Below, one piece after another: positions 1 to 64,000 of a stretch of DNA of 64,000 bases. Within the stretch, counting starts at the first letter, position 1. Every line of letters begins with the position of its first letter. The stretch is from a phage. Under the pieces are notes generated by a model. The model ran no database searches and had not been told where the DNA came from. It was given only the letters and a program-made list of their open reading frames with translations. The DNA is taken from sequence record PX393110.1, one strand, 5' to 3'. The translations under genes were made by a program, and so were the position numbers.

Positions 1-16
1 CGGTACAAAAGAGCGG
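1..16 (-). promoter_or_regulatory. partial copy of conserved promoter-like motif, truncated by window edge
   Basis: ACAAAAGAGCGG matches the 3' half (plus-strand reading) of the motif seen in 7 other intergenic sites. Confidence 0.3.
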
Positions 17-18
17 TT

Positions 19-174
19 TTAAATCTTACATGCGTCCCCGCAGTCGTCGTCACCAGGCTGGCTGATAACTTCGTCTACGTTAACCATGCGATCTTCGACA
101 CGCTTAGATGCTTCGTCGAGTTCTTCCTGAGAAGGAATATTATTGAAGTCCAACTCTTCAGCAGATTTGCTCAT
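19..174 (-). CDS. small acidic hypothetical protein (52 aa from internal ATG)
   Basis: ORF track 19..387; ATG at 172-174 preceded by GAGGAA RBS; upstream part overlaps another frame. Confidence 0.35.
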   Translation of the reverse strand: MSKSAEELDFNNIPSQEELDEASKRVEDRMVNVDEVISQPGDDDCGDACKI

Positions 175-181
175 AGTTTCC

Positions 182-517
182 TCATAAGAACATTTTGACA
201 AGATGTTTAGTACCGTTGATAGCAGCTTTCTTAGCAGCCGACTTAACATGAGCTTTAACTTTCTTATGTAAAGTCTTGGACTTAGCCTTATTTTTAAGGA
301 GTCGTCCGGCAGCTTTAGCCCTACGCTTGATTCTGTTAGCTGATTCGGAAATAGCAATACCTTCCTCATCAGTAACATCATCAACATTAGACGAAGCTAT
401 CATCAGTAACTGATCATCGGTTAAACCAGCTGCTATGGTTTTGACGAATATTCCTTCATCGACATCACCAACAGCATTAAGGAGATCCTGTGATTTTGAC
501 ATAATCTTCCCATACAT
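182..517 (-). CDS. hypothetical protein with Lys-rich basic C-terminus (start probably ATG at 500-502)
   Basis: ORF track; coherent acidic N-terminus and basic C-terminus. Confidence 0.4.
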   Translation of the reverse strand: MYGKIMSKSQDLLNAVGDVDEGIFVKTIAAGLTDDQLLMIASSNVDDVTDEEGIAISESANRIKRRAKAAGRLLKNKAKSKTLHKKVKAHVKSAAKKAAINGTKHLVKMFL

Positions 518-971
518 TAATTACTTCCTTACCCAGAGATTTAGCATGGGTTACACAGTTACCTGTACCACCCTTGCTGCCATCCCATAAGGCTAATCCC
601 TTCTGACTACGGTTAACCATGTAACGGTTACGCACCATCATCTTGAAAGAATCATACCCAGGCTCGGAAACTATAATTGTGCGACGACTTCTCCTGCAGA
701 GCTCAGTCCATTTTTCTACATCTGCAGATCGCCACATCTTGGGCTGGTCAATCATAGGGACTGCTGCGAAATATGGTATTCCGAGGTTAGCACATGCTTG
801 AGCACATGCCATGTCCCATCCTAAAGCCATACCCACGAACCAGCAGTCGACCTTATTTTCTTCGGTCAACCTCTGGATATGATGTTCGGCAAACTGGGTA
901 AGCTGATCATGGCTAAAGATATCCCAGCCACCCAGTTTATCTGGCCTATGACCAGTGACGAACATAAACAT
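477..971 (-). CDS. hypothetical protein, possible Rossmann-like (SLOG/DprA-like) nucleotide-binding fold
   Basis: 164 aa ORF; glycine-rich GSKGGTGN and GxxxG motifs; family assignment is weak inference. Confidence 0.4.
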   Translation of the reverse strand: MFMFVTGHRPDKLGGWDIFSHDQLTQFAEHHIQRLTEENKVDCWFVGMALGWDMACAQACANLGIPYFAAVPMIDQPKMWRSADVEKWTELCRRSRRTIIVSEPGYDSFKMMVRNRYMVNRSQKGLALWDGSKGGTGNCVTHAKSLGKEVINVWEDYVKITGSP

Positions 972-1312
972 TACTTCTTCTCTATCTTGGCCTGCTTAGC
1001 CTTAACTAAAGCCAATGCGTTAGCCAGTTTAGCAGAAGTATCCTGCGGACCATCTTCTTCGAGCTGTTTCTTCAGGGACTCCATACGATCGGTAGTCCCT
1101 TTAGTATCCATCTCGATTAATTCGTTGATGGTCGACCCGCCGACGTTAGGTAACTTGCCGAGTTGCGACAAATCCTTAACTTCGGGGATCTTAACGTGAA
1201 GTTGAATAGACTGGGATGCTCTCGCGAATGACCCAGCACGACGATTGTCTCCTACCTTATTATATAGGGAAGATAGGTTACCCAGGAACGTAATGATATC
1301 AGCAGTTTTCAT
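971..1312 (-). CDS. helix-hairpin-helix motif protein
   Basis: ATG at 1310-1312 with GGAGG RBS; LPNVGGSTINEL resembles an HhH DNA-binding motif. Confidence 0.45.
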   Translation of the reverse strand: MKTADIITFLGNLSSLYNKVGDNRRAGSFARASQSIQLHVKIPEVKDLSQLGKLPNVGGSTINELIEMDTKGTTDRMESLKKQLEEDGPQDTSAKLANALALVKAKQAKIEKK

Positions 1313-1330
1313 ATTTGATTCCTCCAACGG

Positions 1331-1366
1331 TTTAACAGCCTTTGGACCTTACAAAAGAGCGGTTTT
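1331..1366 (-). promoter_or_regulatory. conserved promoter-like motif (plus reading TTTAACAGCCTTT-N-ACAAAAGAGCGG)
   Basis: one of 8 near-identical intergenic copies, each 20-30 nt upstream of a minus-strand start codon. Confidence 0.5.
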
Positions 1367-1508
1367 TATTCAAAAAGAGTGTTAAAATTAGGTTTTTGAG
1401 CTTTACAGGACGCCCCTGCGCTCTAAAGATAGGCCTCAAAAGGGTGTTTTTGTGAAGGTTGTCCGAGCCCCGTCCGGGACGTCTTCAACTATAAACAGGA
1501 GAAATACA

Positions 1509-1982
1509 ATGGGCGAGTTAGCTAAGCAAAACTTAAGTACTATTCAAAAGGGTCTTTCCTTAGTTAATTCGGAGGGTTCTGAATCCGTTAACGTCAAAGC
1601 CCTACAAGGTAAAGAGATAGGCTTACAGATTCTCCAGCTAGGTCTGGCTGAGTCTGAGGCTAACCGAGTAGCCAAGCTTAACGGGATTATCGAGATCCTC
1701 GAAAAGAAAATCTTTGATCCTGAGCGTCTGGACAGACTCACCGAGAAGGAGCAGATCGAGAGATATCAACTGGCATTAGCTAGTGCATCTCAGTCGGCAG
1801 CATTCGTTAAATCGACCATTGGTTCGATTAACTGGACAGCTATCGAAGTATCTCTGCTGAGTCTGGCTTCCGCCATAGAGACTGCCAATGAAGGTCAGTC
1901 TCCTAAGGATCGTAAAGATATGTCTACTATCGCCAATAACTTGATTAAGCAATTGGCGGAAGGCATTGGTCCTAAGGGGTAA
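1509..1982 (+). CDS. putative terminase small subunit
   Basis: ATG at 1509 with AGGAG RBS; immediately upstream of large terminase; 157 aa helical protein. Confidence 0.5.
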   Translation: MGELAKQNLSTIQKGLSLVNSEGSESVNVKALQGKEIGLQILQLGLAESEANRVAKLNGIIEILEKKIFDPERLDRLTEKEQIERYQLALASASQSAAFVKSTIGSINWTAIEVSLLSLASAIETANEGQSPKDRKDMSTIANNLIKQLAEGIGPKG

Positions 1983-1985
1983 ACC

Positions 1986-3812
1986 ATGACTGATGCATTA
2001 GATGAGTTTATTGAAGCATGTGGCTCTAGACTCGAAGCTATGCATCAGTTAGCGTTGATGAGTGGCTACGAGGAGCGGGTTCCGACGATCCAGGATTTCA
2101 TAATGGATCCGTACTACCTGGGTAAGTCTCTGGTAGATGCTGACGGTGTCTGCTCGGTCTATCCTATATGGATGGATGCTCTAGCTAAGATTTACCCTAC
2201 TCCTTACACTTCACCAGCTGTAGAGATTTATCTAACTGGTGGTATCGGTCTGGGTAAGTCAACTGCTGCTAAGATTATCACTCTCTACGACCTGTGCAAA
2301 TTGCTATGTCTTAGAGATCCTCGCGCTCATTTTAAACTTCTGCCATCCACAGTAATTCGTTGGATGTTGATGAACGCCACTAAAGGTCTATCCTACGATG
2401 TACTCTACGCAGAGATCATCGAGTGGATAGAGAACAGTCCATTCTTCAAAGGTAAGATGACTGGTGGTAAGAATCCTCGTACTTTGTTCATTAAGAATGT
2501 GGACTTAGGATTCGGTTCTCGTGGTCAGGATGCTCTGGGGCAGGCTACCGTAGGTGCTATCTTCTCAGAGATAAACGACATGACCGTAGTTCATGGTCAG
2601 GCAGAAGATAACTTCGACACCATCTATACTCGTATGAACTCTCGTTTCGGGGGTAAAGGGGTAGAGATGATTGGCCACTTGATTCTAGACTCTTCGAATA
2701 AGGGAAACCGTTCCTTTATCGATGTTCGTCTAGAGGATAAAGCCAAGAAAGGAATTAACGACTATCTGTTATTCAGATATGCCCACTGGGAAGCTAAATG
2801 GCACCTCGGAGGGTATTCTGGGGAAATGTTCTACGTCTATGCTGGTGACCAGTATCGAGATCCGTTTATCTTTGATGAGAATACTCTCAAGATTAAAGAC
2901 GGTCTGGAGCCATCTCGTATTATCTCTGTACCTGTTGAACATAGACAGGAATTCGAGACTAACATTGTTAAGTCTCTCAGGGATCTTGCTGGTGTGTCTA
3001 CATTCGGTACATGGTCGTTCATCTCGTCCTACGAGGTGCTTAACCGAGCAGCTGACCACATTAACCCTACTGAATCTAACGTGGTAGTTCTGGACTTCTT
3101 CGATAAGGAGCAGACTCTTCACCAGACTATAGATGTCCCCAGACTTGCCTTCCTTAATAAGAAGGATCGGTTCATCCATATTGACTTGGGTCTTAAGAAC
3201 GACTCAACTGGTATAGCCTGTTCTTATCTCGATGGTTATGTAGACCAAGAGACCTATGATCCTCTGACCAGTACTCGCATGGTTACTCGTGAACCTAAGA
3301 TTGTTACTGAGTGGGCATTAGAAATTACCTGCCAGCCTGGTCAGGAAGTCCCTATCTACAAGATTAAGAACTTCTTAATAGAAGCATCTCAGCAAGGTTA
3401 CCCAATTAAAATGGTAACCACAGATGGATACCAATCCACGAACTTACGTCAGGATTTAACTCTGGCTGGGTTCGAGACTGCTCTGCTATCTGTAGACCGG
3501 ACTAAAGACCCGTATAACTACTTAAGAAACTCGATTCTCGAAGGTCGCAGCACTATTCCTGCTGTACCTAAACTGATCAAGGAGCTTAAAGAGTTGGAGG
3601 AAGGAGAAGGTAAGTTCGACCACCCTCCGTCGGGGAGTAAAGATATCGCGGATGCTGTCTGCGGATCTCAGTGGTCAGTTAAAGAGAATATCCATAAGAT
3701 AGGGTCTACTGCCACGGTTGAAGATCTTCAAGTTGCACTCCACGAACTTAATAAGTCTAGGGATGCGAAGGAGATGTTTCGGAACATTATTAAGCAACGA
3801 GTGGGTGGCTAA
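1986..3812 (+). CDS. terL: terminase large subunit
   Basis: 608 aa; Walker A-like LTGGIGLGKST; ATPase plus nuclease-sized architecture; precedes portal. Confidence 0.85.
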   Translation: MTDALDEFIEACGSRLEAMHQLALMSGYEERVPTIQDFIMDPYYLGKSLVDADGVCSVYPIWMDALAKIYPTPYTSPAVEIYLTGGIGLGKSTAAKIITLYDLCKLLCLRDPRAHFKLLPSTVIRWMLMNATKGLSYDVLYAEIIEWIENSPFFKGKMTGGKNPRTLFIKNVDLGFGSRGQDALGQATVGAIFSEINDMTVVHGQAEDNFDTIYTRMNSRFGGKGVEMIGHLILDSSNKGNRSFIDVRLEDKAKKGINDYLLFRYAHWEAKWHLGGYSGEMFYVYAGDQYRDPFIFDENTLKIKDGLEPSRIISVPVEHRQEFETNIVKSLRDLAGVSTFGTWSFISSYEVLNRAADHINPTESNVVVLDFFDKEQTLHQTIDVPRLAFLNKKDRFIHIDLGLKNDSTGIACSYLDGYVDQETYDPLTSTRMVTREPKIVTEWALEITCQPGQEVPIYKIKNFLIEASQQGYPIKMVTTDGYQSTNLRQDLTLAGFETALLSVDRTKDPYNYLRNSILEGRSTIPAVPKLIKELKELEEGEGKFDHPPSGSKDIADAVCGSQWSVKENIHKIGSTATVEDLQVALHELNKSRDAKEMFRNIIKQRVGG

Positions 3813-5390
3813 ATGGCAGAAAACGAAGTGGTCTCTAAGCAAGACTTAGATGACAAACCTGGTTCTCGCCAGGAGGTCTTAGCAAAGTTGCTAGACGATA
3901 CCATCACTATGAAGCATAGCGATGGATTGTTGGGCACGGTACAGGCTTACCTTACCGATCGCCTTACCAATATGGTAACCACTCGTGAAAAGTATTTCAA
4001 CGAGCTGGCGAGATTTCGCTATAACTATATCACAGCTGGTATCTATGATATCATCTGTAATGACGTGCTCACCAATACGGATGATGGTGGATTCGTCATA
4101 GAAATTGAAGGTGATGAAGAACTGACTCGGGAGGCAAATGAGCTAATTAAAGCTCTAGCTATCCCAGACTTCCTCACTTCCATTTTGCCGGAGTTACTGC
4201 ATTATGGATCATACCCCTTAAGACCGTCACTGGAAGATGGCGAGGGATTGATTGGGTTGGTGGATGATTTTGATCCTCGTGATGTTATCGCAGTAACTGA
4301 TTCATCCGGCCTTCCTATTTTCTTCTTCGTAAACTATACGACGAAGGATGCTGGGTATATAGACTATGAGTCTCGTCAGAAAATGGAGTATCTAGGCCCT
4401 CAAGAGGTATCTTACCTCTCTCTGGATCAGAACTTCATTAAGCTGCCGATTCCCGATAAAGTCACTGCCCAGATGAAGCGTAAAATCACGGAAGAGCTGG
4501 GTGAAGATGAACCCATGGTTAAGCTCATGGGTAAGTCGATTAAAATTCGTTCGTCCTTATCATTCTTATGGGGATCTCTGGATAAGCTCAAGAATATCTT
4601 GATGCTGGATAAGGTTAACGTCTATAAGACGCTGGCTAACCTCCTAAGTCCGTCTGTAATCGGTGTTCCTCTTCCGAACAATAACGACATTAAGCAGATG
4701 AAGTCTATAGTCAACGACTATGACCAAATCATTAACAGTACTAACCTGTTTGCTGCTGATATGAGTAACCTCCAGTTTAATCTGCAGGATATCGTATCAG
4801 TTAAAGTCGTTCCTATCTCTGGAGATCGGTCTGTACCTCAGATCCTGGATACTGGTAAGTCGGATAACACTATCGATCCGGAGAAGATCAGATCCGAGTT
4901 AGAGGTTCTGTTACAGTCCTATGGTATTCCTCTGGAATTATTCCTTGGAAGCCTTTCCTCTAAGGATAACCTAAGGACGAATATTCGTTACGCTAAGAAG
5001 ATCAAGCGCATCGGTAAGAGTCTGTGTAAATGGCTGCAGTATCTGCTGCTGTTACACTTCGGCTTTAAATACGAAAATCTGGATCTAGAGTTATCTGAAA
5101 TTAAGGTAACCCTGAAGTCCTCGATTAACGTAGATGCTCTTGAGAATATGGAGACTCAAGATCTTCTTATCACAAGTATTAATGGTATGACTGGAATGCT
5201 GGATTCTCTGAAGAACGAGATCGAGAACTCCAATTATACTATTGATAACGATGCTCTGCTTAAGGTAGTCGCGGATACTCTCGCAGATATAGGCTCTCCG
5301 TTCCATGGAGTAATTAAGCTTAAGTCTGAGGTACCAGTAACCCAGCAGACTCCTCCTGCTCCCCCAGAAGATGGTGAAGAGAATGAATAA
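3813..5390 (+). CDS. portal protein
   Basis: 525 aa ORF directly after terL, start abuts terL stop; acidic C-terminus. Confidence 0.7.
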   Translation: MAENEVVSKQDLDDKPGSRQEVLAKLLDDTITMKHSDGLLGTVQAYLTDRLTNMVTTREKYFNELARFRYNYITAGIYDIICNDVLTNTDDGGFVIEIEGDEELTREANELIKALAIPDFLTSILPELLHYGSYPLRPSLEDGEGLIGLVDDFDPRDVIAVTDSSGLPIFFFVNYTTKDAGYIDYESRQKMEYLGPQEVSYLSLDQNFIKLPIPDKVTAQMKRKITEELGEDEPMVKLMGKSIKIRSSLSFLWGSLDKLKNILMLDKVNVYKTLANLLSPSVIGVPLPNNNDIKQMKSIVNDYDQIINSTNLFAADMSNLQFNLQDIVSVKVVPISGDRSVPQILDTGKSDNTIDPEKIRSELEVLLQSYGIPLELFLGSLSSKDNLRTNIRYAKKIKRIGKSLCKWLQYLLLLHFGFKYENLDLELSEIKVTLKSSINVDALENMETQDLLITSINGMTGMLDSLKNEIENSNYTIDNDALLKVVADTLADIGSPFHGVIKLKSEVPVTQQTPPAPPEDGEENE

Positions 5391-5637
5391 ATCTGAGCTG
5401 CTTATGCAAGCTGTTGATGAGTCTGCTGCTACTACGTACACGCTGACTCGCCTTGCAAAAGATAACAGCGATACCGTAAATGGTGTGCTGGATAACTTCC
5501 TCCGTGACGTGCAGATCCACGATGCTGGCGCTACTGCATCTATCGATGACAATGGCGATCTCATAGTAACTACTCGCCTCGGCGATGGTCTGACTTATAT
5601 CATGGAAAAGTACGGCTTCGGCTACACTAAGTCGTAA
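5383..5637 (+). CDS. small head-module hypothetical protein
   Basis: ATG overlapping portal stop; 84 aa. Confidence 0.4.
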   Translation: MNKSELLMQAVDESAATTYTLTRLAKDNSDTVNGVLDNFLRDVQIHDAGATASIDDNGDLIVTTRLGDGLTYIMEKYGFGYTKS

Positions 5638-5649
5638 TAAGGAACCGCT

Positions 5650-7086
5650 ATGGAAGTAGTAGACTCGGTCAATGCTGTTGACTTAGTTGAGGTATCCGAG
5701 GCAGTCCAATTCGACGTAGTTGAAAATGCATCCGAAGTTGATGGAAAATACGTCCTAGCTAAAGCCGTAGGTCCTGCGTTCTTTCCTGGTCAAACCTCTG
5801 GTAATAAAGTTTATTACCCAGAGGCGCTCTGGGAAAAAGTGCTGGCTGATGGGGACGTTAATTCCCGGCTGCAAAACCGTACCATGTTTGGTACGATTGG
5901 TCACGACATTGAAGATATCAATGACGAGGTCATCCGTCGAGGCGAACTGTCTCATATCGTAACTAAACTTTTTGTAGATGATGCTGGTGTAGGTCGAGCT
6001 GAGTATCTGGTAGTCAATACCCCGACTGGTCAGATTCTCAACACGCTACTCCGAGCAGGCTCTAAGCTGCGGGTGTCTACAAAGGCTAAGGGAGCGCTAT
6101 CCCATCCAGATGAGAATGGGGTCAAAACTCTCAGAAGCTACTATCTTAAAAGGATAGACTTCGTACTTACCCCCGGATTCGAGCAGGCACTGCCCGAAGT
6201 AGCAGAGTCTCTGAACAAAATCCGTAACCAACTACCAGATCCCGTCGAGGAGAGTAAAATGGAACAGAACGAATTCATTGAGCACCTTAAGACTGAGAAT
6301 GCTCAGCTGAAGGCTCAGGTTGATGAATCTAAACAGGCCAATACGGTCCTGAAAACTCAGCTGGAAGAAGCGAAGACCCAACTGGCTACCGCTACCACCC
6401 AGCTGGCCGAAGTTAGCGAGTCCCTGGCTAAATACCAGACTCTGGGCACCTTCGAGCAGGTAGATGAGGCATTGACTAAAGGTGCTGAAACTATCACTTC
6501 TCTGAAAGAATCTCTGAACGAGACTATTGAAGAGTCTGCTCACGACATCCACGATCTGGAAGTCGTAGAAGAAGCTCTGGAGAAATATAAAGAGCTGGGT
6601 ACTCCAGAAGAGATCTCTGAAGCTATCGCCACCCTGAATGGACTGATCGAAGAGAAAGAGACCCAGGTCTGCGAATCTCTGGCCAAGAAATTCAAACGTA
6701 GCCCTAACATGATTAAAACCATGCAGACTGCGTTGGGTGGTCTGGATAAAGTCGAAGAAGCTCTGTTAGCCGAAGCTGCTGAACTGGGCATCAAAATCGA
6801 CGAATCCGACGATGGCGAAGATAAAGGCGACGGTAAAGACGATAAGGGTGATGACAAATCCGACAAGAAAGATGGTGGGGATGACAAAGGCGACGACGCT
6901 GATGAATCCAAGAAAACTCCATCTAAAGTCGAAGAGTCTCTGAATCGCGTAAATCGCCTGGGTTCTCTGATGTCTACCAGACAGATCCGTACCAATCTGA
7001 TTAATACTCAGAAAGTAGACGAGTCTGCCGGTAAAACTGCCGACGCACCTCAATCTCGTGCCGGTAAACTGATGTCTCGTCGATAA
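5650..7086 (+). CDS. scaffolding protein, possibly with N-terminal prohead protease domain
   Basis: 478 aa; long coiled-coil segment with Q/E/L heptads; acidic KGDD low-complexity tail; sits between portal and capsid. Confidence 0.55.
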   Translation: MEVVDSVNAVDLVEVSEAVQFDVVENASEVDGKYVLAKAVGPAFFPGQTSGNKVYYPEALWEKVLADGDVNSRLQNRTMFGTIGHDIEDINDEVIRRGELSHIVTKLFVDDAGVGRAEYLVVNTPTGQILNTLLRAGSKLRVSTKAKGALSHPDENGVKTLRSYYLKRIDFVLTPGFEQALPEVAESLNKIRNQLPDPVEESKMEQNEFIEHLKTENAQLKAQVDESKQANTVLKTQLEEAKTQLATATTQLAEVSESLAKYQTLGTFEQVDEALTKGAETITSLKESLNETIEESAHDIHDLEVVEEALEKYKELGTPEEISEAIATLNGLIEEKETQVCESLAKKFKRSPNMIKTMQTALGGLDKVEEALLAEAAELGIKIDESDDGEDKGDGKDDKGDDKSDKKDGGDDKGDDADESKKTPSKVEESLNRVNRLGSLMSTRQIRTNLINTQKVDESAGKTADAPQSRAGKLMSRR

Positions 7087-7141
7087 CAGACTCAGTATCC
7101 GTAAGTGTAATTTGACTTTCCATGATTAAGGACTAATTTTC

Positions 7142-8569
7142 ATGACTAAGCAGAATATCGTGCTGTCTAACGTCGACGAGGCTTCCGCAGATGTAATGGC
7201 TAACGCCTACTTCGACAAATACAGCGAACAAATGGATGCATACGCATCTAACTCCATCCTGGCTCGCGTTAACGAAAGCCTGTCTCCGTTCGAAATGATC
7301 GCTGTAGGTCAGACTCTGGACCAGTACCAAGGTTACCAGAAGTATGTCAACGAATCCATGAGCGGCCTGGCATCTATGGGTGCTATTCCGGCAATCGCTC
7401 TGGATGTTATCACCGCATCTGTCGGTAACTCTATCCTGCCTCTGGTCTGCTCTATCCAGCCGATCCCTGAAGAGCATGGTATTGTTTACTATCGCCAGAT
7501 TAAAGCATCCCAGACCTCCGGCGGTTACACTGCAGGCGACGTGATCCGTGATCCGCTGTCTCGTGATAATCCTGGTGAAGGTACCCTGGGTGCCCAGCGT
7601 CGTCAGCAGGTAATTGGTACCGGTAACGGCAGCGAAACTAACTTCGCCGCTACTCTGGAACTGTATCCGGTTCGTCCGAACATGGTCTTCGTCAACATCC
7701 CTGGTGTTGGTAACGGTCAGGACGACGGTAACGGTAAGATCCTGGGCTTCGGCTTCGATGGTACCATCAACTACAAAACTGGCGCGATCACTATCGCAGC
7801 TAAAGCAGCTGTTCCTAACACTGCTCAGGTTGCTGTTCGCTTCGACGTTGATGTTGATCTGCTGGATAACCTGGATAAAATCCAGGCTGGCCTGATCTCC
7901 AAAGATATCCGTGCGGAAATCTGGACCCTGGCTGCTGATATCGGTACCTTCGCTAACTTCGCCTTCCAGAACCGCTTCGGTCGTTCTGCAGAAGATGAAG
8001 TCGCATCCGATCTGTCCAACGAAATCACTAACGTTCTGAACGTTCGTGCTATCAAACAGATCGCTGCGATGGCTATCGGCGAAACTATCTGGGATCAGAC
8101 TCCTCCTGCTGGTGTTTCCTATGCGGAACACAAACTGACTCTGGTTGATACCTTCGCTCGTGCTGAATCCGTGTTGCACAACAACGCTGGTGTAGGCTCG
8201 GTGAACCGTATCATCTGCGGTCGCTCTGCTGCTGCGGTATTCCGTGGTATGCCTGAGTTCACCCCAGCAGGTCAGTCTGTCGGTACTTCCGTATCTCTGT
8301 ATGGCTTCTACGACGGCGTGCCGGTAATTCGTGCAACTGGTGTTATCGAAGATAACGCTGCTTATCTGATCTGCAACCCGGACGGTTATTTCAACTGCCC
8401 GCTGGCATACTCTCCGTTCATGCCGCTGATCGTTACCGATACCATCCAGAACCCGAACAACCCGTTCCGCGGTACTAAAGCTGCTGGCGTTTGGGCTGGT
8501 ATGACCCAGCTGAACCCGAACCTGGTAACCAAACTGACCTTCAAACTGGCTAACTTCTCTGGTAGCTAA
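7142..8569 (+). CDS. major capsid protein
   Basis: 475 aa; strongly biased high-expression codon usage; follows scaffold; followed by strong terminator. Confidence 0.75.
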   Translation: MTKQNIVLSNVDEASADVMANAYFDKYSEQMDAYASNSILARVNESLSPFEMIAVGQTLDQYQGYQKYVNESMSGLASMGAIPAIALDVITASVGNSILPLVCSIQPIPEEHGIVYYRQIKASQTSGGYTAGDVIRDPLSRDNPGEGTLGAQRRQQVIGTGNGSETNFAATLELYPVRPNMVFVNIPGVGNGQDDGNGKILGFGFDGTINYKTGAITIAAKAAVPNTAQVAVRFDVDVDLLDNLDKIQAGLISKDIRAEIWTLAADIGTFANFAFQNRFGRSAEDEVASDLSNEITNVLNVRAIKQIAAMAIGETIWDQTPPAGVSYAEHKLTLVDTFARAESVLHNNAGVGSVNRIICGRSAAAVFRGMPEFTPAGQSVGTSVSLYGFYDGVPVIRATGVIEDNAAYLICNPDGYFNCPLAYSPFMPLIVTDTIQNPNNPFRGTKAAGVWAGMTQLNPNLVTKLTFKLANFSGS

Positions 8570-8595
8570 GATTTGATGCGTTAAGTTGGCATTAG

Positions 8596-8628
8596 CTACG
8601 GCCTCTTATTGAGGCCGTAGTTTTTCTT
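8596..8628 (+). terminator. rho-independent terminator after capsid gene
   Basis: 10-bp perfect stem CTACGGCCTC/GAGGCCGTAG with TTATT loop followed by TTTTT. Confidence 0.8.
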
Positions 8629-8718
8629 GTTTTAATTTACTTTGACATATCTCGATTAGTCAAACTAAATTTAGTCAGGACGACACACTAGCACTAACCA
8701 CCAACCAAAGAGGTAGAT

Positions 8719-9429
8719 ATGTATAAGGTAACTAATAAGTCCGAGTACACTGTTCAAGCTAACCTGTCCGCAGACGGTCCGGTAAGCATCGCTCCTAAAG
8801 AGAGTCTGACCATTCGTAACCCGTCTCGCGATTTCGTTAAAGAGATCGGTCGCGTATCTAACCTGCTTTCCTATACGGAAGTAAGTGGTGATGCGTCTGG
8901 CGATCAGACCGATAAAGACGAAGTGGTCGCAGCTGAGCCTGAACATCCGAACTCTCTGGACAAAGAGCCAGGTACTGTTATCCAGGGTACTGCTCTGACC
9001 AAAGAAGAAATTAACACTGCTGCTGAGCGCTCTGATCATAAGATCAATGACAAAGTGCCCGATACTGCGGTAGTTGGCGCTAACCAGGATGCTGCTGCAC
9101 CTAAAACTGGTGGCGAGTCTAACGTCGCTCCTAAAGAAGTGACCGACGCAGAATTAAATAACGCTGGCGCTGCTGCTGGTGGTGAAGATCAGGGTGCTGG
9201 TAATGCGGAAGATGCTTCTGCAGATAAATCCGACTCTGGCATCCGTCAGTTTACCGGTGAAGAACCCACCAAATCTGAAGAAGATGGCGAAGGTGAGCAG
9301 TACACTCGCGAAGAGCTGGAATCTACTCACTGGGCCACCGTTAAGAGCATCGCGGAATCTAACGGTATTGATTACACCAACAAAGGTGAAGCGATCACCG
9401 CTATTCTGGATGCTAAAGTAACCAAGTAA
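8719..9429 (+). CDS. head-associated protein with C-terminal Rho-N/SAP-like motif (possible decoration protein)
   Basis: 236 aa; acidic low-complexity middle; C-terminal helix-hairpin resembling Rho N-terminal domain; own promoter-like TTGACA-N17-TAAATT upstream. Confidence 0.45.
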   Translation: MYKVTNKSEYTVQANLSADGPVSIAPKESLTIRNPSRDFVKEIGRVSNLLSYTEVSGDASGDQTDKDEVVAAEPEHPNSLDKEPGTVIQGTALTKEEINTAAERSDHKINDKVPDTAVVGANQDAAAPKTGGESNVAPKEVTDAELNNAGAAAGGEDQGAGNAEDASADKSDSGIRQFTGEEPTKSEEDGEGEQYTREELESTHWATVKSIAESNGIDYTNKGEAITAILDAKVTK

Positions 9430-9462
9430 TAGCTAAAATTCAACGAGCCTACGGAGCATAGT

Positions 9463-9999
9463 ATGGATATTCGCAGTTTAGTTCTCCAGGGAACAGATAC
9501 TCTCAGGAAGAATCAATATCCTACTGGTAAAGTAGGCTCGTTCGATTTTAACTATGTTATGAGAAATAAACAGCTCATCGTTAAATCTCAGGCACGCCCT
9601 TCCAGTGGTGAATCGTATTCGGCATATCAGTCCCAGATTGTATTCTCTGGAGTAGGTTATTCTGATGTTCCGTCTCCTGATTTCCCTCTGACGTACAATT
9701 CTCCTAACGGGAAGATTTATCTTCAGAAGCCTACCACTCGGAATACTGTCCAGATCAGATGTTCTTGTAAGGACGATTATTTCATGTGGCAGTACCCTAA
9801 TAAGTCTAAGGGTGCTCTCCTGGGTAGATTTAAGCCGTATGTACGTAAAACAACGGATCGTCCTCCTAGAAACCCAGGCAACGTACCAGGAATGTGTAAA
9901 CATGCTCTGGCTCTCGTGAAGAATCTGTTTTCTATGGGAGTTCTCCAGCCTGATTCTCAGGTACAAGAGTACTTATCAAGACCAACTAGGAGTATATAA
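9463..9999 (+). CDS. hypothetical protein with SWIM-like zinc-finger motif
   Basis: 178 aa; CxC...CxH arrangement (CSCKDD ... CKH). Confidence 0.45.
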   Translation: MDIRSLVLQGTDTLRKNQYPTGKVGSFDFNYVMRNKQLIVKSQARPSSGESYSAYQSQIVFSGVGYSDVPSPDFPLTYNSPNGKIYLQKPTTRNTVQIRCSCKDDYFMWQYPNKSKGALLGRFKPYVRKTTDRPPRNPGNVPGMCKHALALVKNLFSMGVLQPDSQVQEYLSRPTRSI

Positions 10000-10286
10000 T
10001 GGTAACTGCAGCAGAAGTTCTTTCGTCTGTTGACGAAGCCACTTATACGATCAAGCGCATCAAACAGATTCGTGACGGTCGTCTGGTGATTCGTCAGAAG
10101 CGTCAGTACGCTGGTCCGGCACCTAAGCCAGGATTTAAGCGTAATCCTCAGACTGGCAACATCGAGAAGATGACAGCTACTGAGCACCGTAAGCGTTCTA
10201 AAGCTGTCCGTAAGGTACAGCGTAAGGCCACGGTTAAGCTGAAACGCGCTAAATCAATTCGTCGCAGAGAGGCTATGGGGTTATGA
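9999..10286 (+). CDS. small basic hypothetical protein
   Basis: 95 aa Lys/Arg-rich ORF, start overlaps previous stop. Confidence 0.45.
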   Translation: MVTAAEVLSSVDEATYTIKRIKQIRDGRLVIRQKRQYAGPAPKPGFKRNPQTGNIEKMTATEHRKRSKAVRKVQRKATVKLKRAKSIRRREAMGL

Positions 10287-10912
10287 GTCTGAGCTATGAT
10301 GAACTCGTTGAATCGTTCCTGTTAGAATCAGGGCAATTTATTCTGGATAGTCTGGATGATACTGCTCTTACGCAGGACCGAGTGGAGCTTATCATAGCTA
10401 AAGAGCTGGCCACCTACTCCAGATATAAACCTAATCTGGTTACTGGAGCTTTGAATCTCTGGAATAACCGAAGATTTACTGGTAAGGATGAGCACGGTAA
10501 TCCTGAGCCCATCCCTATCGTAATTCACCGACTATTCGTTAATGGTGGTTTTACTCGCTTGATCACCAACAATAGATTCGGTACCATCTCCCAGAACTAC
10601 TGGCGCTTCGATAACGGGGTGTTCAATATGTATATGGAAGATGGGCAGTACTTGTGTGAGTATGCAGTAGCGCACGCCTATAATAAAGAAACTAAGTTAA
10701 TCGACTCCTTAGACTTAACAGCAACTACGTTCATGAGCATGGTTCATGGTAAGATGATGCAAGTCTTAGGCAGGTCCCGACGAGCCTTCCAGATTAGTGA
10801 TAGTCCTATACTGATGGATGGTGATGCACTAATAGCGGACGGCCAACAGATGTATGATCAGGCTATGGAAGATCTTAAAACCCAGAGCGATTACATGTTG
10901 GCTTCTATGTAA
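10283..10912 (+). CDS. putative head-tail connector/neck protein
   Basis: 209 aa ORF in head-to-tail transition region; position only. Confidence 0.45.
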   Translation: MSLSYDELVESFLLESGQFILDSLDDTALTQDRVELIIAKELATYSRYKPNLVTGALNLWNNRRFTGKDEHGNPEPIPIVIHRLFVNGGFTRLITNNRFGTISQNYWRFDNGVFNMYMEDGQYLCEYAVAHAYNKETKLIDSLDLTATTFMSMVHGKMMQVLGRSRRAFQISDSPILMDGDALIADGQQMYDQAMEDLKTQSDYMLASM

Positions 10913-10921
10913 GAGGCTTTT

Positions 10922-11485
10922 ATGGAGAAGAGAACTCACCAGGATAGACTGGAGGAGGCTTCCCGCAAGTTCGCATTAGTTCAAATACCGTTAGCAGTGA
11001 AAACTGCTGGTATATATTGTCGGTTGTACCGTAAAGTCAACGACCTACGTGATGAGGTCTACGGCAATTACGGCGGAGTCGACGAACTAATCCCCATTAC
11101 AGCGAACTCGGTGTATTCTGGCATGGATAATGCCGTTGCATCGGCATCAGGTTCGTCGCTGGACTTATCCAGCTTGGGTACTTTAGAGGACGGTGCGCTA
11201 GCTCAGAACGAAATAGACGTCTCTTCTGGCTACGAAGTAGAAGACGAGTTCCGAGTACTGCTTACCGCATCTCAATGGCGAATAGTAGCGGGCTATGAGG
11301 GAGGCTTCCTCGAGGATAGCGGATATGCTTTTGCTCTTACCTCAAAGGACTTAAAGACAGGTGATGTCGTAGAGTTCGATAGGAAAGACGGAGCTCTCGC
11401 GAGATTCCGAGTAATTAAGCCGGTATCTCTTGGTCGTAAGGTGGATATCGTAACCAGATTTCAATTATCGAACATAGGGGATTGA
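10922..11485 (+). CDS. putative neck/head completion protein
   Basis: 187 aa ORF; position only. Confidence 0.45.
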   Translation: MEKRTHQDRLEEASRKFALVQIPLAVKTAGIYCRLYRKVNDLRDEVYGNYGGVDELIPITANSVYSGMDNAVASASGSSLDLSSLGTLEDGALAQNEIDVSSGYEVEDEFRVLLTASQWRIVAGYEGGFLEDSGYAFALTSKDLKTGDVVEFDRKDGALARFRVIKPVSLGRKVDIVTRFQLSNIGD

Positions 11486-11486
11486 T

Positions 11487-12152
11487 ATGTCTAGCTTGTC
11501 AATTACCCCAGCTGATGTAGTGGCTGCTCTTAATAAGTGGATAGCTTTAAACTATAAAACTGTTAGGAGTATTGTGTTCGATCCTATGGCTGGTTACGAG
11601 ACTTCCATAGAGAATGTAAGGTCCACGAGTGTCCAGCTGAATAAATATCGTGAACCTAAATCCACGATGCCTATTCTGTCGTGGAACCGGACGCCCTTCC
11701 GCAGAGGAGATATGGGTAAGACCATAACTCAGAAGATGAAAGGTGCCGATGGCAAATGGTACAACGTAACTGTAGCCATGATGAAGATGGACTACAGATT
11801 CGTATTCTTCGCCACGAATATGAAAGATGTTGAGCAGTTTGAGGTTGACTGGTTAACGCAGCGTGGGTTAAACGGGATTACGAATGCTACAGTGAACATG
11901 GGGCAGTCGCTAGGTGAATTTACCTTCGCCTTAAACTGGGGCATGTCTCTGGAAGATATAACCTTTAATCTGGAGACTAATTACTACAAAGCCTTAACTG
12001 GCTCTGCGGAGATTAGTGGACCGGTTATATCAGCCACGGAACTGGGTGAGGATGACCTCAATAACCTTATCGAGGTGGTTGAGTTCCAACTCCAGTCCTG
12101 TAATGGCGGAGTACTTCCGGATAAGTTTACAATTACAGATCTCGGAGATTAA
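11487..12152 (+). CDS. putative neck/tail completion protein
   Basis: 221 aa ORF; position only. Confidence 0.45.
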   Translation: MSSLSITPADVVAALNKWIALNYKTVRSIVFDPMAGYETSIENVRSTSVQLNKYREPKSTMPILSWNRTPFRRGDMGKTITQKMKGADGKWYNVTVAMMKMDYRFVFFATNMKDVEQFEVDWLTQRGLNGITNATVNMGQSLGEFTFALNWGMSLEDITFNLETNYYKALTGSAEISGPVISATELGEDDLNNLIEVVEFQLQSCNGGVLPDKFTITDLGD

Positions 12153-12153
12153 G

Positions 12154-12345
12154 ATGTCTGAACAAAATAAAACCGACGCCCCAGTTAGCGAAAAGGTTCG
12201 CCTGTTCTCTATTGTGGATCATGACGTCGAGATCACCATTAAAGGTGGTCAAACTATCCTCGTTCCTCCGAAGGGCATCCTGAAAGATGTTCCTAAAGAG
12301 TGGCTGGAAGATGTCAAACTTCCCGCTGGCGTTAAGATGAAATAA
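12154..12345 (+). CDS. small hypothetical protein (63 aa)
   Basis: ATG at 12154 just after previous stop; the longer track ORF 12016..12345 overlaps the upstream gene. Confidence 0.4.
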   Translation: MSEQNKTDAPVSEKVRLFSIVDHDVEITIKGGQTILVPPKGILKDVPKEWLEDVKLPAGVKMK

Positions 12346-12355
12346 GGAGATTTAA

Positions 12356-14155
12356 ATGTCTGCACCACGCGTAAGCTATGCGGAGCGCGATCTGAGTGCG
12401 TACGTTCCTGCTACTGAGACTATTTATGCGGCTATCGTAGTTGATGCTGTTAAAGGTCCGGTAGAGAAACCGATCGTGCCTGGCAATGCTCCCAACTTCC
12501 TGAAAATCTTTACGCCAAATGAGCAAATCGACATCGGTATGTCTACTGCGCACTTCTCTGCGCTGACCGTGTTGGAGAAATACTCCAGCGTGGTAGTAGT
12601 CCGTGCTGCCTCTGCTGATGCTCGCTATTCCGGCGCTCTGGTAAATAACGACGGTACCGTCGTTACCGCCAGTGATATTAAAGATCCGTCTGCAGTGGAT
12701 ATGGACGATGAGTCCTTCCTGATTGCCGCAGCTAACCAGGGTCTTTGGGGTGATGAACTCCGCTTCCAGGTACTCGGCTATAAAGCTACTGAGACTGTCT
12801 CTGTAACTGGCGGTATTCTTAAGTCTACCCAGAAATGGGGTGCTGGTTATCCGGTTAAGTTGGCTGGGTCTAACCTGCCTGCTGAAGTAAATGATTATAC
12901 CACTTACTTCGCAGTTCCGGCTACCGGTGGTATTAAACTGGCTACCAGCCGAGCTAATGCTACTGCATCTACTCCGGTCACACTGACCGTGTCCGATGCC
13001 ACTGGCGTTATCGTATCTCCGGCTGTGGAGTACACCAAGACTCCTAATACCTTCAATCTGCGGGTATTTAAAGCAGACGATCTGGTTAATCCGGTGCTGG
13101 ATGTAATCGGTTCTAAGATCAATGGTCTTAAGGATCCGGACAATAAGTCTCTGTACATCGAAGATGTTACTGCCGACAATATCTATGCTCAGGTGTTTAA
13201 CAACCCTCTGAATACTGATCCGGTAGCCGACATCGTTATCCCAGCAGCATTGGGTGGTGGTTCTAACGGATCTCCGGTTACCGATGGCGACTGTATTCGT
13301 GCTCTGAACAAGCTCAACAACCCTCGTGAATTCGCCATTAAAGTGATCATGAACGGTGGCCGTACTTCTCAGGCTTACGGTTCGGCAATCATCGCTCTGG
13401 CAGAGTCCCGTGCTGACTGCGTCGGTATTACCTCGGTTCCTCTGACTGCACAGGGTGGCGTATCTCCTGCTCAGTCTATGGTTAACTATCGTAAGCACGA
13501 CACTAACTGGGATACCAGTTATGCTGCCATGTATGCGCCTCACGTTAAGATCTACGATCGTTACAACGACCGTAATCTGTGGGTATCTCCGGACGGTGTT
13601 GCGACGAAGGCTATCTTCGATACTGCGTCTAACTTCGAGATCTGGTACCCAGTTGGTGGTAACAAGCGCGGTGTGGTTAACGTGCTGGATACGTACGTAC
13701 ACCTGCTCGATTCTGACCAGGATCTTCTGTATGATGCGGGTATTAACCCTATCGTATTCGAAGAAGGCGAAGGTATCAAGATCTGGGGTCAGAAGACTCT
13801 TCAGTATGCCAGCTCCATGCTGGATCGTCTGAACGTCCGACTCCTGCTGGTTACCATCGGTCCGGCTATCCGTAAACTGTTGGCGAACTTCCTGTTCGAA
13901 TTCAACGATGCGGATACTCGTGCACTGGCTAAAGGTATGGTCGATACCTATATGGATTCGATCATGGCTCGTCGTGGTGTTACTAAGTACGTCACTATCT
14001 GTGATGATACCAACAACACTGCAAGCGATGTGGATAACCATATCCTGAGAGTAAGCCTGCTGGTTTGCCCGAATAATTCGACCGAATACATCCCTCTGAC
14101 TATTGGTATTACCAATAACAGTGTGGACTTCGATCTGGCCGCGGAAGCACTGTAA
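12356..14155 (+). CDS. tail sheath protein
   Basis: 599 aa; RBS AAGGAG; biased codon usage; directly followed by tube-sized gene. Confidence 0.7.
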   Translation: MSAPRVSYAERDLSAYVPATETIYAAIVVDAVKGPVEKPIVPGNAPNFLKIFTPNEQIDIGMSTAHFSALTVLEKYSSVVVVRAASADARYSGALVNNDGTVVTASDIKDPSAVDMDDESFLIAAANQGLWGDELRFQVLGYKATETVSVTGGILKSTQKWGAGYPVKLAGSNLPAEVNDYTTYFAVPATGGIKLATSRANATASTPVTLTVSDATGVIVSPAVEYTKTPNTFNLRVFKADDLVNPVLDVIGSKINGLKDPDNKSLYIEDVTADNIYAQVFNNPLNTDPVADIVIPAALGGGSNGSPVTDGDCIRALNKLNNPREFAIKVIMNGGRTSQAYGSAIIALAESRADCVGITSVPLTAQGGVSPAQSMVNYRKHDTNWDTSYAAMYAPHVKIYDRYNDRNLWVSPDGVATKAIFDTASNFEIWYPVGGNKRGVVNVLDTYVHLLDSDQDLLYDAGINPIVFEEGEGIKIWGQKTLQYASSMLDRLNVRLLLVTIGPAIRKLLANFLFEFNDADTRALAKGMVDTYMDSIMARRGVTKYVTICDDTNNTASDVDNHILRVSLLVCPNNSTEYIPLTIGITNNSVDFDLAAEAL

Positions 14156-14165
14156 GGAGATCAGG

Positions 14166-14690
14166 ATGCCGCCTATTACTTTGGATCAAGTCCGCAATCT
14201 GGGAGACTTCGCCACGATCGTCGACTGGGAATTACAGTTCATCACTGTACCTTCCGGCCTGAATAATCTGTCGGATGCAGTCTTCCTGCGTTGCGAATCT
14301 TCGGATATTCCGAAAAAGACTGGTACTTCCACATCTATCCAGATTCGTGGTCTGGTACCGGTTAAACAGCCTGGGATTTACGCTCCTCCGCAGACTCTTA
14401 CACTCACCTGTAACGAAACTGTGGATAACGCAATCGCTCAGCAGATTGCTAACTGGCGTGAAATGTGCTATCAGACTGGTACTGGCGTTGCTGGTCGTAC
14501 TCAGGATGTTAAGGCGAAACTGCGTCTTAAACGTCTGAATCGTCAGAAAGTCGGTATCTGGTATTATGATCTCGAAGGTGTATTCCTGGAAGATTATGAT
14601 GCTGGTGGCCAGCTGGGCTCTACTTCGGCTGACGTACTGAAACCAGTCCTGACGTTGTCCTACGACGACTTCAAGGAAGGAGCTCTTTAA
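14166..14690 (+). CDS. tail tube protein
   Basis: ATG at 14166 with AAGGAGA RBS; 174 aa; follows sheath. Confidence 0.6.
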   Translation: MPPITLDQVRNLGDFATIVDWELQFITVPSGLNNLSDAVFLRCESSDIPKKTGTSTSIQIRGLVPVKQPGIYAPPQTLTLTCNETVDNAIAQQIANWREMCYQTGTGVAGRTQDVKAKLRLKRLNRQKVGIWYYDLEGVFLEDYDAGGQLGSTSADVLKPVLTLSYDDFKEGAL

Positions 14691-14704
14691 TAGAGAGGTA
14701 GACC

Positions 14705-15181
14705 GTGTTTTTGAATAATGTTCAACAAGTACGGTCTATCGAATGGGGACAAATGCACTTATGGGATGTAAGATTCCCTGATGCTCCGTCCCCATTCTCC
14801 GACTGGTTTCCTGCTACGGATTATCAGTTGAACTCAGTAACTGGGCTAGCTATGTCTCAGCAGTTTTACATGCGAGATTTTAAGTTCCCCCAGAGTAAAG
14901 GATCTCCGGATTTAACTTTCCAGGTATTGGACGATGAGAAGATGACACTCCACGAGTGGTATCATCATTGGTTCGACGAAATATACCAGGAGTCTTCCGG
15001 AGTACTTACTTTAGCTGAGTGCGTTAGACCAGTTATAGTAGCTACCCTAAATCGTCAGAGACAGAGAGTGTTGTTAGAGACATTCTATGTATTCCCAGAC
15101 GGTGCGGTAAATAGAAGTGGCTCGTCCAATTCGGACCAAGTCAACTTCACAATGAACTTCATCATAGCAGGTAAGAACTAA
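14705..15181 (+). CDS. putative tail assembly chaperone
   Basis: 158 aa ORF between tube and tape measure; GTG or internal ATG start. Confidence 0.4.
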   Translation: MFLNNVQQVRSIEWGQMHLWDVRFPDAPSPFSDWFPATDYQLNSVTGLAMSQQFYMRDFKFPQSKGSPDLTFQVLDDEKMTLHEWYHHWFDEIYQESSGVLTLAECVRPVIVATLNRQRQRVLLETFYVFPDGAVNRSGSSNSDQVNFTMNFIIAGKN

Positions 15182-15187
15182 GGATCA

Positions 15188-16018
15188 ATGATGGAAACTG
15201 TATCTCGTGAAGAATTAGCGTCCCAGAAGGCTTCCGAGGAAGTCGTTGCTGCGACTCCTGTAGTCGATCCGGCTACGTCAGACTCTACTGGTATTCTGAT
15301 TACCGCGGAACAGCTTCCGTCTAGGTTCTTAGCTTACCCTGCTGGTACCACTATTTCGTATAAGCCCTACAGCTTCGGCGAAGTAGAAAGATGGTCCCAC
15401 GGTAAGATGACTCTTGAGCAGAAGATTGAACTAACCTTCGCCAACATCGAAACTCGCGGTATCACTAAGGGACAGATCGTATTCGAAGATCTCCTCCTTA
15501 TTATGGTACTCCGTAAGTTAACCACGTTTTCTAAGAACGAGTGGCGTCTTTCCTACACATGCCCAGGTTGCCAGGAATATATCTCCTCTAGCCGTAGCTT
15601 AAGCGAGATTATCTTCCAGGACTTAACCGAAATAGAAGAATTGCCTATTATCCTCGATCTTCCTAATGGGGATACTCTGGAATTCACTCCGTTTACTGTT
15701 GATGATATGATGGTGTGCCGTCGTATCTCTCCAGAGCGCTCTGCGGAAGTAGAGTTGCCTAAGATGGTCCGTAATAAGACCTACGAAGAAGCCAAGAAGA
15801 TTATCCTCGAGAATAAAGACTCTGATGTAATTCAGGCTCTCCAGATGATCGACGAAATTCTTGACTTTGGTCGCCAGTATATCGAATGTGCTTGCCCTAA
15901 GTGTGGACATAAGGCCGAAGTAACGGTCAAGGGGGTAAGCCAGCTGGCGGAACCGTTTCGTAGAGATGAAGTCTCTATTAAACATCTCATCTCTTTTGGC
16001 AAGAAGAAACATGGTTGA
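15188..16018 (+). CDS. tail assembly protein with zinc-ribbon motif
   Basis: 276 aa; two CxxC pairs (CPGCQEY, CPKCGHK); position upstream of tape measure. Confidence 0.45.
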   Translation: MMETVSREELASQKASEEVVAATPVVDPATSDSTGILITAEQLPSRFLAYPAGTTISYKPYSFGEVERWSHGKMTLEQKIELTFANIETRGITKGQIVFEDLLLIMVLRKLTTFSKNEWRLSYTCPGCQEYISSSRSLSEIIFQDLTEIEELPIILDLPNGDTLEFTPFTVDDMMVCRRISPERSAEVELPKMVRNKTYEEAKKIILENKDSDVIQALQMIDEILDFGRQYIECACPKCGHKAEVTVKGVSQLAEPFRRDEVSIKHLISFGKKKHG

Positions 16019-16096
16019 TCTTTACCACGTGAAAAGGATGGACTTTTCCGAGGCATTCCACCATTATCAAGAAATAGTTGCTGCGGAGAGTAAATA

Positions 16097-19018
16097 ATGG
16101 TTAGCATAGTTAGAGGCATATCTGGGATTGCTCGTACAGAAGCTACCGATCCGGTTAAGGATGCCTCTGATTACGAGCATGCCAGGTCTAAATTGGAAGA
16201 AGATCTTATCGGGATTCGTTCTACTGTTAAGATACTCTCCAGCAACGATGTAGATGTAGGTCTTAGCTCTGATGAAGTTAAGACCCTGAATACACTGATG
16301 GGTAAGTTTTATGGTAGGGCTAAGTTCTCTACCCAGGAAGCTGAGCAGCTGATCTCCTTAAGAGATAAAGTCGGCCAGGTTGCGGATATGTACGCTACTG
16401 CCGAGGATCAAAAGGCCATCGCTGCAGAATCTTTACTCGACACCTATCAGTCAATACTGAATGACTCTAGACTTACTCGTGGCGTCCGTATGACTGCTAT
16501 GAGAGAACTGAGTGGGTTACTTCGGGTACTTAACGTATCCAATTCCTCACTCAGTACTATCAATATGCGGAAGAATAACCGCATTATTGAGCAAGCTAGA
16601 GCCGAGTTAGCCAACCAGAACGTAAAGATTAAGTATTCTGATACGGTAAAAGTTGCTAACTTAACGAACAGGAGTAAGGATGAGAGGGATACTCTTGACA
16701 GATTTAACATACGTCAAACTGGCCGTAATTTAAGGGACTCGTTCCTTAATACCCCATCGCAGTTTTCCGTAGGTTCTGTCCGCAAGGAAGCACTCTCATC
16801 TGGTCTAGGTGCCCTAGGTTTAGGAGACCTGGATAGTGTATTCGGTATATCTGATAAATTGGATGGTGCTATATCATCCATGTTCCGTAAAAGGAAAGAT
16901 GAACCGGATACTACTGACGAAGAATTAAAGGCCATATCTCGAGAGATTCTTAAATCGGAAAATAAGCCCGATGGAGAATCTTCCACTGAGGCCTCTGCTA
17001 AAGTTGACGGTAAAGAGACTAAGGTCGAGATTACCACTCCAGATGCTACTGTAAATCCAAAACCCAGTTTCGGCCCTACTCCAGAAGAGGAGCAGAATCA
17101 GAAGCTGGATGAGATTAACAATAGCATTCGAGAGTTAATTAATGAGACTAGGTCTGGTCAGGACGAAATGTCCCGTAAGCAGACTCAGCTAATTAATGGT
17201 CAGTCTACTTTGGTGGATATCGACGAGCAATTGGTGTCGGTAACCAGAGCTAATGGAAGAGCTAACCATGAAGAAATTGATCCTTTCGCTAACGAACAGA
17301 AGCAGGGTGCTGCTGATTCTATCTTTGATGATCTTCTCGGTGGTGATGAGCGTGGCCGTAGAGGTAGAAGAGGTCGTGGAAGAAGAGGCAGGACTCGTCT
17401 CGGTCGTGGACTCAGTAAGTTCGGTAGACTCGGTAGGATGGCAGGCGGAGCAGTCGACGCAGCTGCCACCGGAGGACTTGCGAGAGGTGCTGCTCGTGGA
17501 GGCGGCGCGCTTCTGAGAGCTGGTCTTAAGGGAGCTAAGTTCATCCCAGGAATAGGGTTAGCCGTAACTGCTGGTATGGGAGTTTACGATGCTGTCTCTG
17601 GATGGGATGGAGATAAGGCTAAAGAGCTATTCGGTAGGGACGATAACTGGGCTAAGGCTGGCTCGTCGGCAGCTTCATTAGCGTCTGGGTTAACTTTCGG
17701 GTTAGCATCTCCAGAGGATGTGGTGAATGTCGCTAAGTCTGCTGTAGATACTGTACAGAAGACATACGAAGGTGCGGTTAATATTGCAAATAACCTGACG
17801 GCATCATTCTCGGGGATGTATAAGAATGCATCTGACTGGCTTTCCCAGACCGCCTCCGATACATCTAAGTGGTTCTCCGATAAGTATAATGATTCAGCTA
17901 ACTGGTTATCCAGTAAGATGGATGATACGACTAAATGGTTTTCCGATAGTTACGATTCGGTAACCAAGTCCATAACAGGAGAAATCAGTGAATTATCTAA
18001 CTTGGTTACAGAATTTATCAATGACCCTATGAAGTCTATAGGCGAGGGTATTGGTGGATTGTTCGACTGGCTATCAGACTTACCAGTAGTCGGTGACTTC
18101 TTTAAAGGACTTAAGAAAGGAGCTGCTGCGGTATCCAATGGGATTATCGGAGCAGGTGCCTCCATAGTTAATGGCGCAAGAACTGTTGGTGGTATAATCT
18201 CCAATGGTTATGATAGTGCTGTTGATGCTGGTGGCGGTATCCTACAGTCCGCTATGCAGAATGCCTCTCGATACCTCCCCAGCTCTAAAGAGCAGACGGA
18301 GCGTAAGAATAATCTGGCAGAGTATGCTAAGCAGCAAGGAATCGACGATAAAGAACTGGCTCTATTCATGGGTCAGGTTCAGCACGAATCTGGTAACTTC
18401 CGTTATAATAAAGAGCTAGCCTCTGGTAGAGCGTACGAAGGTCGTAAAGATCTGGGTAATGTAAATGCTGGTGACGGGGTTCGTTATAAGGGTCGTGGAT
18501 GGATACAGCTGACTGGTAGAGCTAATTACCAGAAATATGGTAAGATGCTGGGTATAGATCTCGAGAATAATCCTGAGATGGCCGAAGATCCCGAAATCGC
18601 CAATAAACTGGCGGTCGCATACTGGAAAGACCGTGTGCAACCTCAGCTGGAGAAGAAAGGAGCTACTGTTGAAGTGGCAACTAAGGCAGTCAATGGTGGG
18701 TATAATGGGTTAGCAGACCGTGCTGCATACACTGCAGAATGGATGAAGAATGGCTCTGATGCTGAGGCATCTAAGTCAGGAGCTACCCAGGTTGCTCAGA
18801 ACGTACCTCTCGAGGTTCCTAAAGCTCCTACCCCTACAGACGATGTTAATAAACAACGTCAAGATCAGAATAATCAATTGGCTGCTATGGCTGCTGGTTC
18901 CACCAGGAACCAGGATCCTGCTGCTACAACTCCTAACGTACCATCAGTGGTTACGGATAAGAGTGACACTATTGATGACTATGGTCTGGCGTTCTTCAAC
19001 AAGATGGTGTTCTCATAA
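16097..19018 (+). CDS. tape measure protein with C-terminal GH19 lysozyme-like domain
   Basis: 973 aa; Arg/Gly-rich tract; C-terminal QHESGNF...GRGWIQLTGRANY motif of GH19 chitinase-like lysozymes. Confidence 0.7.
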   Translation: MVSIVRGISGIARTEATDPVKDASDYEHARSKLEEDLIGIRSTVKILSSNDVDVGLSSDEVKTLNTLMGKFYGRAKFSTQEAEQLISLRDKVGQVADMYATAEDQKAIAAESLLDTYQSILNDSRLTRGVRMTAMRELSGLLRVLNVSNSSLSTINMRKNNRIIEQARAELANQNVKIKYSDTVKVANLTNRSKDERDTLDRFNIRQTGRNLRDSFLNTPSQFSVGSVRKEALSSGLGALGLGDLDSVFGISDKLDGAISSMFRKRKDEPDTTDEELKAISREILKSENKPDGESSTEASAKVDGKETKVEITTPDATVNPKPSFGPTPEEEQNQKLDEINNSIRELINETRSGQDEMSRKQTQLINGQSTLVDIDEQLVSVTRANGRANHEEIDPFANEQKQGAADSIFDDLLGGDERGRRGRRGRGRRGRTRLGRGLSKFGRLGRMAGGAVDAAATGGLARGAARGGGALLRAGLKGAKFIPGIGLAVTAGMGVYDAVSGWDGDKAKELFGRDDNWAKAGSSAASLASGLTFGLASPEDVVNVAKSAVDTVQKTYEGAVNIANNLTASFSGMYKNASDWLSQTASDTSKWFSDKYNDSANWLSSKMDDTTKWFSDSYDSVTKSITGEISELSNLVTEFINDPMKSIGEGIGGLFDWLSDLPVVGDFFKGLKKGAAAVSNGIIGAGASIVNGARTVGGIISNGYDSAVDAGGGILQSAMQNASRYLPSSKEQTERKNNLAEYAKQQGIDDKELALFMGQVQHESGNFRYNKELASGRAYEGRKDLGNVNAGDGVRYKGRGWIQLTGRANYQKYGKMLGIDLENNPEMAEDPEIANKLAVAYWKDRVQPQLEKKGATVEVATKAVNGGYNGLADRAAYTAEWMKNGSDAEASKSGATQVAQNVPLEVPKAPTPTDDVNKQRQDQNNQLAAMAAGSTRNQDPAATTPNVPSVVTDKSDTIDDYGLAFFNKMVFS

Positions 19019-19653
19019 TGGCAGTATTAGACATCGAGAAGCTATACGCGAATCCAGATGCTAGAATTGTCTTAGTCCATCCTGGTAACAAAGCCCGTAC
19101 TGTAGGTCTGATAGAGACGGATTTCGGATTCGATATTTCGTCTCTGTTTGAATCTGGTGAGAACCTGATGGCTGGCACCTTAACTCGTGGTGCTAATGCG
19201 GTAGCTAATACCGTAGGTATGGATCAGATGGTTATACGAAATATTCGTGAGACCATCGCTCAGTGGCGTGGGAGTACTAAACCGGTATTCCCTATACCTC
19301 TGACAATTATCTCATACAATCCATCCATCAGACCTCTGGACATAGTTAAAGAGTTCCTGGCTGGGGTAACTTACACCACCAGGAACGGACTTATGTTCGG
19401 AGCTCCTAATGGGTACTCTGTAACCAAGGCGACTGGTAATTTCAATCCGGATACCGCTATAACAGGTACATGGACTCTGCAGATCGGCCAGTGGTTCAGG
19501 GCAACTAGCCTTATACTCGTGAACGTGTCGACTCAGTACAGCAAGGAAATAGCTCGCTCTACTGGTCAGCCGTTATGGGCTAAGGTTCAACTGTCCTTTA
19601 CCCCAGCATATCTGCCGGATGAGGATCATGTAAGATCCTGGTTTATTAAATAG
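19018..19653 (+). CDS. putative baseplate/distal tail protein
   Basis: 211 aa ORF; start overlaps tape-measure stop. Confidence 0.45.
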   Translation: MAVLDIEKLYANPDARIVLVHPGNKARTVGLIETDFGFDISSLFESGENLMAGTLTRGANAVANTVGMDQMVIRNIRETIAQWRGSTKPVFPIPLTIISYNPSIRPLDIVKEFLAGVTYTTRNGLMFGAPNGYSVTKATGNFNPDTAITGTWTLQIGQWFRATSLILVNVSTQYSKEIARSTGQPLWAKVQLSFTPAYLPDEDHVRSWFIK

Positions 19654-19660
19654 GTGACTT

Positions 19661-20038
19661 ATGTTCAAGATAGACTCAGACAAATTGGCTCAGAGATATG
19701 ATATCTCTAAATTCATGTCTAATGAGAATGGGTCTATCTTGGACTCTGTCGATTCTGAATTTATGTACAAACTGAAGAATCTTTCTCGGTATGGTACATA
19801 TACAGTGATCTCAGAAGTGGGTAGACCCGACCTCCTCTCAGAACGAATCTATGGTGCTGGATTGACTCAGTACTGGTGGATTCTTATGATGGTGAATGAG
19901 TTGCGGTTCCCATGGGACTTAACCATGAACTTAGTTCTGAGATATCCACTGATTGACGATCTGGAAGATATTTACTTCTCGCTAACTCCAGATGTGTCAT
20001 CTGTCTCCGCTACTGCTAAAGTGGAGAGCTTATCATGA
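19661..20038 (+). CDS. LysM-like tail protein (P2 gpX-like)
   Basis: 125 aa; size and position typical of tail protein X; family call is inference. Confidence 0.45.
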   Translation: MFKIDSDKLAQRYDISKFMSNENGSILDSVDSEFMYKLKNLSRYGTYTVISEVGRPDLLSERIYGAGLTQYWWILMMVNELRFPWDLTMNLVLRYPLIDDLEDIYFSLTPDVSSVSATAKVESLS

Positions 20039-21159
20039 TAGGTGTAAAAGGTCAATATGTTGCCATGTTCAAGATTGGCGACTTTAAAGACTTCATCGGC
20101 CCTAGAGATCTTATCCAGTTTAAGATCATCGAAGAGGCTGGTAACGTTATGCCTACATATGAGCTAGTTTTCGAGTGCCGAGATGAGCAAATAGTTTCGG
20201 TACTTAAGGAAGGTAACTTCATTTATGCTAGTTTCGGTCGTAACGAAGCCAGCATGATTAACGTTAAGTTAGCTATCCTAAAACGTCAGAAAACTAATTT
20301 CGGCGTAGGGTCTCAAATCCTCAGAGTCCTGGGAGTCTTCGGAGCTGTTCCGTACAGAATAGATTCCCAGGCAGCAAGTCATACTGGTACCTCGATAGAG
20401 GTAATGAAGTCTATAGTCTCTAAGTATTTTAAGGCTGACTTCAACTGCCCAGCATCTGATAACAAGATGAACTGGTTGCAGAATAACATTAACGATCGAG
20501 ATTTCGTTAACCAGTTATGGCTTCACAGTAATTTAAACTCCGATACGCCATTGGTGGGTATTACTACCGATGGTTTGTTTAGGGTCCGGTCTATCTCTAC
20601 AGCAGTGGACAGGAATAATCCTAACTGGAAGTTAACTTCCCTAGAGACCAAAGATGCTGGTGCTATCTATTATGACAAGCCACCTAACATCTATAGCGAT
20701 TCAGGGGCAGTAAATGCTCTTGGTGGCTATGCCAAATCCAGGATTGTTCACAATCAGAGCGACAATCAGTCGTTCTACTCCACTCCTCAGGGATCCCCTA
20801 TCCTATCAGTATCGAGTAATCAGGAAGTCTCGGATACGGGACGGCGTCTGGGAGGAGTGTCTATCCTTAATGAGAATGTACATTCTTCCTACCATTCGTC
20901 CTTCGATTACAACATCCGAAACCTCCTCCGATTATCCATGATGAAAGCTAAAGTCGAGATTACTGGGTATTATTTCAACATCCGAGTTCTCGATTCTGTA
21001 TTACTTAAAGAAGACTCCGATGCTCGTCGTAAGGAAGCCAACATGGATTCGTCAGGTCTTTGGCTAACCCAGAAGGTGTGCAGGATCTTCACTAATAAAG
21101 ACTTATGTACCGTCCTTACGTTGTGCAGAGATGGGATGAATAATTCCAGAGAGGTTTAA
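20035..21159 (+). CDS. putative baseplate hub protein
   Basis: 374 aa ORF; position between gpX-like and spike. Confidence 0.45.
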   Translation: MIGVKGQYVAMFKIGDFKDFIGPRDLIQFKIIEEAGNVMPTYELVFECRDEQIVSVLKEGNFIYASFGRNEASMINVKLAILKRQKTNFGVGSQILRVLGVFGAVPYRIDSQAASHTGTSIEVMKSIVSKYFKADFNCPASDNKMNWLQNNINDRDFVNQLWLHSNLNSDTPLVGITTDGLFRVRSISTAVDRNNPNWKLTSLETKDAGAIYYDKPPNIYSDSGAVNALGGYAKSRIVHNQSDNQSFYSTPQGSPILSVSSNQEVSDTGRRLGGVSILNENVHSSYHSSFDYNIRNLLRLSMMKAKVEITGYYFNIRVLDSVLLKEDSDARRKEANMDSSGLWLTQKVCRIFTNKDLCTVLTLCRDGMNNSREV

Positions 21160-21161
21160 GT

Positions 21162-21821
21162 ATGATAAATATGATAGACCTCATGCGCAATGGTCAGGAT
21201 CCTCTGAAGGCCATCCATAAGGGAGTAGTCGTTGATAATAACGATCCTGCCCAAAAGTGTAGAGTAAAGGTTAGGGTTCCTGGGGTACTCGATGGCGAGG
21301 GTATCCCATGGGCCATGCCTATTGCATCTGCATTCCTGGGGGATGGGGAATCTGACCGTGTGGAAATACCAGAAGTAGGTACCGAGGTATCTGTATCGTT
21401 CCCCACGGGAGATCAGCATTTCCCATTCTACACTGGGAGATGGCACTCTAAGGAAGTGCCAGAAGAGTTTAAAGAGAATTATCCTAACAGGTACGGATTT
21501 AAGGATTCTACCGGCACTGTATTCTATATAGATAAAGTGTCTAAGGAAGTTCATTTTAAGCACTGTTCTGGATTTCAGTTCGATATTGACCAAGAGGCTA
21601 ATTGGACTCTCACCACTCCAGGAGGAGGTAAGGTCGATATCGCTAAAGCTCTGGAGATAATCGCCAAAGAGCATATCAAACTGGATACTCCTCTTGTCGA
21701 TGGAACAGGAGAGATCAAGGACAAGGTTCGCAAGATGTCGGAAGATCGCGCTATCTACAACGGTCACGATCATGTTGGCGATAGTGGTGGTAGCACATCT
21801 CCGCCTAACTCTAAACAGTAG
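21162..21821 (+). CDS. baseplate central spike protein (gpV/gp5 OB-fold-like)
   Basis: GVVVDNNDP...RVKVRVPG...PEVGTEVSVSF motifs typical of gpV-family spikes. Confidence 0.65.
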   Translation: MINMIDLMRNGQDPLKAIHKGVVVDNNDPAQKCRVKVRVPGVLDGEGIPWAMPIASAFLGDGESDRVEIPEVGTEVSVSFPTGDQHFPFYTGRWHSKEVPEEFKENYPNRYGFKDSTGTVFYIDKVSKEVHFKHCSGFQFDIDQEANWTLTTPGGGKVDIAKALEIIAKEHIKLDTPLVDGTGEIKDKVRKMSEDRAIYNGHDHVGDSGGSTSPPNSKQ

Positions 21822-21825
21822 GTTC

Positions 21826-22197
21826 ATGATGGTTCAGCCAATTTATCGAGATATAGACCAGACTCTTAAGCGTAACTCGCTTAAGGATGGTGATGCAGTA
21901 TTTCAGTCCATAGTTAATGTACTGAAGACTCGCAAAGGTACCAGAATGTTTAATATGGAGTTTGGTTCTAATCTCGAAGATATCATCATGGAACCATGCG
22001 ACGATATAACTGGTCTGCAGGTTTACGCAGAGGTGGTCGACGCTGTTACGAGATGGGAGCCAAGAGCCCTGTTAGACAGAGGTAAAACTAAGGTTACTCC
22101 TGATCCGGATAATCACATATTCTGGGTAGACTTATGGTTCTCTGTTAAAGGAATCGATGGTCAAGAATTTAACTATGAGGTGGGTCTGAAACGATGA
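21826..22197 (+). CDS. baseplate wedge protein (gp25/gpW-like)
   Basis: ATG at 21826; 123 aa; size and position match gp25-like proteins. Confidence 0.6.
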   Translation: MMVQPIYRDIDQTLKRNSLKDGDAVFQSIVNVLKTRKGTRMFNMEFGSNLEDIIMEPCDDITGLQVYAEVVDAVTRWEPRALLDRGKTKVTPDPDNHIFWVDLWFSVKGIDGQEFNYEVGLKR

Positions 22198-23567
22198 ACA
22201 TAATTCAAGATTCCTCTCTATCCTTCGACCAGATCAGAACGGATTTAGAGAACTATATTAAGTCTCTGCCAGATTATGAGACTAAGTGGAAGGACTTCTA
22301 CGAAGCTGGTGCTGGTGAAACGGTACTTAATACTGGTGCTGGTATTACCGCATTCCTGGCCTATGCTGCCTATATGAACCGCCGAGATTCATTACTGGAT
22401 TTCGGCAACATGACTTCGACCATCGTGTCGATTGGTTCAGCATTAGGTTATGTATATAATCGTAAATCTGCTCCTCTTCTCCAGATTACGTTCACATCTA
22501 CGGAGCAAGTTTACTGGGATAAGGAAGATCCCATCGGTAACTACATGGGCCGCTCCATGGTTCTCACCAGCTCTACCCAAATAGAAGTCGGTGTGAATAC
22601 TATTGTAGTTGCTATCGGTGATTGGGTCTCTCAAGAGATAACCATCACAGATGCTAAGGATTTTAAAGGTATCAACGTACCTATCCAGCCTGATAACAAC
22701 CTGGTTAACCTGTATATTGATGGAGAGAAGATCTCCTACACTACAGCTGCTGAAGATATGGATTCGGATAATGTCCTAATTCGTTCTTACTTCTCGGGAA
22801 TATTCATTATCTTCGGGAACGGCGCACTGGGCAGGAAGGCTGCTGTTAACCAGGTACTTAAGATAGAGTACGTTGCTCCTGCTGATAAATTAGATGGGTT
22901 AACTCTGGATCCTACCAAGATTCAGTTATACGTTGAAAATACGAGTAACTCATCTGAAGTTAAATACCCTGGATCAGATCCTGATAGTCCTGAGAAAATC
23001 GTCGCTATTGCTCCTGGTTATTATTCAGCCAAGAGACGTCTGGTTACTCTGGACGATTACGCCTCGATAGGTGCTTCTTATCAGGGTGTGGTAAGTGCTA
23101 ACGCTGCTCTTCCGACTACTTCTTGCTGCTCGGTTAACGTCTCGTACCTACGAGCCGACGAATTAACCATGAATGATGCTATGAAGGCAGATTTCGAGAA
23201 GTACATGCTTCAGTACGCCATGTTGGGTTCTAATATAAATGTTATAGACCCTATCAGGATCATGGTCGATGTTAAGATGCGAGTGGTTATTGATTCCGGA
23301 GCTGATACGGACGCCATTACCAAGAAGATTCGCGAAACCATCAATAAAAAGTGCATGACTAGCGGTGCATTCTTTACGGTTAACGATATGACTCTGCCAG
23401 AGTCTCTTCGCGTTAGACGTATCTACATTAAGCAGCCTATTCTCGACAGACAGGCTAAGTACAATGAGTACTATAAGCTCCGCAAACTGGAGATAAGTTA
23501 TACGGAAGATCGAACTCTGGTAGATTCCGGAGGCACAGATAAGAATGCGGGGTATGAGTATGGCTAA
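22194..23567 (+). CDS. baseplate wedge protein (gpJ/gp6-like)
   Basis: 457 aa; follows gp25-like gene with overlapping start. Confidence 0.6.
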   Translation: MNIIQDSSLSFDQIRTDLENYIKSLPDYETKWKDFYEAGAGETVLNTGAGITAFLAYAAYMNRRDSLLDFGNMTSTIVSIGSALGYVYNRKSAPLLQITFTSTEQVYWDKEDPIGNYMGRSMVLTSSTQIEVGVNTIVVAIGDWVSQEITITDAKDFKGINVPIQPDNNLVNLYIDGEKISYTTAAEDMDSDNVLIRSYFSGIFIIFGNGALGRKAAVNQVLKIEYVAPADKLDGLTLDPTKIQLYVENTSNSSEVKYPGSDPDSPEKIVAIAPGYYSAKRRLVTLDDYASIGASYQGVVSANAALPTTSCCSVNVSYLRADELTMNDAMKADFEKYMLQYAMLGSNINVIDPIRIMVDVKMRVVIDSGADTDAITKKIRETINKKCMTSGAFFTVNDMTLPESLRVRRIYIKQPILDRQAKYNEYYKLRKLEISYTEDRTLVDSGGTDKNAGYEYG

Positions 23568-25038
23568 GTTCAACACTCTAGATTACTTCTCTCCTAACCT
23601 TAGAGGGAACGAGTTATATAAGTTCTTCTCGCAGGTGCTGGATCATGGTCTAGAGACTGTTGTCTTTCCGGAGATGGATAAAAATACGGCGATTTATGAT
23701 CCTAGTAAACCGTCGTATGATCCGATTTACATCCTGGAGCTACTGGGTCAACCAGACTTAGCAGATCTCATAACTACCGAGGTAGACCAGAACTCAGTAT
23801 CTGTACTCCTCCCAAGTATCCTAGATAATAAGGGTATGAAGGATGGGGTTGATCTTATCTTTAAACTGATAAATGTAGAGATAGACGAGATCCTGTATCA
23901 GAAGACTCCGGAAGGGTGCTCACTAGCAACCATCCTGCTTCCTAAGAACGTGATCTTGTCTACTCGACAAATTAAGCTAATTGATCGTCTGTCGCGTAAG
24001 GTATTTCCGATATGCGTCAGACTTACCGGTATCGCTAACTGTCTTCCAGATGGTGTTGAGTCTCTCGGAAGCGCCTCGCTGGACACCAGCTGGTTGTTGG
24101 ACACATCAATCCTGGATGGTTCGGTAGGTATACGAGTACCTGATATTTCAGATACTCTATGGTTAAGATTCTGTCTCGACATTATGTCAGAGATGGAAGT
24201 ACCTCTTGAAGTGCTGATTGATCGCTTCTCGGATCGTCTGATTAACTCTTATCTGACCGTATTCGACAGAAGAACTATCAGATTGGATAATGGTCTTATT
24301 CTGGACATGGGTACGTACTATGATCTCCAGAATACTGACACTACTCATAGCAGGCTTTATAGCTCATTAGCTGAGTTTAATGTCGATTTAAGCACCGACT
24401 CTAGAACTACCGAGATTGAGTCCTTACTGGACTTATCAGACCTGGTAGCTGGTCTGGAGTTTAAGTCCTCTATGCTGCGTGAGATCTTCCTATTCTTGGA
24501 TATCGACCTCTCAGAGTTCGGATTCGGGAATTACATGGATAGGAAGATAGAGCACTTATCCAAGGGGATAGAGCAAGTAAATTACGGCTATGAGGGTGGT
24601 AATTACGCTGATGGTTACGATTTAACTAACTATCAGAGTTTCGAATACGAGAACTTATACGTAATCCAATCTCATCATGATGGCCAAACTCAGCGTAGCG
24701 GGATGGCTTATTACGGATTGCCGGAAATAGACTGGCTACACTTCGAAGGTATGGACTTCATTAATGGGTCTTACCTGCTGGATGGTACTCGCTATCTTCA
24801 CCAGGAGTTCATTAAAAAGATCAAAGTGTACGATTGGTATACTCATTGGTCTAGCTACCGAGAAGCTATGTTCCTAACCACTCATAAGACCGAAAGACTC
24901 TTAGAGAAACGGGATGGGACTATTCTCCATGACGGAACTTATAATCGCGGTGAGAAAGTAACTCGTTACGGATTCGAACCTCTGTACAACGACGTTATTA
25001 GTCACGATGATACTTACTATCGCGATGCCAATCTATAG
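23560..25038 (+). CDS. baseplate/tail fiber attachment protein
   Basis: 492 aa; ATG at 23560 overlaps previous stop. Confidence 0.45.
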   Translation: MAKFNTLDYFSPNLRGNELYKFFSQVLDHGLETVVFPEMDKNTAIYDPSKPSYDPIYILELLGQPDLADLITTEVDQNSVSVLLPSILDNKGMKDGVDLIFKLINVEIDEILYQKTPEGCSLATILLPKNVILSTRQIKLIDRLSRKVFPICVRLTGIANCLPDGVESLGSASLDTSWLLDTSILDGSVGIRVPDISDTLWLRFCLDIMSEMEVPLEVLIDRFSDRLINSYLTVFDRRTIRLDNGLILDMGTYYDLQNTDTTHSRLYSSLAEFNVDLSTDSRTTEIESLLDLSDLVAGLEFKSSMLREIFLFLDIDLSEFGFGNYMDRKIEHLSKGIEQVNYGYEGGNYADGYDLTNYQSFEYENLYVIQSHHDGQTQRSGMAYYGLPEIDWLHFEGMDFINGSYLLDGTRYLHQEFIKKIKVYDWYTHWSSYREAMFLTTHKTERLLEKRDGTILHDGTYNRGEKVTRYGFEPLYNDVISHDDTYYRDANL

Positions 25039-25046
25039 GTGATTAG

Positions 25047-25814
25047 ATGAGCAATTATACTGGGGCATTTAACTTCCCTGCTCAGGTGTACCAATTTGAA
25101 GAGAGTGATGTGGTTAAAGGTGGTCCGGACGGCGTTGATAACGTGCCTCTTACCCAGCTTTCCGACCGTACGTTTTATCTTAAGGCTCTTGCAGATTTCA
25201 CATTCCTTAAGCTGTTCAATCTGAACCCTCTCGGATCATTCAAAGAAGGATTCCAGATTAACGTGGCTGGGTATGCAGTCTTCGACGAGGCCTCCGGTAA
25301 GTGGTTTAAGTGGACAGGATCTCTGCCTAAAGTGGTGGTTAAGTCTTCTAAGCCCGAAACTACTGGCGGTATCTATGATCCGGTCACTAATCCGAGCGGT
25401 AAGTGGGTGGCTATTGACTTCAGTGTTCTAGACCTTGGCGCTGGGGTTAAGATCCCTACAGCAGCTGCTCTTGGTAATCTGTATAGCGGTAAGTACAATC
25501 CTGCCTTCGTTAAGATTGAGAATGTCTCCAATCTGGACATAGCAGAAGCTACATATACCCGACTCGGGAATGTAGTTACTGTTAATGGCAAGATCACTGC
25601 TTCTGCTACTGATGCTGGAGAAGTAATGAAAATCGGAATTGGCTTACCTATTAACTCTACCTTCTCAGATGACTCAAGTCTCTCAGGAGTTGGTGTTGGT
25701 GTAGTAGCTGGTCAGATTTATGCCGATGTGGACAGTAGCGTGGCTGTTCTTGAGATTAATCAGGGTAGTACAGACGAGCTGTCTCTGAGATACACGTTCT
25801 CTTACACTGTATAA
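25047..25814 (+). CDS. short tail fiber-like protein with conserved N-terminal anchor module
   Basis: 255 aa; N-terminus shares the GGxDGxDNVP...L.DRT.YL motif with the next two tailspike genes. Confidence 0.55.
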   Translation: MSNYTGAFNFPAQVYQFEESDVVKGGPDGVDNVPLTQLSDRTFYLKALADFTFLKLFNLNPLGSFKEGFQINVAGYAVFDEASGKWFKWTGSLPKVVVKSSKPETTGGIYDPVTNPSGKWVAIDFSVLDLGAGVKIPTAAALGNLYSGKYNPAFVKIENVSNLDIAEATYTRLGNVVTVNGKITASATDAGEVMKIGIGLPINSTFSDDSSLSGVGVGVVAGQIYADVDSSVAVLEINQGSTDELSLRYTFSYTV

Positions 25815-25826
25815 TAGGATATCGAA

Positions 25827-28736
25827 ATGGGTGCTTATCAGGGTAAAAATCAGTACGTAGAGGACATCTATACCTTCGAACGTACTGACAAAGTGTCGGG
25901 TGGAGATGACGGTATTGATAACGTACCCATTAAGAATCTCACCGACAGAACTACATATCTCCGTAGTTTAGCATTGAATTCATTCCTGGATATCTATGGG
26001 GTTAATCCTGTAGGTACTTTCGGAATAGGGTTTGATCTTCAGGAATCTGGGGACGGAGTGTACGATGAGGTATCTGGCAAATGGTATTACTGGCTGGGCT
26101 CCTTCCCCAAATCTGTTGCCGAGAACTCATCTCCGGAAGATACTGGAGGTATTTTCGACCCAGAAAGTAATCCTGATGGGTTATGGACTGAGGTAATTCC
26201 GGTAAACCAGCGTCAGGTGGACATGATAGCTCGGGCATTCAGAGTTAAGACAGAGGAAGTCCAGTTCATGAAAGTAGGTCGTCCTCTCGACGGCTTTCGT
26301 GTACTGTATGACTTAACTTCTCAGGAAGCCTATCGTTTGCCGATGGATATTCCAGAAGGATCAACTGTCGTCAGTCTAACAGCTGGTGGATGGCTCGTAC
26401 ACAGCAATGGTGGGGTGGACTTATCTGCCTATGCTGTTGAATTAGAAGAGTACAAGCACTTTACTGGGGGAGACTTCAGTACTGGCTTTACTCTACGTCA
26501 GAACCACTGCGTAGTTATGTATGACGGTGTTATGTATCGCTGGGATGGGGATTTTCCTAAAACAGTAAATGACAACAGTACTCCCGAAGAAGATGGTATC
26601 GGTGAAGGTAAATGGGTGGCGGTGGGTCCAAATTCCAAATTGCTTTATAACATTACCTGGGATGGATCATATCCAGATCAACCAGTTATGGACGACCGCA
26701 CCCAGAGATTAAATCTACCACTACCGGTTCAAACTAATAAACTGGTGGATGACGTTGTACGTCTGCGCGAGACCATTTCAACTCTGGACGAGAAGGTGGC
26801 TACCGTTGGAAACGATGGTAAGATCCCGGTCGAGCAGATCCCAGCAGTAGCTATAACTGAAACATTTCCTGTCTCGAGCCAGGATGAGATGTTGGCTCTC
26901 AATGCCCAGAAGGGAGACATTGCCATCCGTGACGACAATAGCCTGAGCTACATTCTGATGAATGAGCCAGCTTCCACGTTGGAAAACTGGAAGAAGTTCA
27001 AGAATGACGCTCTGGTGCAGTTAGGTAAGAACGGCGGTGTGAATCTGGTTAGTGGAGCTATCCATGCAGCCACGGATCAGGATTCACTTACTTTCGAGAA
27101 CATAACAATTTCCGGTGAAGTATATAGTCACGACCCTAGCATATCTGGATTGGTTGAAGGATTCTCTGTCTATAACGGTAATTTATATCTCACTCGCAAT
27201 CAGATATCTTACAAGCTGTTGTCCAAAAGAAATAAGTTGCGCTGGCCTGGTCTGTACCTCTCTGGTGTAACTGATATGAAATCTTCGATTGAGGCCATTA
27301 TGAGCCATGGCCTCCACGTTGATCTTGATGGGAATGCTATCAGCGTATCTACCTTAAATATCACCAAAAATCTTTATAATGGTGAAATCATTGCTACTGG
27401 AGATACCGGCTCGTTCATTACTGTGAACTCGTGCAAGCTGCTTAGAACCAGGATCAACTGTAACAATAAGGCTATACGCCGTGCTGTGCATCTGAAAACT
27501 GGTTCAATCCGTCCTACTTTGAAAAACACTGAGATTTTTGACAGTTCCGGAGCTACTAATGCAAATGGTGTCTTTATTGACGCGAATAACATCACCGATT
27601 TCCTAGTAGAGGGCGTGTATGTCCATAATCTCACCTCTGTAGCTAATGGATCACAGGGAGATGCAGATGGTCCGTGCCGTGGGATTATCGTTGGCACGGC
27701 TCTTGACCCAGCGCCATCTGAGGCCACGGTATCTAGCGGAGAAATTAATAATGTACGTATCCGCGACTTGGCACCTTTCGAGGACTGCGATGGTGTTGTG
27801 GTTCAGATTTACGATGCCTCGTCTGTAATGCTTAGAGCATCTAAAATCCGCGTCAAAAACGTTGATACTCACAATGTCAGGAAGAGAGCCGTCAAGATTC
27901 AGGCGAACGATGTCACCGTGAGCAACGTCTATGCTTATTGCGATACAACCGATACAGCAATGTATTCAATCGTCAGTCTATATGGTGATAATGGGTATGC
28001 TGAGAATGTCACCGGACGAGGACGCATCAGTAATGGCATAGATTGCGCTTACGGCTTCAACAGAGTTAGCACACTTCACCTTAAAACCGAACGCACGGGT
28101 GCCGATACCCTTGCTGGGATTGGAGCAGGGTTGCTTATCAACTCCGGGCAAGTGGAAGCCAGTGGTATCTATTCCGAAGGTGCGGAATATGTTCTTGCTA
28201 TCAGGGATGCCCTTGGCGTGACACCTTACGTCAAAGTCTCTGGTCTTCGCGGGCAGGGTTACAGCGGAGTGGCTCGTTTCCAGATACGAGCCGGAAACTC
28301 TATCGGCAGCGTTTACATTGACGACGTTTCGGCAAATTCCTCGGCAACAAATAAATCGGCGATATCCGTAGACATAACGTCCAATGGAATAGGACTGGTA
28401 AATATCTCGGACGTGAAACGACTAAGTCAGCCATTCACCGGAGCAGACATTAATATGTCTGGGGCTGTCACGGAGGCAATTTTCCGCGATTGTATTCTAA
28501 ATTCTGGAAGCTCTACTGTTGGTATTTCCATGGCAACAGGAAAACTGACTGTTGAGAATATCAGTGCCCCTAGTAAGACGTATGCAGTTCAAGCTGTTCA
28601 GACGAGTAATTCATGGCTGAATAATATCGACGGAATAGTGCGTCTTGAGAATACGGCGAACACCAGACTTGGCCTCTATCGCGGAGTTTCTTCAGCTGGC
28701 ACAAACACTGGTCTTCTCACGTTGAATTATGCGTAA
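25827..28736 (+). CDS. tailspike protein 1 (beta-helix-type putative depolymerase)
   Basis: 969 aa; N-terminal anchor module; repetitive N/G/S/T-rich beta-strand segments in C-terminal half. Confidence 0.65.
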   Translation: MGAYQGKNQYVEDIYTFERTDKVSGGDDGIDNVPIKNLTDRTTYLRSLALNSFLDIYGVNPVGTFGIGFDLQESGDGVYDEVSGKWYYWLGSFPKSVAENSSPEDTGGIFDPESNPDGLWTEVIPVNQRQVDMIARAFRVKTEEVQFMKVGRPLDGFRVLYDLTSQEAYRLPMDIPEGSTVVSLTAGGWLVHSNGGVDLSAYAVELEEYKHFTGGDFSTGFTLRQNHCVVMYDGVMYRWDGDFPKTVNDNSTPEEDGIGEGKWVAVGPNSKLLYNITWDGSYPDQPVMDDRTQRLNLPLPVQTNKLVDDVVRLRETISTLDEKVATVGNDGKIPVEQIPAVAITETFPVSSQDEMLALNAQKGDIAIRDDNSLSYILMNEPASTLENWKKFKNDALVQLGKNGGVNLVSGAIHAATDQDSLTFENITISGEVYSHDPSISGLVEGFSVYNGNLYLTRNQISYKLLSKRNKLRWPGLYLSGVTDMKSSIEAIMSHGLHVDLDGNAISVSTLNITKNLYNGEIIATGDTGSFITVNSCKLLRTRINCNNKAIRRAVHLKTGSIRPTLKNTEIFDSSGATNANGVFIDANNITDFLVEGVYVHNLTSVANGSQGDADGPCRGIIVGTALDPAPSEATVSSGEINNVRIRDLAPFEDCDGVVVQIYDASSVMLRASKIRVKNVDTHNVRKRAVKIQANDVTVSNVYAYCDTTDTAMYSIVSLYGDNGYAENVTGRGRISNGIDCAYGFNRVSTLHLKTERTGADTLAGIGAGLLINSGQVEASGIYSEGAEYVLAIRDALGVTPYVKVSGLRGQGYSGVARFQIRAGNSIGSVYIDDVSANSSATNKSAISVDITSNGIGLVNISDVKRLSQPFTGADINMSGAVTEAIFRDCILNSGSSTVGISMATGKLTVENISAPSKTYAVQAVQTSNSWLNNIDGIVRLENTANTRLGLYRGVSSAGTNTGLLTLNYA

Positions 28737-28743
28737 CAGTGCC

Positions 28744-28761
28744 CCCGCTGCTTGGCGGGGT
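28744..28761 (+). terminator. GC-rich hairpin after tailspike 1 (no U-tract)
   Basis: CCCCGC-TGCTTG-GCGGGG stem-loop 8 nt after the stop codon. Confidence 0.3.
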
Positions 28762-28951
28762 CCCACCAACCGGAGGTCAACTACACTTATGAATAAGGTA
28801 TCCATAAAGTTTAGTAGCCTGATTTATGGCAGGTTCACGCTATCTACAAAAAGTGAAAATCATAGTCATAATGTAGGTGATTATGATTTTAACCAAGAGG
28901 AACTTACTCTCTGGTTTGGGAATTAGTATATAATATATTATAGGTGAATAA

Positions 28952-31936
28952 ATGTCTTATAATCCGATCTTAGAAGGATCAACCTGGCCGGAGACTATTC
29001 GTCGCTTAGAAAAGACGGATAGGGCGGAAGGTGGGCCACTAGTTACTAATTCTGAGGATGAACCAGTATCTGGACATATTAATCATCCAATAACTCAGTT
29101 AGCTACCAGAACTTCCATTTTAAAAAAGTATAATTTATCGATAATTAATAACACTAAAGAACAGTGGAAATTATTACTCGGTGACTTAGGACTAACTCTT
29201 GTTGGTACTTTTGAAGAAGGCGCTACTACTAACAGCAAGACTGATGCTGTTTGGCATATTGCTGGTGGTCAGTGTTACGTGTGGGGTGGTTTACTCCCTA
29301 AGACTGTATATGCTAACTCCACACCGCTAACTACTGGTGGTATCTCTGCTGATGCTTGGGTTAGTATTGGTGATGCCGCACTGCGAGGGCAAATATCAGA
29401 CCCGGACGGTGCGACAAAATACCCTGAATTGCAGATTGCTAGATGGCGTGACACTTTTGACCCTCGCGGTTGGGGAGCTAAAGGTGATGGATTAGTTGAT
29501 GATACTGTGGCTCTTAATAATCTGTTAAACGCTGCGCCAGTGGGTCAGAAAATTAATGGTAACGGTAGAACCTATAAAGTATCTGTGCTTCCAGATATTA
29601 GCCGATTCGTCAACACTCGTTTCGTTTATGAGCGTATTCCTGGCCAGACGCTTTATTATGTGTCTGACGAGTTTGTTCAGGGTGAGTTAATTAAAATAAC
29701 CGACACGCCTTATTACAATGCCTGGCCGCAGGATAAAGCGTTCGTTTACGACGATGTTATTTACTGTCCGTTCATGGCTAGCGATCGGCACGGGGTTAGC
29801 AGGCTGCATGTATCCTGGGTTCGCTCAGGTGATGACGGACAGACCTGGACGACCCCGGAGTGGCTAACCGACCTGCACCCTAATTACCCGACAGTTAACT
29901 ATCACTGTATGAGTATGGGTGTGATGCGCAACCGCCTATTTGCGATGATTGAAACCCGTACATTGGCATCTAACGCACTGGTGACTTGCGAGTTATGGGA
30001 TCGGCCCATGTCCCGTAACTACCATCCGACAGGTGGCATCACAAAAGCCGCCAACCAGCCTGTGGCTGTAATTACCATCCCTGAACACGGTCTTTTTGCT
30101 GGGGATTTTGTTAACTTCTCAAACTCTGGGGTGACTGGCGTTTCAGGGAATATGACTGTAACTTCAGTTATTGACCGCAACACGTTTACAGTTACCACGC
30201 CAAATCAACAAGCATTCGACCAAAATAACTCTACCAGCCGCTGGCATATGGGGACATCGTTCCATCAGTCACCATGGCGTAAAACCAGCCTTGGATTGAT
30301 CCCCATGGTTACCGAGGTTCACAGTTTTACCGCCATCAATAACGATTCATTCATGATGGGATATCACCAGGGTGATGTTGCTCCGCGTGAAGTCGGTATG
30401 TTGTATTTTCCGGATGCGTTCAACAATCCTGGGCTTTATCAGAAACGGCATATTCCTGCTGAATATGAGCCAGATGCGGCAGAACCCTGCGTTAAGTATT
30501 TTGACGGTGTTCTTTATGTTGTAACCCGTGGAACCAGGTCTGATCGTCTTGGTAGTTCTCTGCATCGCAGTAGCGACCTGGGGATTACCTGGCAATCACT
30601 GAGGTTTCCGAATAACGTCCACCACTCTACCCTGCCATTCGCTAAGGTAGGAAACGAACTGATTCTTTTCGGCACCGAACGCGCCGACAACGAGTGGGAA
30701 GCAAACGCACCGGATCAACGATATTTCAGTTCTTACCCACGGACGTTCTACACGAGAGTGAACCTCGACACCTGGAACCTGAATAATACTCAGTGGGTAA
30801 ATATCACTGATCAGATTTATCAGGGTGGTATTGTTAACTCTGGCGTCGGTGTCGGATCGGTCGTCGTGAAAGATAGTTATATCTATTACATGTTCGGTGG
30901 GGAAGACCATCTGAACCCATGGACATATGGAGATAACTTAGAGAAAGACCCATTCAAATCAGACGGTCATCCCTCAGATTTGTATTGTTACAAAATGCAG
31001 ATCGGTCCAGACAATCGTGTTTCTCGTGATTTCAGGTACGGTGCTGTACCTGACAGAGCGGTTCCAGTGTTTTTTGATACGAATGGAATTCGCACTGTTC
31101 CTGCGCCTATGGAGTTCACCGGTGATTTAGGGTTAGGTCATGTGACCATTAGAGCCAGCACCAGTAATAACGTTCGCTCTGAAGTTTTAATGGAAGGTGA
31201 GTATGGGTTTATTGGGAAATCTGTACCTACTAATAACCCAGCAGGACAGCGCACCATATTTTGCGGTGGCGAAGGAACCAGTTCTTCTACTGGTGCACAG
31301 ATTACGCTTTATGGTGCTAATAACACAGCTTCTCGCAGGATAGTTTACAACGGAGCTGAGCATCTGTTCCAGACTGCTGACGTTAAGCCTTATAACGATA
31401 ACGCGATTGCGCTCGGTGGGCCTAGCAACCGATTCACTACTGCATACCTCGGAAGCAACCCTATTGTTACTTCTAACGGGGAGAAGAAAACAGAGCCGGT
31501 ATTTTTTGACGATGCTTTTTTAGATGCTTGGGGCGACGTTCATTACATCATGTACCAGTGGTTGGATTCTGTACACTTGAAAGGAAATGACGCTAGAATT
31601 CATTTTGGCGTAATTGCTCAGCAGATCCGCGATGTATTCATTGCTCACGGTCTGATGGATGAGAATAGCACGGATTGCCGCTATGCCGTTCTGTGTTACG
31701 ACAAATATCCTCGCATGACAGACATGGTGTTCTCTCACAATGAAATCGTTGAACACACTGACGAGGAGGGTAATGTAACTACCACGGAAGAACCTGTATA
31801 CACCGAGGTGGTTATTCACGAAGAGGGTGAGGAGTGGGGTGTGCGGCCTGATGGAATTTTCTTTGCTGAGGCAGCATTCCAGAGAAGAAGACTGGAGAGA
31901 ATCGAAGCCAGACTTTCCGATCTTGAAAAGAAATAG
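28952..31936 (+). CDS. sialidase-like tailspike (endosialidase-like) with C-terminal intramolecular chaperone domain
   Basis: 994 aa; two Asp-box motifs (SGDDGQTW, SSDLGITW); GAKGDG motif; C-terminal S74-like chaperone region; distinct codon usage. Confidence 0.7.
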   Translation: MSYNPILEGSTWPETIRRLEKTDRAEGGPLVTNSEDEPVSGHINHPITQLATRTSILKKYNLSIINNTKEQWKLLLGDLGLTLVGTFEEGATTNSKTDAVWHIAGGQCYVWGGLLPKTVYANSTPLTTGGISADAWVSIGDAALRGQISDPDGATKYPELQIARWRDTFDPRGWGAKGDGLVDDTVALNNLLNAAPVGQKINGNGRTYKVSVLPDISRFVNTRFVYERIPGQTLYYVSDEFVQGELIKITDTPYYNAWPQDKAFVYDDVIYCPFMASDRHGVSRLHVSWVRSGDDGQTWTTPEWLTDLHPNYPTVNYHCMSMGVMRNRLFAMIETRTLASNALVTCELWDRPMSRNYHPTGGITKAANQPVAVITIPEHGLFAGDFVNFSNSGVTGVSGNMTVTSVIDRNTFTVTTPNQQAFDQNNSTSRWHMGTSFHQSPWRKTSLGLIPMVTEVHSFTAINNDSFMMGYHQGDVAPREVGMLYFPDAFNNPGLYQKRHIPAEYEPDAAEPCVKYFDGVLYVVTRGTRSDRLGSSLHRSSDLGITWQSLRFPNNVHHSTLPFAKVGNELILFGTERADNEWEANAPDQRYFSSYPRTFYTRVNLDTWNLNNTQWVNITDQIYQGGIVNSGVGVGSVVVKDSYIYYMFGGEDHLNPWTYGDNLEKDPFKSDGHPSDLYCYKMQIGPDNRVSRDFRYGAVPDRAVPVFFDTNGIRTVPAPMEFTGDLGLGHVTIRASTSNNVRSEVLMEGEYGFIGKSVPTNNPAGQRTIFCGGEGTSSSTGAQITLYGANNTASRRIVYNGAEHLFQTADVKPYNDNAIALGGPSNRFTTAYLGSNPIVTSNGEKKTEPVFFDDAFLDAWGDVHYIMYQWLDSVHLKGNDARIHFGVIAQQIRDVFIAHGLMDENSTDCRYAVLCYDKYPRMTDMVFSHNEIVEHTDEEGNVTTTEEPVYTEVVIHEEGEEWGVRPDGIFFAEAAFQRRRLERIEARLSDLEKK

Positions 31937-32056
31937 TAAATAAAGCTTTTTTACCGTAGGTAGGGGGGCTTCAATTTAAGATTTAACTTAAACCAATTAC
32001 CACTCTAAAGTTACTAAGTATTTGTACATCATGTAATATTTTTATGGAGATCACCA

Positions 32057-34678
32057 ATGGGCGGTCGTTCTAGGTTATTTAGCGAACTGGGCGGAGCTCC
32101 TCTTAATACTTATCAGCATGATAATCAGACTCTCGATATTCGCGAGTTAGAGAGTCAGCAGAAAGTATTAGACGAGACTCTTGCCGAAACAATCGGCGAT
32201 GTTAGCGAACTACAGCAGACTGCTGGACAGTCTATGTATATCCTCGGTAACTACGCTGCTGGAATGGTGATCGAGAACGACCGCCAGTACGTCAGACATG
32301 AGAATCTGCTGTACTACTGGACTGGTCCTGTACCGTTTACCACTACTGGTAACTTCTACGAAGAATCCTACTGGACTGGTGGGGTGCAGAGTGGTATCGA
32401 ATGGAGCTACGAAGTACAGGAAGATGGTGAGTTTGAGTTTGAAGTACCATACTCCTTCACCAGCGTACGCCTGTTCGTGGGTGGCGCTCGCCTTACTCGC
32501 GTAGAAGATTACACTATCGATGTGATTAATCGCAAGATCACTCTGACTAAGATTAAACTGTCGAAGGGCGTCCTGGTAACTGCCGAGCTGAATTCTCGTG
32601 ATGCTCTCAGCGTTACCCAGGATCGCATCGATAGCCTTACCAGAGAGATCTCAGAGAAAGTAGGCTTTGTTAACTACAAACTTACTGATCTGTCGGAAGG
32701 TCAGAGCCTTACCCTAACTACCAGAGTTCAGACTGTAAGCTTCTCACTAAATGGGGAGTATTACAAATGGGATGGTGTTCTTCCTAAAGTCGTTAACTAT
32801 GGAGATCCGGAACCAGCTCAATCTGAGCAGGGTACTGGTAAGTGGATTCCTGTAGGTTCTGGCGCCTTGAAATCAGAACTGGGCAAAGTCAGCGACACTA
32901 CTGGAGCGGTTCTTGTAGCTCTACCACAAGGCGGTAACGTGGCGAACGGTATTCGCTATGTAACTCCCGAAATGGCTGGTGCTAAAGGAGATGGTACCAC
33001 TGATGACACCACAGCCGTTCGTAACGTTGTAGCTCTCGCCAAATTAACTGGTCTTAAAATCACCGGTGGAGCGAACTATAAGATCTCGAATGCTTCAATC
33101 GATATCTCTGGTACTGTCATTGAGAACCTACGTCTTAAAGGAAGTGGGTCTAGCTCTATACTGCTAGTTAATGGCAATACTGCCATATCTAATCTAACCC
33201 TAAATAGGGTAGGTATTAGACACACTAACGGTATCTTAAACCTGGACAAATTTGAGATCAATGACTGTAGTGCTACTGCGGCTATTTTAAGCCTTCAGCT
33301 AACATCACCTGGACAAATATTTCTCACCAATGGTGTTATGCGTCGTTGTAATTACGGTTACCTTCGTCAGGGATCTCCAGCTTCTTCCCAGCCGCTGACT
33401 ACTTCATTACTTCGGAATTTACAATTCTTCGATATGAAGGGTGATCCAATCGAGATCAATCTGGCGATAGCTGATACCAACACTACTATCGATCAAATAA
33501 CCATAGATAACGTGGACTCCACAGCTACCGGGAATACTAACTGGGGTATTGCTATAGGCTTAGCTGGGATGGGTAACTACTCACCCACTGCCGCAGACTC
33601 AGAGTACATGTCTGATGTAACCATAAGTAATATTAAGATTACCGGAGCCAAACAGTGTCTGCACTTGGAGAAATGCAGAAACATTAGAATCAGAAATATC
33701 GACATACATCCGGATTCCACTAAGTCAACCGGAGTTGGGTTGGATACTGGTGGTTTCATAGCTTATGGATGTAAAGAGATATACGTGGATGGTGTAACTG
33801 GGTCTCCAACCAACGGAACGGAAGATATGATTCGTTTCGCTTGGGGATCTGTTAACAATGCGTTTACCTTCGCTCATCGAAATGTGCACTTAAGAAACGT
33901 CAATGTAACAGGTACTGTTAAAGTGGAGGTTAGCTGTTCTGATACCCTAGCTTCGACTGTAGAGATGAGAAATATCAATGCAACAACGATATCTCTCCAA
34001 GGCATGGCGTCTGAATACCAGCTGTCAGATTGGTCCGCTGAGAAGATGGTGTTGGATTTCAGATATGTTAGCGGAGATGCTAGAGATAATTACCGTAGAA
34101 ATGCGTGGTCAATTGCTACCATCAGTAATTTGAAATGCCTGAATTCTAACACTGGCGCTCCTGAGGTTACTGTACAGAACATCACTGTGGATACATTGGA
34201 AGTTTCTGGGTGTAACTTCCCTATCCAGAAGACTTTAACTGCTACCCATTGGAGAGGAACTCCTGCATGGCGGCAGAATGGTATTATTTACCACTCTAAG
34301 ACCGGAACTCCTTATGGCATGGCTCTTCTTGCTGGTGACACTATCGTTGCTAGTGACGGAACTATGTTCACGGTGACCTCCCCTGGAGCTCTGTTCTACT
34401 CAAACGAAACTGTTGCGGCCGCTACTGCTGGGTCTAACGCTATTCGTTCTAAAACTAACCTTAACTGGACTGGTCAGTATTATAAGACTGCTGGGTGTAA
34501 GGTTAAAATAGCAGGAGGTGGAGGTGCTGACGGCTCTGATTACATCGGTACTATTGTCCGCAGTGGTTATATTAACAGTGGTAATTACTACTTTGATGTT
34601 TACCCACCACTTCAGTCTAACGTACCTGATGGCGCAGTATTAACTTCCGTAGAAGTACCAGCCTTTAAAACAGTTTAA
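32057..34678 (+). CDS. tailspike protein (pectate-lyase-like beta-helix)
   Basis: 873 aa; GAKGDGTTDDTTAV motif typical of pectate_lyase_3-type tailspikes; internal YKWDGVLPK module. Confidence 0.65.
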   Translation: MGGRSRLFSELGGAPLNTYQHDNQTLDIRELESQQKVLDETLAETIGDVSELQQTAGQSMYILGNYAAGMVIENDRQYVRHENLLYYWTGPVPFTTTGNFYEESYWTGGVQSGIEWSYEVQEDGEFEFEVPYSFTSVRLFVGGARLTRVEDYTIDVINRKITLTKIKLSKGVLVTAELNSRDALSVTQDRIDSLTREISEKVGFVNYKLTDLSEGQSLTLTTRVQTVSFSLNGEYYKWDGVLPKVVNYGDPEPAQSEQGTGKWIPVGSGALKSELGKVSDTTGAVLVALPQGGNVANGIRYVTPEMAGAKGDGTTDDTTAVRNVVALAKLTGLKITGGANYKISNASIDISGTVIENLRLKGSGSSSILLVNGNTAISNLTLNRVGIRHTNGILNLDKFEINDCSATAAILSLQLTSPGQIFLTNGVMRRCNYGYLRQGSPASSQPLTTSLLRNLQFFDMKGDPIEINLAIADTNTTIDQITIDNVDSTATGNTNWGIAIGLAGMGNYSPTAADSEYMSDVTISNIKITGAKQCLHLEKCRNIRIRNIDIHPDSTKSTGVGLDTGGFIAYGCKEIYVDGVTGSPTNGTEDMIRFAWGSVNNAFTFAHRNVHLRNVNVTGTVKVEVSCSDTLASTVEMRNINATTISLQGMASEYQLSDWSAEKMVLDFRYVSGDARDNYRRNAWSIATISNLKCLNSNTGAPEVTVQNITVDTLEVSGCNFPIQKTLTATHWRGTPAWRQNGIIYHSKTGTPYGMALLAGDTIVASDGTMFTVTSPGALFYSNETVAAATAGSNAIRSKTNLNWTGQYYKTAGCKVKIAGGGGADGSDYIGTIVRSGYINSGNYYFDVYPPLQSNVPDGAVLTSVEVPAFKTV

Positions 34679-34702
34679 TAGATTAAACTGAGGAGATTAT
34701 TG

Positions 34703-36154
34703 ATGTCCACCCAATTGCCAGATAGTCTGCAGCCAAGCAGCCTTAAGTATAAAGGTGACTATGCGGCTGGTATTTACCTTAACGGAAACCACTGCATCCT
34801 TCGCTTTGTACGCACTGATGGTAAGAAGGTGTTGGTTAAGTGGGTGGGGGAAGTCCCCCACACCACCGACGGCGAGACTCCGTATACCGATACCGACCAA
34901 ACTACTCTTAAAGCTGGTTACGAGCTCTTCTCCCAGACGAATGCAGTAGACTTCATTATTTCAATGTTCAGTTCCTCCACATCCTGGCGCTATATCGGCC
35001 AGGTTAACTCTGTGGAAGATCTGAAGACTATCACTCCTAAGGATGGCGATCGAGTGATAGTTAAAGGCTACTTCGGGGAAGGTACTCCCGGAGGTGGTGA
35101 GTTCCGAGTTAAGACTACCAATGACTCTATTCCTTCGGACAGTAAGGATGTAGTCAATGGTTGGGTACGAGTTCGTCGTAGCAAGGAGTATCACGCTACC
35201 GAGTTTGGTGCTGTTCCTGATAAGTTAACTGACTCTACTGGTCAGGTTCAGGATATGCTCACTACTATCACCACTGGTCTGGCTATAATTGATCCTGGTG
35301 TTAAGTATACCCTAGCTAACTTAACTATCAAGCCTGGCGTCCAGATTCTGGATATGTCTGGATGGGACGGTAGTTCATGGACGGCTGCAGTGAGATTCAT
35401 CAGTAACTCTACTGATGGGTTGATAATCTCTTCTGCATCCAATGCTAACCTTAACCTCAACAGTAACAACGGGTTAGCCAGAGCTAAGGTATCTTACAGC
35501 GTAAGCGGAACTAAGATCTGGGAATCGGGTATGAGCGATGACTCTAACCGAGACTGGCATGTTCTTCGAGGATCTGAGTCTCGTTACCGTGTGGTATCTG
35601 CTTCCCAGGCTCACGCATGGAACAGAGATACCATAGTTGAAGGTGTCGATTACCACTACGGTAAGAGAGCATCTGAGAATCATGTTCTTCGCTACGATGC
35701 AGTGAGTACTGGCTATGATATCATTCATACCTATTACCACGGTACCACTCTCACCTCTAAGATAACCCATAAAGGCGATGGATCAGTAATCCTGACCCAG
35801 AATGGTAAGGATACCATCAAGATAGTAGATGGTGTAATGACTGGTGCCCTGAAGAAGATCATCACGTCTACAGCTAACGTAACTCTTACTGCAGCTGATA
35901 CTGGTGCTATTTGCACTACTGATGGTGCCACTTCTTCGGTTACCATTACCCTGCCAGTAGCTGTTCCTGGTATGACCTATGATGTACTCGTAGGTGCCAA
36001 CTACAGCGTATCAGTGAAAACTGGCGGTACAGATCTCTTCCGTAATGGGAACGCTACTGTTTCTAACTCGGATAAGGGATCCTGGTTACGCTTAGTTTGC
36101 GCTATCTCCGGTTACTGGGAGATGGATACTGTTCAGGGTACCTGGGCAAGTTAA
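34703..36154 (+). CDS. tail fiber/tailspike protein
   Basis: ATG at 34703 after GAGGAG RBS; 483 aa; beta-rich, anchor-like N-terminus. Confidence 0.55.
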   Translation: MSTQLPDSLQPSSLKYKGDYAAGIYLNGNHCILRFVRTDGKKVLVKWVGEVPHTTDGETPYTDTDQTTLKAGYELFSQTNAVDFIISMFSSSTSWRYIGQVNSVEDLKTITPKDGDRVIVKGYFGEGTPGGGEFRVKTTNDSIPSDSKDVVNGWVRVRRSKEYHATEFGAVPDKLTDSTGQVQDMLTTITTGLAIIDPGVKYTLANLTIKPGVQILDMSGWDGSSWTAAVRFISNSTDGLIISSASNANLNLNSNNGLARAKVSYSVSGTKIWESGMSDDSNRDWHVLRGSESRYRVVSASQAHAWNRDTIVEGVDYHYGKRASENHVLRYDAVSTGYDIIHTYYHGTTLTSKITHKGDGSVILTQNGKDTIKIVDGVMTGALKKIITSTANVTLTAADTGAICTTDGATSSVTITLPVAVPGMTYDVLVGANYSVSVKTGGTDLFRNGNATVSNSDKGSWLRLVCAISGYWEMDTVQGTWAS

Positions 36155-36170
36155 TTAAACGGAGACTACT

Positions 36171-36992
36171 ATGTCCTTTATGGTATTGGCCGAAAGTGGC
36201 CACATAGCTTTAGCTAAAACGGTGCATGATGCAAATCTGCACTTTGCATGGGGCACCATCCCAGATGCTGTAGCTGCTCCAGAAACCATGTCTGCCTCCG
36301 CGGTAGATGGTGGTACTCTGGATCCTGCCACGTATACTTATGTGGTTACTGCAGCCAACAAATTCGGTGAAACCACCGCATCCATGGCTGCTACTGCTAC
36401 TATCGTTGCTTCGGCTTCTCAGCAGTCTATTCAGTTAAACTGGGGTGCATCTGCGAATGCTGAGAAATACATCATCTATCGCCAGGGCACCAACTCCTAT
36501 GATAAAATTGGTGAGTCTACTTCTAATACTTTTACTGATAACGGCAGCACTACTCCAGATAGCTCGGTTAATCCTCCTACGACGAACACTACATTCCCGT
36601 CTGCATGGACTAAACCAGCACCTAACCCGGACCCGTCGCTACCTGATATGTATGCTGAAGTCGGACGCCGTAAGATCCTCACCAAGGAATATGTGAAACA
36701 GGATCCTAATGGTACCATCGAGACTTCAGAAGGAAAGTGGTCTATCTCCGATAAGCCAACTAAGCATCTGTATCTGCATGTTCAGTTTAACTATACTGAT
36801 GCTCCAGATGACATGATCTACCAGTTCGCTATCTTCATAGGGACTGTACCTACTGATGGTAATGAGAATGCTCTTTACCTCACCCCAGATATGATTAAGG
36901 AAAAGGGAGAGATGCTCGGAATTGAGAACCATACCCTGATTATTCGTGAGTCCACTACCCGCGAAGGTCATTCCGTCATCCTCACGTTCTAA
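36171..36992 (+). CDS. tail fiber-associated hypothetical protein
   Basis: 273 aa; S/T/P-rich linker; lies within the fiber array. Confidence 0.45.
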   Translation: MSFMVLAESGHIALAKTVHDANLHFAWGTIPDAVAAPETMSASAVDGGTLDPATYTYVVTAANKFGETTASMAATATIVASASQQSIQLNWGASANAEKYIIYRQGTNSYDKIGESTSNTFTDNGSTTPDSSVNPPTTNTTFPSAWTKPAPNPDPSLPDMYAEVGRRKILTKEYVKQDPNGTIETSEGKWSISDKPTKHLYLHVQFNYTDAPDDMIYQFAIFIGTVPTDGNENALYLTPDMIKEKGEMLGIENHTLIIRESTTREGHSVILTF

Positions 36993-37003
36993 CGGAGTAA
37001 TAA

Positions 37004-40000
37004 ATGGCAACTTTACCGTCTGATTACTTTAACAGATTCGCGGCTAAGAAGAACTATGCCAAGCATCTGTTTATCGCGGACAGACCGCTCCAGAGCTCGG
37101 AGCTAAATGAAATTCAGGATCAGCAGCTCAATAACGTCTCTACACTGTCCGGCTTCTTGGTCGGTGATGGTGCCATTACTGATGGGGCGGATATTTCCGC
37201 TCTTGGGGACGGTGTGATCTCTATCACTGAGGGTACGTTAATCTATGCCGGTATGGCTATGAACGTACCCGCTGTTACGGATGCATCGTTCCCGACTGCT
37301 GGAGAGGCTGTTTTAGGTGTATCTATCTCTGATAAGGTAATCACCTATCTCGATGATCCTGAGCTTCTCATGCAGTATCAGAACTCTCCGAGCTATGGTT
37401 CAGCTGGTGCTGACCGTCTCCAGAAGGTGACTACTTGGCTGTTAGCCGATGATGTCCCAGAGGGAGATACCTTCTTCCCAGTATTCTACTTCAAGAATGG
37501 CGTACTGGTAAAAACCACTAAGTCTCGTAACGATCTCGACCAGTTCTCTGGTCTTCTGGGTCGCTACGACTCTGATACCCATGGTAACTACGTACTGGAT
37601 GGCCTTACTCTGTCCTATGCAGGTATCGATGGTTCCACCCAGCAGATCATGTTGAACATGGCTGCGGGCAAGGCTCGTGTACTTGGCAACGAAGCACTGT
37701 TCGCCTATGAAAGTACCGTGCGTCTGGACCCTATCAACGATACCGGTAACGTAGCTTCCGAGCCGTATGTGTTTACAGCAGGTACTTATACCTATCAATT
37801 GCGCTACTCTGTAATTGATCAGGTAACTGCTGTTTCTGGTACTAAGCAGGTAACTCGTACGGTAACTCATGGCTCCGCAACGGGTTCGTCTGACTTACTT
37901 CCGGATACTCCTGTTCTGCAGATTATTTCTGTGCAGCAGGGTGGTACTGTCTACGTTAAAGGTAGTGACTATGTACAGAACGGGGACTCTGTAGACTGGT
38001 CACCTACTGGTAACGAACCATCTCCTGGTTCTACTTATCAGGTTACGTACCAGTACATTGACCAGTTCATCCCGACCTGGAACGATACCTCTATCACTAT
38101 TTCCACCAGTGATGCTCTGGTATCTGGGTCTACGTTCTACGTAACCTACTCTTACTTCCTGTCTCGCTATGACCGTGTATCTATCGATGCCTCCGGCGCG
38201 GTGCAGATTACTAAGGGTATTCCAGCAATCCTGGCGAATGCTCAGTTGCCAGGTACTTCCGCTACGTTGCTGTCCATTGCAACTATTCGTCTGACTAAAG
38301 GTCAGGATCCGGTCATCAACAATGATCGTATCGAAGTAGTTACTTATAATGAGCTGAAAGATCTGATGTCTCTGGTAAGCGACATGCAGTACAACATCGC
38401 CCAGCTTTCGCTTCGTGATGAAACTCGCTCTACCGATCCGACTACGACTAAGAAAGGTGTGGTAGTTGACTCTCTGCTTAACGGTAACATGCGTGATGAT
38501 GGTCTTACCAACAACGCCATCGTTGATGAAGGTCAGCTGTTCATCGGAGCATCTTTCTCTCGTCAGTCTAGCCTGGCTCCTGATGGTCTTATGTTATCGT
38601 TTACCGATACCGTAATTCAGTCTCAGGAATTCCGTACCAAGGATACTCGCATCAACCCGTATGCTGGTTCCGGCCAGGTACCTCAGGCGATGATCTCTGT
38701 GTCTCCAGCTAAGATCGATACTCGTGGCTTCTGGTCGTACTTCCATGGTGGATTCCTGCCAGTGGATACTACGATTACGATTAAGCTGTCTGGGTATGCT
38801 GCTAATGAGCAGATTGATCTTACGTTCCGTAACCTCGCAGTGGTTACCTTGGTTGCGGATGACAACGGTACAGCACAGTATGCTCATATGCTATCTGGTG
38901 GCTTGATTAACGGTACGTATCAGTATGTTGCTACCGGTAAGACTACTAAGGCTGTGACTCGCGGTACAGTAACCATCTACAACTCCGGTAGGGTCGACTA
39001 CGGTCAGAACTGGACTGGTGGTGCTGTGCCATGGGGTTACGACCCAGTAGCTCAGACTTTCACTATCCAGGCTACTCGTGATATTAACGCAGTGTCTATC
39101 TACCTAACTGAACTGCCTACTAACACGCTCCAGATTAAACTGGTTCCGACTAAGGTCGGTATTCCGGACTCTACCCAGCTTTACGGCTTCGGTGAAGTTC
39201 CGGCTAATAAATGCGTGCTGGGATGGAACAAGATCAATCTTCGTTATCCAGTAACGGTAACTGGCGGTACTGAGTACTCCATCATCGTCGCTACGGCTAA
39301 CTATCAGGGTAAGGTGGCTACAGCTAAGATTAACGGGTACGATACCGATAAGAAACAGTATGTAGTGAATCAGCCAGCGCAGGGTGTACTGTTAACTTCT
39401 GCGAACGAATCTACCTGGTCTCCGGTTCAGGATGAAGACTTGATGTATCGTCTCCATGCCACTAACTATGGCTCTACCCGTACCGTGAACTTAGGTTCTG
39501 TAACAGTAGCTAGCAATACCAACAGTCTGTCACTGACTGCTGATATTGAGACTCCGGCAAATACCTCCGTGAGATTCTACCTCACTAACGGTACTGATAA
39601 CATTAACCTCAACGTTAACTCTGAAACGTACACTGAGAACTTCTCTGGTACTTTCAGTCTGATGGCAGAGTTTAATACTGGTGATCCTACTGTATCTCCG
39701 AAGGTCTTCGGTGGCGTCATCTTCCGTTCTGGCACTACTGATACTCCTGGGGTATATACCCAGCGTCAGTTCAGTATTCCTAACGGTAACGTTACTCCGG
39801 TAACGCTTAACGTCATCCTGGATCAGTATGTGCCATCTGGTGCCAGCGTAACTGTTCAGTACCAGAATGGTAGTAACTGGGTAGCCTTGACTGGGGGCAC
39901 CGGAACCGCTCTGGGAGATGGGTGGTATACCGTACCTTACAAACTGTCAGGAGTCAATGTGGCTAATACCCGCATCCGTATCATCCTGTCTCTGTCTAAC

Positions 40001-40048
40001 CCAGTTAACCGTCCGTTCGTTAAGAACGTTCGCGCATACTTTAGCTAA
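37004..40048 (+). CDS. large tail fiber/baseplate attachment protein
   Basis: 1014 aa; long beta-rich G/T/S/V-rich protein at end of fiber array. Confidence 0.55.
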   Translation: MATLPSDYFNRFAAKKNYAKHLFIADRPLQSSELNEIQDQQLNNVSTLSGFLVGDGAITDGADISALGDGVISITEGTLIYAGMAMNVPAVTDASFPTAGEAVLGVSISDKVITYLDDPELLMQYQNSPSYGSAGADRLQKVTTWLLADDVPEGDTFFPVFYFKNGVLVKTTKSRNDLDQFSGLLGRYDSDTHGNYVLDGLTLSYAGIDGSTQQIMLNMAAGKARVLGNEALFAYESTVRLDPINDTGNVASEPYVFTAGTYTYQLRYSVIDQVTAVSGTKQVTRTVTHGSATGSSDLLPDTPVLQIISVQQGGTVYVKGSDYVQNGDSVDWSPTGNEPSPGSTYQVTYQYIDQFIPTWNDTSITISTSDALVSGSTFYVTYSYFLSRYDRVSIDASGAVQITKGIPAILANAQLPGTSATLLSIATIRLTKGQDPVINNDRIEVVTYNELKDLMSLVSDMQYNIAQLSLRDETRSTDPTTTKKGVVVDSLLNGNMRDDGLTNNAIVDEGQLFIGASFSRQSSLAPDGLMLSFTDTVIQSQEFRTKDTRINPYAGSGQVPQAMISVSPAKIDTRGFWSYFHGGFLPVDTTITIKLSGYAANEQIDLTFRNLAVVTLVADDNGTAQYAHMLSGGLINGTYQYVATGKTTKAVTRGTVTIYNSGRVDYGQNWTGGAVPWGYDPVAQTFTIQATRDINAVSIYLTELPTNTLQIKLVPTKVGIPDSTQLYGFGEVPANKCVLGWNKINLRYPVTVTGGTEYSIIVATANYQGKVATAKINGYDTDKKQYVVNQPAQGVLLTSANESTWSPVQDEDLMYRLHATNYGSTRTVNLGSVTVASNTNSLSLTADIETPANTSVRFYLTNGTDNINLNVNSETYTENFSGTFSLMAEFNTGDPTVSPKVFGGVIFRSGTTDTPGVYTQRQFSIPNGNVTPVTLNVILDQYVPSGASVTVQYQNGSNWVALTGGTGTALGDGWYTVPYKLSGVNVANTRIRIILSLSNPVNRPFVKNVRAYFS

Positions 40049-40057
40049 GGAGTAAAC

Positions 40058-40234
40058 ATGTCTAGCAACGAACCATGGTTCAAGACTGGATTCGAAACCG
40101 AGATACCGGCCGTAGCGCCGGTAAACTCAATCTTCCAGTCCTTACAGGGTAAAAGATGGAGATTTGATGGCCAGGGATGGGTCGAAATAGAGTCTCTACA
40201 GGCGGCTCTCCAGAGAAAACAGGCTCAGAAATGA
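40058..40234 (+). CDS. small hypothetical protein (58 aa)
   Basis: AAGGAG RBS 6 nt upstream of ATG; below the ORF-track length cutoff. Confidence 0.35.
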   Translation: MSSNEPWFKTGFETEIPAVAPVNSIFQSLQGKRWRFDGQGWVEIESLQAALQRKQAQK

Positions 40235-40258
40235 GTCTTAACTAGGTAGGGGTATAAT

Positions 40259-40906
40259 ATGGGCGTTACACTTGACCAGCTGAAGAAGTTCCTCCCAACG
40301 ACTTCAACGGAAGTACTGGAAAAGCTACTGCCTGCCATTAATACTACTATCGAGCGTTACGGTATCAATACCAATCGTCGTCTGCGCTATTTTATGGCGC
40401 AGACTGCTTTTGAAACTCGGGACTACACTAAATTTGTGGAGTCCCTGTATTATACCACTGCGTCTCGTCTGGTAGATGTATGGCCGAGCAGATTTACTCT
40501 TCGTGGCGAGCCTGGGAAGCTTAATGCGACTGCTTATATACGCGATTCAGAGAAATTGGCTAATCAGGTATATGCTAATCGCATGGGTAACGGGAATCCG
40601 GCCAGTGGTGATGGGTACAAGTACATTGGTCGTGGCGCGATGCATCTAACTGGCAAAGCAAACTATCGTGAAGCCTCATTGGATATCTTCGGCGATGACC
40701 GTTTGGTAGAAGACCCAGAGTTAGTCGCGACGGATTTCGAGACGATCATGCTTACTGCAGGATGGTTCTGGGATAAAAATAAATTAAATCAATTAGCAGA
40801 TCAGGACGCATTCACCAAAGTAACCCAGAAGATAAATGGGTCTGCTGCGACCGTACCTGACCGACTGCCTGTACTACGCAGAGCAAATCAGACTTTAACT
40901 CTTTAA
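40259..40906 (+). CDS. endolysin, GH19 chitinase-like lysozyme
   Basis: 215 aa; FMAQTAFETRDY...GDGYKYIGRGAMHLTGKANY motif. Confidence 0.7.
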   Translation: MGVTLDQLKKFLPTTSTEVLEKLLPAINTTIERYGINTNRRLRYFMAQTAFETRDYTKFVESLYYTTASRLVDVWPSRFTLRGEPGKLNATAYIRDSEKLANQVYANRMGNGNPASGDGYKYIGRGAMHLTGKANYREASLDIFGDDRLVEDPELVATDFETIMLTAGWFWDKNKLNQLADQDAFTKVTQKINGSAATVPDRLPVLRRANQTLTL

Positions 40907-40920
40907 TATGGTGATCAATA

Positions 40921-41337
40921 ATGGACAATATCCTGGATGTAATTGATGGCACCAAGATCGATGATTACATCGCTCTTGCACTAGCCATCATCGGCTTCGC
41001 ATCAGTGCTGGTGCAAGCTCTGGAGAAGATCGCTAAGATCACTCCTAATACTAAAGACGACGAATACATTGGGGTAATTAAGAAATACCTCGGTTATGCA
41101 TCGTCCATCTTAAACTTCGTCGCTCTGAACTTGCCTAAATCAGCTGCCAGGGTAGATAAGAAAGCTGCCGCTCAGGATGAGCAGAAAGTGCAGACCATGG
41201 ATAAAGCTAAGCAGGTTCTTTCCGACGTAGTCCAAACTCAGGATGATCCGCACCTAGTGAGTAAGGCTACCCAGGCTATTGATGCCCTTGATTACGGTAA
41301 GTCTCTGATCAAAAATCCAGAGGGTAAAAAGGAGTAA
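40921..41337 (+). CDS. putative holin / membrane protein
   Basis: 138 aa; hydrophobic helix IALALAIIGFASVLV; directly downstream of endolysin. Confidence 0.4.
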   Translation: MDNILDVIDGTKIDDYIALALAIIGFASVLVQALEKIAKITPNTKDDEYIGVIKKYLGYASSILNFVALNLPKSAARVDKKAAAQDEQKVQTMDKAKQVLSDVVQTQDDPHLVSKATQAIDALDYGKSLIKNPEGKKE

Positions 41338-41340
41338 GGT

Positions 41341-41571
41341 ATGAAAGCTCTTACTCTTATTCTTCAGCTTATTACCCTACTCGTATCTGCTATGCAGACT
41401 CGCTCTCGGGAGAAGAAAGATGAAGAAATTAAAAATGACCCTACTGGTGCTTGGGAGTCTAAGTTTGGTAAGCTGCAACAGCCTACCGGTACAGATGCAG
41501 ACGCCGAAGGTAAGGTGCGACCGTCCACCGATAGCAGCGATAGCGGAAAAAGACGGGATCAGGATTCCTAA
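41341..41571 (+). CDS. putative i-spanin-like protein (N-terminal TM)
   Basis: 76 aa; N-terminal hydrophobic segment; contains embedded lipoprotein ORF in another frame. Confidence 0.35.
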   Translation: MKALTLILQLITLLVSAMQTRSREKKDEEIKNDPTGAWESKFGKLQQPTGTDADAEGKVRPSTDSSDSGKRRDQDS

Positions 41572-41629
41572 CGCTGAATTAGCTAAATTGGTATCTTATA
41601 TAGATTGCCTAGAGAGCAATCAGAAGTGA
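41420..41629 (+). CDS. putative o-spanin outer-membrane lipoprotein
   Basis: signal peptide with lipobox LVSC; 69 aa; overlaps upstream gene in another frame. Confidence 0.5.
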   Translation: MKKLKMTLLVLGSLSLVSCNSLPVQMQTPKVRCDRPPIAAIAEKDGIRIPNAELAKLVSYIDCLESNQK

Positions 41630-41639
41630 GGAATCTTGT

Positions 41640-41972
41640 ATGCGCGAGAGGGAAGAGTCTGAGTTCGGTGGACACCAACTCGATAGGCTAGCGAGACTTG
41701 AATCTAACCAGAAGTTTCAGGGAGTAATCCTTGATCAACTTATGGAGTCTTCTCGTAAGCAGACGGAGATATTAGCGGATATCCGTGAGCTAGTCGTTGC
41801 ACAGAATTTCATGTCTAAGAAGATTTCTGACCTTGAAGATGAGCAGGATGATCTAAGGAAGGAGATTAAGGAAGTAAATGACAAGATTAAATTCTGGAGT
41901 GGTGCGTTAGCAATTATTAGTGTACTGGTAGGATTGTTTAACGACGCCATCATCGGCATCTTTAAGCACTAA
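41640..41972 (+). CDS. coiled-coil protein with C-terminal transmembrane anchor
   Basis: 110 aa; heptad-rich helix then hydrophobic ALAIISVLVGLF. Confidence 0.45.
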   Translation: MREREESEFGGHQLDRLARLESNQKFQGVILDQLMESSRKQTEILADIRELVVAQNFMSKKISDLEDEQDDLRKEIKEVNDKIKFWSGALAIISVLVGLFNDAIIGIFKH

Positions 41973-42013
41973 ATAAATGGGACTCACTCGTGATAGAGTG
42001 AGTCCCATTTTTG
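41971..42013. terminator. bidirectional rho-independent terminator at convergence of plus and minus transcription
   Basis: 11-bp perfect stem GGGACTCACTC/GAGTGAGTCCC, flanked by A-rich on the left and T-run on the right. Confidence 0.8.
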
Positions 42014-42024
42014 TGTAGATTAAT

Positions 42025-42267
42025 TTAGTTATGACGATTCCACATCTCGACCATAAGCCCCAGCTCACGATCAGCAACTGCTTCATCTTCCATATCTAAA
42101 TCAGTAACCACTTCATGGTCGTCCCATTTACAGTTAGGACACTCCAGATGTAAGTGGTTATTCTCGTCAAGACGTAGAGTGGGGTGCTCTTTACAGTTAT
42201 AGCATACCTTCACTATCCCTGCCTTACACACTCCCTCTAGTTTGATGTTTAATTTCATCAAGTCCAT
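42025..42267 (-). CDS. zinc-ribbon protein
   Basis: 80 aa; CxxC ... CxxC (CYNC, CPNC). Confidence 0.5.
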   Translation of the reverse strand: MDLMKLNIKLEGVCKAGIVKVCYNCKEHPTLRLDENNHLHLECPNCKWDDHEVVTDLDMEDEAVADRELGLMVEMWNRHN

Positions 42268-42821
42268 CAGATACTCCGTACAAATAATTCCCGGAATGGT
42301 TTAATTACCTTCTCTACTTCAGCATCCATCTTGGTTTCTGACTTACCAGATAAGATATTGAAAAGAGATACACGAACGGCCTCCCGAACCGACTCTTGAG
42401 TCATATCGACCTTGCCTTCATACGCTGAATAAATAGTCTGGCAGTTGCTAAGTAAAAATACTAGCTCTACCGCCTGATGAACGACTTCTTGATACTGCTG
42501 GTCGCGCTCGATAGCTTCGTTCATCTTAGGAGTGTGTGGATTATCGCAGATTTCCCAGGTCTTTACGATATCAGGATTAGCGAATACATCGGACGATTTA
42601 ATACCTATCGACACTTTAAGTAGACGGTGCTTAATACCGTTATTGGTAATAGTCAGATCGTGCATAGCATGACGAAGAGCTTGCTCGAATTCAAAGCTAG
42701 ACTCTCGGACTACTATATCATAGCTCTCAGCCTGGTCGATAGGACGGACTGTTAGAACGAGTACTGCTGTACCTCCCAACATACCGATTAGGTTGTCTAT
42801 ATCCATATTACTCAAAGTCAT
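42267..42821 (-). CDS. hypothetical protein
   Basis: 184 aa ORF, overlapping start/stop with neighbours. Confidence 0.45.
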   Translation of the reverse strand: MTLSNMDIDNLIGMLGGTAVLVLTVRPIDQAESYDIVVRESSFEFEQALRHAMHDLTITNNGIKHRLLKVSIGIKSSDVFANPDIVKTWEICDNPHTPKMNEAIERDQQYQEVVHQAVELVFLLSNCQTIYSAYEGKVDMTQESVREAVRVSLFNILSGKSETKMDAEVEKVIKPFRELFVRSI

Positions 42822-43180
42822 TTCTTTACCTTCTTATAGAACTTGTGGTCGCCTATTCTGGCTGTCATTCTATAGCCCTTCCAGTTAGGCCTAACCTTTA
42901 CATTATGAAAGTGAGTAGCCCCGAATGTGGGATCTTCACTGTATTTAACTCTTGCCGCAATATGAATAGCAGATGCCTTAGATTTAGGATCTTTCATATT
43001 CTGGTAAGAGATGTGACGGTACCACGGAAAGGTATTCCTGTTTTTAACTACCTTACATGGGCTTATACCGTATTTCTTCGCTCGGTTGAGTACCACGTGG
43101 GCTACAGCTAACTGCCCACGTTCCGACTCTCCCCTGGCCTCATAGTAGACGACCATAGCTACGCAATCGGCAGAAGTCAT
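42818..43180 (-). CDS. SleB-like cell wall hydrolase
   Basis: VVYYEARGESERGQLAVAHVVLNR matches hydrolase_2/SleB signature. Confidence 0.6.
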   Translation of the reverse strand: MTSADCVAMVVYYEARGESERGQLAVAHVVLNRAKKYGISPCKVVKNRNTFPWYRHISYQNMKDPKSKASAIHIAARVKYSEDPTFGATHFHNVKVRPNWKGYRMTARIGDHKFYKKVKK

Positions 43181-43211
43181 AGTTCATTCCAAATTAATCA
43201 TCCGTGACGGA

Positions 43212-43589
43212 TTACAGAGATTTCTCTGTGGTGGGCTCTTCCAGTAGCCCACCCAGAGCTGAGAATACCATGTTCACCGAGTCGTCAATCTCTTTGATTA
43301 ACGATTGGAGATTATTGGTATCTGCGACCATGCCTCTGACCTGGTCGCTAATATCAGCCGCACCCAACTTAGTACCTTCACCAGCCAGACTGTCGATTAA
43401 ACGAACTTTGGCCTTATTTAACTGGTCGATTTTATCCTGGATAGCAGCTTTACGCTGATTACATGCCAGAACTATGATTTGTTTTAAATCAACCTGGCTA
43501 GCATAGCTCTCGCGGAAGCGCTTTACCAGATTAGCTTCGTCGATTACCGGCAGAGCCTCTGGATGAGGTCCGTTGAATGCGTTGTACAT
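43212..43589 (-). CDS. hypothetical protein
   Basis: 125 aa ORF. Confidence 0.45.
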   Translation of the reverse strand: MYNAFNGPHPEALPVIDEANLVKRFRESYASQVDLKQIIVLACNQRKAAIQDKIDQLNKAKVRLIDSLAGEGTKLGAADISDQVRGMVADTNNLQSLIKEIDDSVNMVFSALGGLLEEPTTEKSL

Positions 43590-43601
43590 AATTTCTCCTA
43601 A

Positions 43602-44225
43602 TTAGAAACGATCGCGACCTATGATTGGTGCGACTGGTTTAAAGTCAGTCTGGTCGTAACCTTTGTAAAGGTCGTAGCCACCACCAGCAACCTCAGTAAA
43701 GTAAATCTGACCGATGCGCATGTTAGAACGCAGTCGGATAGTGTTAGGGCTTAGGTTAACAATCTCTAGAGTAAATGCTCCCTTGAATCCAAAGTCCCCG
43801 AAACCTGCACTGACATGGCTCAGTATTCCCAGACGACCCATAGTGCTGCGACCGTCGTAATGCTGACAGAATGCCACACCACGGTCTACAGTGCTGTTAC
43901 GGTATCGTGGGTCATAATGCTCGAACCACTTCTCAGGCAACATGGTAGTACAGTCGATACGTTCAGATGCTGAGCCTAAGATGAACTCCCCAGGTTTAAG
44001 ATCGTAGTATAGTGCCTCTACCTCGCGATACTCCGGAAGAGTACATGGTTTATAGGGATCTACTACATGGCCATCAGGCATCTTTTGAGGAACCAGGAAG
44101 AACGGAGCTAAGCGTACATCTACACTATTCTGTCCGATTCGTGGTTCCTGATTGTCCAGATAACTGTGATAGGTCCATAATCCTTGAGTAATTGCCTGCT
44201 CAATATAAGATTTACCAAGGATCAT
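43602..44225 (-). CDS. dCTP deaminase-like protein (dUTPase superfamily)
   Basis: 207 aa; size and motif layout of Dcd family. Confidence 0.55.
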   Translation of the reverse strand: MILGKSYIEQAITQGLWTYHSYLDNQEPRIGQNSVDVRLAPFFLVPQKMPDGHVVDPYKPCTLPEYREVEALYYDLKPGEFILGSASERIDCTTMLPEKWFEHYDPRYRNSTVDRGVAFCQHYDGRSTMGRLGILSHVSAGFGDFGFKGAFTLEIVNLSPNTIRLRSNMRIGQIYFTEVAGGGYDLYKGYDQTDFKPVAPIIGRDRF

Positions 44226-44427
44226 TACGGATGCTCCAGCATGTTCTTAACAGATTCTTCATCTGTAGCTTCTACAGTAGCATTATTATTATTATTATTA
44301 TTATTATTCTTGAATGTGCCCCAGATATCATCAGACACGATCATAGTCTTGGGAGCTAAGTGCTCCGAACGAATAACCGTAATCTGGTTACGATTAAGAT
44401 CCTTAGTTAGTTGCTCAATATCCATCA
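44225..44427 (-). CDS. small protein with poly-Asn tract
   Basis: ATG at 44425-44427 with GAGGA RBS; contains 9 consecutive Asn from (ATT)9. Confidence 0.4.
44282..44308. repeat. (ATT)9 trinucleotide microsatellite
   Basis: 27 nt perfect ATT repeat read directly. Confidence 0.95.
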
Positions 44428-44455
44428 TATTCCTCGGTTCTATGGTAGAATAACA

Positions 44456-44479
44456 TTGACCTCTCCGCAAAGAGGTCAA
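44456..44479 (-). terminator. hairpin downstream of dUTPase gene
   Basis: 9-bp stem TTGACCTCT/AGAGGTCAA; U-tract weak. Confidence 0.35.
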
Positions 44480-44510
44480 TAGTAATTACCGTAGTCTAAC
44501 TACCCCAGGA

Positions 44511-44981
44511 TTACTTAATCCCGGAATGGCCAAACCCACCGTCGCCACGTTCAGAAACATCAGAGAATTTATCCACAAGCTGGAGCTCTGGATGGATAAC
44601 GGGAAGAAACACCATTTGAGCGATACGGTCGCCGTGGTTAATAACGAAAGATTCGTTACTACGGTTCCACACAGACACCATCAGTTCTCCTTGATAGCCG
44701 GAGTCGATAAGACCAACCAAGTTACCCAGTACGATGCCATTTTTATGGCCGAGGCCGCTGCGGGGAAGAATCACAGAAGCGATGTTCGGATCGCCGATGT
44801 TGATCGCTAGACCGGTAGGGACCAGGATAGTTTCGCCAGGATTTACAGCGATTTTATCGATTTCGTCAGTCTTAATCATCGCACGAAGATCAAGACCAGC
44901 ATCACCAGCTTTAGCGTATTTCGGTAACTCCAGAGAGTCGTCCCAGTTAATAGTTTTCTTTACTTGAACTACGGTCATCAT
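44511..44981 (-). CDS. dut: dUTP diphosphatase
   Basis: 156 aa; [39 protein letters not shown] motifs of trimeric dUTPases. Confidence 0.85.
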
Positions 44982-45358
44982 GATGCCCTTTTGTACTGTT
45001 TAATGAATGCTGCGCAGATGCTGGTGAAGAGGTGATCTTTGACTCGATGCTCTTCCGGCAACCGTGAATATGGAACCATACACGGGTGCGTCTTAGCTGC
45101 GAGATCTTTGATTTCTCCATACTTCCAGCCCTGCTCCTTTTTAGTTTTAACCCAGAATTCATGGGACTCTTCTGGGCTGATACGGTTATTGTGTAAGCAG
45201 TTATACGCTCCATCAATAGCCGACTGTTTTATTTCATCGGATGTTGCTTCCCAGCTTAATTGGGTGAAGTCTCCGATAGAATGGCAGTATGCACGATTAG
45301 CTTCGTGACACACCTTAGCCACCATCAATACGATTTCTTCTCGGGTCATATGAGACAT
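44978..45358 (-). CDS. RyR-domain protein
   Basis: [20 protein letters not shown]...[20 protein letters not shown] resembles RyR repeat. Confidence 0.5.
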
Positions 45359-45582
45359 TATTTACCCTTGTGACGTTGCTTATTAACCTTACGGCCTTTA
45401 GCCTTCTTAGCCGCACGCTTTAATGCAGATGCTGTAGTAGTCTTAGGGCAGCTTACCTTGGTACAGGCGCGACGGAATCCGTCATAGCCTTTAGCAGACA
45501 CTGCTGGGGTGGGCCACATATGACCTAATCCAGCCAGAACCATACCGATACCGCTTAACAAACCAATACGACGTGATTGCAT
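45358..45582 (-). CDS. small membrane-anchored basic protein
   Basis: 74 aa; N-terminal hydrophobic helix, Lys/Arg-rich C-terminus. Confidence 0.45.
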   Translation of the reverse strand: MQSRRIGLLSGIGMVLAGLGHMWPTPAVSAKGYDGFRRACTKVSCPKTTTASALKRAAKKAKGRKVNKQRHKGK

Positions 45583-45602
45583 AGAGATTTCCTTTCCAAC
45601 AG

Positions 45603-45634
45603 TTTAACAGCCTTTGGAGGCTACGAAAGAGCGG
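45603..45634 (-). promoter_or_regulatory. conserved promoter-like motif
   Basis: TTTAACAGCCTTTGGAGGCTACGAAAGAGCGG, about 20 nt upstream of start at 45582. Confidence 0.5.
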
Positions 45635-45944
45635 AATCTTCGTCAGGTAATGAATTAACGAAGTCAGCTATAACTTGAGCATGACATGGTAACGGTAAGC
45701 AGGAGCACCCTAAAGTCTTACCCTTAAGAGTCCGTAAGTAGGAGATGCTTATGTGGCCATCTTTTACTTGCTGGTGGAACCATAGTCTGTATTTCGCGAT
45801 GGCTAATGTTCGGGAACCTACGTTAATAGCGTTAGGTAAATCTTTATGGCTCCACTTATTCCCGAATATAGTACCTCTCCCAACATATAAATCGTAGTTA
45901 GGATTGGTACGTATATTAACCACCCGACAAAGCTTACTCTCCAT
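45621..45944 (-). CDS. DUF4326-like protein
   Basis: YVGRG...GNKW...GKTLGCSCLPLPCHAQV layout recalled from DUF4326. Confidence 0.5.
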   Translation of the reverse strand: MESKLCRVVNIRTNPNYDLYVGRGTIFGNKWSHKDLPNAINVGSRTLAIAKYRLWFHQQVKDGHISISYLRTLKGKTLGCSCLPLPCHAQVIADFVNSLPDEDSALS

Positions 45945-46647
45945 CTTCCACAGAGTTACCCTGCATAGCAATCATGGTATTCACCTCGTGCTCCAGATCC
46001 TGTAACTCTTTTACACGATTGATGGTGCGAACCCAAGTCTTAGCTTCCAGCATCGCATCGAACAATGCATGGTGATCAGACATAGACTCGTGCTGGCTAC
46101 TCAGTTCTTCTTTAATCATGCGACGATCATCGAATGAGATCAGCTGCAGACTAGCCAGAGTGCGGTAATCTCGATTCATCCAGTGTAGGAACGGGGTCTT
46201 ACGTCCTTTAGCCTTAAAGTACCAATCCAGGAATCCCTGGTCGAACTCTGGTGCGTTACCGATGAAGTTCAACATCTGGCAACCAGGATCCTGTAGTACC
46301 TTAGCTACGTACTCTTCGATGATATCCAGAGCTTCGTCAACAGATACTGGATTAGCATATGCAGCATCACGGACGGGTTTCGGGAGAGTGTTGAGCCATT
46401 CAACTACGTTAGGGTCAGACTTCATACCCAGAGCCAGCGACTCTTCTCGATCAATAGTGAAGTAGACGTGGGAGTAGTGATCAGGACCAACCGTCACCAT
46501 ACCTACAGATAGAACTACCCCAGGCTCTTTAAAATCGAGATACTCGGTCTCGATGTCAATTGCGCAGTGGTAGGAGTCGTGATATGACAGGAATCGGTTA
46601 AACAGTTTATTCGGAGCCAGATGGTGTGGCATCATCTTAGTAGACAT
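45934..46647 (-). CDS. 3'-5' exonuclease, DEDDh (DnaQ/RNase T-like)
   Basis: AIDIETE (Exo I), FDQGFL (Exo II), HHALFDA (Exo III) motifs. Confidence 0.7.
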   Translation of the reverse strand: MSTKMMPHHLAPNKLFNRFLSYHDSYHCAIDIETEYLDFKEPGVVLSVGMVTVGPDHYSHVYFTIDREESLALGMKSDPNVVEWLNTLPKPVRDAAYANPVSVDEALDIIEEYVAKVLQDPGCQMLNFIGNAPEFDQGFLDWYFKAKGRKTPFLHWMNRDYRTLASLQLISFDDRRMIKEELSSQHESMSDHHALFDAMLEAKTWVRTINRVKELQDLEHEVNTMIAMQGNSVEDGE

Positions 46648-46677
46648 CGGTTATCCTTATCAGTTGAGGTGCAACAA

Positions 46678-46708
46678 TTTAACAGCCTTTCGAGGGTAAG
46701 AAACGGCG
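46678..46708 (-). promoter_or_regulatory. conserved promoter-like motif (degenerate copy)
   Basis: TTTAACAGCCTTTCGAGGGTAAGAAACGGCGG upstream of exonuclease gene. Confidence 0.4.
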
Positions 46709-46711
46709 GAA

Positions 46712-47065
46712 TTAATCCTTATCCACAGTATACCCTAGACTGGTTAATAATGTATCTACTTCAACGGCATCATATACTGGAGATGCCTTACCTATTGTGA
46801 TATGATCTGTGTAATGAATTTTAGGGGTAGTTACTTTACGCTCTCTACCCGATAGGAATTTTACTGCATCCTCAACATTACTATTATGATCACCAGTCCA
46901 GCCATCATCAATAGCCATCTGAATAATACGATGATGCATAGCTCGGTTTTCAGCATTCTCTACTCTAGCCTTACTCAGATTAGCCTTAGTAGTGTCTAAT
47001 TCCTGTCGTACTGAGTTATATCGATCTTCCCAGCGTCCGTCATGAATCCCAGTATCTTCAGCCAT
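46712..47065 (-). CDS. hypothetical protein
   Basis: internal ATG at 47063-47065; 117 aa. Confidence 0.4.
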   Translation of the reverse strand: MAEDTGIHDGRWEDRYNSVRQELDTTKANLSKARVENAENRAMHHRIIQMAIDDGWTGDHNSNVEDAVKFLSGRERKVTTPKIHYTDHITIGKASPVYDAVEVDTLLTSLGYTVDKD

Positions 47066-47297
47066 TACGTGCCTTCTTAAGATGCCATTGTGCGACCCAC
47101 CAGAATGTAGTTCCTGGTGCAGAGTAGTTATTGAAGACCCCACCATTACTAAGCAGACTCTTAGCTGCTCGACGATGACCACGACGCTTCTTGCGAGGAT
47201 CGAGTTTAACTGATTGAGCTACTTGCTCATAGGTATCATAACCCACGATCTGCATGCTCCCAACCGCATTAGTTACTGCTTGGATAGGTTGTTCCAT
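47058..47297 (-). CDS. hypothetical basic protein
   Basis: ATG at 47295-47297 with GGGAG RBS; 79 aa. Confidence 0.4.
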   Translation of the reverse strand: MEQPIQAVTNAVGSMQIVGYDTYEQVAQSVKLDPRKKRRGHRRAAKSLLSNGGVFNNYSAPGTTFWWVAQWHLKKARNG

Positions 47298-47312
47298 AAT
47301 TACTCCCAACAT

Positions 47313-47344
47313 TAAATAAAAATAGCGCTCCCTAAAGAGCGCTA
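47313..47344 (-). terminator. rho-independent terminator after NADAR gene
   Basis: 8-bp stem TAGCGCTC/GAGCGCTA followed (minus sense) by TTTTTATTT. Confidence 0.7.
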
Positions 47345-47351
47345 AGATAGG

Positions 47352-48011
47352 TTAGTCTTCTTCGCCCCACTCATCGTCGTAGGCCTGCTTAGGGGTCTTA
47401 CCTTCATCGTAATCATCCCGCCAGGCTTCCGCATCAGCAGCGCTACCGCCACGAGACTGAGCGTATTGGTGCAGCAGTTTATGCCACTCCGCAAACGATC
47501 CTGTCTCCTTGGTCATTTGTTCCATAACTAACTCCTCCCGAAGTTTCATCAGTAATCGTCCGAGCATATTAATACCAGTGAGGACGGACTTGTACTCCTC
47601 ACGAGTCATACCCCAGAAGGAATCTCCGTGGGTATTTCCTTCGACCAGCTCCTTAGGCCAAGTATCGGTCAATTTTTGAGCTAGCTCCCCACCTTTCGCG
47701 AATTTAATCCGGAGTAGGTGTTCCATCACATCTACTCTCTGTTCCTTCCACGATTCAGTAATGGGCAGCTTACGTCCATATCTCTTGGCCTCACCAGGAG
47801 TATGAAGTCTAGCTATGATAAGACGATGGGCTAGTGATGGAGACTTAGATGCTTGATAGGCATGCTCCACACTAGGGTAAGTAAGGGAGGGAAGAGTCTC
47901 GTTCCCGTAAGGATTCTTATCCTCAATAGGAACAGGATAAAAGTTAGATAGGAATCGGTACTCTCCGATAAACTCCAGAATAGAGTTCTTGTCGGTCCAG
48001 ATCCGCATCAT
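47352..48011 (-). CDS. NADAR (YbiA-like) domain protein, putative ADP-ribosyl N-glycosidase
   Basis: YRFLSNFYP, VEHAYQASK, KRYGRK...WKEQRVDVMEHLLRIKF, LVEGN..D.FWG colinear with E. coli YbiA. Confidence 0.75.
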   Translation of the reverse strand: MMRIWTDKNSILEFIGEYRFLSNFYPVPIEDKNPYGNETLPSLTYPSVEHAYQASKSPSLAHRLIIARLHTPGEAKRYGRKLPITESWKEQRVDVMEHLLRIKFAKGGELAQKLTDTWPKELVEGNTHGDSFWGMTREEYKSVLTGINMLGRLLMKLREELVMEQMTKETGSFAEWHKLLHQYAQSRGGSAADAEAWRDDYDEGKTPKQAYDDEWGEED

Positions 48012-48586
48012 CCCTCCATAAATGCACGTTCAATACGGCACACATCACATAGGTCCTTACCCAGCTGACGAGTGCCATGCTTCTCACAATATCCAGTACG
48101 GGATTCACGAGTTAATTCACGTAAGATACGCTTGGCTTCCAGATCAGCACATCCCTTATCCAGCTCAGCACTAAACTGTTCGGCACTCATAATCCCTAAC
48201 GACATCTCCGCCAGCTGTTCCCTATTTAACTGGCTATTTCCTCCGCCAGTTAGGAACCAGTCCTTAACCCACCAGTAACGATAGTGGTGCTTGGGATGAC
48301 GATTATGTATTTCCATACAGTCGTCCAGAGTAAGGAACTTAACCTGCTTATCTTTCCAGATGAATGGCTTATCGAACGGTATGTCGTCACGATTATCATA
48401 GCATGCCCACTGAGGAACTGGGCAGCCATCGCCATCTATCATCTGGTAGTGGAACTCTACTTGCATCTGTAGCATTTCTACTCGGGAATAGAATCGCTCG
48501 TGGTAGAAGACTACTACGCTCTTACCATGCTCTGGTACAAAGTCTTCAAGACTCTGCATACTGAAATTAATTGGCATGTTTCTCAC
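48008..48586 (-). CDS. hypothetical protein
   Basis: 192 aa ORF; Cys-rich C-terminus. Confidence 0.45.
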   Translation of the reverse strand: MRNMPINFSMQSLEDFVPEHGKSVVVFYHERFYSRVEMLQMQVEFHYQMIDGDGCPVPQWACYDNRDDIPFDKPFIWKDKQVKFLTLDDCMEIHNRHPKHHYRYWWVKDWFLTGGGNSQLNREQLAEMSLGIMSAEQFSAELDKGCADLEAKRILRELTRESRTGYCEKHGTRQLGKDLCDVCRIERAFMEG

Positions 48587-48821
48587 CGAGATCGCGGAGG
48601 TAGTGGAACCCTTTCGTGCAAGCTATTTCGGCCAGTTTAGTTATGATAACTGCCACGATCACGAAAGGGATTAACGGCCAAAATACCGTAGCCAATACTG
48701 TGTAGCCACCATGCTTAATACGGAATCTGCCAGTAACATAAGCAGCAATCGGATAAACGATGATCCCACCGATGACATAAGCAATCATCAGTCCTACGAT
48801 CATATTATCAGTAAAGTACAT
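48567..48821 (-). CDS. small membrane protein (2 predicted TM helices)
   Basis: 84 aa; two hydrophobic segments. Confidence 0.45.
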   Translation of the reverse strand: MYFTDNMIVGLMIAYVIGGIIVYPIAAYVTGRFRIKHGGYTVLATVFWPLIPFVIVAVIITKLAEIACTKGFHYLRDLGEKHAN

Positions 48822-48830
48822 AATTATTCC

Positions 48831-49052
48831 TTATCTTTTCAGGACGTATTGTTTACATGGGTAATTCTTTACCTTCTTGCCAGATCCGCAGTAGCAATCT
48901 TCGTTAGCCTTACTACGCTTAATTACTTTCGGCTCTCCAGTAAACTCAGCCTCTTTCTTAGCATCCTTAGCTTTGTAATATTCCCAACTCGCCATCCAGA
49001 CACCATCTAGACAGAGAGCATTAATCTGTACGGGATTACTCCTCGTCATCAT
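48831..49052 (-). CDS. SEC-C motif protein
   Basis: C-terminal CYCGSGKKVKNYPC resembles the SecA C-terminal zinc-binding motif. Confidence 0.5.
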   Translation of the reverse strand: MMTRSNPVQINALCLDGVWMASWEYYKAKDAKKEAEFTGEPKVIKRSKANEDCYCGSGKKVKNYPCKQYVLKR

Positions 49053-49174
49053 CGGAGCCTCCTCCCATAGCCTGCTCTTCGATTACCTGCATACAGGTAA
49101 GACATACTGGTTCGAGACCATACTCCGACATATCGATAGGAGTCTCATCCTTATGTTGTTTACACCAGGAGCAC

Positions 49175-49369
49175 TTAAACTGTGGCATCTGTCATATCCT
49201 TAGTGATATAGTCAAACAGAATCTCTTCTCTAGATGTCCGCCAGCATTCATGGCCATCTTTCATGCAGATCAATTCGTTAGTCTCTTCATCATACTCCCA
49301 GTAACAGGAAGCAGAGATAGGACCATGAACCTGATTGTACATATGGATCATCTTTTCTTCAGTAGTCAT
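49175..49369 (-). CDS. hypothetical protein (64 aa)
   Basis: ATG at 49367-49369 with AGGAG RBS, leaving the promoter motif upstream. Confidence 0.4.
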   Translation of the reverse strand: MTTEEKMIHMYNQVHGPISASCYWEYDEETNELICMKDGHECWRTSREEILFDYITKDMTDATV

Positions 49370-49397
49370 AATTTCTCCTAACAGTAGTTCTGACACC

Positions 49398-49428
49398 TTA
49401 ACAGCCTTTCAGCACCTAAAAAGAGCGG
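49398..49428 (-). promoter_or_regulatory. conserved promoter-like motif
   Basis: TTAACAGCCTTTCAGCACCTAAAAAGAGCGG. Confidence 0.5.
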
Positions 49429-49429
49429 C

Positions 49430-49663
49430 CTACGAATCTTCCAGATCTACTAAGTATTCGATCTTGAGTCTGAATGGCCCCATATACTGGGTAATAGCCA
49501 TAATCCTGCCATTCTCCTTTTCCCATATCCATGGTGCTGGTGGCTTAGGAGTGTCCTTAGGAACATAACCCATATTGGTTAGTTTAGCTATTGCTACTCT
49601 TCCAACAGCCTTCCCACCAGCCTTAGACTGGGAGGTAATATACTCTTCAGTAACTACGATCAT
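49430..49663 (-). CDS. hypothetical protein
   Basis: 77 aa ORF. Confidence 0.45.
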   Translation of the reverse strand: MIVVTEEYITSQSKAGGKAVGRVAIAKLTNMGYVPKDTPKPPAPWIWEKENGRIMAITQYMGPFRLKIEYLVDLEDS

Positions 49664-50192
49664 TAATAGTGTTCCTCAACATAATCAAATAATAACTCCT
49701 AAACTAATGGACGTAGGAACTACCGGCCCCTTATCTAATTTAACCAATTGGAGTGTAGCGGCGGCTGGCAGAGCCGCCGCGTACACGAGACTAAGCTCCT
49801 CCGGAGACTCTGACCTTGCCCACCCGAGCCTCCCCCTGGGATTCGCTCCCTAAAGCCACTTTGGGCTTTAACTCGCTCACCCTACGCGTGACGCAAGGTA
49901 TACTACGTAGATGCCCCTAAGAATGTTGAGAGGGTATAAACCTTAGTGTAGTTCGCATCAGTCCCCACTAAGGTCTCGACAATACCTTCATCCTCTATCC
50001 AGTTCCGGACAATCTGAATAGGGACACTACCTAACTATTCGTAATGCAACCATAGCCGGAGACGTAACTTAATCGTGCCCTATGTATACGCATTACTTAA
50101 TGAGAGTATATAGCTGCTCTTCCCAGACTATCGAATCTGTTTTACGGAAGAGCAACTATTAGGCCGTTAGGTGCCTTAATAGAACTCAGCTA
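49664..50192. other. ~530-bp non-coding region with multiple strong hairpins (candidate structured RNA or replication/regulatory element)
   Basis: no ORF above 60 aa on either strand; 9-bp GC stem GCGGCGGCT/AGCCGCCGC at 49759-49781; 11-bp stem at 50113-50158; nested inverted repeat at 50041-50096. Confidence 0.4.
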
Positions 50193-50363
50193 TTAGTAAA
50201 GTTTCACTACTTTGTTAGATACCCAGGACTGAGGGTTGGCAGATTCCACCATTTTGTCGTAGGCACGATCTGCTTGATCTTTAGTCTCAAATTCCGCAAT
50301 TACCGAGTGAACTGATGGAGCATCCCGAGCAACAATACTACTTATAATAAGTAACTTAAACAT
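50193..50363 (-). CDS. small hypothetical protein (56 aa)
   Basis: internal ATG at 50361-50363; longer track ORF overlaps the upstream gene. Confidence 0.35.
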   Translation of the reverse strand: MFKLLIISSIVARDAPSVHSVIAEFETKDQADRAYDKMVESANPQSWVSNKVVKLY

Positions 50364-50715
50364 GAGCCATCCTCCTGGAGCGGTCGCAGGAGTCCCAGAT
50401 TGCGTTATATACTCTCTTACCATCTTCGTAAGATAGACCGTAAGCATCACCATTACAGTCAATTAACGCACTTACTCCTCCCAGCTTAACTTCCGGACCG
50501 TAAATATCGTTATAGACATGGATTACACCATTAGCGCTTACCCAAGTCCATGTATCTTTACGAATCATCCGGATTTCGTCATTATCCAACATTCTGATAA
50601 ATTCGGTAGGGTCCCCAGTACGGATCATATTCTCATAAGCTAGTCGCTCTTCCGATTTAGTCAGTAAGGGAATTGCTGGAACAGTTTTAAATATAGATTT
50701 TAATTTCTCAAACAT
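50356..50715 (-). CDS. hypothetical protein
   Basis: 119 aa; preceded by tandem duplicated SD sequence. Confidence 0.5.
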   Translation of the reverse strand: MFEKLKSIFKTVPAIPLLTKSEERLAYENMIRTGDPTEFIRMLDNDEIRMIRKDTWTWVSANGVIHVYNDIYGPEVKLGGVSALIDCNGDAYGLSYEDGKRVYNAIWDSCDRSRRMAHV

Positions 50716-50740
50716 ATCTTAATATCTCCTAATATCTCCT
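50714..50740 (-). repeat. tandem 10-bp direct repeat forming duplicated Shine-Dalgarno
   Basis: AATATCTCCT x2 on plus, i.e. AGGAGATATT AGGAGATATT in sense orientation. Confidence 0.8.
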
Positions 50741-50752
50741 AAGACTATTCAC

Positions 50753-50776
50753 ATAGAGCACCATCAGATGCTCTAT
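50753..50776 (-). promoter_or_regulatory. conserved intergenic stem-loop (ACATAGRGCACC family)
   Basis: 7-bp stem ATAGAGC/GCTCTAT with 10-nt loop. Confidence 0.45.
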
Positions 50777-50793
50777 AGGAATAACCTCTACAG

Positions 50794-50825
50794 TTTAACA
50801 GCCTTTTGACCGTACAAAAGAGCGG
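50794..50825 (-). promoter_or_regulatory. conserved promoter-like motif
   Basis: TTTAACAGCCTTTTGACCGTACAAAAGAGCGG. Confidence 0.5.
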
Positions 50826-50827
50826 TT

Positions 50828-51061
50828 TTATTTAGTATACTTATTTCTGGCTAAGTCTACCCCAAGGGAAGTAAGCATACACATGTTACGGTCATCATAA
50901 ATCTTAGGGCAGAGATTATTACCCTTAAACCAGGCAGCTAATCCTTTATCTACCAAGCCAGATGCTCCAGATTTAGATGGTAGGTCTCCGTCTGCTGCTG
51001 GTCCGAACCAGAATAATTTGTACAGAACATCTTCTTCTGCACCATTTAACTCTTTATCCAT
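50828..51061 (-). CDS. hypothetical protein
   Basis: 77 aa ORF. Confidence 0.45.
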   Translation of the reverse strand: MDKELNGAEEDVLYKLFWFGPAADGDLPSKSGASGLVDKGLAAWFKGNNLCPKIYDDRNMCMLTSLGVDLARNKYTK

Positions 51062-51071
51062 TTTAAGCTCC

Positions 51072-51383
51072 TTAATACTCTTTATCTATCGTTATGTTGA
51101 TATGGATAAGCTCAGGATCTACCAGCTTAATTATGTTCACGGAGCCTAGTTCCCAGTTAGATAAACGTAGGGAATTACGGCATCTTGCAGCTAAACCGAA
51201 CAGATTTAGCTCATCCAGACGGTCATAACTAAGCAAAGTAGCCTTATCTTTATCTAAAGTCCAGTCTTCTTCATTAACAGGACCTAAAATGCAGTAGGCA
51301 GTTCTCCAGTTAACGTCCCCCTCCGGAGGGCGTTCCCCGATATCTGCGCTCCATATCTTTAATTCAATGCGGAACTGTTCCAT
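51072..51383 (-). CDS. hypothetical protein
   Basis: 103 aa ORF. Confidence 0.45.
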   Translation of the reverse strand: MEQFRIELKIWSADIGERPPEGDVNWRTAYCILGPVNEEDWTLDKDKATLLSYDRLDELNLFGLAARCRNSLRLSNWELGSVNIIKLVDPELIHINITIDKEY

Positions 51384-51610
51384 TATCTGTCCTTAGGAGG
51401 AGCAGCAACCTCCCCAGTTGGTGTGGTATTCTCTGGGTGACCAACAGACTTAGTTTCCTTATACTTAACAGAACTAAGATTGAATACCAATAGCCCAGGT
51501 ATAGCCGACCACCATGATGCTCCCATATAATAAAGGCCCAATACTAGAACAGTCATGCAGATAAGGGTTACAATATTTTCGAGTATACCCATCATCATTA
51601 TTTTATTCAC
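51383..51610 (-). CDS. small membrane protein
   Basis: 75 aa; two hydrophobic segments. Confidence 0.45.
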   Translation of the reverse strand: MNKIMMMGILENIVTLICMTVLVLGLYYMGASWWSAIPGLLVFNLSSVKYKETKSVGHPENTTPTGEVAAPPKDR

Positions 51611-52161
51611 TGAGGCATGTCTCCTATGCTACCAACATAATCGGTCCCATATCCAGGCTCGGTTGCTGGTTTAATGGACCCTACCATACCCTTATTGTCG
51701 ATGGTGACAGTGTGTGGGGCAGGGACATATTTAGCGGACCATCCATGCCAATCCATGAATGCGCAGTAGTTAGCCACGTCGACAGGATCACCCTTATCGA
51801 TATGGTGGCTAAATGCGATGATGCACTGGGTAGGGTCTTCGAACTGATCATTACCCTTAGCCGTATCCCAGTTAGGATGACGCCATCCGTTGGTGAATCC
51901 ATACTTAACCTGGGCTTTATGTAACTTCTTAGCCATCTTCCCAGCGAAGTCCAGAACCAACTCACGAGTATCAGGATGCAGACCATCAGGAATAGCGACG
52001 CAGTTATTCGTGATAGACATCTTCACGTGATTGAGGATGTCTGCTACTTCTTTACGGCTCATGGTGAACTCCATAGCATTGAGATCACCACTTAATTTAC
52101 TGCGGAAGAGATTGTTGATTAAGTCCAGAGTCTCTTCCACTACATTACGATTACTACTCAT
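51607..52161 (-). CDS. hypothetical protein
   Basis: ATG at 52159-52161 with AAGGAAG RBS; avoids overlap with upstream gene. Confidence 0.45.
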   Translation of the reverse strand: MSSNRNVVEETLDLINNLFRSKLSGDLNAMEFTMSRKEVADILNHVKMSITNNCVAIPDGLHPDTRELVLDFAGKMAKKLHKAQVKYGFTNGWRHPNWDTAKGNDQFEDPTQCIIAFSHHIDKGDPVDVANYCAFMDWHGWSAKYVPAPHTVTIDNKGMVGSIKPATEPGYGTDYVGSIGDMPQ

Positions 52162-52171
52162 AGATACTTCC

Positions 52172-52741
52172 TTATTTCTTATTGCAATGAGGACATACCA
52201 TATGCTCAATACCGAGCTCGCCATGGTCTATCACTGCTTGACCAGCACCACCGCAGCGGTTGCATCCGATCTCTTCAATTACCTCATCTCTCTGAATCTG
52301 TAACTTAACTGCGGATAAGAGATCGAATAGTACCTCTTCGTTTACTGAGCAACTCATTACCGCGAAGTTAGATGCCATACCAGCATCGATGGGAGTAAAC
52401 GATAAATCTGAGAAGGAGAACTCCTCATCGTTACCATAGCCACGGAAGTCTCTCATGACTACCTTAACATCCGGACGAGATTCTAGTAGTTTGTAATCTT
52501 CTGCAGTAATTACGGCATTTACTTCCCAGCTACGCCAAGACCATGTTGCCTGATAAAACTGAGGAGCGGGTCTGGTATGTGGATGGTCCGGCTCTACGTA
52601 TTGATCCACTACCTTAGCCAGATGTGTACGGAGCTGCTGAGTCTGGCCATAAGTCATTACGGCATCCATCAACTCTTTCAGCATTCTATTGTACAGATGA
52701 GGAGCTAACCTAAGTTTACTGTTCATCATCAACTCCTGCAA
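52172..52741 (-). CDS. hypothetical protein with C-terminal zinc ribbon
   Basis: 189 aa; CNRCGG ... CPHC. Confidence 0.45.
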   Translation of the reverse strand: MQELMMNSKLRLAPHLYNRMLKELMDAVMTYGQTQQLRTHLAKVVDQYVEPDHPHTRPAPQFYQATWSWRSWEVNAVITAEDYKLLESRPDVKVVMRDFRGYGNDEEFSFSDLSFTPIDAGMASNFAVMSCSVNEEVLFDLLSAVKLQIQRDEVIEEIGCNRCGGAGQAVIDHGELGIEHMVCPHCNKK

Positions 52742-52904
52742 TTATAGATACATTATTATAACCAGCATCGAAGGTAACATCGATATCACCTTCAATGTTC
52801 TCTACATCTTTCAGCTTGGCGATCAGCTTAGAGATAGGACCACTCCAGTCGTCTAACTCTTCTAAAATTCGTTTAGCCTCGTCAGATATATCTAACGTAT
52901 GCAT
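52716..52904 (-). CDS. small acidic hypothetical protein
   Basis: 62 aa; AGGAG RBS. Confidence 0.4.
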   Translation of the reverse strand: MHTLDISDEAKRILEELDDWSGPISKLIAKLKDVENIEGDIDVTFDAGYNNVSIIAGVDDEQ

Positions 52905-52931
52905 TTGATTACTCCTAACGTTAACATTTCA

Positions 52932-52957
52932 CATAGGGCACCGAAATACCCTATAGG
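52932..52957 (-). promoter_or_regulatory. conserved intergenic stem-loop (ACATAGRGCACC family)
   Basis: 6-bp stem ATAGGG/CCCTAT with 10-nt loop. Confidence 0.4.
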
Positions 52958-52962
52958 CTATG

Positions 52963-53178
52963 CTAACCGTACAGTGTTCCTGGTCTAGGTTCCACCATGG
53001 TTGTTGCGTCTACATTCTCGAATATAACATCGTCATTAGCCACGGAACATGTAGCGGTGTGTTCGTCCATAACCAGGCTACCACGTACCATACAGACCAT
53101 CTCTCCGTTATATTCAAAATGCATACCAGTAGTCATATGAATCGGAATCTTATCTACCATAACGGATGAATCTCCCAT
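52963..53178 (-). CDS. hypothetical protein
   Basis: 71 aa ORF. Confidence 0.4.
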   Translation of the reverse strand: MGDSSVMVDKIPIHMTTGMHFEYNGEMVCMVRGSLVMDEHTATCSVANDDVIFENVDATTMVEPRPGTLYG

Positions 53179-53259
53179 CCCATAGCTACACAGAATGAGC
53201 AGAAGAGCAATCCCAGGAAGAATCCGATCACTATAAGAAATCCAGCGCCGTCCAGCATA

Positions 53260-53550
53260 TTAGTCATCCAGTCTGATTACATTACCAGCTAACCATCCTC
53301 CGCATACTGCTCCTGTTACTTTGGTGCCAGTAGGACTAGTTGCTGAAAATTTAGTGGAGAACATACCATTCTTGGAGCACTTAAACCAGGATCTCCCATG
53401 TATCGTTACATTGGTGAATCCACTGTTATTTAGGGTTTTAGTTGCTCCAGATTCGTCGTAACACCTGCTTAAAATGAAGATGCTTAAAATGAAGATTATA
53501 ACGATCACCATAATTACCGGTAGAAACCCACCAATAGCTGATAATTTCAT
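53260..53550 (-). CDS. membrane-anchored/secreted hypothetical protein
   Basis: ATG at 53548-53550 with GGGAG RBS; N-terminal hydrophobic helix. Confidence 0.45.
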   Translation of the reverse strand: MKLSAIGGFLPVIMVIVIIFILSIFILSRCYDESGATKTLNNSGFTNVTIHGRSWFKCSKNGMFSTKFSATSPTGTKVTGAVCGGWLAGNVIRLDD

Positions 53551-53551
53551 A

Positions 53552-53839
53552 TTACTCCCAGCAGTGATATTCGGCGAAATCGCAGATCTGGAAGAATGGA
53601 CCATGACGAATCCATGGTTTATCCGGAAGGGTTTCCCATAGATGGTGACACCATTTCGCGAACCTCTTAGCGGACTCCAGATCAGTAACCTTATCAGTGC
53701 GAATATCGAATCCGGTCCGCTTAGCTACTGTATCCCAGTCAGTCCACCCCTTCCATACCTCGTTAATGTAAGGCATGATTCGTCCAGATTCGATCAATTT
53801 TTGAGCTTCAGATACGATGTTCTCATCTAAGATCTGCAT
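53552..53839 (-). CDS. hypothetical protein
   Basis: 95 aa ORF. Confidence 0.45.
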   Translation of the reverse strand: MQILDENIVSEAQKLIESGRIMPYINEVWKGWTDWDTVAKRTGFDIRTDKVTDLESAKRFAKWCHHLWETLPDKPWIRHGPFFQICDFAEYHCWE

Positions 53840-54029
53840 CGTTACTCCTTAATATGTTTCCATGTTGCTGATTCAATATCGTAGTCGTCTAGGCATGGGT
53901 TATCCAGTCTCATACCTCCACATTCTCCGAACTCCACATCTACAAAGTCCTTAATATCGGAATCGGATGCTGTGTCTGGTACTTCGACGACTACGGTTAC
54001 TTCTATAAGTTTGCGGTCCACAGTAGCTC

Positions 54030-54248
54030 CTACTTATTCGGAGTAATGATGCATGGTGCCGCAGCAGTGATCACTACTGGATTACCACTACTGTCCCAGA
54101 TGGTGGTTGCCGCAGTCTCGATTACATAGCGTTGAGCATTAGGCTCACTATACAGAGACCGACCATCCGGACCGAAGCATTCGATATTTACTGATGCGCT
54201 AGCCATTCCGCTTGTTGCAAGAAGAGCAACTACAAGAATCTTTTTCAT
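54030..54248 (-). CDS. small secreted protein
   Basis: N-terminal signal peptide MKKILVVALLATSGMASA. Confidence 0.45.
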   Translation of the reverse strand: MKKILVVALLATSGMASASVNIECFGPDGRSLYSEPNAQRYVIETAATTIWDSSGNPVVITAAAPCIITPNK

Positions 54249-54408
54249 CGTTAGTTCCTTTCGTTTTACGTAAATCGTTACACTTACCCAGCAAAGTCTT
54301 AACGGAATTAAGATCTGAGTTTAGCTTAGATAAGCGATCTTTTAATAAAGCCAATCTGAACAGGAGTATCATAACTACCCCTATCAATACTCCTATCGTT
54401 ATAGCCAT
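54199..54408 (-). CDS. small membrane protein
   Basis: 69 aa; N-terminal TM helix; overlaps downstream gene by about 50 nt. Confidence 0.35.
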   Translation of the reverse strand: MAITIGVLIGVVMILLFRLALLKDRLSKLNSDLNSVKTLLGKCNDLRKTKGTNDEKDSCSCSSCNKRNG

Positions 54409-54410
54409 GG

Positions 54411-54743
54411 TTACCCCAGTTCGATGAATATCCTCTCGTTGCGGTAGTTAGAGGACATAGAGTAGCTTACCTTAAATCCTAGAGCATGGTACAGATTAGA
54501 CAGCACCGTAGTGTTGGTAGTCTTGCCATCCTTATTCAGGAGTGCTCGGTCTCCCTTAAATGCTTCGTCCAGCTGGGTAAGATGTACATCCGCACTGAAG
54601 TGAGTGATCAGCATCTTATTGATAGCGTCGAAACCATCGTTCCAGTGTTCGTCCAGGAACTTCAGGGCATTCTCTTTATCTACCTGCTGCTTATGTTCAC
54701 GAGCCAGACGTACGTGTTCTGCAGTTGCAATAATGTTGCTCAT
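54411..54743 (-). CDS. hypothetical protein
   Basis: ATG at 54741-54743 with AGGAG RBS. Confidence 0.45.
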   Translation of the reverse strand: MSNIIATAEHVRLAREHKQQVDKENALKFLDEHWNDGFDAINKMLITHFSADVHLTQLDEAFKGDRALLNKDGKTTNTTVLSNLYHALGFKVSYSMSSNYRNERIFIELG

Positions 54744-54804
54744 AATATCTCCTAAGATTAACAGCAATATTAATAGATGGCACTCGTAAGTACCATCGAT
54801 AATA

Positions 54805-55050
54805 CTACTCAGAGAAACTAACGCCTAACCTCTCCAGCTCTAGTCGCTTATCATCAATACGGCGAGATAACTCGGCAAGAACTGCTGGACGTATTGCATC
54901 AATGAAGGCATCGTCCTGGTACTGAGACTGGATAGTGATACCCAACGCCACATGACCAGTACTTTCTTCGATGATATTGTACTGCCTTTCCAGTTCTTTA
55001 AGAGCCTGCATACCGTAGTGAATCTTATCTACATCGGCTGCCTTAACCAT
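54805..55050 (-). CDS. hypothetical protein
   Basis: 81 aa ORF. Confidence 0.45.
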   Translation of the reverse strand: MVKAADVDKIHYGMQALKELERQYNIIEESTGHVALGITIQSQYQDDAFIDAIRPAVLAELSRRIDDKRLELERLGVSFSE

Positions 55051-55051
55051 A

Positions 55052-55249
55052 TTACCCTATTTTAGTAAATCGCCCATCCTCCATCTCGGAGGCGCGTCGG
55101 ACCCATTTCTTAAAGTCCTTACCACGATAGACATAGGCACGCTCATTAGTTTCTTCCAGATATACTTCATCATCCAGAATATGATAATGATTACCAGACT
55201 TCTCGTGTAGGACTTTATCCCCAGGATTAAACATGCTCATTATGTGCAA
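55052..55249 (-). CDS. hypothetical protein
   Basis: 65 aa ORF. Confidence 0.4.
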   Translation of the reverse strand: MHIMSMFNPGDKVLHEKSGNHYHILDDEVYLEETNERAYVYRGKDFKKWVRRASEMEDGRFTKIG

Positions 55250-55425
55250 TGTGCTCCCACTTCACGAATAATGACATCCTGCTGTTCCGGAGTCATGGGA
55301 TTAGCAATAGCGCTAGCCATCTCTCCGAAGTTACCGATTAACTCATGGCCTACCTGCATCTGGGTAAGTAGCTCTGATAACTTAACATAGTCATCAGTCT
55401 TTACTCTGATCTGCACAAACTTCAT
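55240..55425 (-). CDS. hypothetical protein
   Basis: 61 aa ORF. Confidence 0.4.
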   Translation of the reverse strand: MKFVQIRVKTDDYVKLSELLTQMQVGHELIGNFGEMASAIANPMTPEQQDVIIREVGAHCT

Positions 55426-55679
55426 TTACGGAGATCCGTGTAGACATAGTTCTGATGCTCGGTACGAGTTACCAGACCCAGCTTACCTTTACTGGTGACT
55501 GCGTACTGAACACCATCTTCGTTGATCAGTTTGTAGTTATCAGCACGTACCCTCTCGCCACGTTTATCTTCAGGCTCAAGAATAGTTGCTTCTATGGTGT
55601 TATTGGGATGAATGATGGCTTTCTCCACCACCATATCCACATGTACCGATACACCTAATCGGCCACCAAGAGAAGGCAT
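55422..55679 (-). CDS. hypothetical protein
   Basis: 85 aa ORF; start may be internal ATG. Confidence 0.4.
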   Translation of the reverse strand: MPSLGGRLGVSVHVDMVVEKAIIHPNNTIEATILEPEDKRGERVRADNYKLINEDGVQYAVTSKGKLGLVTRTEHQNYVYTDLRK

Positions 55680-55842
55680 GTAATTTAACTCCCATCTTTT
55701 GGTATTTCTTGCGGATCTTCTGAACTACGCGATCCTGGTTACGTCTGGTATTCTTACGCATACCATTAATAGCTTCTTCCATCTCACGATGCATAGCGCT
55801 ACGCATCTTATCGTTAAGAGTCAATTCCTGACGTTCTCCCAT
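55600..55842 (-). CDS. hypothetical basic protein, first gene after promoter motif
   Basis: 80 aa; AGAGGAGG RBS; 3' end overlaps next ORF so true extent is uncertain. Confidence 0.4.
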   Translation of the reverse strand: MGERQELTLNDKMRSAMHREMEEAINGMRKNTRRNQDRVVQKIRKKYQKMGVKLHAFSWWPIRCIGTCGYGGGESHHSSQ

Positions 55843-55862
55843 GTGTCCTCCTCTTTGAACAC

Positions 55863-55894
55863 TTTAACAGCCTTTGGAACCCTATAAAGAGCGG
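55863..55894 (-). promoter_or_regulatory. conserved promoter-like motif
   Basis: TTTAACAGCCTTTGGAACCCTATAAAGAGCGG. Confidence 0.5.
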
Positions 55895-55896
55895 TT

Positions 55897-56526
55897 TTAT
55901 TTAGGGATCCATGAATACTTTAAATTCCATGGCCTAGGGGTACCATGGAAACAAACTACTGCAACCCCATTAGGCACCGACCCGTTTCCGGTAGACCTGT
56001 GACAGTAATGCTCCTGGTCAGGACCTACTACTGATACCTTGTAGGAACAGAATTTACCTGGGTAGAGATCTTGTATGCGAGGTACTCCATTAAAGAATGG
56101 GCAGATAAACTCCTGATCACCACCTACAGAGTGATTAGCCATGAATCTATCTGGACTAACTATCCAAGCATTCCAGATGCGCTCAGCTAAGATAGGCTCA
56201 ACACGCATCACGCTACTGTTAACCATCCCAGTATGGTACCAGTCTCGGAGAATAGTTGATTCGTCACAGTTCAGCAGGAATGTGATATCGTCGATAATTG
56301 CTGTATCTAAATCGAAGAACACGAATGGCTCCTGGATAGTGAATAGCTCCATCTTACTCCACCAGCCAGGATAATCATGCTTCATAGGTATCCACTCAAC
56401 TCCTTCGATAGGCTCTTTAGAGATACATGCATATCTTGTACCTTCTGGGAGTTGTCTACCTACCCATTTAACGTGATCTTCTGTGAAGTCCTTACCCTTA
56501 CGAAATACCGTAACCACTAGCGACAT
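55897..56526 (-). CDS. putative glycosyltransferase (DxD-containing)
   Basis: 209 aa; FDLDTAIIDD possible DxD motif; in glycosyltransferase cluster. Confidence 0.4.
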   Translation of the reverse strand: MSLVVTVFRKGKDFTEDHVKWVGRQLPEGTRYACISKEPIEGVEWIPMKHDYPGWWSKMELFTIQEPFVFFDLDTAIIDDITFLLNCDESTILRDWYHTGMVNSSVMRVEPILAERIWNAWIVSPDRFMANHSVGGDQEFICPFFNGVPRIQDLYPGKFCSYKVSVVGPDQEHYCHRSTGNGSVPNGVAVVCFHGTPRPWNLKYSWIPK

Positions 56527-57485
56527 TTAGTCTTCTCCATATGTTTAAATCCCTGGATCATGTTCTTAGCCACGTTATCCCAGGTACAATCTTTAACCTT
56601 ATCAGCAATCTTGGTTCTGTTAAGCTTAAGGAGTATTTCGTCCCAGTTTATCTTAGAGCCAACTATGTGATGCTCCACAGATTCCAGACGATCTTTAGGA
56701 ATAAGCCCTTCCTTAGTTACTATCAGAGCTCCGCACCGAGCCGCTTCCAGGACAGTAAGGCCTAACGACTCCTTATGAGTAACTATGAAGATGTCGCAGC
56801 ATCTGATTAATGCAGCGAACTCCTGACTGCTTACTCCTCCACGACGATACTCCTCAACACTTATATTCTCCTCGTCGATAACGCATAATCCATTATCGGT
56901 AAGAGTGTAAGATACGTGAGGAACCGGAATATGCTTAAGGTTCATCATCATGGTTAGGGAGTAATCGAAGTCCGACAGGTCAAATAGCGGATGGTCTACG
57001 AATATCCTAAGTACACCATCCGACATCTTCTCTGGGTAGAATAGCTTATCATCAGCTGCCCACCCTACCTGCCAGTTATTATCCAGATGCCTTTTCAGAC
57101 GACTCGGATTGTCTAAGTACTTATAGGTATCGTCCCGAAGAGTGAAAGTTACGTCTACCTGTTTACAGTCTAGCATCGAACCATCATAGATATGGGTAAC
57201 TAATCCCTTAAAGTGCTTCTTAAGGTATTCTCCTATTTCTAGAGGAATCTGAGTAAACGGACGTACTCCCACATATAAGATATGATCGCACTTCTCTTCC
57301 CGAGCTATTTCTAATACTTGATCAGCATAGACATGAGGATTAACCGAATCGTGGTACTCTGGCCATAATACTAACTCTACTCCATTAGCCTCCAGAGCGC
57401 CTCGGAGATGATATTTCCACATGGTACTGAAGTTAGTTATCTGATGTGAACTACCAGGACAATTTGCTATATACAGTAACTTCAT
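56517..57485 (-). CDS. GT-B fold glycosyltransferase (GT4-like)
   Basis: 322 aa; ESLGLTVLEAARCGALIV matches the E-x7-E motif. Confidence 0.65.
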   Translation of the reverse strand: MKLLYIANCPGSSHQITNFSTMWKYHLRGALEANGVELVLWPEYHDSVNPHVYADQVLEIAREEKCDHILYVGVRPFTQIPLEIGEYLKKHFKGLVTHIYDGSMLDCKQVDVTFTLRDDTYKYLDNPSRLKRHLDNNWQVGWAADDKLFYPEKMSDGVLRIFVDHPLFDLSDFDYSLTMMMNLKHIPVPHVSYTLTDNGLCVIDEENISVEEYRRGGVSSQEFAALIRCCDIFIVTHKESLGLTVLEAARCGALIVTKEGLIPKDRLESVEHHIVGSKINWDEILLKLNRTKIADKVKDCTWDNVAKNMIQGFKHMEKTKCR

Positions 57486-58086
57486 TCACCCATTCCTCAA
57501 CAGTAGTTTTACGAGTCCCACCAATCCCTGATAGCGACTGTATATTTATCTTTTCTGTAGCCGACTTAATTAAAATAGGAAGATGGCTAAGGTTATTTGG
57601 TACCCCACCAGATACTCTTGGTTCTGGGCTACCATCTACCCCAACCAACAAGAGATCAGTGTGACCCATATGATAAGCTAATCCGATCGCCCCATAAGCG
57701 CTATTCCCGGAACTGATTACATCAGGATCCTCAGATAACCCAGGAACTGCTCGCCATCTCCACAGCCACCATAGAGGAGTACCATAGATAGGCTCCTCCC
57801 CACGATGTTCGTCCCGCTTAAGTAAGTGTGCTTTATAACCAGAATATAGATGCATATCTGCTTCGTCCACAGCAAGGTAATAACGAGTACCCATCCTAGG
57901 ATTCTGGATACGGCATAGATTAGCTTGGCTAGGATCCAGAGTAAAGAAGTAATTAGCTCTGGGTAACCACTCTATGGCACCATTAACCGCAAATATCGGT
58001 ATCTCATGTGGAGGAGTGAATCCTCTTGCCGATGGTCCATCTGCTACAATTATGGCAGGTCTTCTATACTTAGCCTCTCGAAGCAT
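57451..58086 (-). CDS. CstII/Maf-like (GT42/DUF115 superfamily) putative glycosyltransferase
   Basis: ADGPSA ... SSGNSAYGAIGLAYHMG ... LLVGVDGS layout; paralog of next gene. Confidence 0.45.
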   Translation of the reverse strand: MLREAKYRRPAIIVADGPSARGFTPPHEIPIFAVNGAIEWLPRANYFFTLDPSQANLCRIQNPRMGTRYYLAVDEADMHLYSGYKAHLLKRDEHRGEEPIYGTPLWWLWRWRAVPGLSEDPDVISSGNSAYGAIGLAYHMGHTDLLLVGVDGSPEPRVSGGVPNNLSHLPILIKSATEKINIQSLSGIGGTRKTTVEEWVNEVTVYSKLSW

Positions 58087-58586
58087 GTTATTTTAGTCCT
58101 TCTGGTACAATTGATTATAGTAATACTATCTGGAAGGTATCTCTGGACCAAGTAATAGTCCTCAATCCATTTAGCAACTGTTTCAAGATCTGGATTAGTT
58201 AACCCACCAGTATGATCTCCATGGAAATGGCTACCATCTGAAATATCACAGTCATAGCCGAGAAGTACTATCTCTTTAGGAGCAAATACGCTGGCCAAGA
58301 AGATAGCTTGAGCGCCCGAGCTATAACAACTATTCAAGTAGAAGAACTGTTTTACATCTGGGTGATTCTCTACAGGAAGATGGCTGTACTTAGAGCATGT
58401 GCTTGGGACATTATTATAATTATGCTCCCACCAGATAGGATCGAATCCATAAACTATATTGGGAGGTCTGGATGAGAACATGGCGTTATTAGCGCTAATA
58501 ACCAAGTCGGACTTACTAGCAAGTAGTAAATAATCCTCCTCGGTTAGAGAAGGACCGCTAGCTACACACATTATTCTCTTTATCAT
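58050..58586 (-). CDS. CstII/Maf-like (GT42/DUF115 superfamily) putative glycosyltransferase
   Basis: ASGPSLTEEDY ... YSSGAQAIFLASVF ... LLGYDCD layout resembles CstII-type sialyltransferase. Confidence 0.5.
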   Translation of the reverse strand: MIKRIMCVASGPSLTEEDYLLLASKSDLVISANNAMFSSRPPNIVYGFDPIWWEHNYNNVPSTCSKYSHLPVENHPDVKQFFYLNSCYSSGAQAIFLASVFAPKEIVLLGYDCDISDGSHFHGDHTGGLTNPDLETVAKWIEDYYLVQRYLPDSITIINCTRRTKITCFERLSIEDLP

Positions 58587-59290
58587 AAGTACTGTCTAAC
58601 CTCTGGGCTAAGGACCGTATCCATAATAGCTGAAGTGCATTCCCCATCAACCCAGTCACCAAGTACTTCAGTAAGTGCTGAGTTAATTGCGGTAGTCATG
58701 TACTCTTTAAGGAGTAATGCCTCTTCGTTAATGTAGTCGGTTACGTCCTTAACGAAAGTAGCTACCGACTCAAAAGCACCATCCAGAGTATCCTTAAGTT
58801 CCTGAGCCTTAACCAGAAGATCTTCGGTATCGTCCAGGCCCAGGAACTCCTCAATGCTGTTAGCTGCTTCCCCAACGGCCTCTGTGACTGTATTCAGTGC
58901 TCGTTGGCCAATACCACCCACGATACCCATCACAGAGTTAAATGGGGTACATGCCGTAGCTACACCGAATTTATCCATGGCTGCTGCATAGTTCTTGGCT
59001 ATGTTAATTCTGGAGTACATGTTCTGTACAGATTCATCACCGTAGGCAACTAGCGTAGAGATGCTGGATAAGTTACCCTCCATAGCTATCTGGGCTGCGT
59101 TGATATAGGCTGGATCTATACCGGCCTTATTAAGAGCTTCTGCCTTAAGTGCCGAAGGATTCTGTAGCTGGCTTAATCCGCTAACTACAGACTGGGTTTT
59201 CTCACCAGCTACAGCGCCTACATCGCTGAGTGGGTTAATAGTACCACGGCCAGCTTGCAGAACCTGGAATACTTTATTCTTATCAACCAT
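58583..59290 (-). CDS. hypothetical protein
   Basis: 235 aa; GGAG RBS; immediately downstream of terminator. Confidence 0.5.
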   Translation of the reverse strand: MVDKNKVFQVLQAGRGTINPLSDVGAVAGEKTQSVVSGLSQLQNPSALKAEALNKAGIDPAYINAAQIAMEGNLSSISTLVAYGDESVQNMYSRINIAKNYAAAMDKFGVATACTPFNSVMGIVGGIGQRALNTVTEAVGEAANSIEEFLGLDDTEDLLVKAQELKDTLDGAFESVATFVKDVTDYINEEALLLKEYMTTAINSALTEVLGDWVDGECTSAIMDTVLSPEVRQYL

Positions 59291-59305
59291 CGTTAAACTC
59301 CATAC

Positions 59306-59333
59306 GTAAAAATAAGGGAGACCGAAGTCTCCC
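59306..59333 (-). terminator. rho-independent terminator
   Basis: 7-bp stem GGGAGAC/GTCTCCC with CGAA loop; minus-sense U-tract TTATTTTTA. Confidence 0.7.
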
Positions 59334-59382
59334 TATGATTATTTTATTCTAGTAGATTACATGTACCAGTATCTAATAAGCA

Positions 59383-59649
59383 TTATCTTTGTTCATCGTA
59401 CTTCTCCAATGTATAGTTACCGCTGCTGCTGGGGTAGAGGTGAATAACTCCTTCAGGAAATCCCCTGTGACCTCTTAATTCGTCTTCGGTCTGAGGAGCT
59501 TTAACGCAGTCTTTAGGGCTAACCCTATATAGCTGGCATAACCTGTGGAATGATATATGATGCATATCACCATCGGCACTTAACACAGGACCTGGGTGAA
59601 CTACATATTTAACCATTATTTTATCCTCAATGATACCGACATAGGACAC
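59383..59649 (-). CDS. hypothetical protein
   Basis: 88 aa ORF. Confidence 0.45.
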   Translation of the reverse strand: MSYVGIIEDKIMVKYVVHPGPVLSADGDMHHISFHRLCQLYRVSPKDCVKAPQTEDELRGHRGFPEGVIHLYPSSSGNYTLEKYDEQR

Positions 59650-59664
59650 CCGAAGATGTCCTAT
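59641..59664 (-). promoter_or_regulatory. conserved intergenic stem-loop (ACATAGRGCACC family)
   Basis: 8-bp stem ATAGGACA/TGTCCTAT with 8-nt loop. Confidence 0.4.
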
Positions 59665-59670
59665 AGCTTA

Positions 59671-59925
59671 TCACTGGTTCAGAACTGCCACGATCTTTTC
59701 TGCCACCTGCTCCAGAGTATCGTCGCTATCATAGTCGAAGTCTGGAATACTGTCTTCCATACCCAGTTCATCTTCAACACGCATGATGATCTCCACTTCA
59801 TCCAGAGAATCTGCACCTAACTGCTCACCGGTAGTAGTTTCAGTTACTTCCAGAATATCAACCATCATGATGTCAGCTACTGCAGATCGCAGTGCATCTT
59901 TAACCTGTTCCAAAGTTACAGACAT
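59671..59925 (-). CDS. acyl carrier protein homolog
   Basis: 84 aa acidic; LGADSLDEVEIIMRVEDELG matches ACP phosphopantetheine-attachment motif; start shares one nt with ligase stop. Confidence 0.75.
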   Translation of the reverse strand: MSVTLEQVKDALRSAVADIMMVDILEVTETTTGEQLGADSLDEVEIIMRVEDELGMEDSIPDFDYDSDDTLEQVAEKIVAVLNQ

Positions 59926-61868
59926 TATTCAGCTCCAATGATTTTACGGAATTGATCTTCGGTAACGATCTTGGTACCCTTAGCTTCGGCAGCCTTAAAC
60001 TTACTGGACTGACTTGGTTTATCGCATACCAGATATTCTGCGTCGCCGATACCGACTTCGACTACGCCATATTTGATCCAGGAGTTAACCAGTTCGCTAC
60101 GAGGCTTACTAAGCTTACCAGTTAAGCAGATCTTGAACTTTCCTTCCGGAAGCGGTTCCTCTACCTTAGAGGCCACCCAGTTCAGAGGAAGATTCAGCAC
60201 CTTCAGGATTACTTCCTGATTCTCTACAATCTTCTTAGCTACGGAACCCATGCATGCATCATAGATTGCCTTACAGATTTTGTAGTCCTCGGTATTGACC
60301 TGGATACCGTCATTAACCATGTCGTGGAAGCTATTGTTACGCAATACACGAATCATCTGGTCGCGAGTCACCGCAGTGGCAATACGCACTCCTGTTGCAT
60401 AACCAAGGCCATCCGTCCAGGTACAGGTCAGCATGTGGTCCATAGAGATAGGACGATCCTTCATATTGAAGAAGGACTGACGAGTAAGCTGGAGAGGGCC
60501 ATCGTACATCTCTACCATACTGAATACTGGATGAGATGGACCAGTCTCGATGATATCGTTCAACATGGCAACATCATCTAGTTTAGCCTGCTCGGCAAAC
60601 TTGTTGATATTCGTCCCACCGAGACCCTTAGGAGCGAAGTCACGGATTATCGTACGAATAACCATCGGGTCTAACTTAGTCTTGATGCGAATATGCACGC
60701 CATCCCAGAAAGTACGTACCCCATCGACGAATTCAGGAATTACCGCAGTGACGGGTTCCACGACTTCTTCGATATGAGGAATTACCTCGTTACGGCGACT
60801 GATCTTGATCTTAGCACCAGGTCCGATACCAGCACTCTTGATGTACTCAGCATTCCATCCGGATGCATAAGTTACATTAACTCCACTCATGTCTACCGTC
60901 TCGAACTCAACAGTAGGCACGACTCGGCCGTAACCACTAACTACCCAGTGTACCTTAACCACGGTAGTGTCATAGAATGCTGATTGGTACTTGATCTTAT
61001 AGTGGACAGTATTCTTGCCCAGCATATTCTCATCCCAGTCAACATTCAGAGATCCCAGAACTACGCCATCCAACAGGTAGTTGCAGACCGGATCTTCGCG
61101 GAACTTAGATGGTGGGTTAGCCACTAGCCAAGTATTGACATAACCAGCAGGAAGAACGAAGTACTTAACTACTTTGAACCCAGCCTTACTTAAACATAGT
61201 AGCAGCTGGTTGTAGTCATCCATCCATGTCTCGTGATCCACATCCTCGTAGAATGCAGTTACCGAATATGCAACCACATCCAGCAGTTCCATTAATGCAG
61301 GATCACTGTATTTAGCCAGAGCAATACCAGAAGCAGCATTACGCTGGTTACTGTACTCGTGGCTGATCCGCTCGAACTTATCATCGGGAATAACGATTTC
61401 GCAGCGGACTTCTTTAATACCTTTAGGAACCTGGCGAGGAAACTCGGCACACTCCAGACTCTTCGTGATGTCCAGACCAGTGACGCCGTCGTGACGAGTT
61501 AAGCCACGGACGAAGTTACCGTCGTAGTCGTAATACAGAACTACCGAGATGCCGTCCAGTTTAGCCGAAGCGACGAATCCCTTAACTTCTTCGTGACCAT
61601 GGAGGAAGTTAAATCCCTCTTCCACAGCACCGATCTTAACCTGGTCAAGACCACCCACGAATGAACCATGTGGGCACTTAGCCAGATGTTCAGCAGCTTC
61701 GGTTACTCCCCAGCCTGGGGTAGTGAGGAGTGGGTTAGTAGGATCCAGCTCAGCTAATTTCTCGGTAAGAGCATCGAACTCTTCGTCCGTAATAATGGGC
61801 TGGTCACCATTATAATATGCATTAGCCGCATTCTTAATTTGCTCTATCAGAGCAGCGACTTTTTCCAT
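59925..61868 (-). CDS. ligA: NAD-dependent DNA ligase
   Basis: 647 aa; KLDG adenylation motif in context colinear with E. coli LigA; C-terminal BRCT-like region. Confidence 0.85.
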   Translation of the reverse strand: MEKVAALIEQIKNAANAYYNGDQPIITDEEFDALTEKLAELDPTNPLLTTPGWGVTEAAEHLAKCPHGSFVGGLDQVKIGAVEEGFNFLHGHEEVKGFVASAKLDGISVVLYYDYDGNFVRGLTRHDGVTGLDITKSLECAEFPRQVPKGIKEVRCEIVIPDDKFERISHEYSNQRNAASGIALAKYSDPALMELLDVVAYSVTAFYEDVDHETWMDDYNQLLLCLSKAGFKVVKYFVLPAGYVNTWLVANPPSKFREDPVCNYLLDGVVLGSLNVDWDENMLGKNTVHYKIKYQSAFYDTTVVKVHWVVSGYGRVVPTVEFETVDMSGVNVTYASGWNAEYIKSAGIGPGAKIKISRRNEVIPHIEEVVEPVTAVIPEFVDGVRTFWDGVHIRIKTKLDPMVIRTIIRDFAPKGLGGTNINKFAEQAKLDDVAMLNDIIETGPSHPVFSMVEMYDGPLQLTRQSFFNMKDRPISMDHMLTCTWTDGLGYATGVRIATAVTRDQMIRVLRNNSFHDMVNDGIQVNTEDYKICKAIYDACMGSVAKKIVENQEVILKVLNLPLNWVASKVEEPLPEGKFKICLTGKLSKPRSELVNSWIKYGVVEVGIGDAEYLVCDKPSQSSKFKAAEAKGTKIVTEDQFRKIIGAE

Positions 61869-61898
61869 CTTTGTTATTCCTTACGGTTGGATTGACAC

Positions 61899-61930
61899 TT
61901 TAACAGCCTTTTAGCACCCTAAAAGAGCGG
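61899..61930 (-). promoter_or_regulatory. conserved promoter-like motif
   Basis: TTTAACAGCCTTTTAGCACCCTAAAAGAGCGG, 30 nt upstream of ligase start. Confidence 0.5.
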
Positions 61931-61932
61931 AA

Positions 61933-62706
61933 TTAGCGATTCTCAGGTTCTACGTATTCCAGACCAAGCAGCTGATACAGTTCTTCCTCAGAGGAATTAG
62001 TATCCACACGTTCACCGGTCTCTACATTAAACAGGCCATACTCATTAAGAGTCATGCCCATACGCTTAGCCACCGAACGCATGTGTACGTTATTCTGCAT
62101 TGATCCTGTGGAGTGAAGTAAGCACGCGTTCCAGGATTCTTCTGGACAGATCTTGATATCAAATTCCATACCAGTATTAGTATGGACGAATCGGATCTTT
62201 TTATCCTTACCATACAGTTCCTCCATACCGGTAAGACGGAAAGCATGGCGAACTATTTCTGGAGGGAAGGTAGTAAGCAGGTCTACGTCGCGAATCCACA
62301 TCTTACCACGACGTACCGAACCAGCTGTAGAGATACGACCAGAGCTACCCTCGGCAAGACTCAGTTTGGTCACTTCCGTTAGGTAGGACTCAATGATATC
62401 CTTAACCTCAGTGGAGTAAGCAACACGACCTTCTGGGACTTTAGACATAAGTTCAATGAACTTAGGAGTCATGGTGCCATACTTAGCGAAGGCTTCTAAC
62501 TCGCTAGCAATCCCAGCACCTATCCATGGGATTGTAGTGAAGTTCATCTGGGAAGTTACACCATACGGGTAATCATCCAAGGAACGGGCTGCACGATCAT
62601 ACGCCCTAACATGCCACACGGAATCACCATGGGCTTTCTTAAGCTCGGCTATTTGGCGAAGGTGGCGAACAGCATCAATACGGAAGGTCATCCTAACAGG
62701 CTCCAA
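61933..62706 (-). CDS. DNA polymerase X family (Pol beta-like) nucleotidyltransferase
   Basis: GSVRRGKMWIRDVDLL nucleotidyltransferase motif; C-terminal region colinear with Pol beta thumb. Confidence 0.7.
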   Translation of the reverse strand: MEPVRMTFRIDAVRHLRQIAELKKAHGDSVWHVRAYDRAARSLDDYPYGVTSQMNFTTIPWIGAGIASELEAFAKYGTMTPKFIELMSKVPEGRVAYSTEVKDIIESYLTEVTKLSLAEGSSGRISTAGSVRRGKMWIRDVDLLTTFPPEIVRHAFRLTGMEELYGKDKKIRFVHTNTGMEFDIKICPEESWNACLLHSTGSMQNNVHMRSVAKRMGMTLNEYGLFNVETGERVDTNSSEEELYQLLGLEYVEPENR

Positions 62707-62856
62707 AACAGAGTTCTAAAAGTGGCGAATCCGCTGATAATGATGGTGGCCAACACCACCATCCAGAAATACTTTTTAGGGATATTCCAGACCAGACGAC
62801 GGATCACCGTGTGCATTGCTGTGGTGAGTAATTGATCAAGAGTCGGAATTTTCATT

Positions 62857-63228
62857 TTATCGTACCTGAACTTGCTCTAGACCCACAATTCCTTCCAGGC
62901 TCGGAAGGAGCATCGACATCAGCTTGATATAACGAGCTGTGTCGCCTTCGCTAAGATCAACACACCAGAGATTCGGAGAACCGAAGATGCCTGGCCACTT
63001 AGGAGTGCGAGGACCGTATGTAACCATCAGGCCAGTATTAGCTTTTGAGGCTTCGTGGATTTTAGCCTTCCACTCATCATAGACTTCTGGGTTAGCTTTA
63101 GGATCCATCACGAAATAGGCGAGGCAGTGACTTCCCTCCAGATAAGTGGAGTTAGACAGCATTGTACGCTTACCAGGCTGGTAAGAATCAACACGACAAA
63201 CGGTAACGTCTTTTTCTAAGTTAGTCAT
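62857..63228 (-). CDS. hypothetical protein
   Basis: 123 aa ORF. Confidence 0.45.
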   Translation of the reverse strand: MTNLEKDVTVCRVDSYQPGKRTMLSNSTYLEGSHCLAYFVMDPKANPEVYDEWKAKIHEASKANTGLMVTYGPRTPKWPGIFGSPNLWCVDLSEGDTARYIKLMSMLLPSLEGIVGLEQVQVR

Positions 63229-63406
63229 GATAGAGTTCCTTATGCGAAGTGGAAGATAGCAACAACAGCAGCCCAGAATGCAAAGCTCAGACCAAATACC
63301 AGAGCCCAGCTGTAACGATCTACGAAGCGGATGAGTTTAGTTGACATTATTTTCTCCAAAATTAGATTATACTAAGTTAGTGGACTGGAGCCGCCGGAGC
63401 CGCCCC

Positions 63407-63435
63407 ACCCAAAAGAACGGGCTTTAAACCCGTTC
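63407..63435 (-). terminator. rho-independent terminator
   Basis: 7-bp stem GAACGGG/CCCGTTC; minus-sense U-tract; adjacent GAGCCGCC direct repeat. Confidence 0.6.
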
Positions 63436-63461
63436 ATAATTCGTTTATTTGAAAAATAATT

Positions 63462-63704
63462 TTACCACTGCTCGATAGACTTCTCTACTGCTTGTGGAAA
63501 GAGAGTCTTAGCCTTTTCCATAGCCATCTGGGATGGTCCACTATGATCCCAATTAGGCAGCAAGTGCATCTCAGTAGGCTTAGGAAATAGACCACGTAGC
63601 TTATTAACACAGCTGGCGTAGACAGCATCAGAGCGAGTAAGGTGCTTGGCACGGATGTAGTCGTTATACTGCCGTTGATCTTTGGCGAATACCAGAATGG
63701 CCAT
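63462..63704 (-). CDS. hypothetical protein
   Basis: 80 aa ORF. Confidence 0.45.
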   Translation of the reverse strand: MAILVFAKDQRQYNDYIRAKHLTRSDAVYASCVNKLRGLFPKPTEMHLLPNWDHSGPSQMAMEKAKTLFPQAVEKSIEQW

Positions 63705-63994
63705 TATTTATAATCCCTAATTAATTTTAAGATATCTTCGTTTAATACAGATGCGAGGTTAGGCTTATCTTCCAGAATACGTTTAGCATTCAGGATCTCA
63801 GACTTCCTCTTAGATAGAGGCTTATCCCGATTAATGAGGTAAGCCAGTTTCTCCTGGGTATCGACTAAGATACCAGTAAGAGTCGGATGGAACCACTTAA
63901 CCTGCTTGTCATATGCATCCTGTTCAGTGGTTCCGTGGAAGAGTAATCCTTCACTCACCAGCTTAAGGCAGGTAGAGATGTTTGCCATGTTCAC
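63704..63994 (-). CDS. hypothetical protein
   Basis: 96 aa ORF; start overlaps next gene's stop. Confidence 0.45.
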   Translation of the reverse strand: MNMANISTCLKLVSEGLLFHGTTEQDAYDKQVKWFHPTLTGILVDTQEKLAYLINRDKPLSKRKSEILNAKRILEDKPNLASVLNEDILKLIRDYK

Positions 63995-64000
63995 AGAATT

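Follow-up and report, generated by a model that had tools for sequence, protein, structure and literature searches.

The hairpins described here are probably T7-type intercistronic signals for RNA processing and stabilization within minus-strand polycistronic mRNAs of a phage, with host RNase III as the predicted enzyme. The window, which is the whole analyzed stretch of 64,000 nucleotides (PX393110.1), contains three such hairpins (sites 1 to 3; Table 1), and each forms the upper part of a longer helix that resembles the RNase III processing signals of phage T7. The sequence-only reading had proposed RNA processing sites, attenuators or protein-binding operators. Matches to a model built only from T7 sites, together with covariation, favor processing; attenuators and a dedicated operator gained no specific support.

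A bipartite helix in intergenic regions

The hairpins with an ACATAG(R)GCACC arm that had been reported from the sequence alone are present at 50753..50776, 52932..52957 and 59641..59664. The coding strand at all three is the minus strand, and all three occupy intergenic gaps in the sense orientation. On the plus strand, they appear as 8-bp stems with loops of 6 to 8 nt carrying the ACATAG(R)GCACC arm. The stem and loop sizes given previously hold for the antisense strand and not for the sense RNA, in which G.U pairs lengthen the stems to 10 to 11 bp and leave tetraloops (UGAU at site 1 and UUCG at sites 2 and 3). The minus-strand hairpins have folding energies between -13 and -20 kcal/mol (z from -2.3 to -5.7), and the plus-strand versions are weaker.

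In minimum free energy folds, the hairpins turn out to be the upper halves of bipartite helices of ~22 steps, each of which consists of a lower stem of 8 to 10 bp, a C×U mismatch, a covarying C-G or G-C clamp, an upper stem and a tetraloop. The lower stems of sites 1 to 3 are unrelated in sequence, yet all of them pair, and the folded architecture is the same in all variants. Between 14 and 84 of 2000 flank shuffles pair equally well (40, 14 and 77 for sites 1, 2 and 3). The sequence pattern CTATAGN{14,26}CTATG has 3 matches where 0.85 are expected, and 6 of 100 shuffles reach 3. With structure added in a covariance model of the element (model R1), the signal is far stronger than that of the bare CTATAG pattern. 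Model R1 finds exactly these three sites per genome at E about 1e-14 in the window and three related genomes (7e-14, 8e-15 and 6e-14 for sites 1, 2 and 3 of the window), and no further coding-strand match at E<=10 in these four sequences.

Table 1. Features of the bipartite helices and their surroundings
Feature	Coordinates	Strand	Sequence or structure
Promoter-like "first element" upstream of site 1	50789..50827	-	AACCGCTCTTTTGTACGGTCAAAAGGCTGTTAAACTGTA
Site 1, whole bipartite helix	50741..50788	-	upper hairpin 50752-50778
Site 1 lower stem			GAGGUUAUUC/GAAUAGUCUU, 10 bp, then C×U mismatch
Site 1 upper stem			UAUAGAGCAUC/GGUGCUCUAUG, 11 bp, loop UGAU
Site 1 upper hairpin, minus-strand RNA			CUAUAGAGCAUC-UGAU-GGUGCUCUAUG
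Site 1 predicted RNase III cut zone, 3' side	50748..50751	-	CUAUG-U^G-A^A
Shine-Dalgarno region, 119-aa gene downstream of site 1	50716..50740	-	
Site 2, whole bipartite helix	52920..52967	-	upper hairpin 52932-52956
Site 2 lower stem			GUUAGCAU/AUGUUAAC, 8 bp; contains upstream stop codon UAG, 52965-52963
Site 2 middle			AG×AA loop, C-G clamp, C×U mismatch
Site 2 upper stem			UAUAGGGUAU/GUGCCCUAUG, 10 bp, loop UUCG
Site 2 upper hairpin, minus-strand RNA			CUAUAGGGUAU-UUCG-GUGCCCUAUG
Site 2 predicted RNase III cut zone	52928..52931	-	U^GA^A
Shine-Dalgarno, 62-aa gene downstream of site 2 (AUG at 52904)	52912..52916	-	AGGAG
Site 3, whole bipartite helix	59628..59676	-	upper hairpin 59640-59666
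Site 3 lower stem			CAGUGAUA/UAUCAUUG, 8 bp; contains upstream stop UGA, 59673-59671, then UAA
Site 3 middle			A×GG loop, G-C clamp, C×U mismatch
Site 3 upper stem			UAUAGGACAUC/GGUGUCCUAUG, 11 bp, loop UUCG
Site 3 upper hairpin, minus-strand RNA			CUAUAGGACAUC-UUCG-GGUGUCCUAUG
Site 3 predicted RNase III cut zone	59636..59639	-	U^CG^G
Shine-Dalgarno, 77-aa gene downstream of site 3 (AUG at 59616)	59624..59628	-	GAGGA
Site 4, T7-flavored bipartite helix	54763..54809	-	
Site 4 lower stem			AGUAGUAUUA/UAAUAUUGCU; contains upstream stop codon UAG, 54807-54805
Site 4 upper part			internal loop UC×UAU as in T7; stem GAUGGUACU/AGUGCCAUC; loop UACG

At sites 2 and 3, the lower stem contains the stop codon of the upstream gene, and the end of the lower stem reaches the Shine-Dalgarno sequence of the next gene. 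The Shine-Dalgarno sequence at site 2 is 3 nt past the 8-bp lower stem, or directly past it if a CGU extension pairs, and that at site 3 overlaps the final base of the lower stem. The next genes follow sites 2 and 3 immediately, with their own Shine-Dalgarno sequences and without a promoter motif. The proteins encoded downstream of sites 1 to 3 are mutually unrelated and have no assigned function.

Site 1 lies, as the sequence-only reading had observed, between a promoter motif (50827-50789) and a duplicated Shine-Dalgarno sequence (50740-50721). The duplication consists of two tandem copies of the 10-nt sequence AGGAGATATT (50740-50731 and 50730-50721), the first of which begins directly after the lower stem; the related genome L013 has a single copy. 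The promoter-like element includes TGTTAAACT, which resembles an extended -10 sequence, and the helix begins 6 nt past GCTGTTAA. The same 6-nt spacing, with a different sequence, is found in the related genome L011. We infer a transcription start position at this element, which is context for site 1 and outside the hairpin family.

The hairpins resemble Rho-independent terminators in that a GC-containing stem-loop follows a stop codon. However, sites 1 to 3 are not followed by a U-tract and a terminator scan calls none of them, as had been anticipated; because the U-tract is lacking, intrinsic terminators are ruled out for these sites. Also unlike terminators, they have a lower stem, and at sites 2 and 3 the next gene has no promoter motif. 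The phage's own terminators also carry UUCG loops, and one of them begins with AUAGGG (59315-59334).

Covariation and occurrence in unrelated podophages

Conservation and covariation in related phages, a check suggested along with the original observation, gave a positive result. Among 6 distinct sequences, pairing stands at 90%, 10 pairs show double changes and 0 of 500 shuffles do equally well. Pairing is 93% among 12 distinct sequences, and among 58 it reaches 94.4% of cells, with 14 of 19 pairs covarying and 201 compensated cells; slid controls for this last set pair at most 49%. The L011 and L012 orthologs of site 1 have an entirely different lower stem and still retain the structure.

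The U.G pair that closes the upper stem is invariant, and at site 3 in L013 an A->G change results in a G.U pair. Because U.G and G.U pairs are valid only in the sense-strand RNA, the structure exists at the level of RNA and on the sense strand. Five base pairs and the C×U mismatch are invariant across the 58 sequences, and the clamp is nearly so (56 C-G, 2 G-C). This conservation exceeds the known needs of RNase III, so another sequence-specific partner is possible.

The motif AGCCUAUAG-N14-CUAUGUGAA, together with the lower stem, is also present in SP6-, Bonnellvirus- and KP34-like podophages. Copies in these phages occupy early-region intergenic gaps in the sense orientation, with 1 to 3 per genome; that of SP6 sits between genes 5 and 6. 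Shared features are the invariant UAUAG/CUAUG arms, the C×U mismatch, the C-G clamp, an AG×AA loop, the tetraloop and a lower stem of 7 to 8 bp. Site 2 matches the KP34-type consensus fully. Site 1 departs from it in the flank, where two pairs replace the AG×AA loop, as does site 3, whose clamp is G-C and whose loop is A×GG, and the middle of the upper stem differs between the window sites and the podophage motif. The podophage carriers are unrelated to the window phage, whose ligase is at most 33% identical to that of any phage outside its group. The occurrence of the motif in unrelated enterobacterial podophages (SP6, Bonnellvirus and Drulisvirus) points to a host factor. A crude regular expression did not find an RNase III signature motif in the phage.

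Similarity to T7 RNase III sites

A second covariance model (model R2) was trained on only seven T7 RNase III sites (R0.3, R0.5, R1, R1.1, R1.3, R4.7 and R18.5), with coordinates reportedly those of Dunn and Studier 1983. Support for these coordinates is confined to our folds and to the naming of R0.5 and R1.1 as functional T7 sites (PMC3643576). In an unfiltered search of the whole window, covering both strands, the four best matches of model R2 were site 3 (39.9 bits, E 7e-7), a helix termed site 4 (33.3 bits, E 3e-5), site 1 (25.2 bits, E 0.003) and, marginally, site 2 (15 bits, E 0.86). Every other match in the window had E>3. In the reverse direction, the element model picks up T7 R0.3 at E 0.02, as well as the T7 R1 upper stem. 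At E<=1, the T7-only model did not recover the SP6 copy (2362-2418).

The upper stem of site 4 covaries in EP_H11 (46085-46146), L009 (6315-6377) and L013 (near 6539). The sequence-only reading had included neither site 4 (54763-54809), nor the bipartite helix of ~22 steps, nor the motif in unrelated podophages.

Like the T7 signals, the phage elements are intercistronic and on the sense strand, with 9 to 11 bp in the upper stem, 4 to 5 nt in the loop, a small internal loop that includes a C-G clamp and a mismatch between two pyrimidines, 5 to 10 bp in the lower stem and about two helical turns overall. As in T7 R1.1, R0.3 and R1, an A-U pair and then a U.G pair form a distal-box-like arrangement near the top. 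As in T7 R0.5, the upstream stop codon is within the lower stem and the ribosome-binding site of the next gene is just downstream; tandem stops in the 5' strand of the lower stem are UGAUAA here and UGAUAG in R0.5. Stretches of the upper stems are almost identical: AGGGUAU/GUGCCCU is common to T7 R0.3 and site 2, and AGGUCAUC..GGUGGCCU of T7 R1 resembles site 3. However, the base of the upper stem here is UAUAG/CUAUG closed by U.G, whereas T7 has AAGG/CCUU, and the loop has U-G-AA on its 3' side instead of UAU-G-A. The carriers also differ: T7 is a podophage, whereas the genome here, of ~112 kb, belongs to a myophage that has a multisubunit RNA polymerase and whose thymidine is probably hypermodified. 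Cleavage has been demonstrated for the T7 sites, whereas the sites here are matched to them by sequence and structure.

The element can also be compared with the substrate rules of E. coli RNase III, which are expressed in terms of a proximal box (pb) and a distal box (db) (PMC1540722). It agrees with them in its length of about two helical turns and in having an internal loop of the kind that restricts cleavage to a single strand, so that a hairpin stays at the 3' end. The distance from mismatch to tetraloop is 10 to 11 steps, and the minimal substrate needs 11 bp (PMC1540722). The C×U mismatch resembles the U.C pair that R1.1 has at proximal-box position 4, and only A/U pairs occur where G-C is an antideterminant (PMC1540722). 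The two boxes can be placed in either of two registers, 2 nt apart: one brings sites 1 and 3 into line with the T7 distal box, and the other does so for most podophage copies.

Alternative explanations

Intercistronic C(UUCG)G hairpins were reportedly described in phage T4 mRNAs by Tuerk et al. in 1988. They share with the present hairpins unusually stable UUCG tetraloops located between genes of a large virulent coliphage, with a proposed role in stabilizing messages; they are short single stems that are not known to have the conserved base, the bipartite two-turn helix or the resemblance to RNase III sites. The UUCG-capped helices of the window phage might be insulators or stabilizers that remain uncut, acting as barriers to exonucleases or RNase E and keeping the adjacent Shine-Dalgarno sequence clear of long-range pairing. 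Variants include 5'-terminal hairpins after the promoter-like element and sites that bind RNase III yet resist cleavage. The tetraloop hairpins are very stable, the helix ends at or near the Shine-Dalgarno sequence, the site 1 helix is 6 nt past the promoter-like motif in L011 as well as in the window, and some helices are bound by RNase III but left uncut (PMC1540722). However, a simple barrier does not explain the constant length of ~22 steps, the internal-loop layout shared with T7 or the matches of model R2, and it needs neither the invariant UAUAG/CUAUG and C×U mismatch nor the near-invariant clamp; we consider this explanation unlikely. Invariant pairs, mismatch and clamp beside freely covarying positions are, in turn, the pattern of a protein-recognized hairpin, and the sites adjoin ribosome-binding sites. 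An operator through which a sequence-specific RNA-binding protein of phage or host, other than RNase III, co-regulates translation or decay of the three downstream genes is nonetheless very unlikely, given that the motif is common to phage families without an evident shared regulator, that the downstream proteins are unrelated, and that the Shine-Dalgarno sequence lies outside the structure, with no role left for the lower stem and two-turn length.

Signals for pausing, attenuation or termination by the phage-encoded multisubunit RNA polymerase are highly improbable. The phage group does encode homologs of the beta and beta' subunits, hairpins without a U-tract could in principle act on a non-canonical polymerase, and a hairpin of the terminator type, which has a U-tract and whose AUAGGG 5' arm is similar, is present at 59315-59334 and in L009. 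However, podophages with single-subunit polymerases carry the identical motif, a lower stem of 8 to 10 bp with the upstream stop codon is not needed for such a signal, and the next genes follow immediately with their own Shine-Dalgarno sequences, at sites 2 and 3 without a promoter motif. Least plausible is an element acting as DNA, either a phage-specific promoter or a palindrome for nicking or protein binding. A published account lists the KP34-like (Drulisvirus) motif AGCCTATAGCGTCCTACGGGGCGCTATGTGAA as a "putative phage promoter" and offers nick sites as the alternative (PMC4411677), and CTATAG resembles the T7/SP6 promoter core. Experimentally validated KP34 promoters, which may or may not include AGCCTATAGCGTCCTACGGGGCGCTATGTGAA, number four in each genome and do not agree with the promoters of KP34 and phiKMV that one prediction tool takes as standards (PMC11880802). 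In the window phage, the promoter reading fails because its group lacks a T7-like RNA polymerase: tblastn searches of the window, EP_H11 and IME392 revealed no T7- or SP6-like enzyme (best E 1.7). Moreover, on the opposite strand the invariant U.G pair and the additional G.U pairs become mismatches, the plus-strand fold is poorer, the lower stems covary without sequence conservation although a promoter needs no such stem, and every copy in annotated genomes is sense-oriented.

Proposed role in mRNA processing

RNase III is a dsRNA-specific endonuclease that requires about two helical turns. In the processing mechanism that we favor, the transcript would fold into a coaxial helix of ~22 steps, with a lower stem, small internal loops and a tetraloop-capped upper stem. 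Host E. coli RNase III would bind this helix and cut its 3' strand within the internal-loop zone (CUAUGU^GA^A). The predicted cut zones at sites 1 to 3 derive from the alignment to model R2, T7 cut positions and the pb/db rules (PMC1540722); at site 1, two possible alignments to T7 R1.1 place the predicted cut 2 nt apart.

After such a cut, the upstream message would retain its stop codon in the lower stem and end as a very stable 3' hairpin that bars 3' exonucleases. The downstream message would begin 8 to 12 nt before its Shine-Dalgarno sequence, without upstream structure. The helix of site 1, ~6 nt past the promoter-like motif, may double as a 5'-terminal stabilizer. The elements are most likely ordinary mRNA processing signals and not a new kind of element, and they may influence the stability and translation of the messages that they separate.

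A bipartite RNA helix in the minus-strand gene block

The window shares 92-96% identity with Escherichia phages EP_H11 (111 kb) and vB_EcoM_IME392 (116 kb; IME392 hereafter). Structural genes occupy its plus strand up to ~41970, and the minus strand from ~42025 to 64000 is densely packed with small early and DNA-metabolism genes. Homologues of the beta and beta' subunits of RNA polymerase are encoded by this phage group, which has been placed among phages with probably hypermodified thymidine (PMC12686479; bioRxiv 10.1101/2025.03.26.645540).

Three hairpins noticed in a sequence-only reading were recovered exactly at 50753-50776, 52932-52957, and 59641-59664. Because they sit in intergenic gaps of the minus-strand gene block, the minus-strand transcript is the relevant molecule. 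Read on this strand, the upper stems have 10-11 bp and carry tetraloops. Several G·U pairs are present on the minus (sense) strand only, and the sense fold is better than the antisense fold at all sites.

Once flanks are included, a bipartite fold is common to every site. From the outside in, it consists of a lower stem of 8-10 bp, small internal loops, a clamp pair, a C×U mismatch, and the upper stem, which is closed by a U·G pair; sites 1-3 total 21-23 helical steps. The clamp pair covaries across sites (C-G, C-G, and G-C). The lower stems have no sequence in common, yet their pairing beats that of shuffled flanks (equaled by 14, 40, 77, and 84 of 2000 shuffles). In sites 2 and 3, the 5' strand of the lower stem includes the upstream gene's stop codon, and in site 1 a promoter-like motif precedes this strand by 6 nt. 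The 3' strand terminates at the Shine-Dalgarno sequence of the next gene or at most 3 nt away from it.

Predicted RNA elements and neighboring features in the window and in comparison phages (R2, covariance model from T7 RNase III sites)
Feature	Position	Strand	Sequence or content	Match to R2
Site 1	50741-50788	minus	upper hairpin, minus-strand RNA: CUAUAGAGCAUC-UGAU-GGUGCUCUAUG	rank 3; 25.2 bits; E 0.003
Site 2	52920-52967	minus	upper hairpin, minus-strand RNA: CUAUAGGGUAU-UUCG-GUGCCCUAUG	rank 4; 15 bits; E 0.86, too weak to decide by itself
Site 3	59628-59676	minus	upper hairpin, minus-strand RNA: CUAUAGGACAUC-UUCG-GGUGUCCUAUG	rank 1; 39.9 bits; E 7e-7
Site 4	54763-54809 (match 54754-54814); EP_H11 46085-46146; L009 6315-6377	minus (window)	stop codon in lower stem	rank 2; 33.3 bits; E 3e-5
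Tandem duplication	50721-50740	minus	AGGAGATATT twice, exact, 10 nt	
Promoter-like element, copies	~61932-61895, 55896-55860, 50827-50789, 49429-49397, 46711-46675, 45620-45590	minus	CCGCTCTTT-N8-10-AAAGGCTGTTAAAnTGT	
Non-coding stretch	49664-50192; syntenic gaps EP_H11 50832-51362, L011 1103-1613	minus (window)	~530 nt	
Third repeated intergenic motif	63435-63390; EP_H11 2274, 25017, 28855, 36542; L009 start	minus (window)	GTTCTTTTGGGTGGGGCGG	
Terminator-type hairpin	59315-59334; L009 4391-4441	minus (window)	AGGGAGAC-UUCG-GUCUCCCU, then UAUUUUU	
Acyl-carrier-like gene	59671-59925	minus	84 aa; Pfam PF00550, E 1.5e-8	
EP_H11 candidate	EP_H11 7151-7212		ACAUAGCCAUCU-UACG-AGGUGGCUAGAU	weak; E 0.6
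SP6 intergenic candidates	SP6 12219-12279, 30546-30612, 8523-8591			48, 43, 21 bits
SP6 CUAUAG-type copy	SP6 2362-2418			

The Shine-Dalgarno sequence of the 119-aa gene beside site 1 is carried by a tandem duplication of AGGAGATATT. Two copies are present in the window, EP_H11, and IME392 and a single copy in the ~95% identical relative L013; thus, the duplication is recent. Pfam and PHROG searches found no common function among the six small proteins flanking the hairpins. One of them is acyl-carrier-like: this protein, which matches the phosphopantetheine-binding (acyl carrier protein) family, is encoded directly upstream of site 3, beside an NAD-dependent DNA ligase, an unusual neighbor in a phage.

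Specificity and covariation

The bare sequence pattern is only mildly enriched (3 matches vs 0.85 expected). Specificity is high once structure is included: a covariance model of the window elements (R1) finds exactly three sites per genome, with E ~1e-14, in the window, EP_H11, IME392, and the near-complete L013, and on the same strand of these four it finds nothing further at E ≤ 10.

Sites 1-3 are identical in EP_H11 and IME392, and this identity is uninformative on selection. More distant relatives were obtained via protein look-ups. In L011 and L012, whose gene downstream of site 1 shows 66-69% identity, site 1 retains its upper stem with an altered loop, and its lower stem has given way to an unrelated sequence that can still pair. 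At site 3 of L013, an A-to-G change turns an A-U pair into G·U. Among six distinct sequences, 90% of alignment cells pair and 10 pairs have changes on both sides, which none of 500 shuffles reaches. Covariation across related phages had been named as a check in the sequence-only reading; pairing is kept with changes on both sides in these six sequences, and again in 58 distinct ones (see below).

The ligase protein returned no relatives from IMG/VR and JGI metagenomes, and the narrow DNA pattern CTATAGRRYAT..GTGYYCTATGT yielded, in IMG/VR and metagenomes, only one chance sequence, non-folding, on three contigs. A sliding-window MFE scan of the genome, aimed at other long hairpins, gave no useful information: 638 windows reached -20 kcal/mol or lower, most of them coding. 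When intergenic hairpins were surveyed in a simple census, many were of the UAG...CUA/UUCG kind and none was a further family member. Rfam has no match to the window at the gathering threshold, and none at E ≤ 1 in L012 or the SP6, Putnam, and J8-65 loci.

Resemblance to T7 RNase III sites

Ten T7 RNase III sites were folded at the coordinates attributed to Dunn and Studier 1983. The folds of R0.3, R0.5, R1, R1.1, R1.3, R4.7, and R18.5 have the same blueprint as the window sites. In these canonical sites, the known cut is on the 3' side of the internal loop. A second covariance model (R2) was built from these seven T7 sites only, with R3.8, R6.5, and R13 left out because they folded differently. 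Both strands of the whole window (128 kb) were scanned with filters off. By this model, sites 1-3 and a bipartite helix missing from the sequence-only reading, site 4, appear as a set to match the T7 sites significantly; they are the top four of the 128 kb, and every other match in the window has E > 3.

In the reciprocal search, R1 picks up T7 R0.3 (E 0.02) as well as the T7 R1 upper stem. Likenesses extend to details: AGGGUAU/GUGCCCU is the same in R0.3 and site 2; tandem stop codons lie in the lower stems of R0.5 (UGAUAG) and site 3 (UGAUAA); and the T7 internal loop UC×UAU is also in site 4, whose upper stem covaries among EP_H11, L009, and L013. R0.5 and R1.1 are functional T7 sites (PMC3643576).

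Outside the window, an EP_H11 candidate with a long AU-rich lower stem matches R2 weakly. SP6 has three intergenic RNase III-like matches to R2, strong and of T7 type, additional to its CUAUAG-type copy; none is annotated in the record.

Fit to RNase III substrate rules

Substrates of E. coli RNase III span about two helical turns, or ~20-22 bp steps (PMC1540722), and sites 1-3, with their 21-23 steps, have such a helix. A minimal substrate has at least 11 bp from cut to tetraloop (PMC1540722). The distance between C×U mismatch and tetraloop is 11-12 steps, or 9-10 in an alternative register, and 10 in T7 R0.3; with the cut site placed by this mapping, a scissile-site-to-loop distance of ~11 bp would fit. 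With an internal loop, only one strand is cut and a protective 3' hairpin is left behind (PMC1540722). In our sites, the predicted target zone holds the C×U mismatch, which is conserved; sites 2 and 3 have a 2×2 or 1×2 loop as well.

R1.1 has a U·C pair at proximal-box position 4, and G-C pairs at positions 2 and 4 inhibit (PMC1540722). Whichever register is taken, these positions hold A-U, U-A, or C×U in all 58 distinct sequences, without G-C antideterminants. The distal box needs a U·G pair (PMC1540722); in T7 R1.1 it takes the second position, after A-U. An A-U pair followed by U·G is present in T7 R1.1, R0.3, and R1 and also in the window elements; in all three window sites it is displaced by one step toward the loop from the place given by the mismatch-anchored register. 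The U·G pair is exactly in register in site 2 and in 49 of the 58 family members, leaving two possible registers. Mapping onto these rules predicts cleavage within CUAUGU^GA^A, a zone rather than a single position because the two registers are 2 nt apart.

The CUAUAG motif in podophages

A sensitive blastn search with site 2 found intergenic matches in SP6, Bonnellvirus, and many Drulisvirus (KP34-like) phages. These intergenic copies are built on the same plan, with lower stems of their own, and site 2 fits AGCCUAUAG-N14-CUAUGUGAA exactly. The SP6/KP34-type motif has UAUAG...CUAUG arms with the U·G pair, C×U mismatch, clamp, tetraloop, and a lower stem of 7-8 bp, and all of these are found here. 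Scanning IMG/VR for the exact pattern yielded 53 stretches, almost all of them on contigs of ~40-48 kb (three are shorter), with one to three copies each.

The window-site model recovers 60 podophage copies (E 3e-7 to 1e-3). With 58 distinct sequences aligned to R1, 94.4% of cells pair, and both-side changes occur in 14 of 19 pairs (201 cells). None of 500 shuffles reaches the observed pairing, and slid controls reach at most 49%. The five UAUAG/CUAUG base pairs show no or almost no variation, and the lower stem is free to vary.

Possible functions

We consider it fairly probable that the four elements in the window, three of which are of CUAUAG flavor, are processing and stabilizing signals for host RNase III in polycistronic phage mRNA. 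A crude regular expression found no phage-encoded RNase III signature. The sequence-only reading had offered processing sites, attenuators, or protein-binding operators; the T7 model and covariation favor the first of these, and the other two gained no specific support. Its view that the hairpins are not terminators agrees with our results. The tails after the stems (GUGAAUAG, GUGAAAUG, and GUCGGUAU) have no U-rich tract, and the terminator scan therefore passes over sites 1-3; the same scan does call intrinsic (rho-independent) terminators at 59315-59334 and 63415-63435.

Promoter function has been proposed for this very motif. In KP34-like Klebsiella phages, the identical 32-nt motif was described as a "putative phage promoter," with nick sites mentioned as an alternative (PMC4411677). 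Validated KP34 promoters number four per genome and are at odds with one prediction tool's KP34 and phiKMV standards (PMC11880802). For our phage, a single-subunit (T7/SP6/KP34-type) promoter was rejected, as the window, EP_H11, and IME392 have no cognate polymerase (tblastn for a T7- or SP6-like enzyme, best E 1.7) and the group has beta/beta' homologues. We also dropped a reading of the trailing TATG or CTATAG as the mark of a phage-polymerase promoter because of the strand-specific G·U pairs, the covarying lower stems, and the motif's presence in phages with different polymerases.

The five invariant pairs, the C×U mismatch, and the near-invariant clamp exceed the known needs of RNase III. 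This invariance could come from recognition by a further sequence-specific factor of the host or the phage, or from a tuned "bind, cut once, then protect" mode not reported from T7 sites. We think it unlikely that CUAUAG/CUAUGUGAA is a distinct RNA cassette, moved between or convergent in unrelated enterobacterial phages, whose invariance marks such a factor or tuned mode. Its carriers are SP6-, Bonnellvirus-, and KP34-like podophages and this myophage, with its multisubunit RNA polymerase and probably hypermodified thymidine. No usable account of RNase III sites in SP6 or K1-5 emerged from the literature.

Other elements in the window

An imperfect hairpin, CCGCTCTTT-N8-10-AAAGGCTGTTAAAnTGT, followed by TGnTAAAnT (extended -10-like), recurs 5' of many minus-strand genes. 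It is kept as far as L010, whose ligase is 43% identical, and is probably the main middle-gene promoter or regulatory signal. A third repeated motif, GTTCTTTTGGGTGGGGCGG, is in many cases preceded by a terminator-like hairpin (GAACGGGTTTAAAGCCCGTTC) and followed by a TATAAT-like hexamer, and may represent an early promoter/terminator unit.

The non-coding stretch is G+C-rich in part and has many predicted helices. It lacks any convincing ORF or tRNA and matches no Rfam family even at E ≤ 1; it could be an uncharacterized structured RNA. The true terminator-type hairpin has the 5' flank AUAGGG (CCUAUAGGG in L009), and in its 5' arm it is similar to the putative processing hairpins. Many EP_H11 intergenic hairpins begin UAG...CUA and have UUCG loops.

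Implications

In this barely annotated lineage, in which nearly every gene is "hypothetical," the predicted RNase III signals add post-transcriptional punctuation marks to the map, and mark probable cut points that divide long early messages into stable units. RNase III-type sites already serve as mRNA insulators in synthetic constructs (PMC3643576). The motif shows strong RNA covariation in a phage without a single-subunit polymerase; therefore, KP34-like promoter annotations merit revisiting. The elements are useful both for annotating the lineage and for correcting those annotations. If cleavage does occur, the family would represent compact, sequence-diverse RNase III sites.

Follow-up and report, generated by a model that had tools for sequence, protein, structure and literature searches.

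Does a short family-X DNA polymerase (Pol X) encoded next to an NAD+-dependent DNA ligase form a gap-filling and sealing repair module in a phage, and how much of the Pol beta core does so small an enzyme retain? We addressed this in a window of 64,000 nt, the whole stretch of DNA analysed, which is ~96% identical to Escherichia phage vB_EcoM_IME392. The IME392 record labels the same gene pair "DNA polymerase family X" and "DNA ligase", and both ORFs are real. SP15-like phages, also called RP13-like phages, have hypermodified thymidines. Membership of this phage in the SP15/RP13-like group is stated in PMC12686479, and a preprint names EP_H11 and IME392 as members of the SP15-like family (bioRxiv 10.1101/2025.03.26.645540). 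Our preferred reading, with a probability of roughly 0.68, is that the two genes serve a base excision repair (BER)-like pathway typical of these phages, one supplying the polymerase that fills gaps and the other the ligase that seals nicks.

Gene order and transcription signals

The locus comprises the following features.

59671..59925, minus strand: acyl-carrier-protein-like gene (Pfam PP-binding, E=1.5e-8)
59925..61868, minus strand: NAD+-dependent (LigA-type) DNA ligase, 647 aa (Pfam, PHROG 3869)
61899..61930, minus strand: 32-nt promoter-like motif CCGCTCTTTTAGGGTGCTAAAAGGCTGTTAAA, in the 64-nt Pol X/ligase spacer
61933..62691, minus strand: Pol X gene, 252 aa with the likely ATG start (62691)
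61936..62412, minus strand: palm and thumb with the polymerase active site, Pol X residues 94-252
62440..62679, minus strand: 8-kDa-type helix-hairpin-helix (HhH) domain, Pol X residues 5-84
62688..62855, minus strand: 55-aa ORF, hydrophobic by eye, ATGA overlap, predicted to be translationally coupled to Pol X
62857..63228, minus strand: 123-aa ORF from the ORF list, in the tightly packed Pol X operon
63240..63347, minus strand: 35-aa hydrophobic ORF, first in the Pol X operon
63415..63435, minus strand: terminator-like hairpin closing the preceding transcription unit

The mechanical ORF list gives Pol X as a minus-strand ORF at 61933..62706, 257 aa from a TTG. The start is most likely the ATG at 62691 and not the TTG at 62706, for a protein of 252 aa. 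This ATG has a GGAG 9 nt upstream and overlaps the stop codon of the upstream 55-aa ORF (ATGA), and the IME392 annotation of Pol X is likewise 252 aa. The sequence-only reading had described a minimal Pol X of 257 aa; the shortness stands, as a deletion of the fingers described below, and the length gives way to that of the ATG start.

Pol X is predicted to be translationally coupled to the small ORFs upstream of it, and the arrangement with the 55-aa ORF is the same in a divergent contig, L004. The 123-aa ORF had no match in Pfam or PHROG; in contig L004 a 125-aa ORF lies in its position. A TATAAT hexamer at 63366-63371 precedes the 35-aa ORF. On the other side, the 647-aa LigA-type ORF begins 64 nt downstream of the Pol X ORF, which bears out the earlier placement of Pol X immediately upstream of LigA. 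The ligase stop codon is in turn overlapped by the ATG of the acyl-carrier-protein-like gene (TAATG).

The motif in the spacer has the form CCGCTCTTT-N10-AAAGGCTGTTAAA, and we found 7 copies in the window against 0 expected by chance. All are on the minus strand, each just upstream of a gene: the ligase and six others, including the Rv2179c-like exonuclease gene. The copy in the Pol X/ligase spacer is kept at the same place in contig L004. Among the 7 copies found by the window search, none lies upstream of Pol X or the Pol X operon. The earlier claim that both genes follow this conserved motif thus holds for the ligase (61899-61930) and fails for Pol X. An RNA hairpin was considered for the motif and rejected, as by eye a maximum of 4-5 bp could form across the variable 10-nt spacer; because so few bases could pair, we read it as a promoter-like DNA element. 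Judged by these signals, the two genes appear to be transcribed as separate units.

Family and architecture of the polymerase

The sequence-only reading had assigned Pol X from a GS-x-RRG...D-x-D motif and a Pol beta-like C-terminal region, and both assignments were upheld. Pol X carries GSVRRGKMWIRDVDL, and alignment to Pol beta confirmed GS-x-RRG and the full triad of catalytic aspartates: G124, S125, R127, and R128 align with Pol beta G179, S180, R182, and R183, and D135, D137, and D178 with D190, D192, and D256. Further, T195, G196, N201, and R205 align with T273, G274, N279, and R283, and His193 and Ser194 stand at Tyr271 and Phe272. The catalytic and dNTP-binding residues are all kept in Pol X and, T195, G196, N201, and R205 included, are invariant in 39/39 short relatives, except for the third aspartate (present in 33 of the 39). 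The C-terminal region matches the family-X thumb (PF14791, DNA_pol_B_thumb, E=1.1e-20, 73.6 bits against a cut-off of 25).

Comparison with known structures gave the same family. PDB sequence matches were Thermus PolX (3au2, the best at E=1.6e-21), Pol lambda, and Pol beta. A PDB-sequence profile search with the Pol X family yielded only family-X DNA polymerases among the matches listed (60/60), and the profile search against Pol beta and Thermus PolX (1bpx, 3au2) gave E=7e-49. The AlphaFold2 model (pLDDT 91.4) was compared with the PDB by Foldseek, and all 50 matches listed were Pol beta, Pol lambda, or Thermus PolX (E about 1e-15); none was a CCA-adding or antibiotic nucleotidyltransferase. 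PHROGs held no family for Pol X at E<=1e-3. It is exceedingly improbable that the protein is some other Pol beta-fold nucleotidyltransferase (CCA-adding, antibiotic, or cGAS-like) and not a DNA polymerase: in favor is only the shared minimal GS...DxD motif, against it are the family-X-specific thumb, the 8-kDa domain, and these uniform PDB matches, and comparison of sequence and fold refutes the idea to the extent that such comparison can. Pol X is a genuine family-X polymerase and, judging from its residues and modeled fold, probably active.

The lyase/DNA-binding domain had been thought missing; instead, an 8-kDa HhH domain is present and it is the fingers that are deleted. The N terminus matches Pfam HHH_8 (PF14716) above the cut-off (E=1.6e-12), and hhalign placed the N terminus of the family alignment on Pol beta residues 13-89, the 8-kDa domain, with 98.8% probability (E=1e-16). 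Pol beta residues of about 92-148 (fingers, D subdomain) have no counterpart, only about 10 residues separate the 8-kDa domain from the first helix of the palm, and Pfam gave no PF10391 or HHH_5 match for a second HhH of the fingers. We also considered the N-terminal domain as a fingers homologue, an idea that arose when the PDB profile search put the family HhH (positions 44-253) on Pol beta 95-333. Domain-by-domain hhalign rejected it, with only 14.8% probability for the fingers. A BFVD model of a 94%-identical protein superposes on the AlphaFold model at only TM 0.64 (rmsd 7.5 A), which indicates that the modeled arrangement of HhH domain and palm is flexible or unreliable.

The dRP-lyase nucleophile and the lysines of the 5'-phosphate pocket characterize the Pol beta/lambda subgroup but not family X as a whole. 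Pol beta Lys72, the nucleophile, aligns with Glu64 of Pol X. This position is Glu in 9/9 of the close clade and Lys in 20/30 other short Pol X proteins; in the IME392-like clade the lyase lysines are lost and the Glu is invariant. Of the pocket lysines, Lys35 is replaced by His27, Lys68 by Gly60, and Lys60 by Thr52. Because Lys72 has become Glu and Lys35 His, a canonical dRP lyase is unlikely in Pol X, and the same two replacements leave the 5'-dRP step unexplained.

Human Pol beta and Thermus thermophilus PolX (1bpx, 3au2) share with Pol X the 8-kDa HhH domain, palm, and thumb, together with GS-x-RRG, DxD, the third Asp, TGS, and the equivalents of Asn279 and Arg283. They have fingers, whereas Pol X has neither fingers nor a PHP domain. 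The Pol X encoded by African swine fever virus (ASFV; 174 aa), also a viral family-X enzyme, likewise lacks fingers, has His at the Tyr271 position, and is linked to viral base excision repair. Its structural match to our Pol X is weak (BFVD rank 15), and it also lacks the 8-kDa domain, which our Pol X keeps; the layout here is therefore not the palm and thumb only of the ASFV type. In 2017, with regard to possession of the full Pol beta core, the ASFV enzyme was called 'the only known exception' (PMC5537341). Because that sole exception has no 8-kDa domain, the architecture of our Pol X is intermediate. The PgVPolX of Phaeocystis globosa virus retains both the fingers and, at Lys64, Lys89, and Lys101, the lyase lysines (PMC5537341), and our Pol X has neither. 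The Pol X of Yersinia phage YerA41 (298 aa) is about 45 aa longer and about 37% identical over palm and thumb, with the catalytic aspartates kept; it retains a residual fingers segment with a GIG (HhH-like) motif, which is absent here. Among the best 150 clusters at 50% identity, about 40 share the 8-kDa-palm-thumb layout.

At the left edge of the window lies a second protein with this type of HhH.

971..1312, minus strand: 113-aa stand-alone 8-kDa-like HhH protein (Pfam HHH_8, E=2.6e-4, under the gathering threshold)
1331..1362, minus strand: another copy of the 32-nt motif, immediately upstream of the gene for the stand-alone HhH protein

This small HhH ORF had been picked out before, correctly. 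It matched the short Pol X family by hhalign (E=4.7e-5, 68% probability), and by tblastn (E=7e-6) it matched about residues 7-90, at the N terminus, of the 318-aa Pol X that Rhizobium phages encode; tblastn also found a homologue in Acinetobacter phage Ab1-TPeters. By sequence, it and the N-terminal domain of Pol X are probably paralogues. The proposal that it supplies the lyase found no support, as both proteins have Glu, not Lys, at the nucleophile position. A conserved pair of this gene with the SLOG/YpsA-like gene after it was also rejected; the downstream gene in Ab1-TPeters is not homologous. One could go further and see in Pol X an undescribed third family-X architecture, between Pol beta and ASFV Pol X, that acts with the stand-alone protein as a split, re-wired Pol X for hypermodified DNA. 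There the stand-alone protein, which would be expressed from the 32-nt promoter class that also serves the ligase, may give the missing second HhH DNA clamp or recruit the ligase in trans. We consider this joint reading decidedly unlikely.

The NAD+-dependent ligase

The ligase matches PHROG 3869 over its full length (E=4e-87), and the Pfam matches include domain Ia (PF22745, Nlig-Ia, E=3.7e-7, 31.1 bits against a cut-off of 27), the adenylation domain (PF01653, E=1.1e-18), and the OB domain (PF03120, E=3.4e-13). Domain Ia, which binds NMN, gives NAD+ specificity. In the HMMER alignment E. coli Tyr22, Asp32, and Asp36 are identical in the ligase, His23 is replaced by Tyr, and Tyr35 by Phe; these residues of E. 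coli LigA have a role in NAD+ binding and are numbered by our own count.

The phage enzyme shares with E. coli LigA (2owo) the Ia, adenylation, and OB domains; it may also have a BRCT-like region at its C terminus, for which the Pfam match is weak and under the cut-off (E=0.008). It likewise shares the KxDG lysine, its KLDG aligning with the K115 motif, as well as the glutamate of motif III and the lysine of motif V. The Cys4 zinc finger that follows the OB domain in E. coli LigA appears to be absent, with no cysteines in about 30 residues after the OB domain, and Pfam recognizes none of the four HhH motifs of LigA. Lys290 of motif IV is Gly here, and the position is also not Lys in the full-length orthologues of the same phage group (RP13, Ab1-TPeters, and SP-15).

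Role of the pair in the phage

We infer the activities of the two enzymes and their substrates in the phage by analogy. The 252-aa Pol X would bind a nicked, gapped, or abasic intermediate via its single HhH domain and thumb and insert one or a few nucleotides, with two-metal catalysis by D135, D137, and D178. The ligase would then take AMP from NAD+ on its KLDG lysine (K103 by our own count) and, so charged, seal the nick. This role has precedents in the PgV fusion of PolX to an NAD+-dependent ligase, with the same two repair activities (PMC5537341), and more directly in YerA41, whose gp158 and ligase share with our pair the phage family, the enzymes, and a context of dCTP deaminase and dUTPase genes, both of which are present in the window. 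In YerA41, the replicative A-family polymerase carries a fused uracil-DNA glycosylase (UDG) domain that removes uracil, Pol X cleaves at the abasic site, which leaves a 3'-OH, and then fills the gap, and the NAD+ ligase seals it; Pol X also binds the replicative polymerase (bioRxiv 10.1101/2025.03.26.645540).

Several observations count against the BER-like reading. Pol X is only about 26% identical overall to YerA41 Pol X, its lyase lysines are replaced, and the two genes are not adjacent in distant relatives. With RP13 exodeoxyribonuclease III as the query, we found no ExoIII-type AP endonuclease in the window, IME392, EP_H11, or Ab1-TPeters. In RP13 itself, that gene lies about 800 bp from the ligase gene. 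Pfam also detected no UDG domain in the IME392 A-family polymerase, a 1095-aa Pol I-like protein whose gene lies outside the window and was read from IME392. Its N terminus has, by eye, a UDG-family-4-like PF...AGQxL stretch and GDERE, in place of the GE[AG]PG of family 4. On the supporting side, the best PDB match of this polymerase is 9qhs (E=2.4e-39), which we take to be the YerA41 enzyme. The PDB entry describes 9qhs as a 1142-aa 'Putative DNA-directed DNA polymerase I'.

An unlikely if credible competitor is that the pair finishes replication and does not repair uracil, as the phage's own short-gap polymerase and ligase for lagging-strand maturation and for packaging or recombination nicks. 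A hypermodified template may be a poor substrate for host Pol I and LigA, and the uracil link may be secondary. Conventional polymerases are unable to copy the DNA of this phage family (PMC12686479), and the full-length ligase orthologues, the promoter-like motif of the ligase itself, which six other genes also have, and the failure to find a canonical lyase lysine or a phage AP endonuclease all fit such a role. Against it, enzymes of family X fill short gaps and do so distributively, the neighborhood of the pair showed no flap nuclease or RNase H, and the YerA41 Pol X processes AP sites and binds the UDG-bearing polymerase (bioRxiv 10.1101/2025.03.26.645540). Replication finishing is also compatible with the BER-like reading.

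Quite improbable is an incidental adjacency, in which Pol X and the ligase are independent and neighbors by chance in the IME392-like clade. The adjacency is kept only within this clade. The two genes are about 15 kb apart in Ab1-TPeters, and we found a ligase homologue in 0/15 IMG/VR Pol X loci (located with a 4-sequence alignment), with up to 8 kb of flank on each side. The promoter-like motif between the genes and the place of Pol X in the upstream operon point the same way, as does a preprint that found no strong Pol X-ligase interaction (bioRxiv 10.1101/2025.03.26.645540). That preprint treats the YerA41 genes as separate and non-adjacent, unlike those in the window. On the other hand, gene order and intergenic motif survive in contig L004, where Pol X is only 58% and the ligase 72% identical. 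The same 2025 preprint reports the two genes together in every SP15-like genome but that of phiLo and, for YerA41, repair by both enzymes jointly in vitro. Both activities are naturally fused in PgV (PMC5537341), where our window has two genes with a promoter-like element between them.

A role in end joining or terminal transfer like that of Pol mu, Pol lambda, or TdT, with Pol X extending and the ligase joining genome ends or double-strand breaks, is highly improbable: the loss of the fingers and 5'-phosphate-pocket lysines could loosen the need for a gapped template, and His193 and Ser194 replace Tyr271 and Phe272, but N201 and R205, the counterparts of the minor-groove Asn279 and template-checking Arg283 of Pol beta, are invariant, no sign of Ku, LigD, or a BRCT on the polymerase was seen, and the YerA41 homologue acts on templated gaps (bioRxiv 10.1101/2025.03.26.645540).

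As a repair module, the pair adds little to what is known. It is annotated in IME392, the pairing has been reported for phages including EP_H11 and IME392, and the repair role was shown biochemically for the related YerA41. The fingerless architecture is a modest novelty, and the remaining value is structural: a compact Pol X, modeled with high confidence, that keeps the 8-kDa domain and has lost the fingers and the lyase lysine. It illustrates how far the Pol beta core may be reducible in a gap-filling enzyme, and the phage that carries it with the ligase is a tractable E. coli-phage model for the repair of hypermodified DNA.

Identity and architecture of Pol X

The sequence-only reading had placed a family-X DNA polymerase gene (Pol X) beside a NAD+-dependent, LigA-type ligase gene, and we confirmed both ORFs:

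61933..62706, minus strand, Pol X, 257 aa from a TTG
59925..61868, minus strand, ligase, 647 aa

Pfam matched Pol X to the Pol beta thumb (E=1e-20) and to the 8-kDa-type HHH_8 domain (E=1.6e-12), both over threshold. Its closest solved relative, by PDB sequence match, is Thermus thermophilus PolX, with query residues 14-95 corresponding to the 8-kDa domain and 124-255 to the palm and thumb. An AlphaFold2 model built from 22 sequences has a mean pLDDT of 91.4, and all 50 of the Foldseek PDB matches listed for it are Pol beta, Pol lambda or Thermus PolX. Because these listed matches belong to family X throughout, the alternative that Pol X is a non-polymerase nucleotidyltransferase is ruled out.

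Profile-profile alignment with human Pol beta gave 99.9% probability (E=1.5e-32), and individual residues were mapped onto Pol beta. The catalytic aspartates, whose absence would have spoken against a polymerase, are in place, with D135, D137 and D178 at Pol beta D190, D192 and D256. Pol X G124, S125, R127 and R128 likewise correspond to G179, S180, R182 and R183, and T195, G196, N201 and R205 to T273, G274, N279 and R283. All of these are invariant in the 39 short relatives of the alignment except the third aspartate (33/39); His193 and Ser194 stand in place of Tyr271 and Phe272. Pol X is very probably an active, template-reading polymerase. Among longer homologues, the Pol X of Rhizobium phage RHph_TM30 (318 aa; 2483-3439 of its locus, L023), recorded as "DNA polymerase family X protein", retains both a fingers and an 8-kDa region, has TEIEI at the DxD site and Ser at the third aspartate, and may be polymerase-dead.

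The lyase/DNA-binding domain had been thought missing from Pol X, but hhalign and Pfam locate it at residues 5-84. This region matches the Pol beta 8-kDa domain, the N-terminal HhH lyase domain, at 98.8% probability (E=1e-16), versus 14.8% for the fingers, via the shared hairpin only. What Pol X lacks is the fingers (D) subdomain, which in Pol beta spans residues ~92-148 and holds the second HhH; a linker of ~10 residues runs from the 8-kDa domain to the palm's first helix. The characterized Pol X of Yersinia phage YerA41 (298 aa) and that of Carin-5 (289 aa) differ from the 252-aa window protein in keeping a ~45-residue segment between the 8-kDa-like and palm regions, with a GIG hairpin motif inside it in YerA41; this segment is absent from the Pol X of both the window and Acinetobacter phage Ab1-TPeters. 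Window and YerA41 Pol X are ~26% identical overall and 37% identical over palm and thumb.

The fingerless 8-kDa-palm-thumb layout is not uncommon. When 1.84 billion cluster representatives were searched exhaustively with the profile, the top 150 matches included ~40 that were 234-273 aa long and aligned end to end in a single stretch, and BFVD holds two phage models with this layout. A 2026 survey of bacterial polymerases gives PolX1, PolX2 and PolX-like, and the layout is not among them (PMC12926913). The representative search also found the short Pol X fused to other domains, behind an ankyrin-repeat N-terminal region in P0069 (1055 aa) and a 5'-nucleotidase (NT5C)-like domain in P0125 (406 aa).

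Gene start, operon and the 32-nt motif

Pol X more likely starts at the ATG at 62691, for a protein of 252 aa, than at the TTG at 62706. This ATG has a GGAG 9 nt upstream and shares bases with the TGA stop of a hydrophobic 55-aa ORF (ATGA), and the same start is used in the annotation of Escherichia phage IME392. A single base separates the 55-aa ORF from the stop of a 123-aa ORF. Further upstream come a hydrophobic ORF of 35 aa, then a TATAAT hexamer, then a hairpin resembling a terminator (63415-63435). This arrangement makes Pol X the final gene of a tightly packed operon, with no intergenic space to itself.

The sole strongly repeated element that we found is a 32-nt bipartite motif, CCGCTCTTT-N10-AAAGGCTGTTAAA, with 7 copies in the window versus none expected by chance, each 20-40 nt upstream of a start codon:

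1331-1362, 45603-45634, 46678-46709, 49397-49428, 50794-50825, 55863-55894 and 61899-61930, minus strand, copies of the 32-nt motif

Both genes had been said to follow the motif. This holds for the ligase, as the 64 nt separating its start from the Pol X stop are occupied by the copy at 61899-61930, and does not hold for Pol X, since the window has no copy upstream of Pol X or its operon. The motif is retained in a divergent metagenomic contig (L004) and probably represents a phage-specific promoter class. Relatives of the window phage encode RNA polymerase subunit-like proteins.

The lyase site and the stand-alone HhH protein

Pol beta Lys72 is the Schiff-base nucleophile of the lyase. Its counterpart in Pol X is Glu64, with Glu in 9/9 close-clade members; of the 30 short Pol X proteins outside that clade, 20 keep the lysine. 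Pol beta Lys35 corresponds to His27, and Lys60 and Lys68 are likewise replaced. Because these four lysines are lost, a canonical dRP lyase in the window Pol X is unlikely.

A small HhH protein had been proposed as a possible source of the lyase/DNA-binding domain:

971..1312, minus strand, stand-alone HhH protein, 113 aa (Pfam, hhalign, tblastn)

Its gene has a good ribosome-binding site and lies directly behind the motif copy at 1331-1362. HHH_8 is under threshold in Pfam (E=2.6e-4). By hhalign the protein matches the N-terminal domain found in the short Pol X family (68% probability, E=4.7e-5), and tblastn aligns it with the stretch from about residue 7 to residue 90 in the Rhizobium phage Pol X of 318 aa (E=7e-6). 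A further tblastn match is a 111-aa ORF in Ab1-TPeters, which carries a short Pol X too. Given these domain matches, the protein is a probable additional 8-kDa-like paralogue. It cannot supply a canonical lyase, because the Lys72 position is Glu here as well, and the proposal falls on this point. The gene is 59 kb from Pol X in the window, and the promoter class it has in common with the ligase is its sole tie to the locus.

The ligase, its pairing with Pol X and the phage family

Pfam finds the Ia, adenylation and OB domains of the ligase over thresholds and a weak BRCT, and PHROG 3869 covers its full length. Its KLDG corresponds to the E. coli LigA K115 motif. Tyr22, His23, Asp32, Tyr35 and Asp36 of E. 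coli domain Ia are taken here to be NMN-binding; the equivalents of Tyr22, Asp32 and Asp36 are identical, and His23 to Tyr and Tyr35 to Phe are conservative. Unlike E. coli LigA, the window ligase shows no Cys4 zinc finger after its OB domain and has Gly at motif IV Lys290; this lysine is likewise absent in the full-length orthologues of Ralstonia phage RP13, Ab1-TPeters and SP-15. In RP13, a gene for an exodeoxyribonuclease III (1396-2199 of the RP13 locus, L021) precedes that of the LigA orthologue by ~800 bp, with no homologue in IME392, EP_H11 or Ab1-TPeters.

The 2.8-kb Pol X-ligase region has 95.8% DNA identity to Escherichia phage vB_EcoM_IME392 (MH719082, 116 kb), against 92.8% for phage EP_H11. 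The IME392 record labels the genes "putative DNA-directed DNA polymerase family X" and "putative DNA ligase". Adjacency is kept within this IME392-like clade. Contig L004 has the order 125-aa ORF, small hydrophobic ORF, Pol X (ATGA overlap), motif and ligase, with Pol X 58% and ligase 72% identical to those of the window. In Ab1-TPeters the genes are not adjacent (ligase at 49.4 kb, Pol X at 65.7 kb), and at 15 IMG/VR loci of Pol X relatives the flanking DNA, up to 8 kb on each side, contains no ligase homologue.

Structural proteins, including a Gp23-like capsid protein, tail sheath and several tailspikes, one an endosialidase, are encoded on the window plus strand. The endosialidase tailspike (28952-31936, plus strand) is complete, with N-terminal extension, beta-propeller, beta-barrel and chaperone domains; several other tailspike genes surround it, and it points to K1-capsule E. 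coli as host range. Between 42 and 64 kb the minus strand carries a block with nucleotide-metabolism and DNA-handling genes, among them the first four of this list, and with the run of genes that follows the ligase:

43602-44225, minus strand, dCTP deaminase
44511-44981, minus strand, dUTPase
45934-46647, minus strand, Rv2179c-like 3'-5' exonuclease, preceded by a motif copy
47352-48011, minus strand, NADAR-domain protein
56517-57485, minus strand, glycosyltransferase
57451-58086, minus strand, 211-aa ORF, no family match
58050-58586, minus strand, MptE/sialyltransferase-like protein
58583-59290, minus strand, DUF7217 protein
within 56517-59925, after the acyl-carrier-protein gene, minus strand, phrog_7644 ORF
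59671-59925, minus strand, acyl-carrier-protein gene, ATG overlapping the ligase stop codon

The dCTP deaminase and dUTPase are consistent with the dUMP/5-hmdU supply route of hypermodified-thymidine phages, and the run downstream of the ligase (56517-59925) is a possible cluster for DNA hypermodification or glycosylation. A SLOG/YpsA-like protein (477-971) and the DUF7217 protein match separate parts of phrog_289, a 500-aa PHROG annotated "GTP-binding domain"; a protein of this type, fused in other phages, appears split and dispersed in the window phage.

The IME392 A-family polymerase (1095 aa) is encoded ~15 kb outside the window and has no Pfam match to a UDG domain. Among PDB entries it matches 9qhs best; this 1142-aa "Putative DNA-directed DNA polymerase I" is presumably the YerA41 A-family polymerase.

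The functional link between Pol X and ligase rests on published work rather than on adjacency. PgV has a working PolX-NAD+ ligase fusion (PMC5537341). More direct is a preprint on SP15-like phages, in which the A-family polymerase has a UDG domain; all but phiLo are reported to have both Pol X and ligase, and EP_H11 and "EcoM_IME92" are among the phages inferred to be T-modified (10.1101/2025.03.26.645540). Endo IV-like cleavage has been reported for YerA41 Pol X. IME392 and EP_H11 were independently put in the "RP13-like" hypermodified-thymidine family (PMC12686479). The general interpretation of a Pol X and NAD+ ligase repair pair is supported, and the module is one already annotated and already described for the SP15-like/RP13-like phage family. 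What remains new is the fingerless, lyase-lysine-free architecture of Pol X with its possible stand-alone HhH partner, which is worth a note, short of a discovery.
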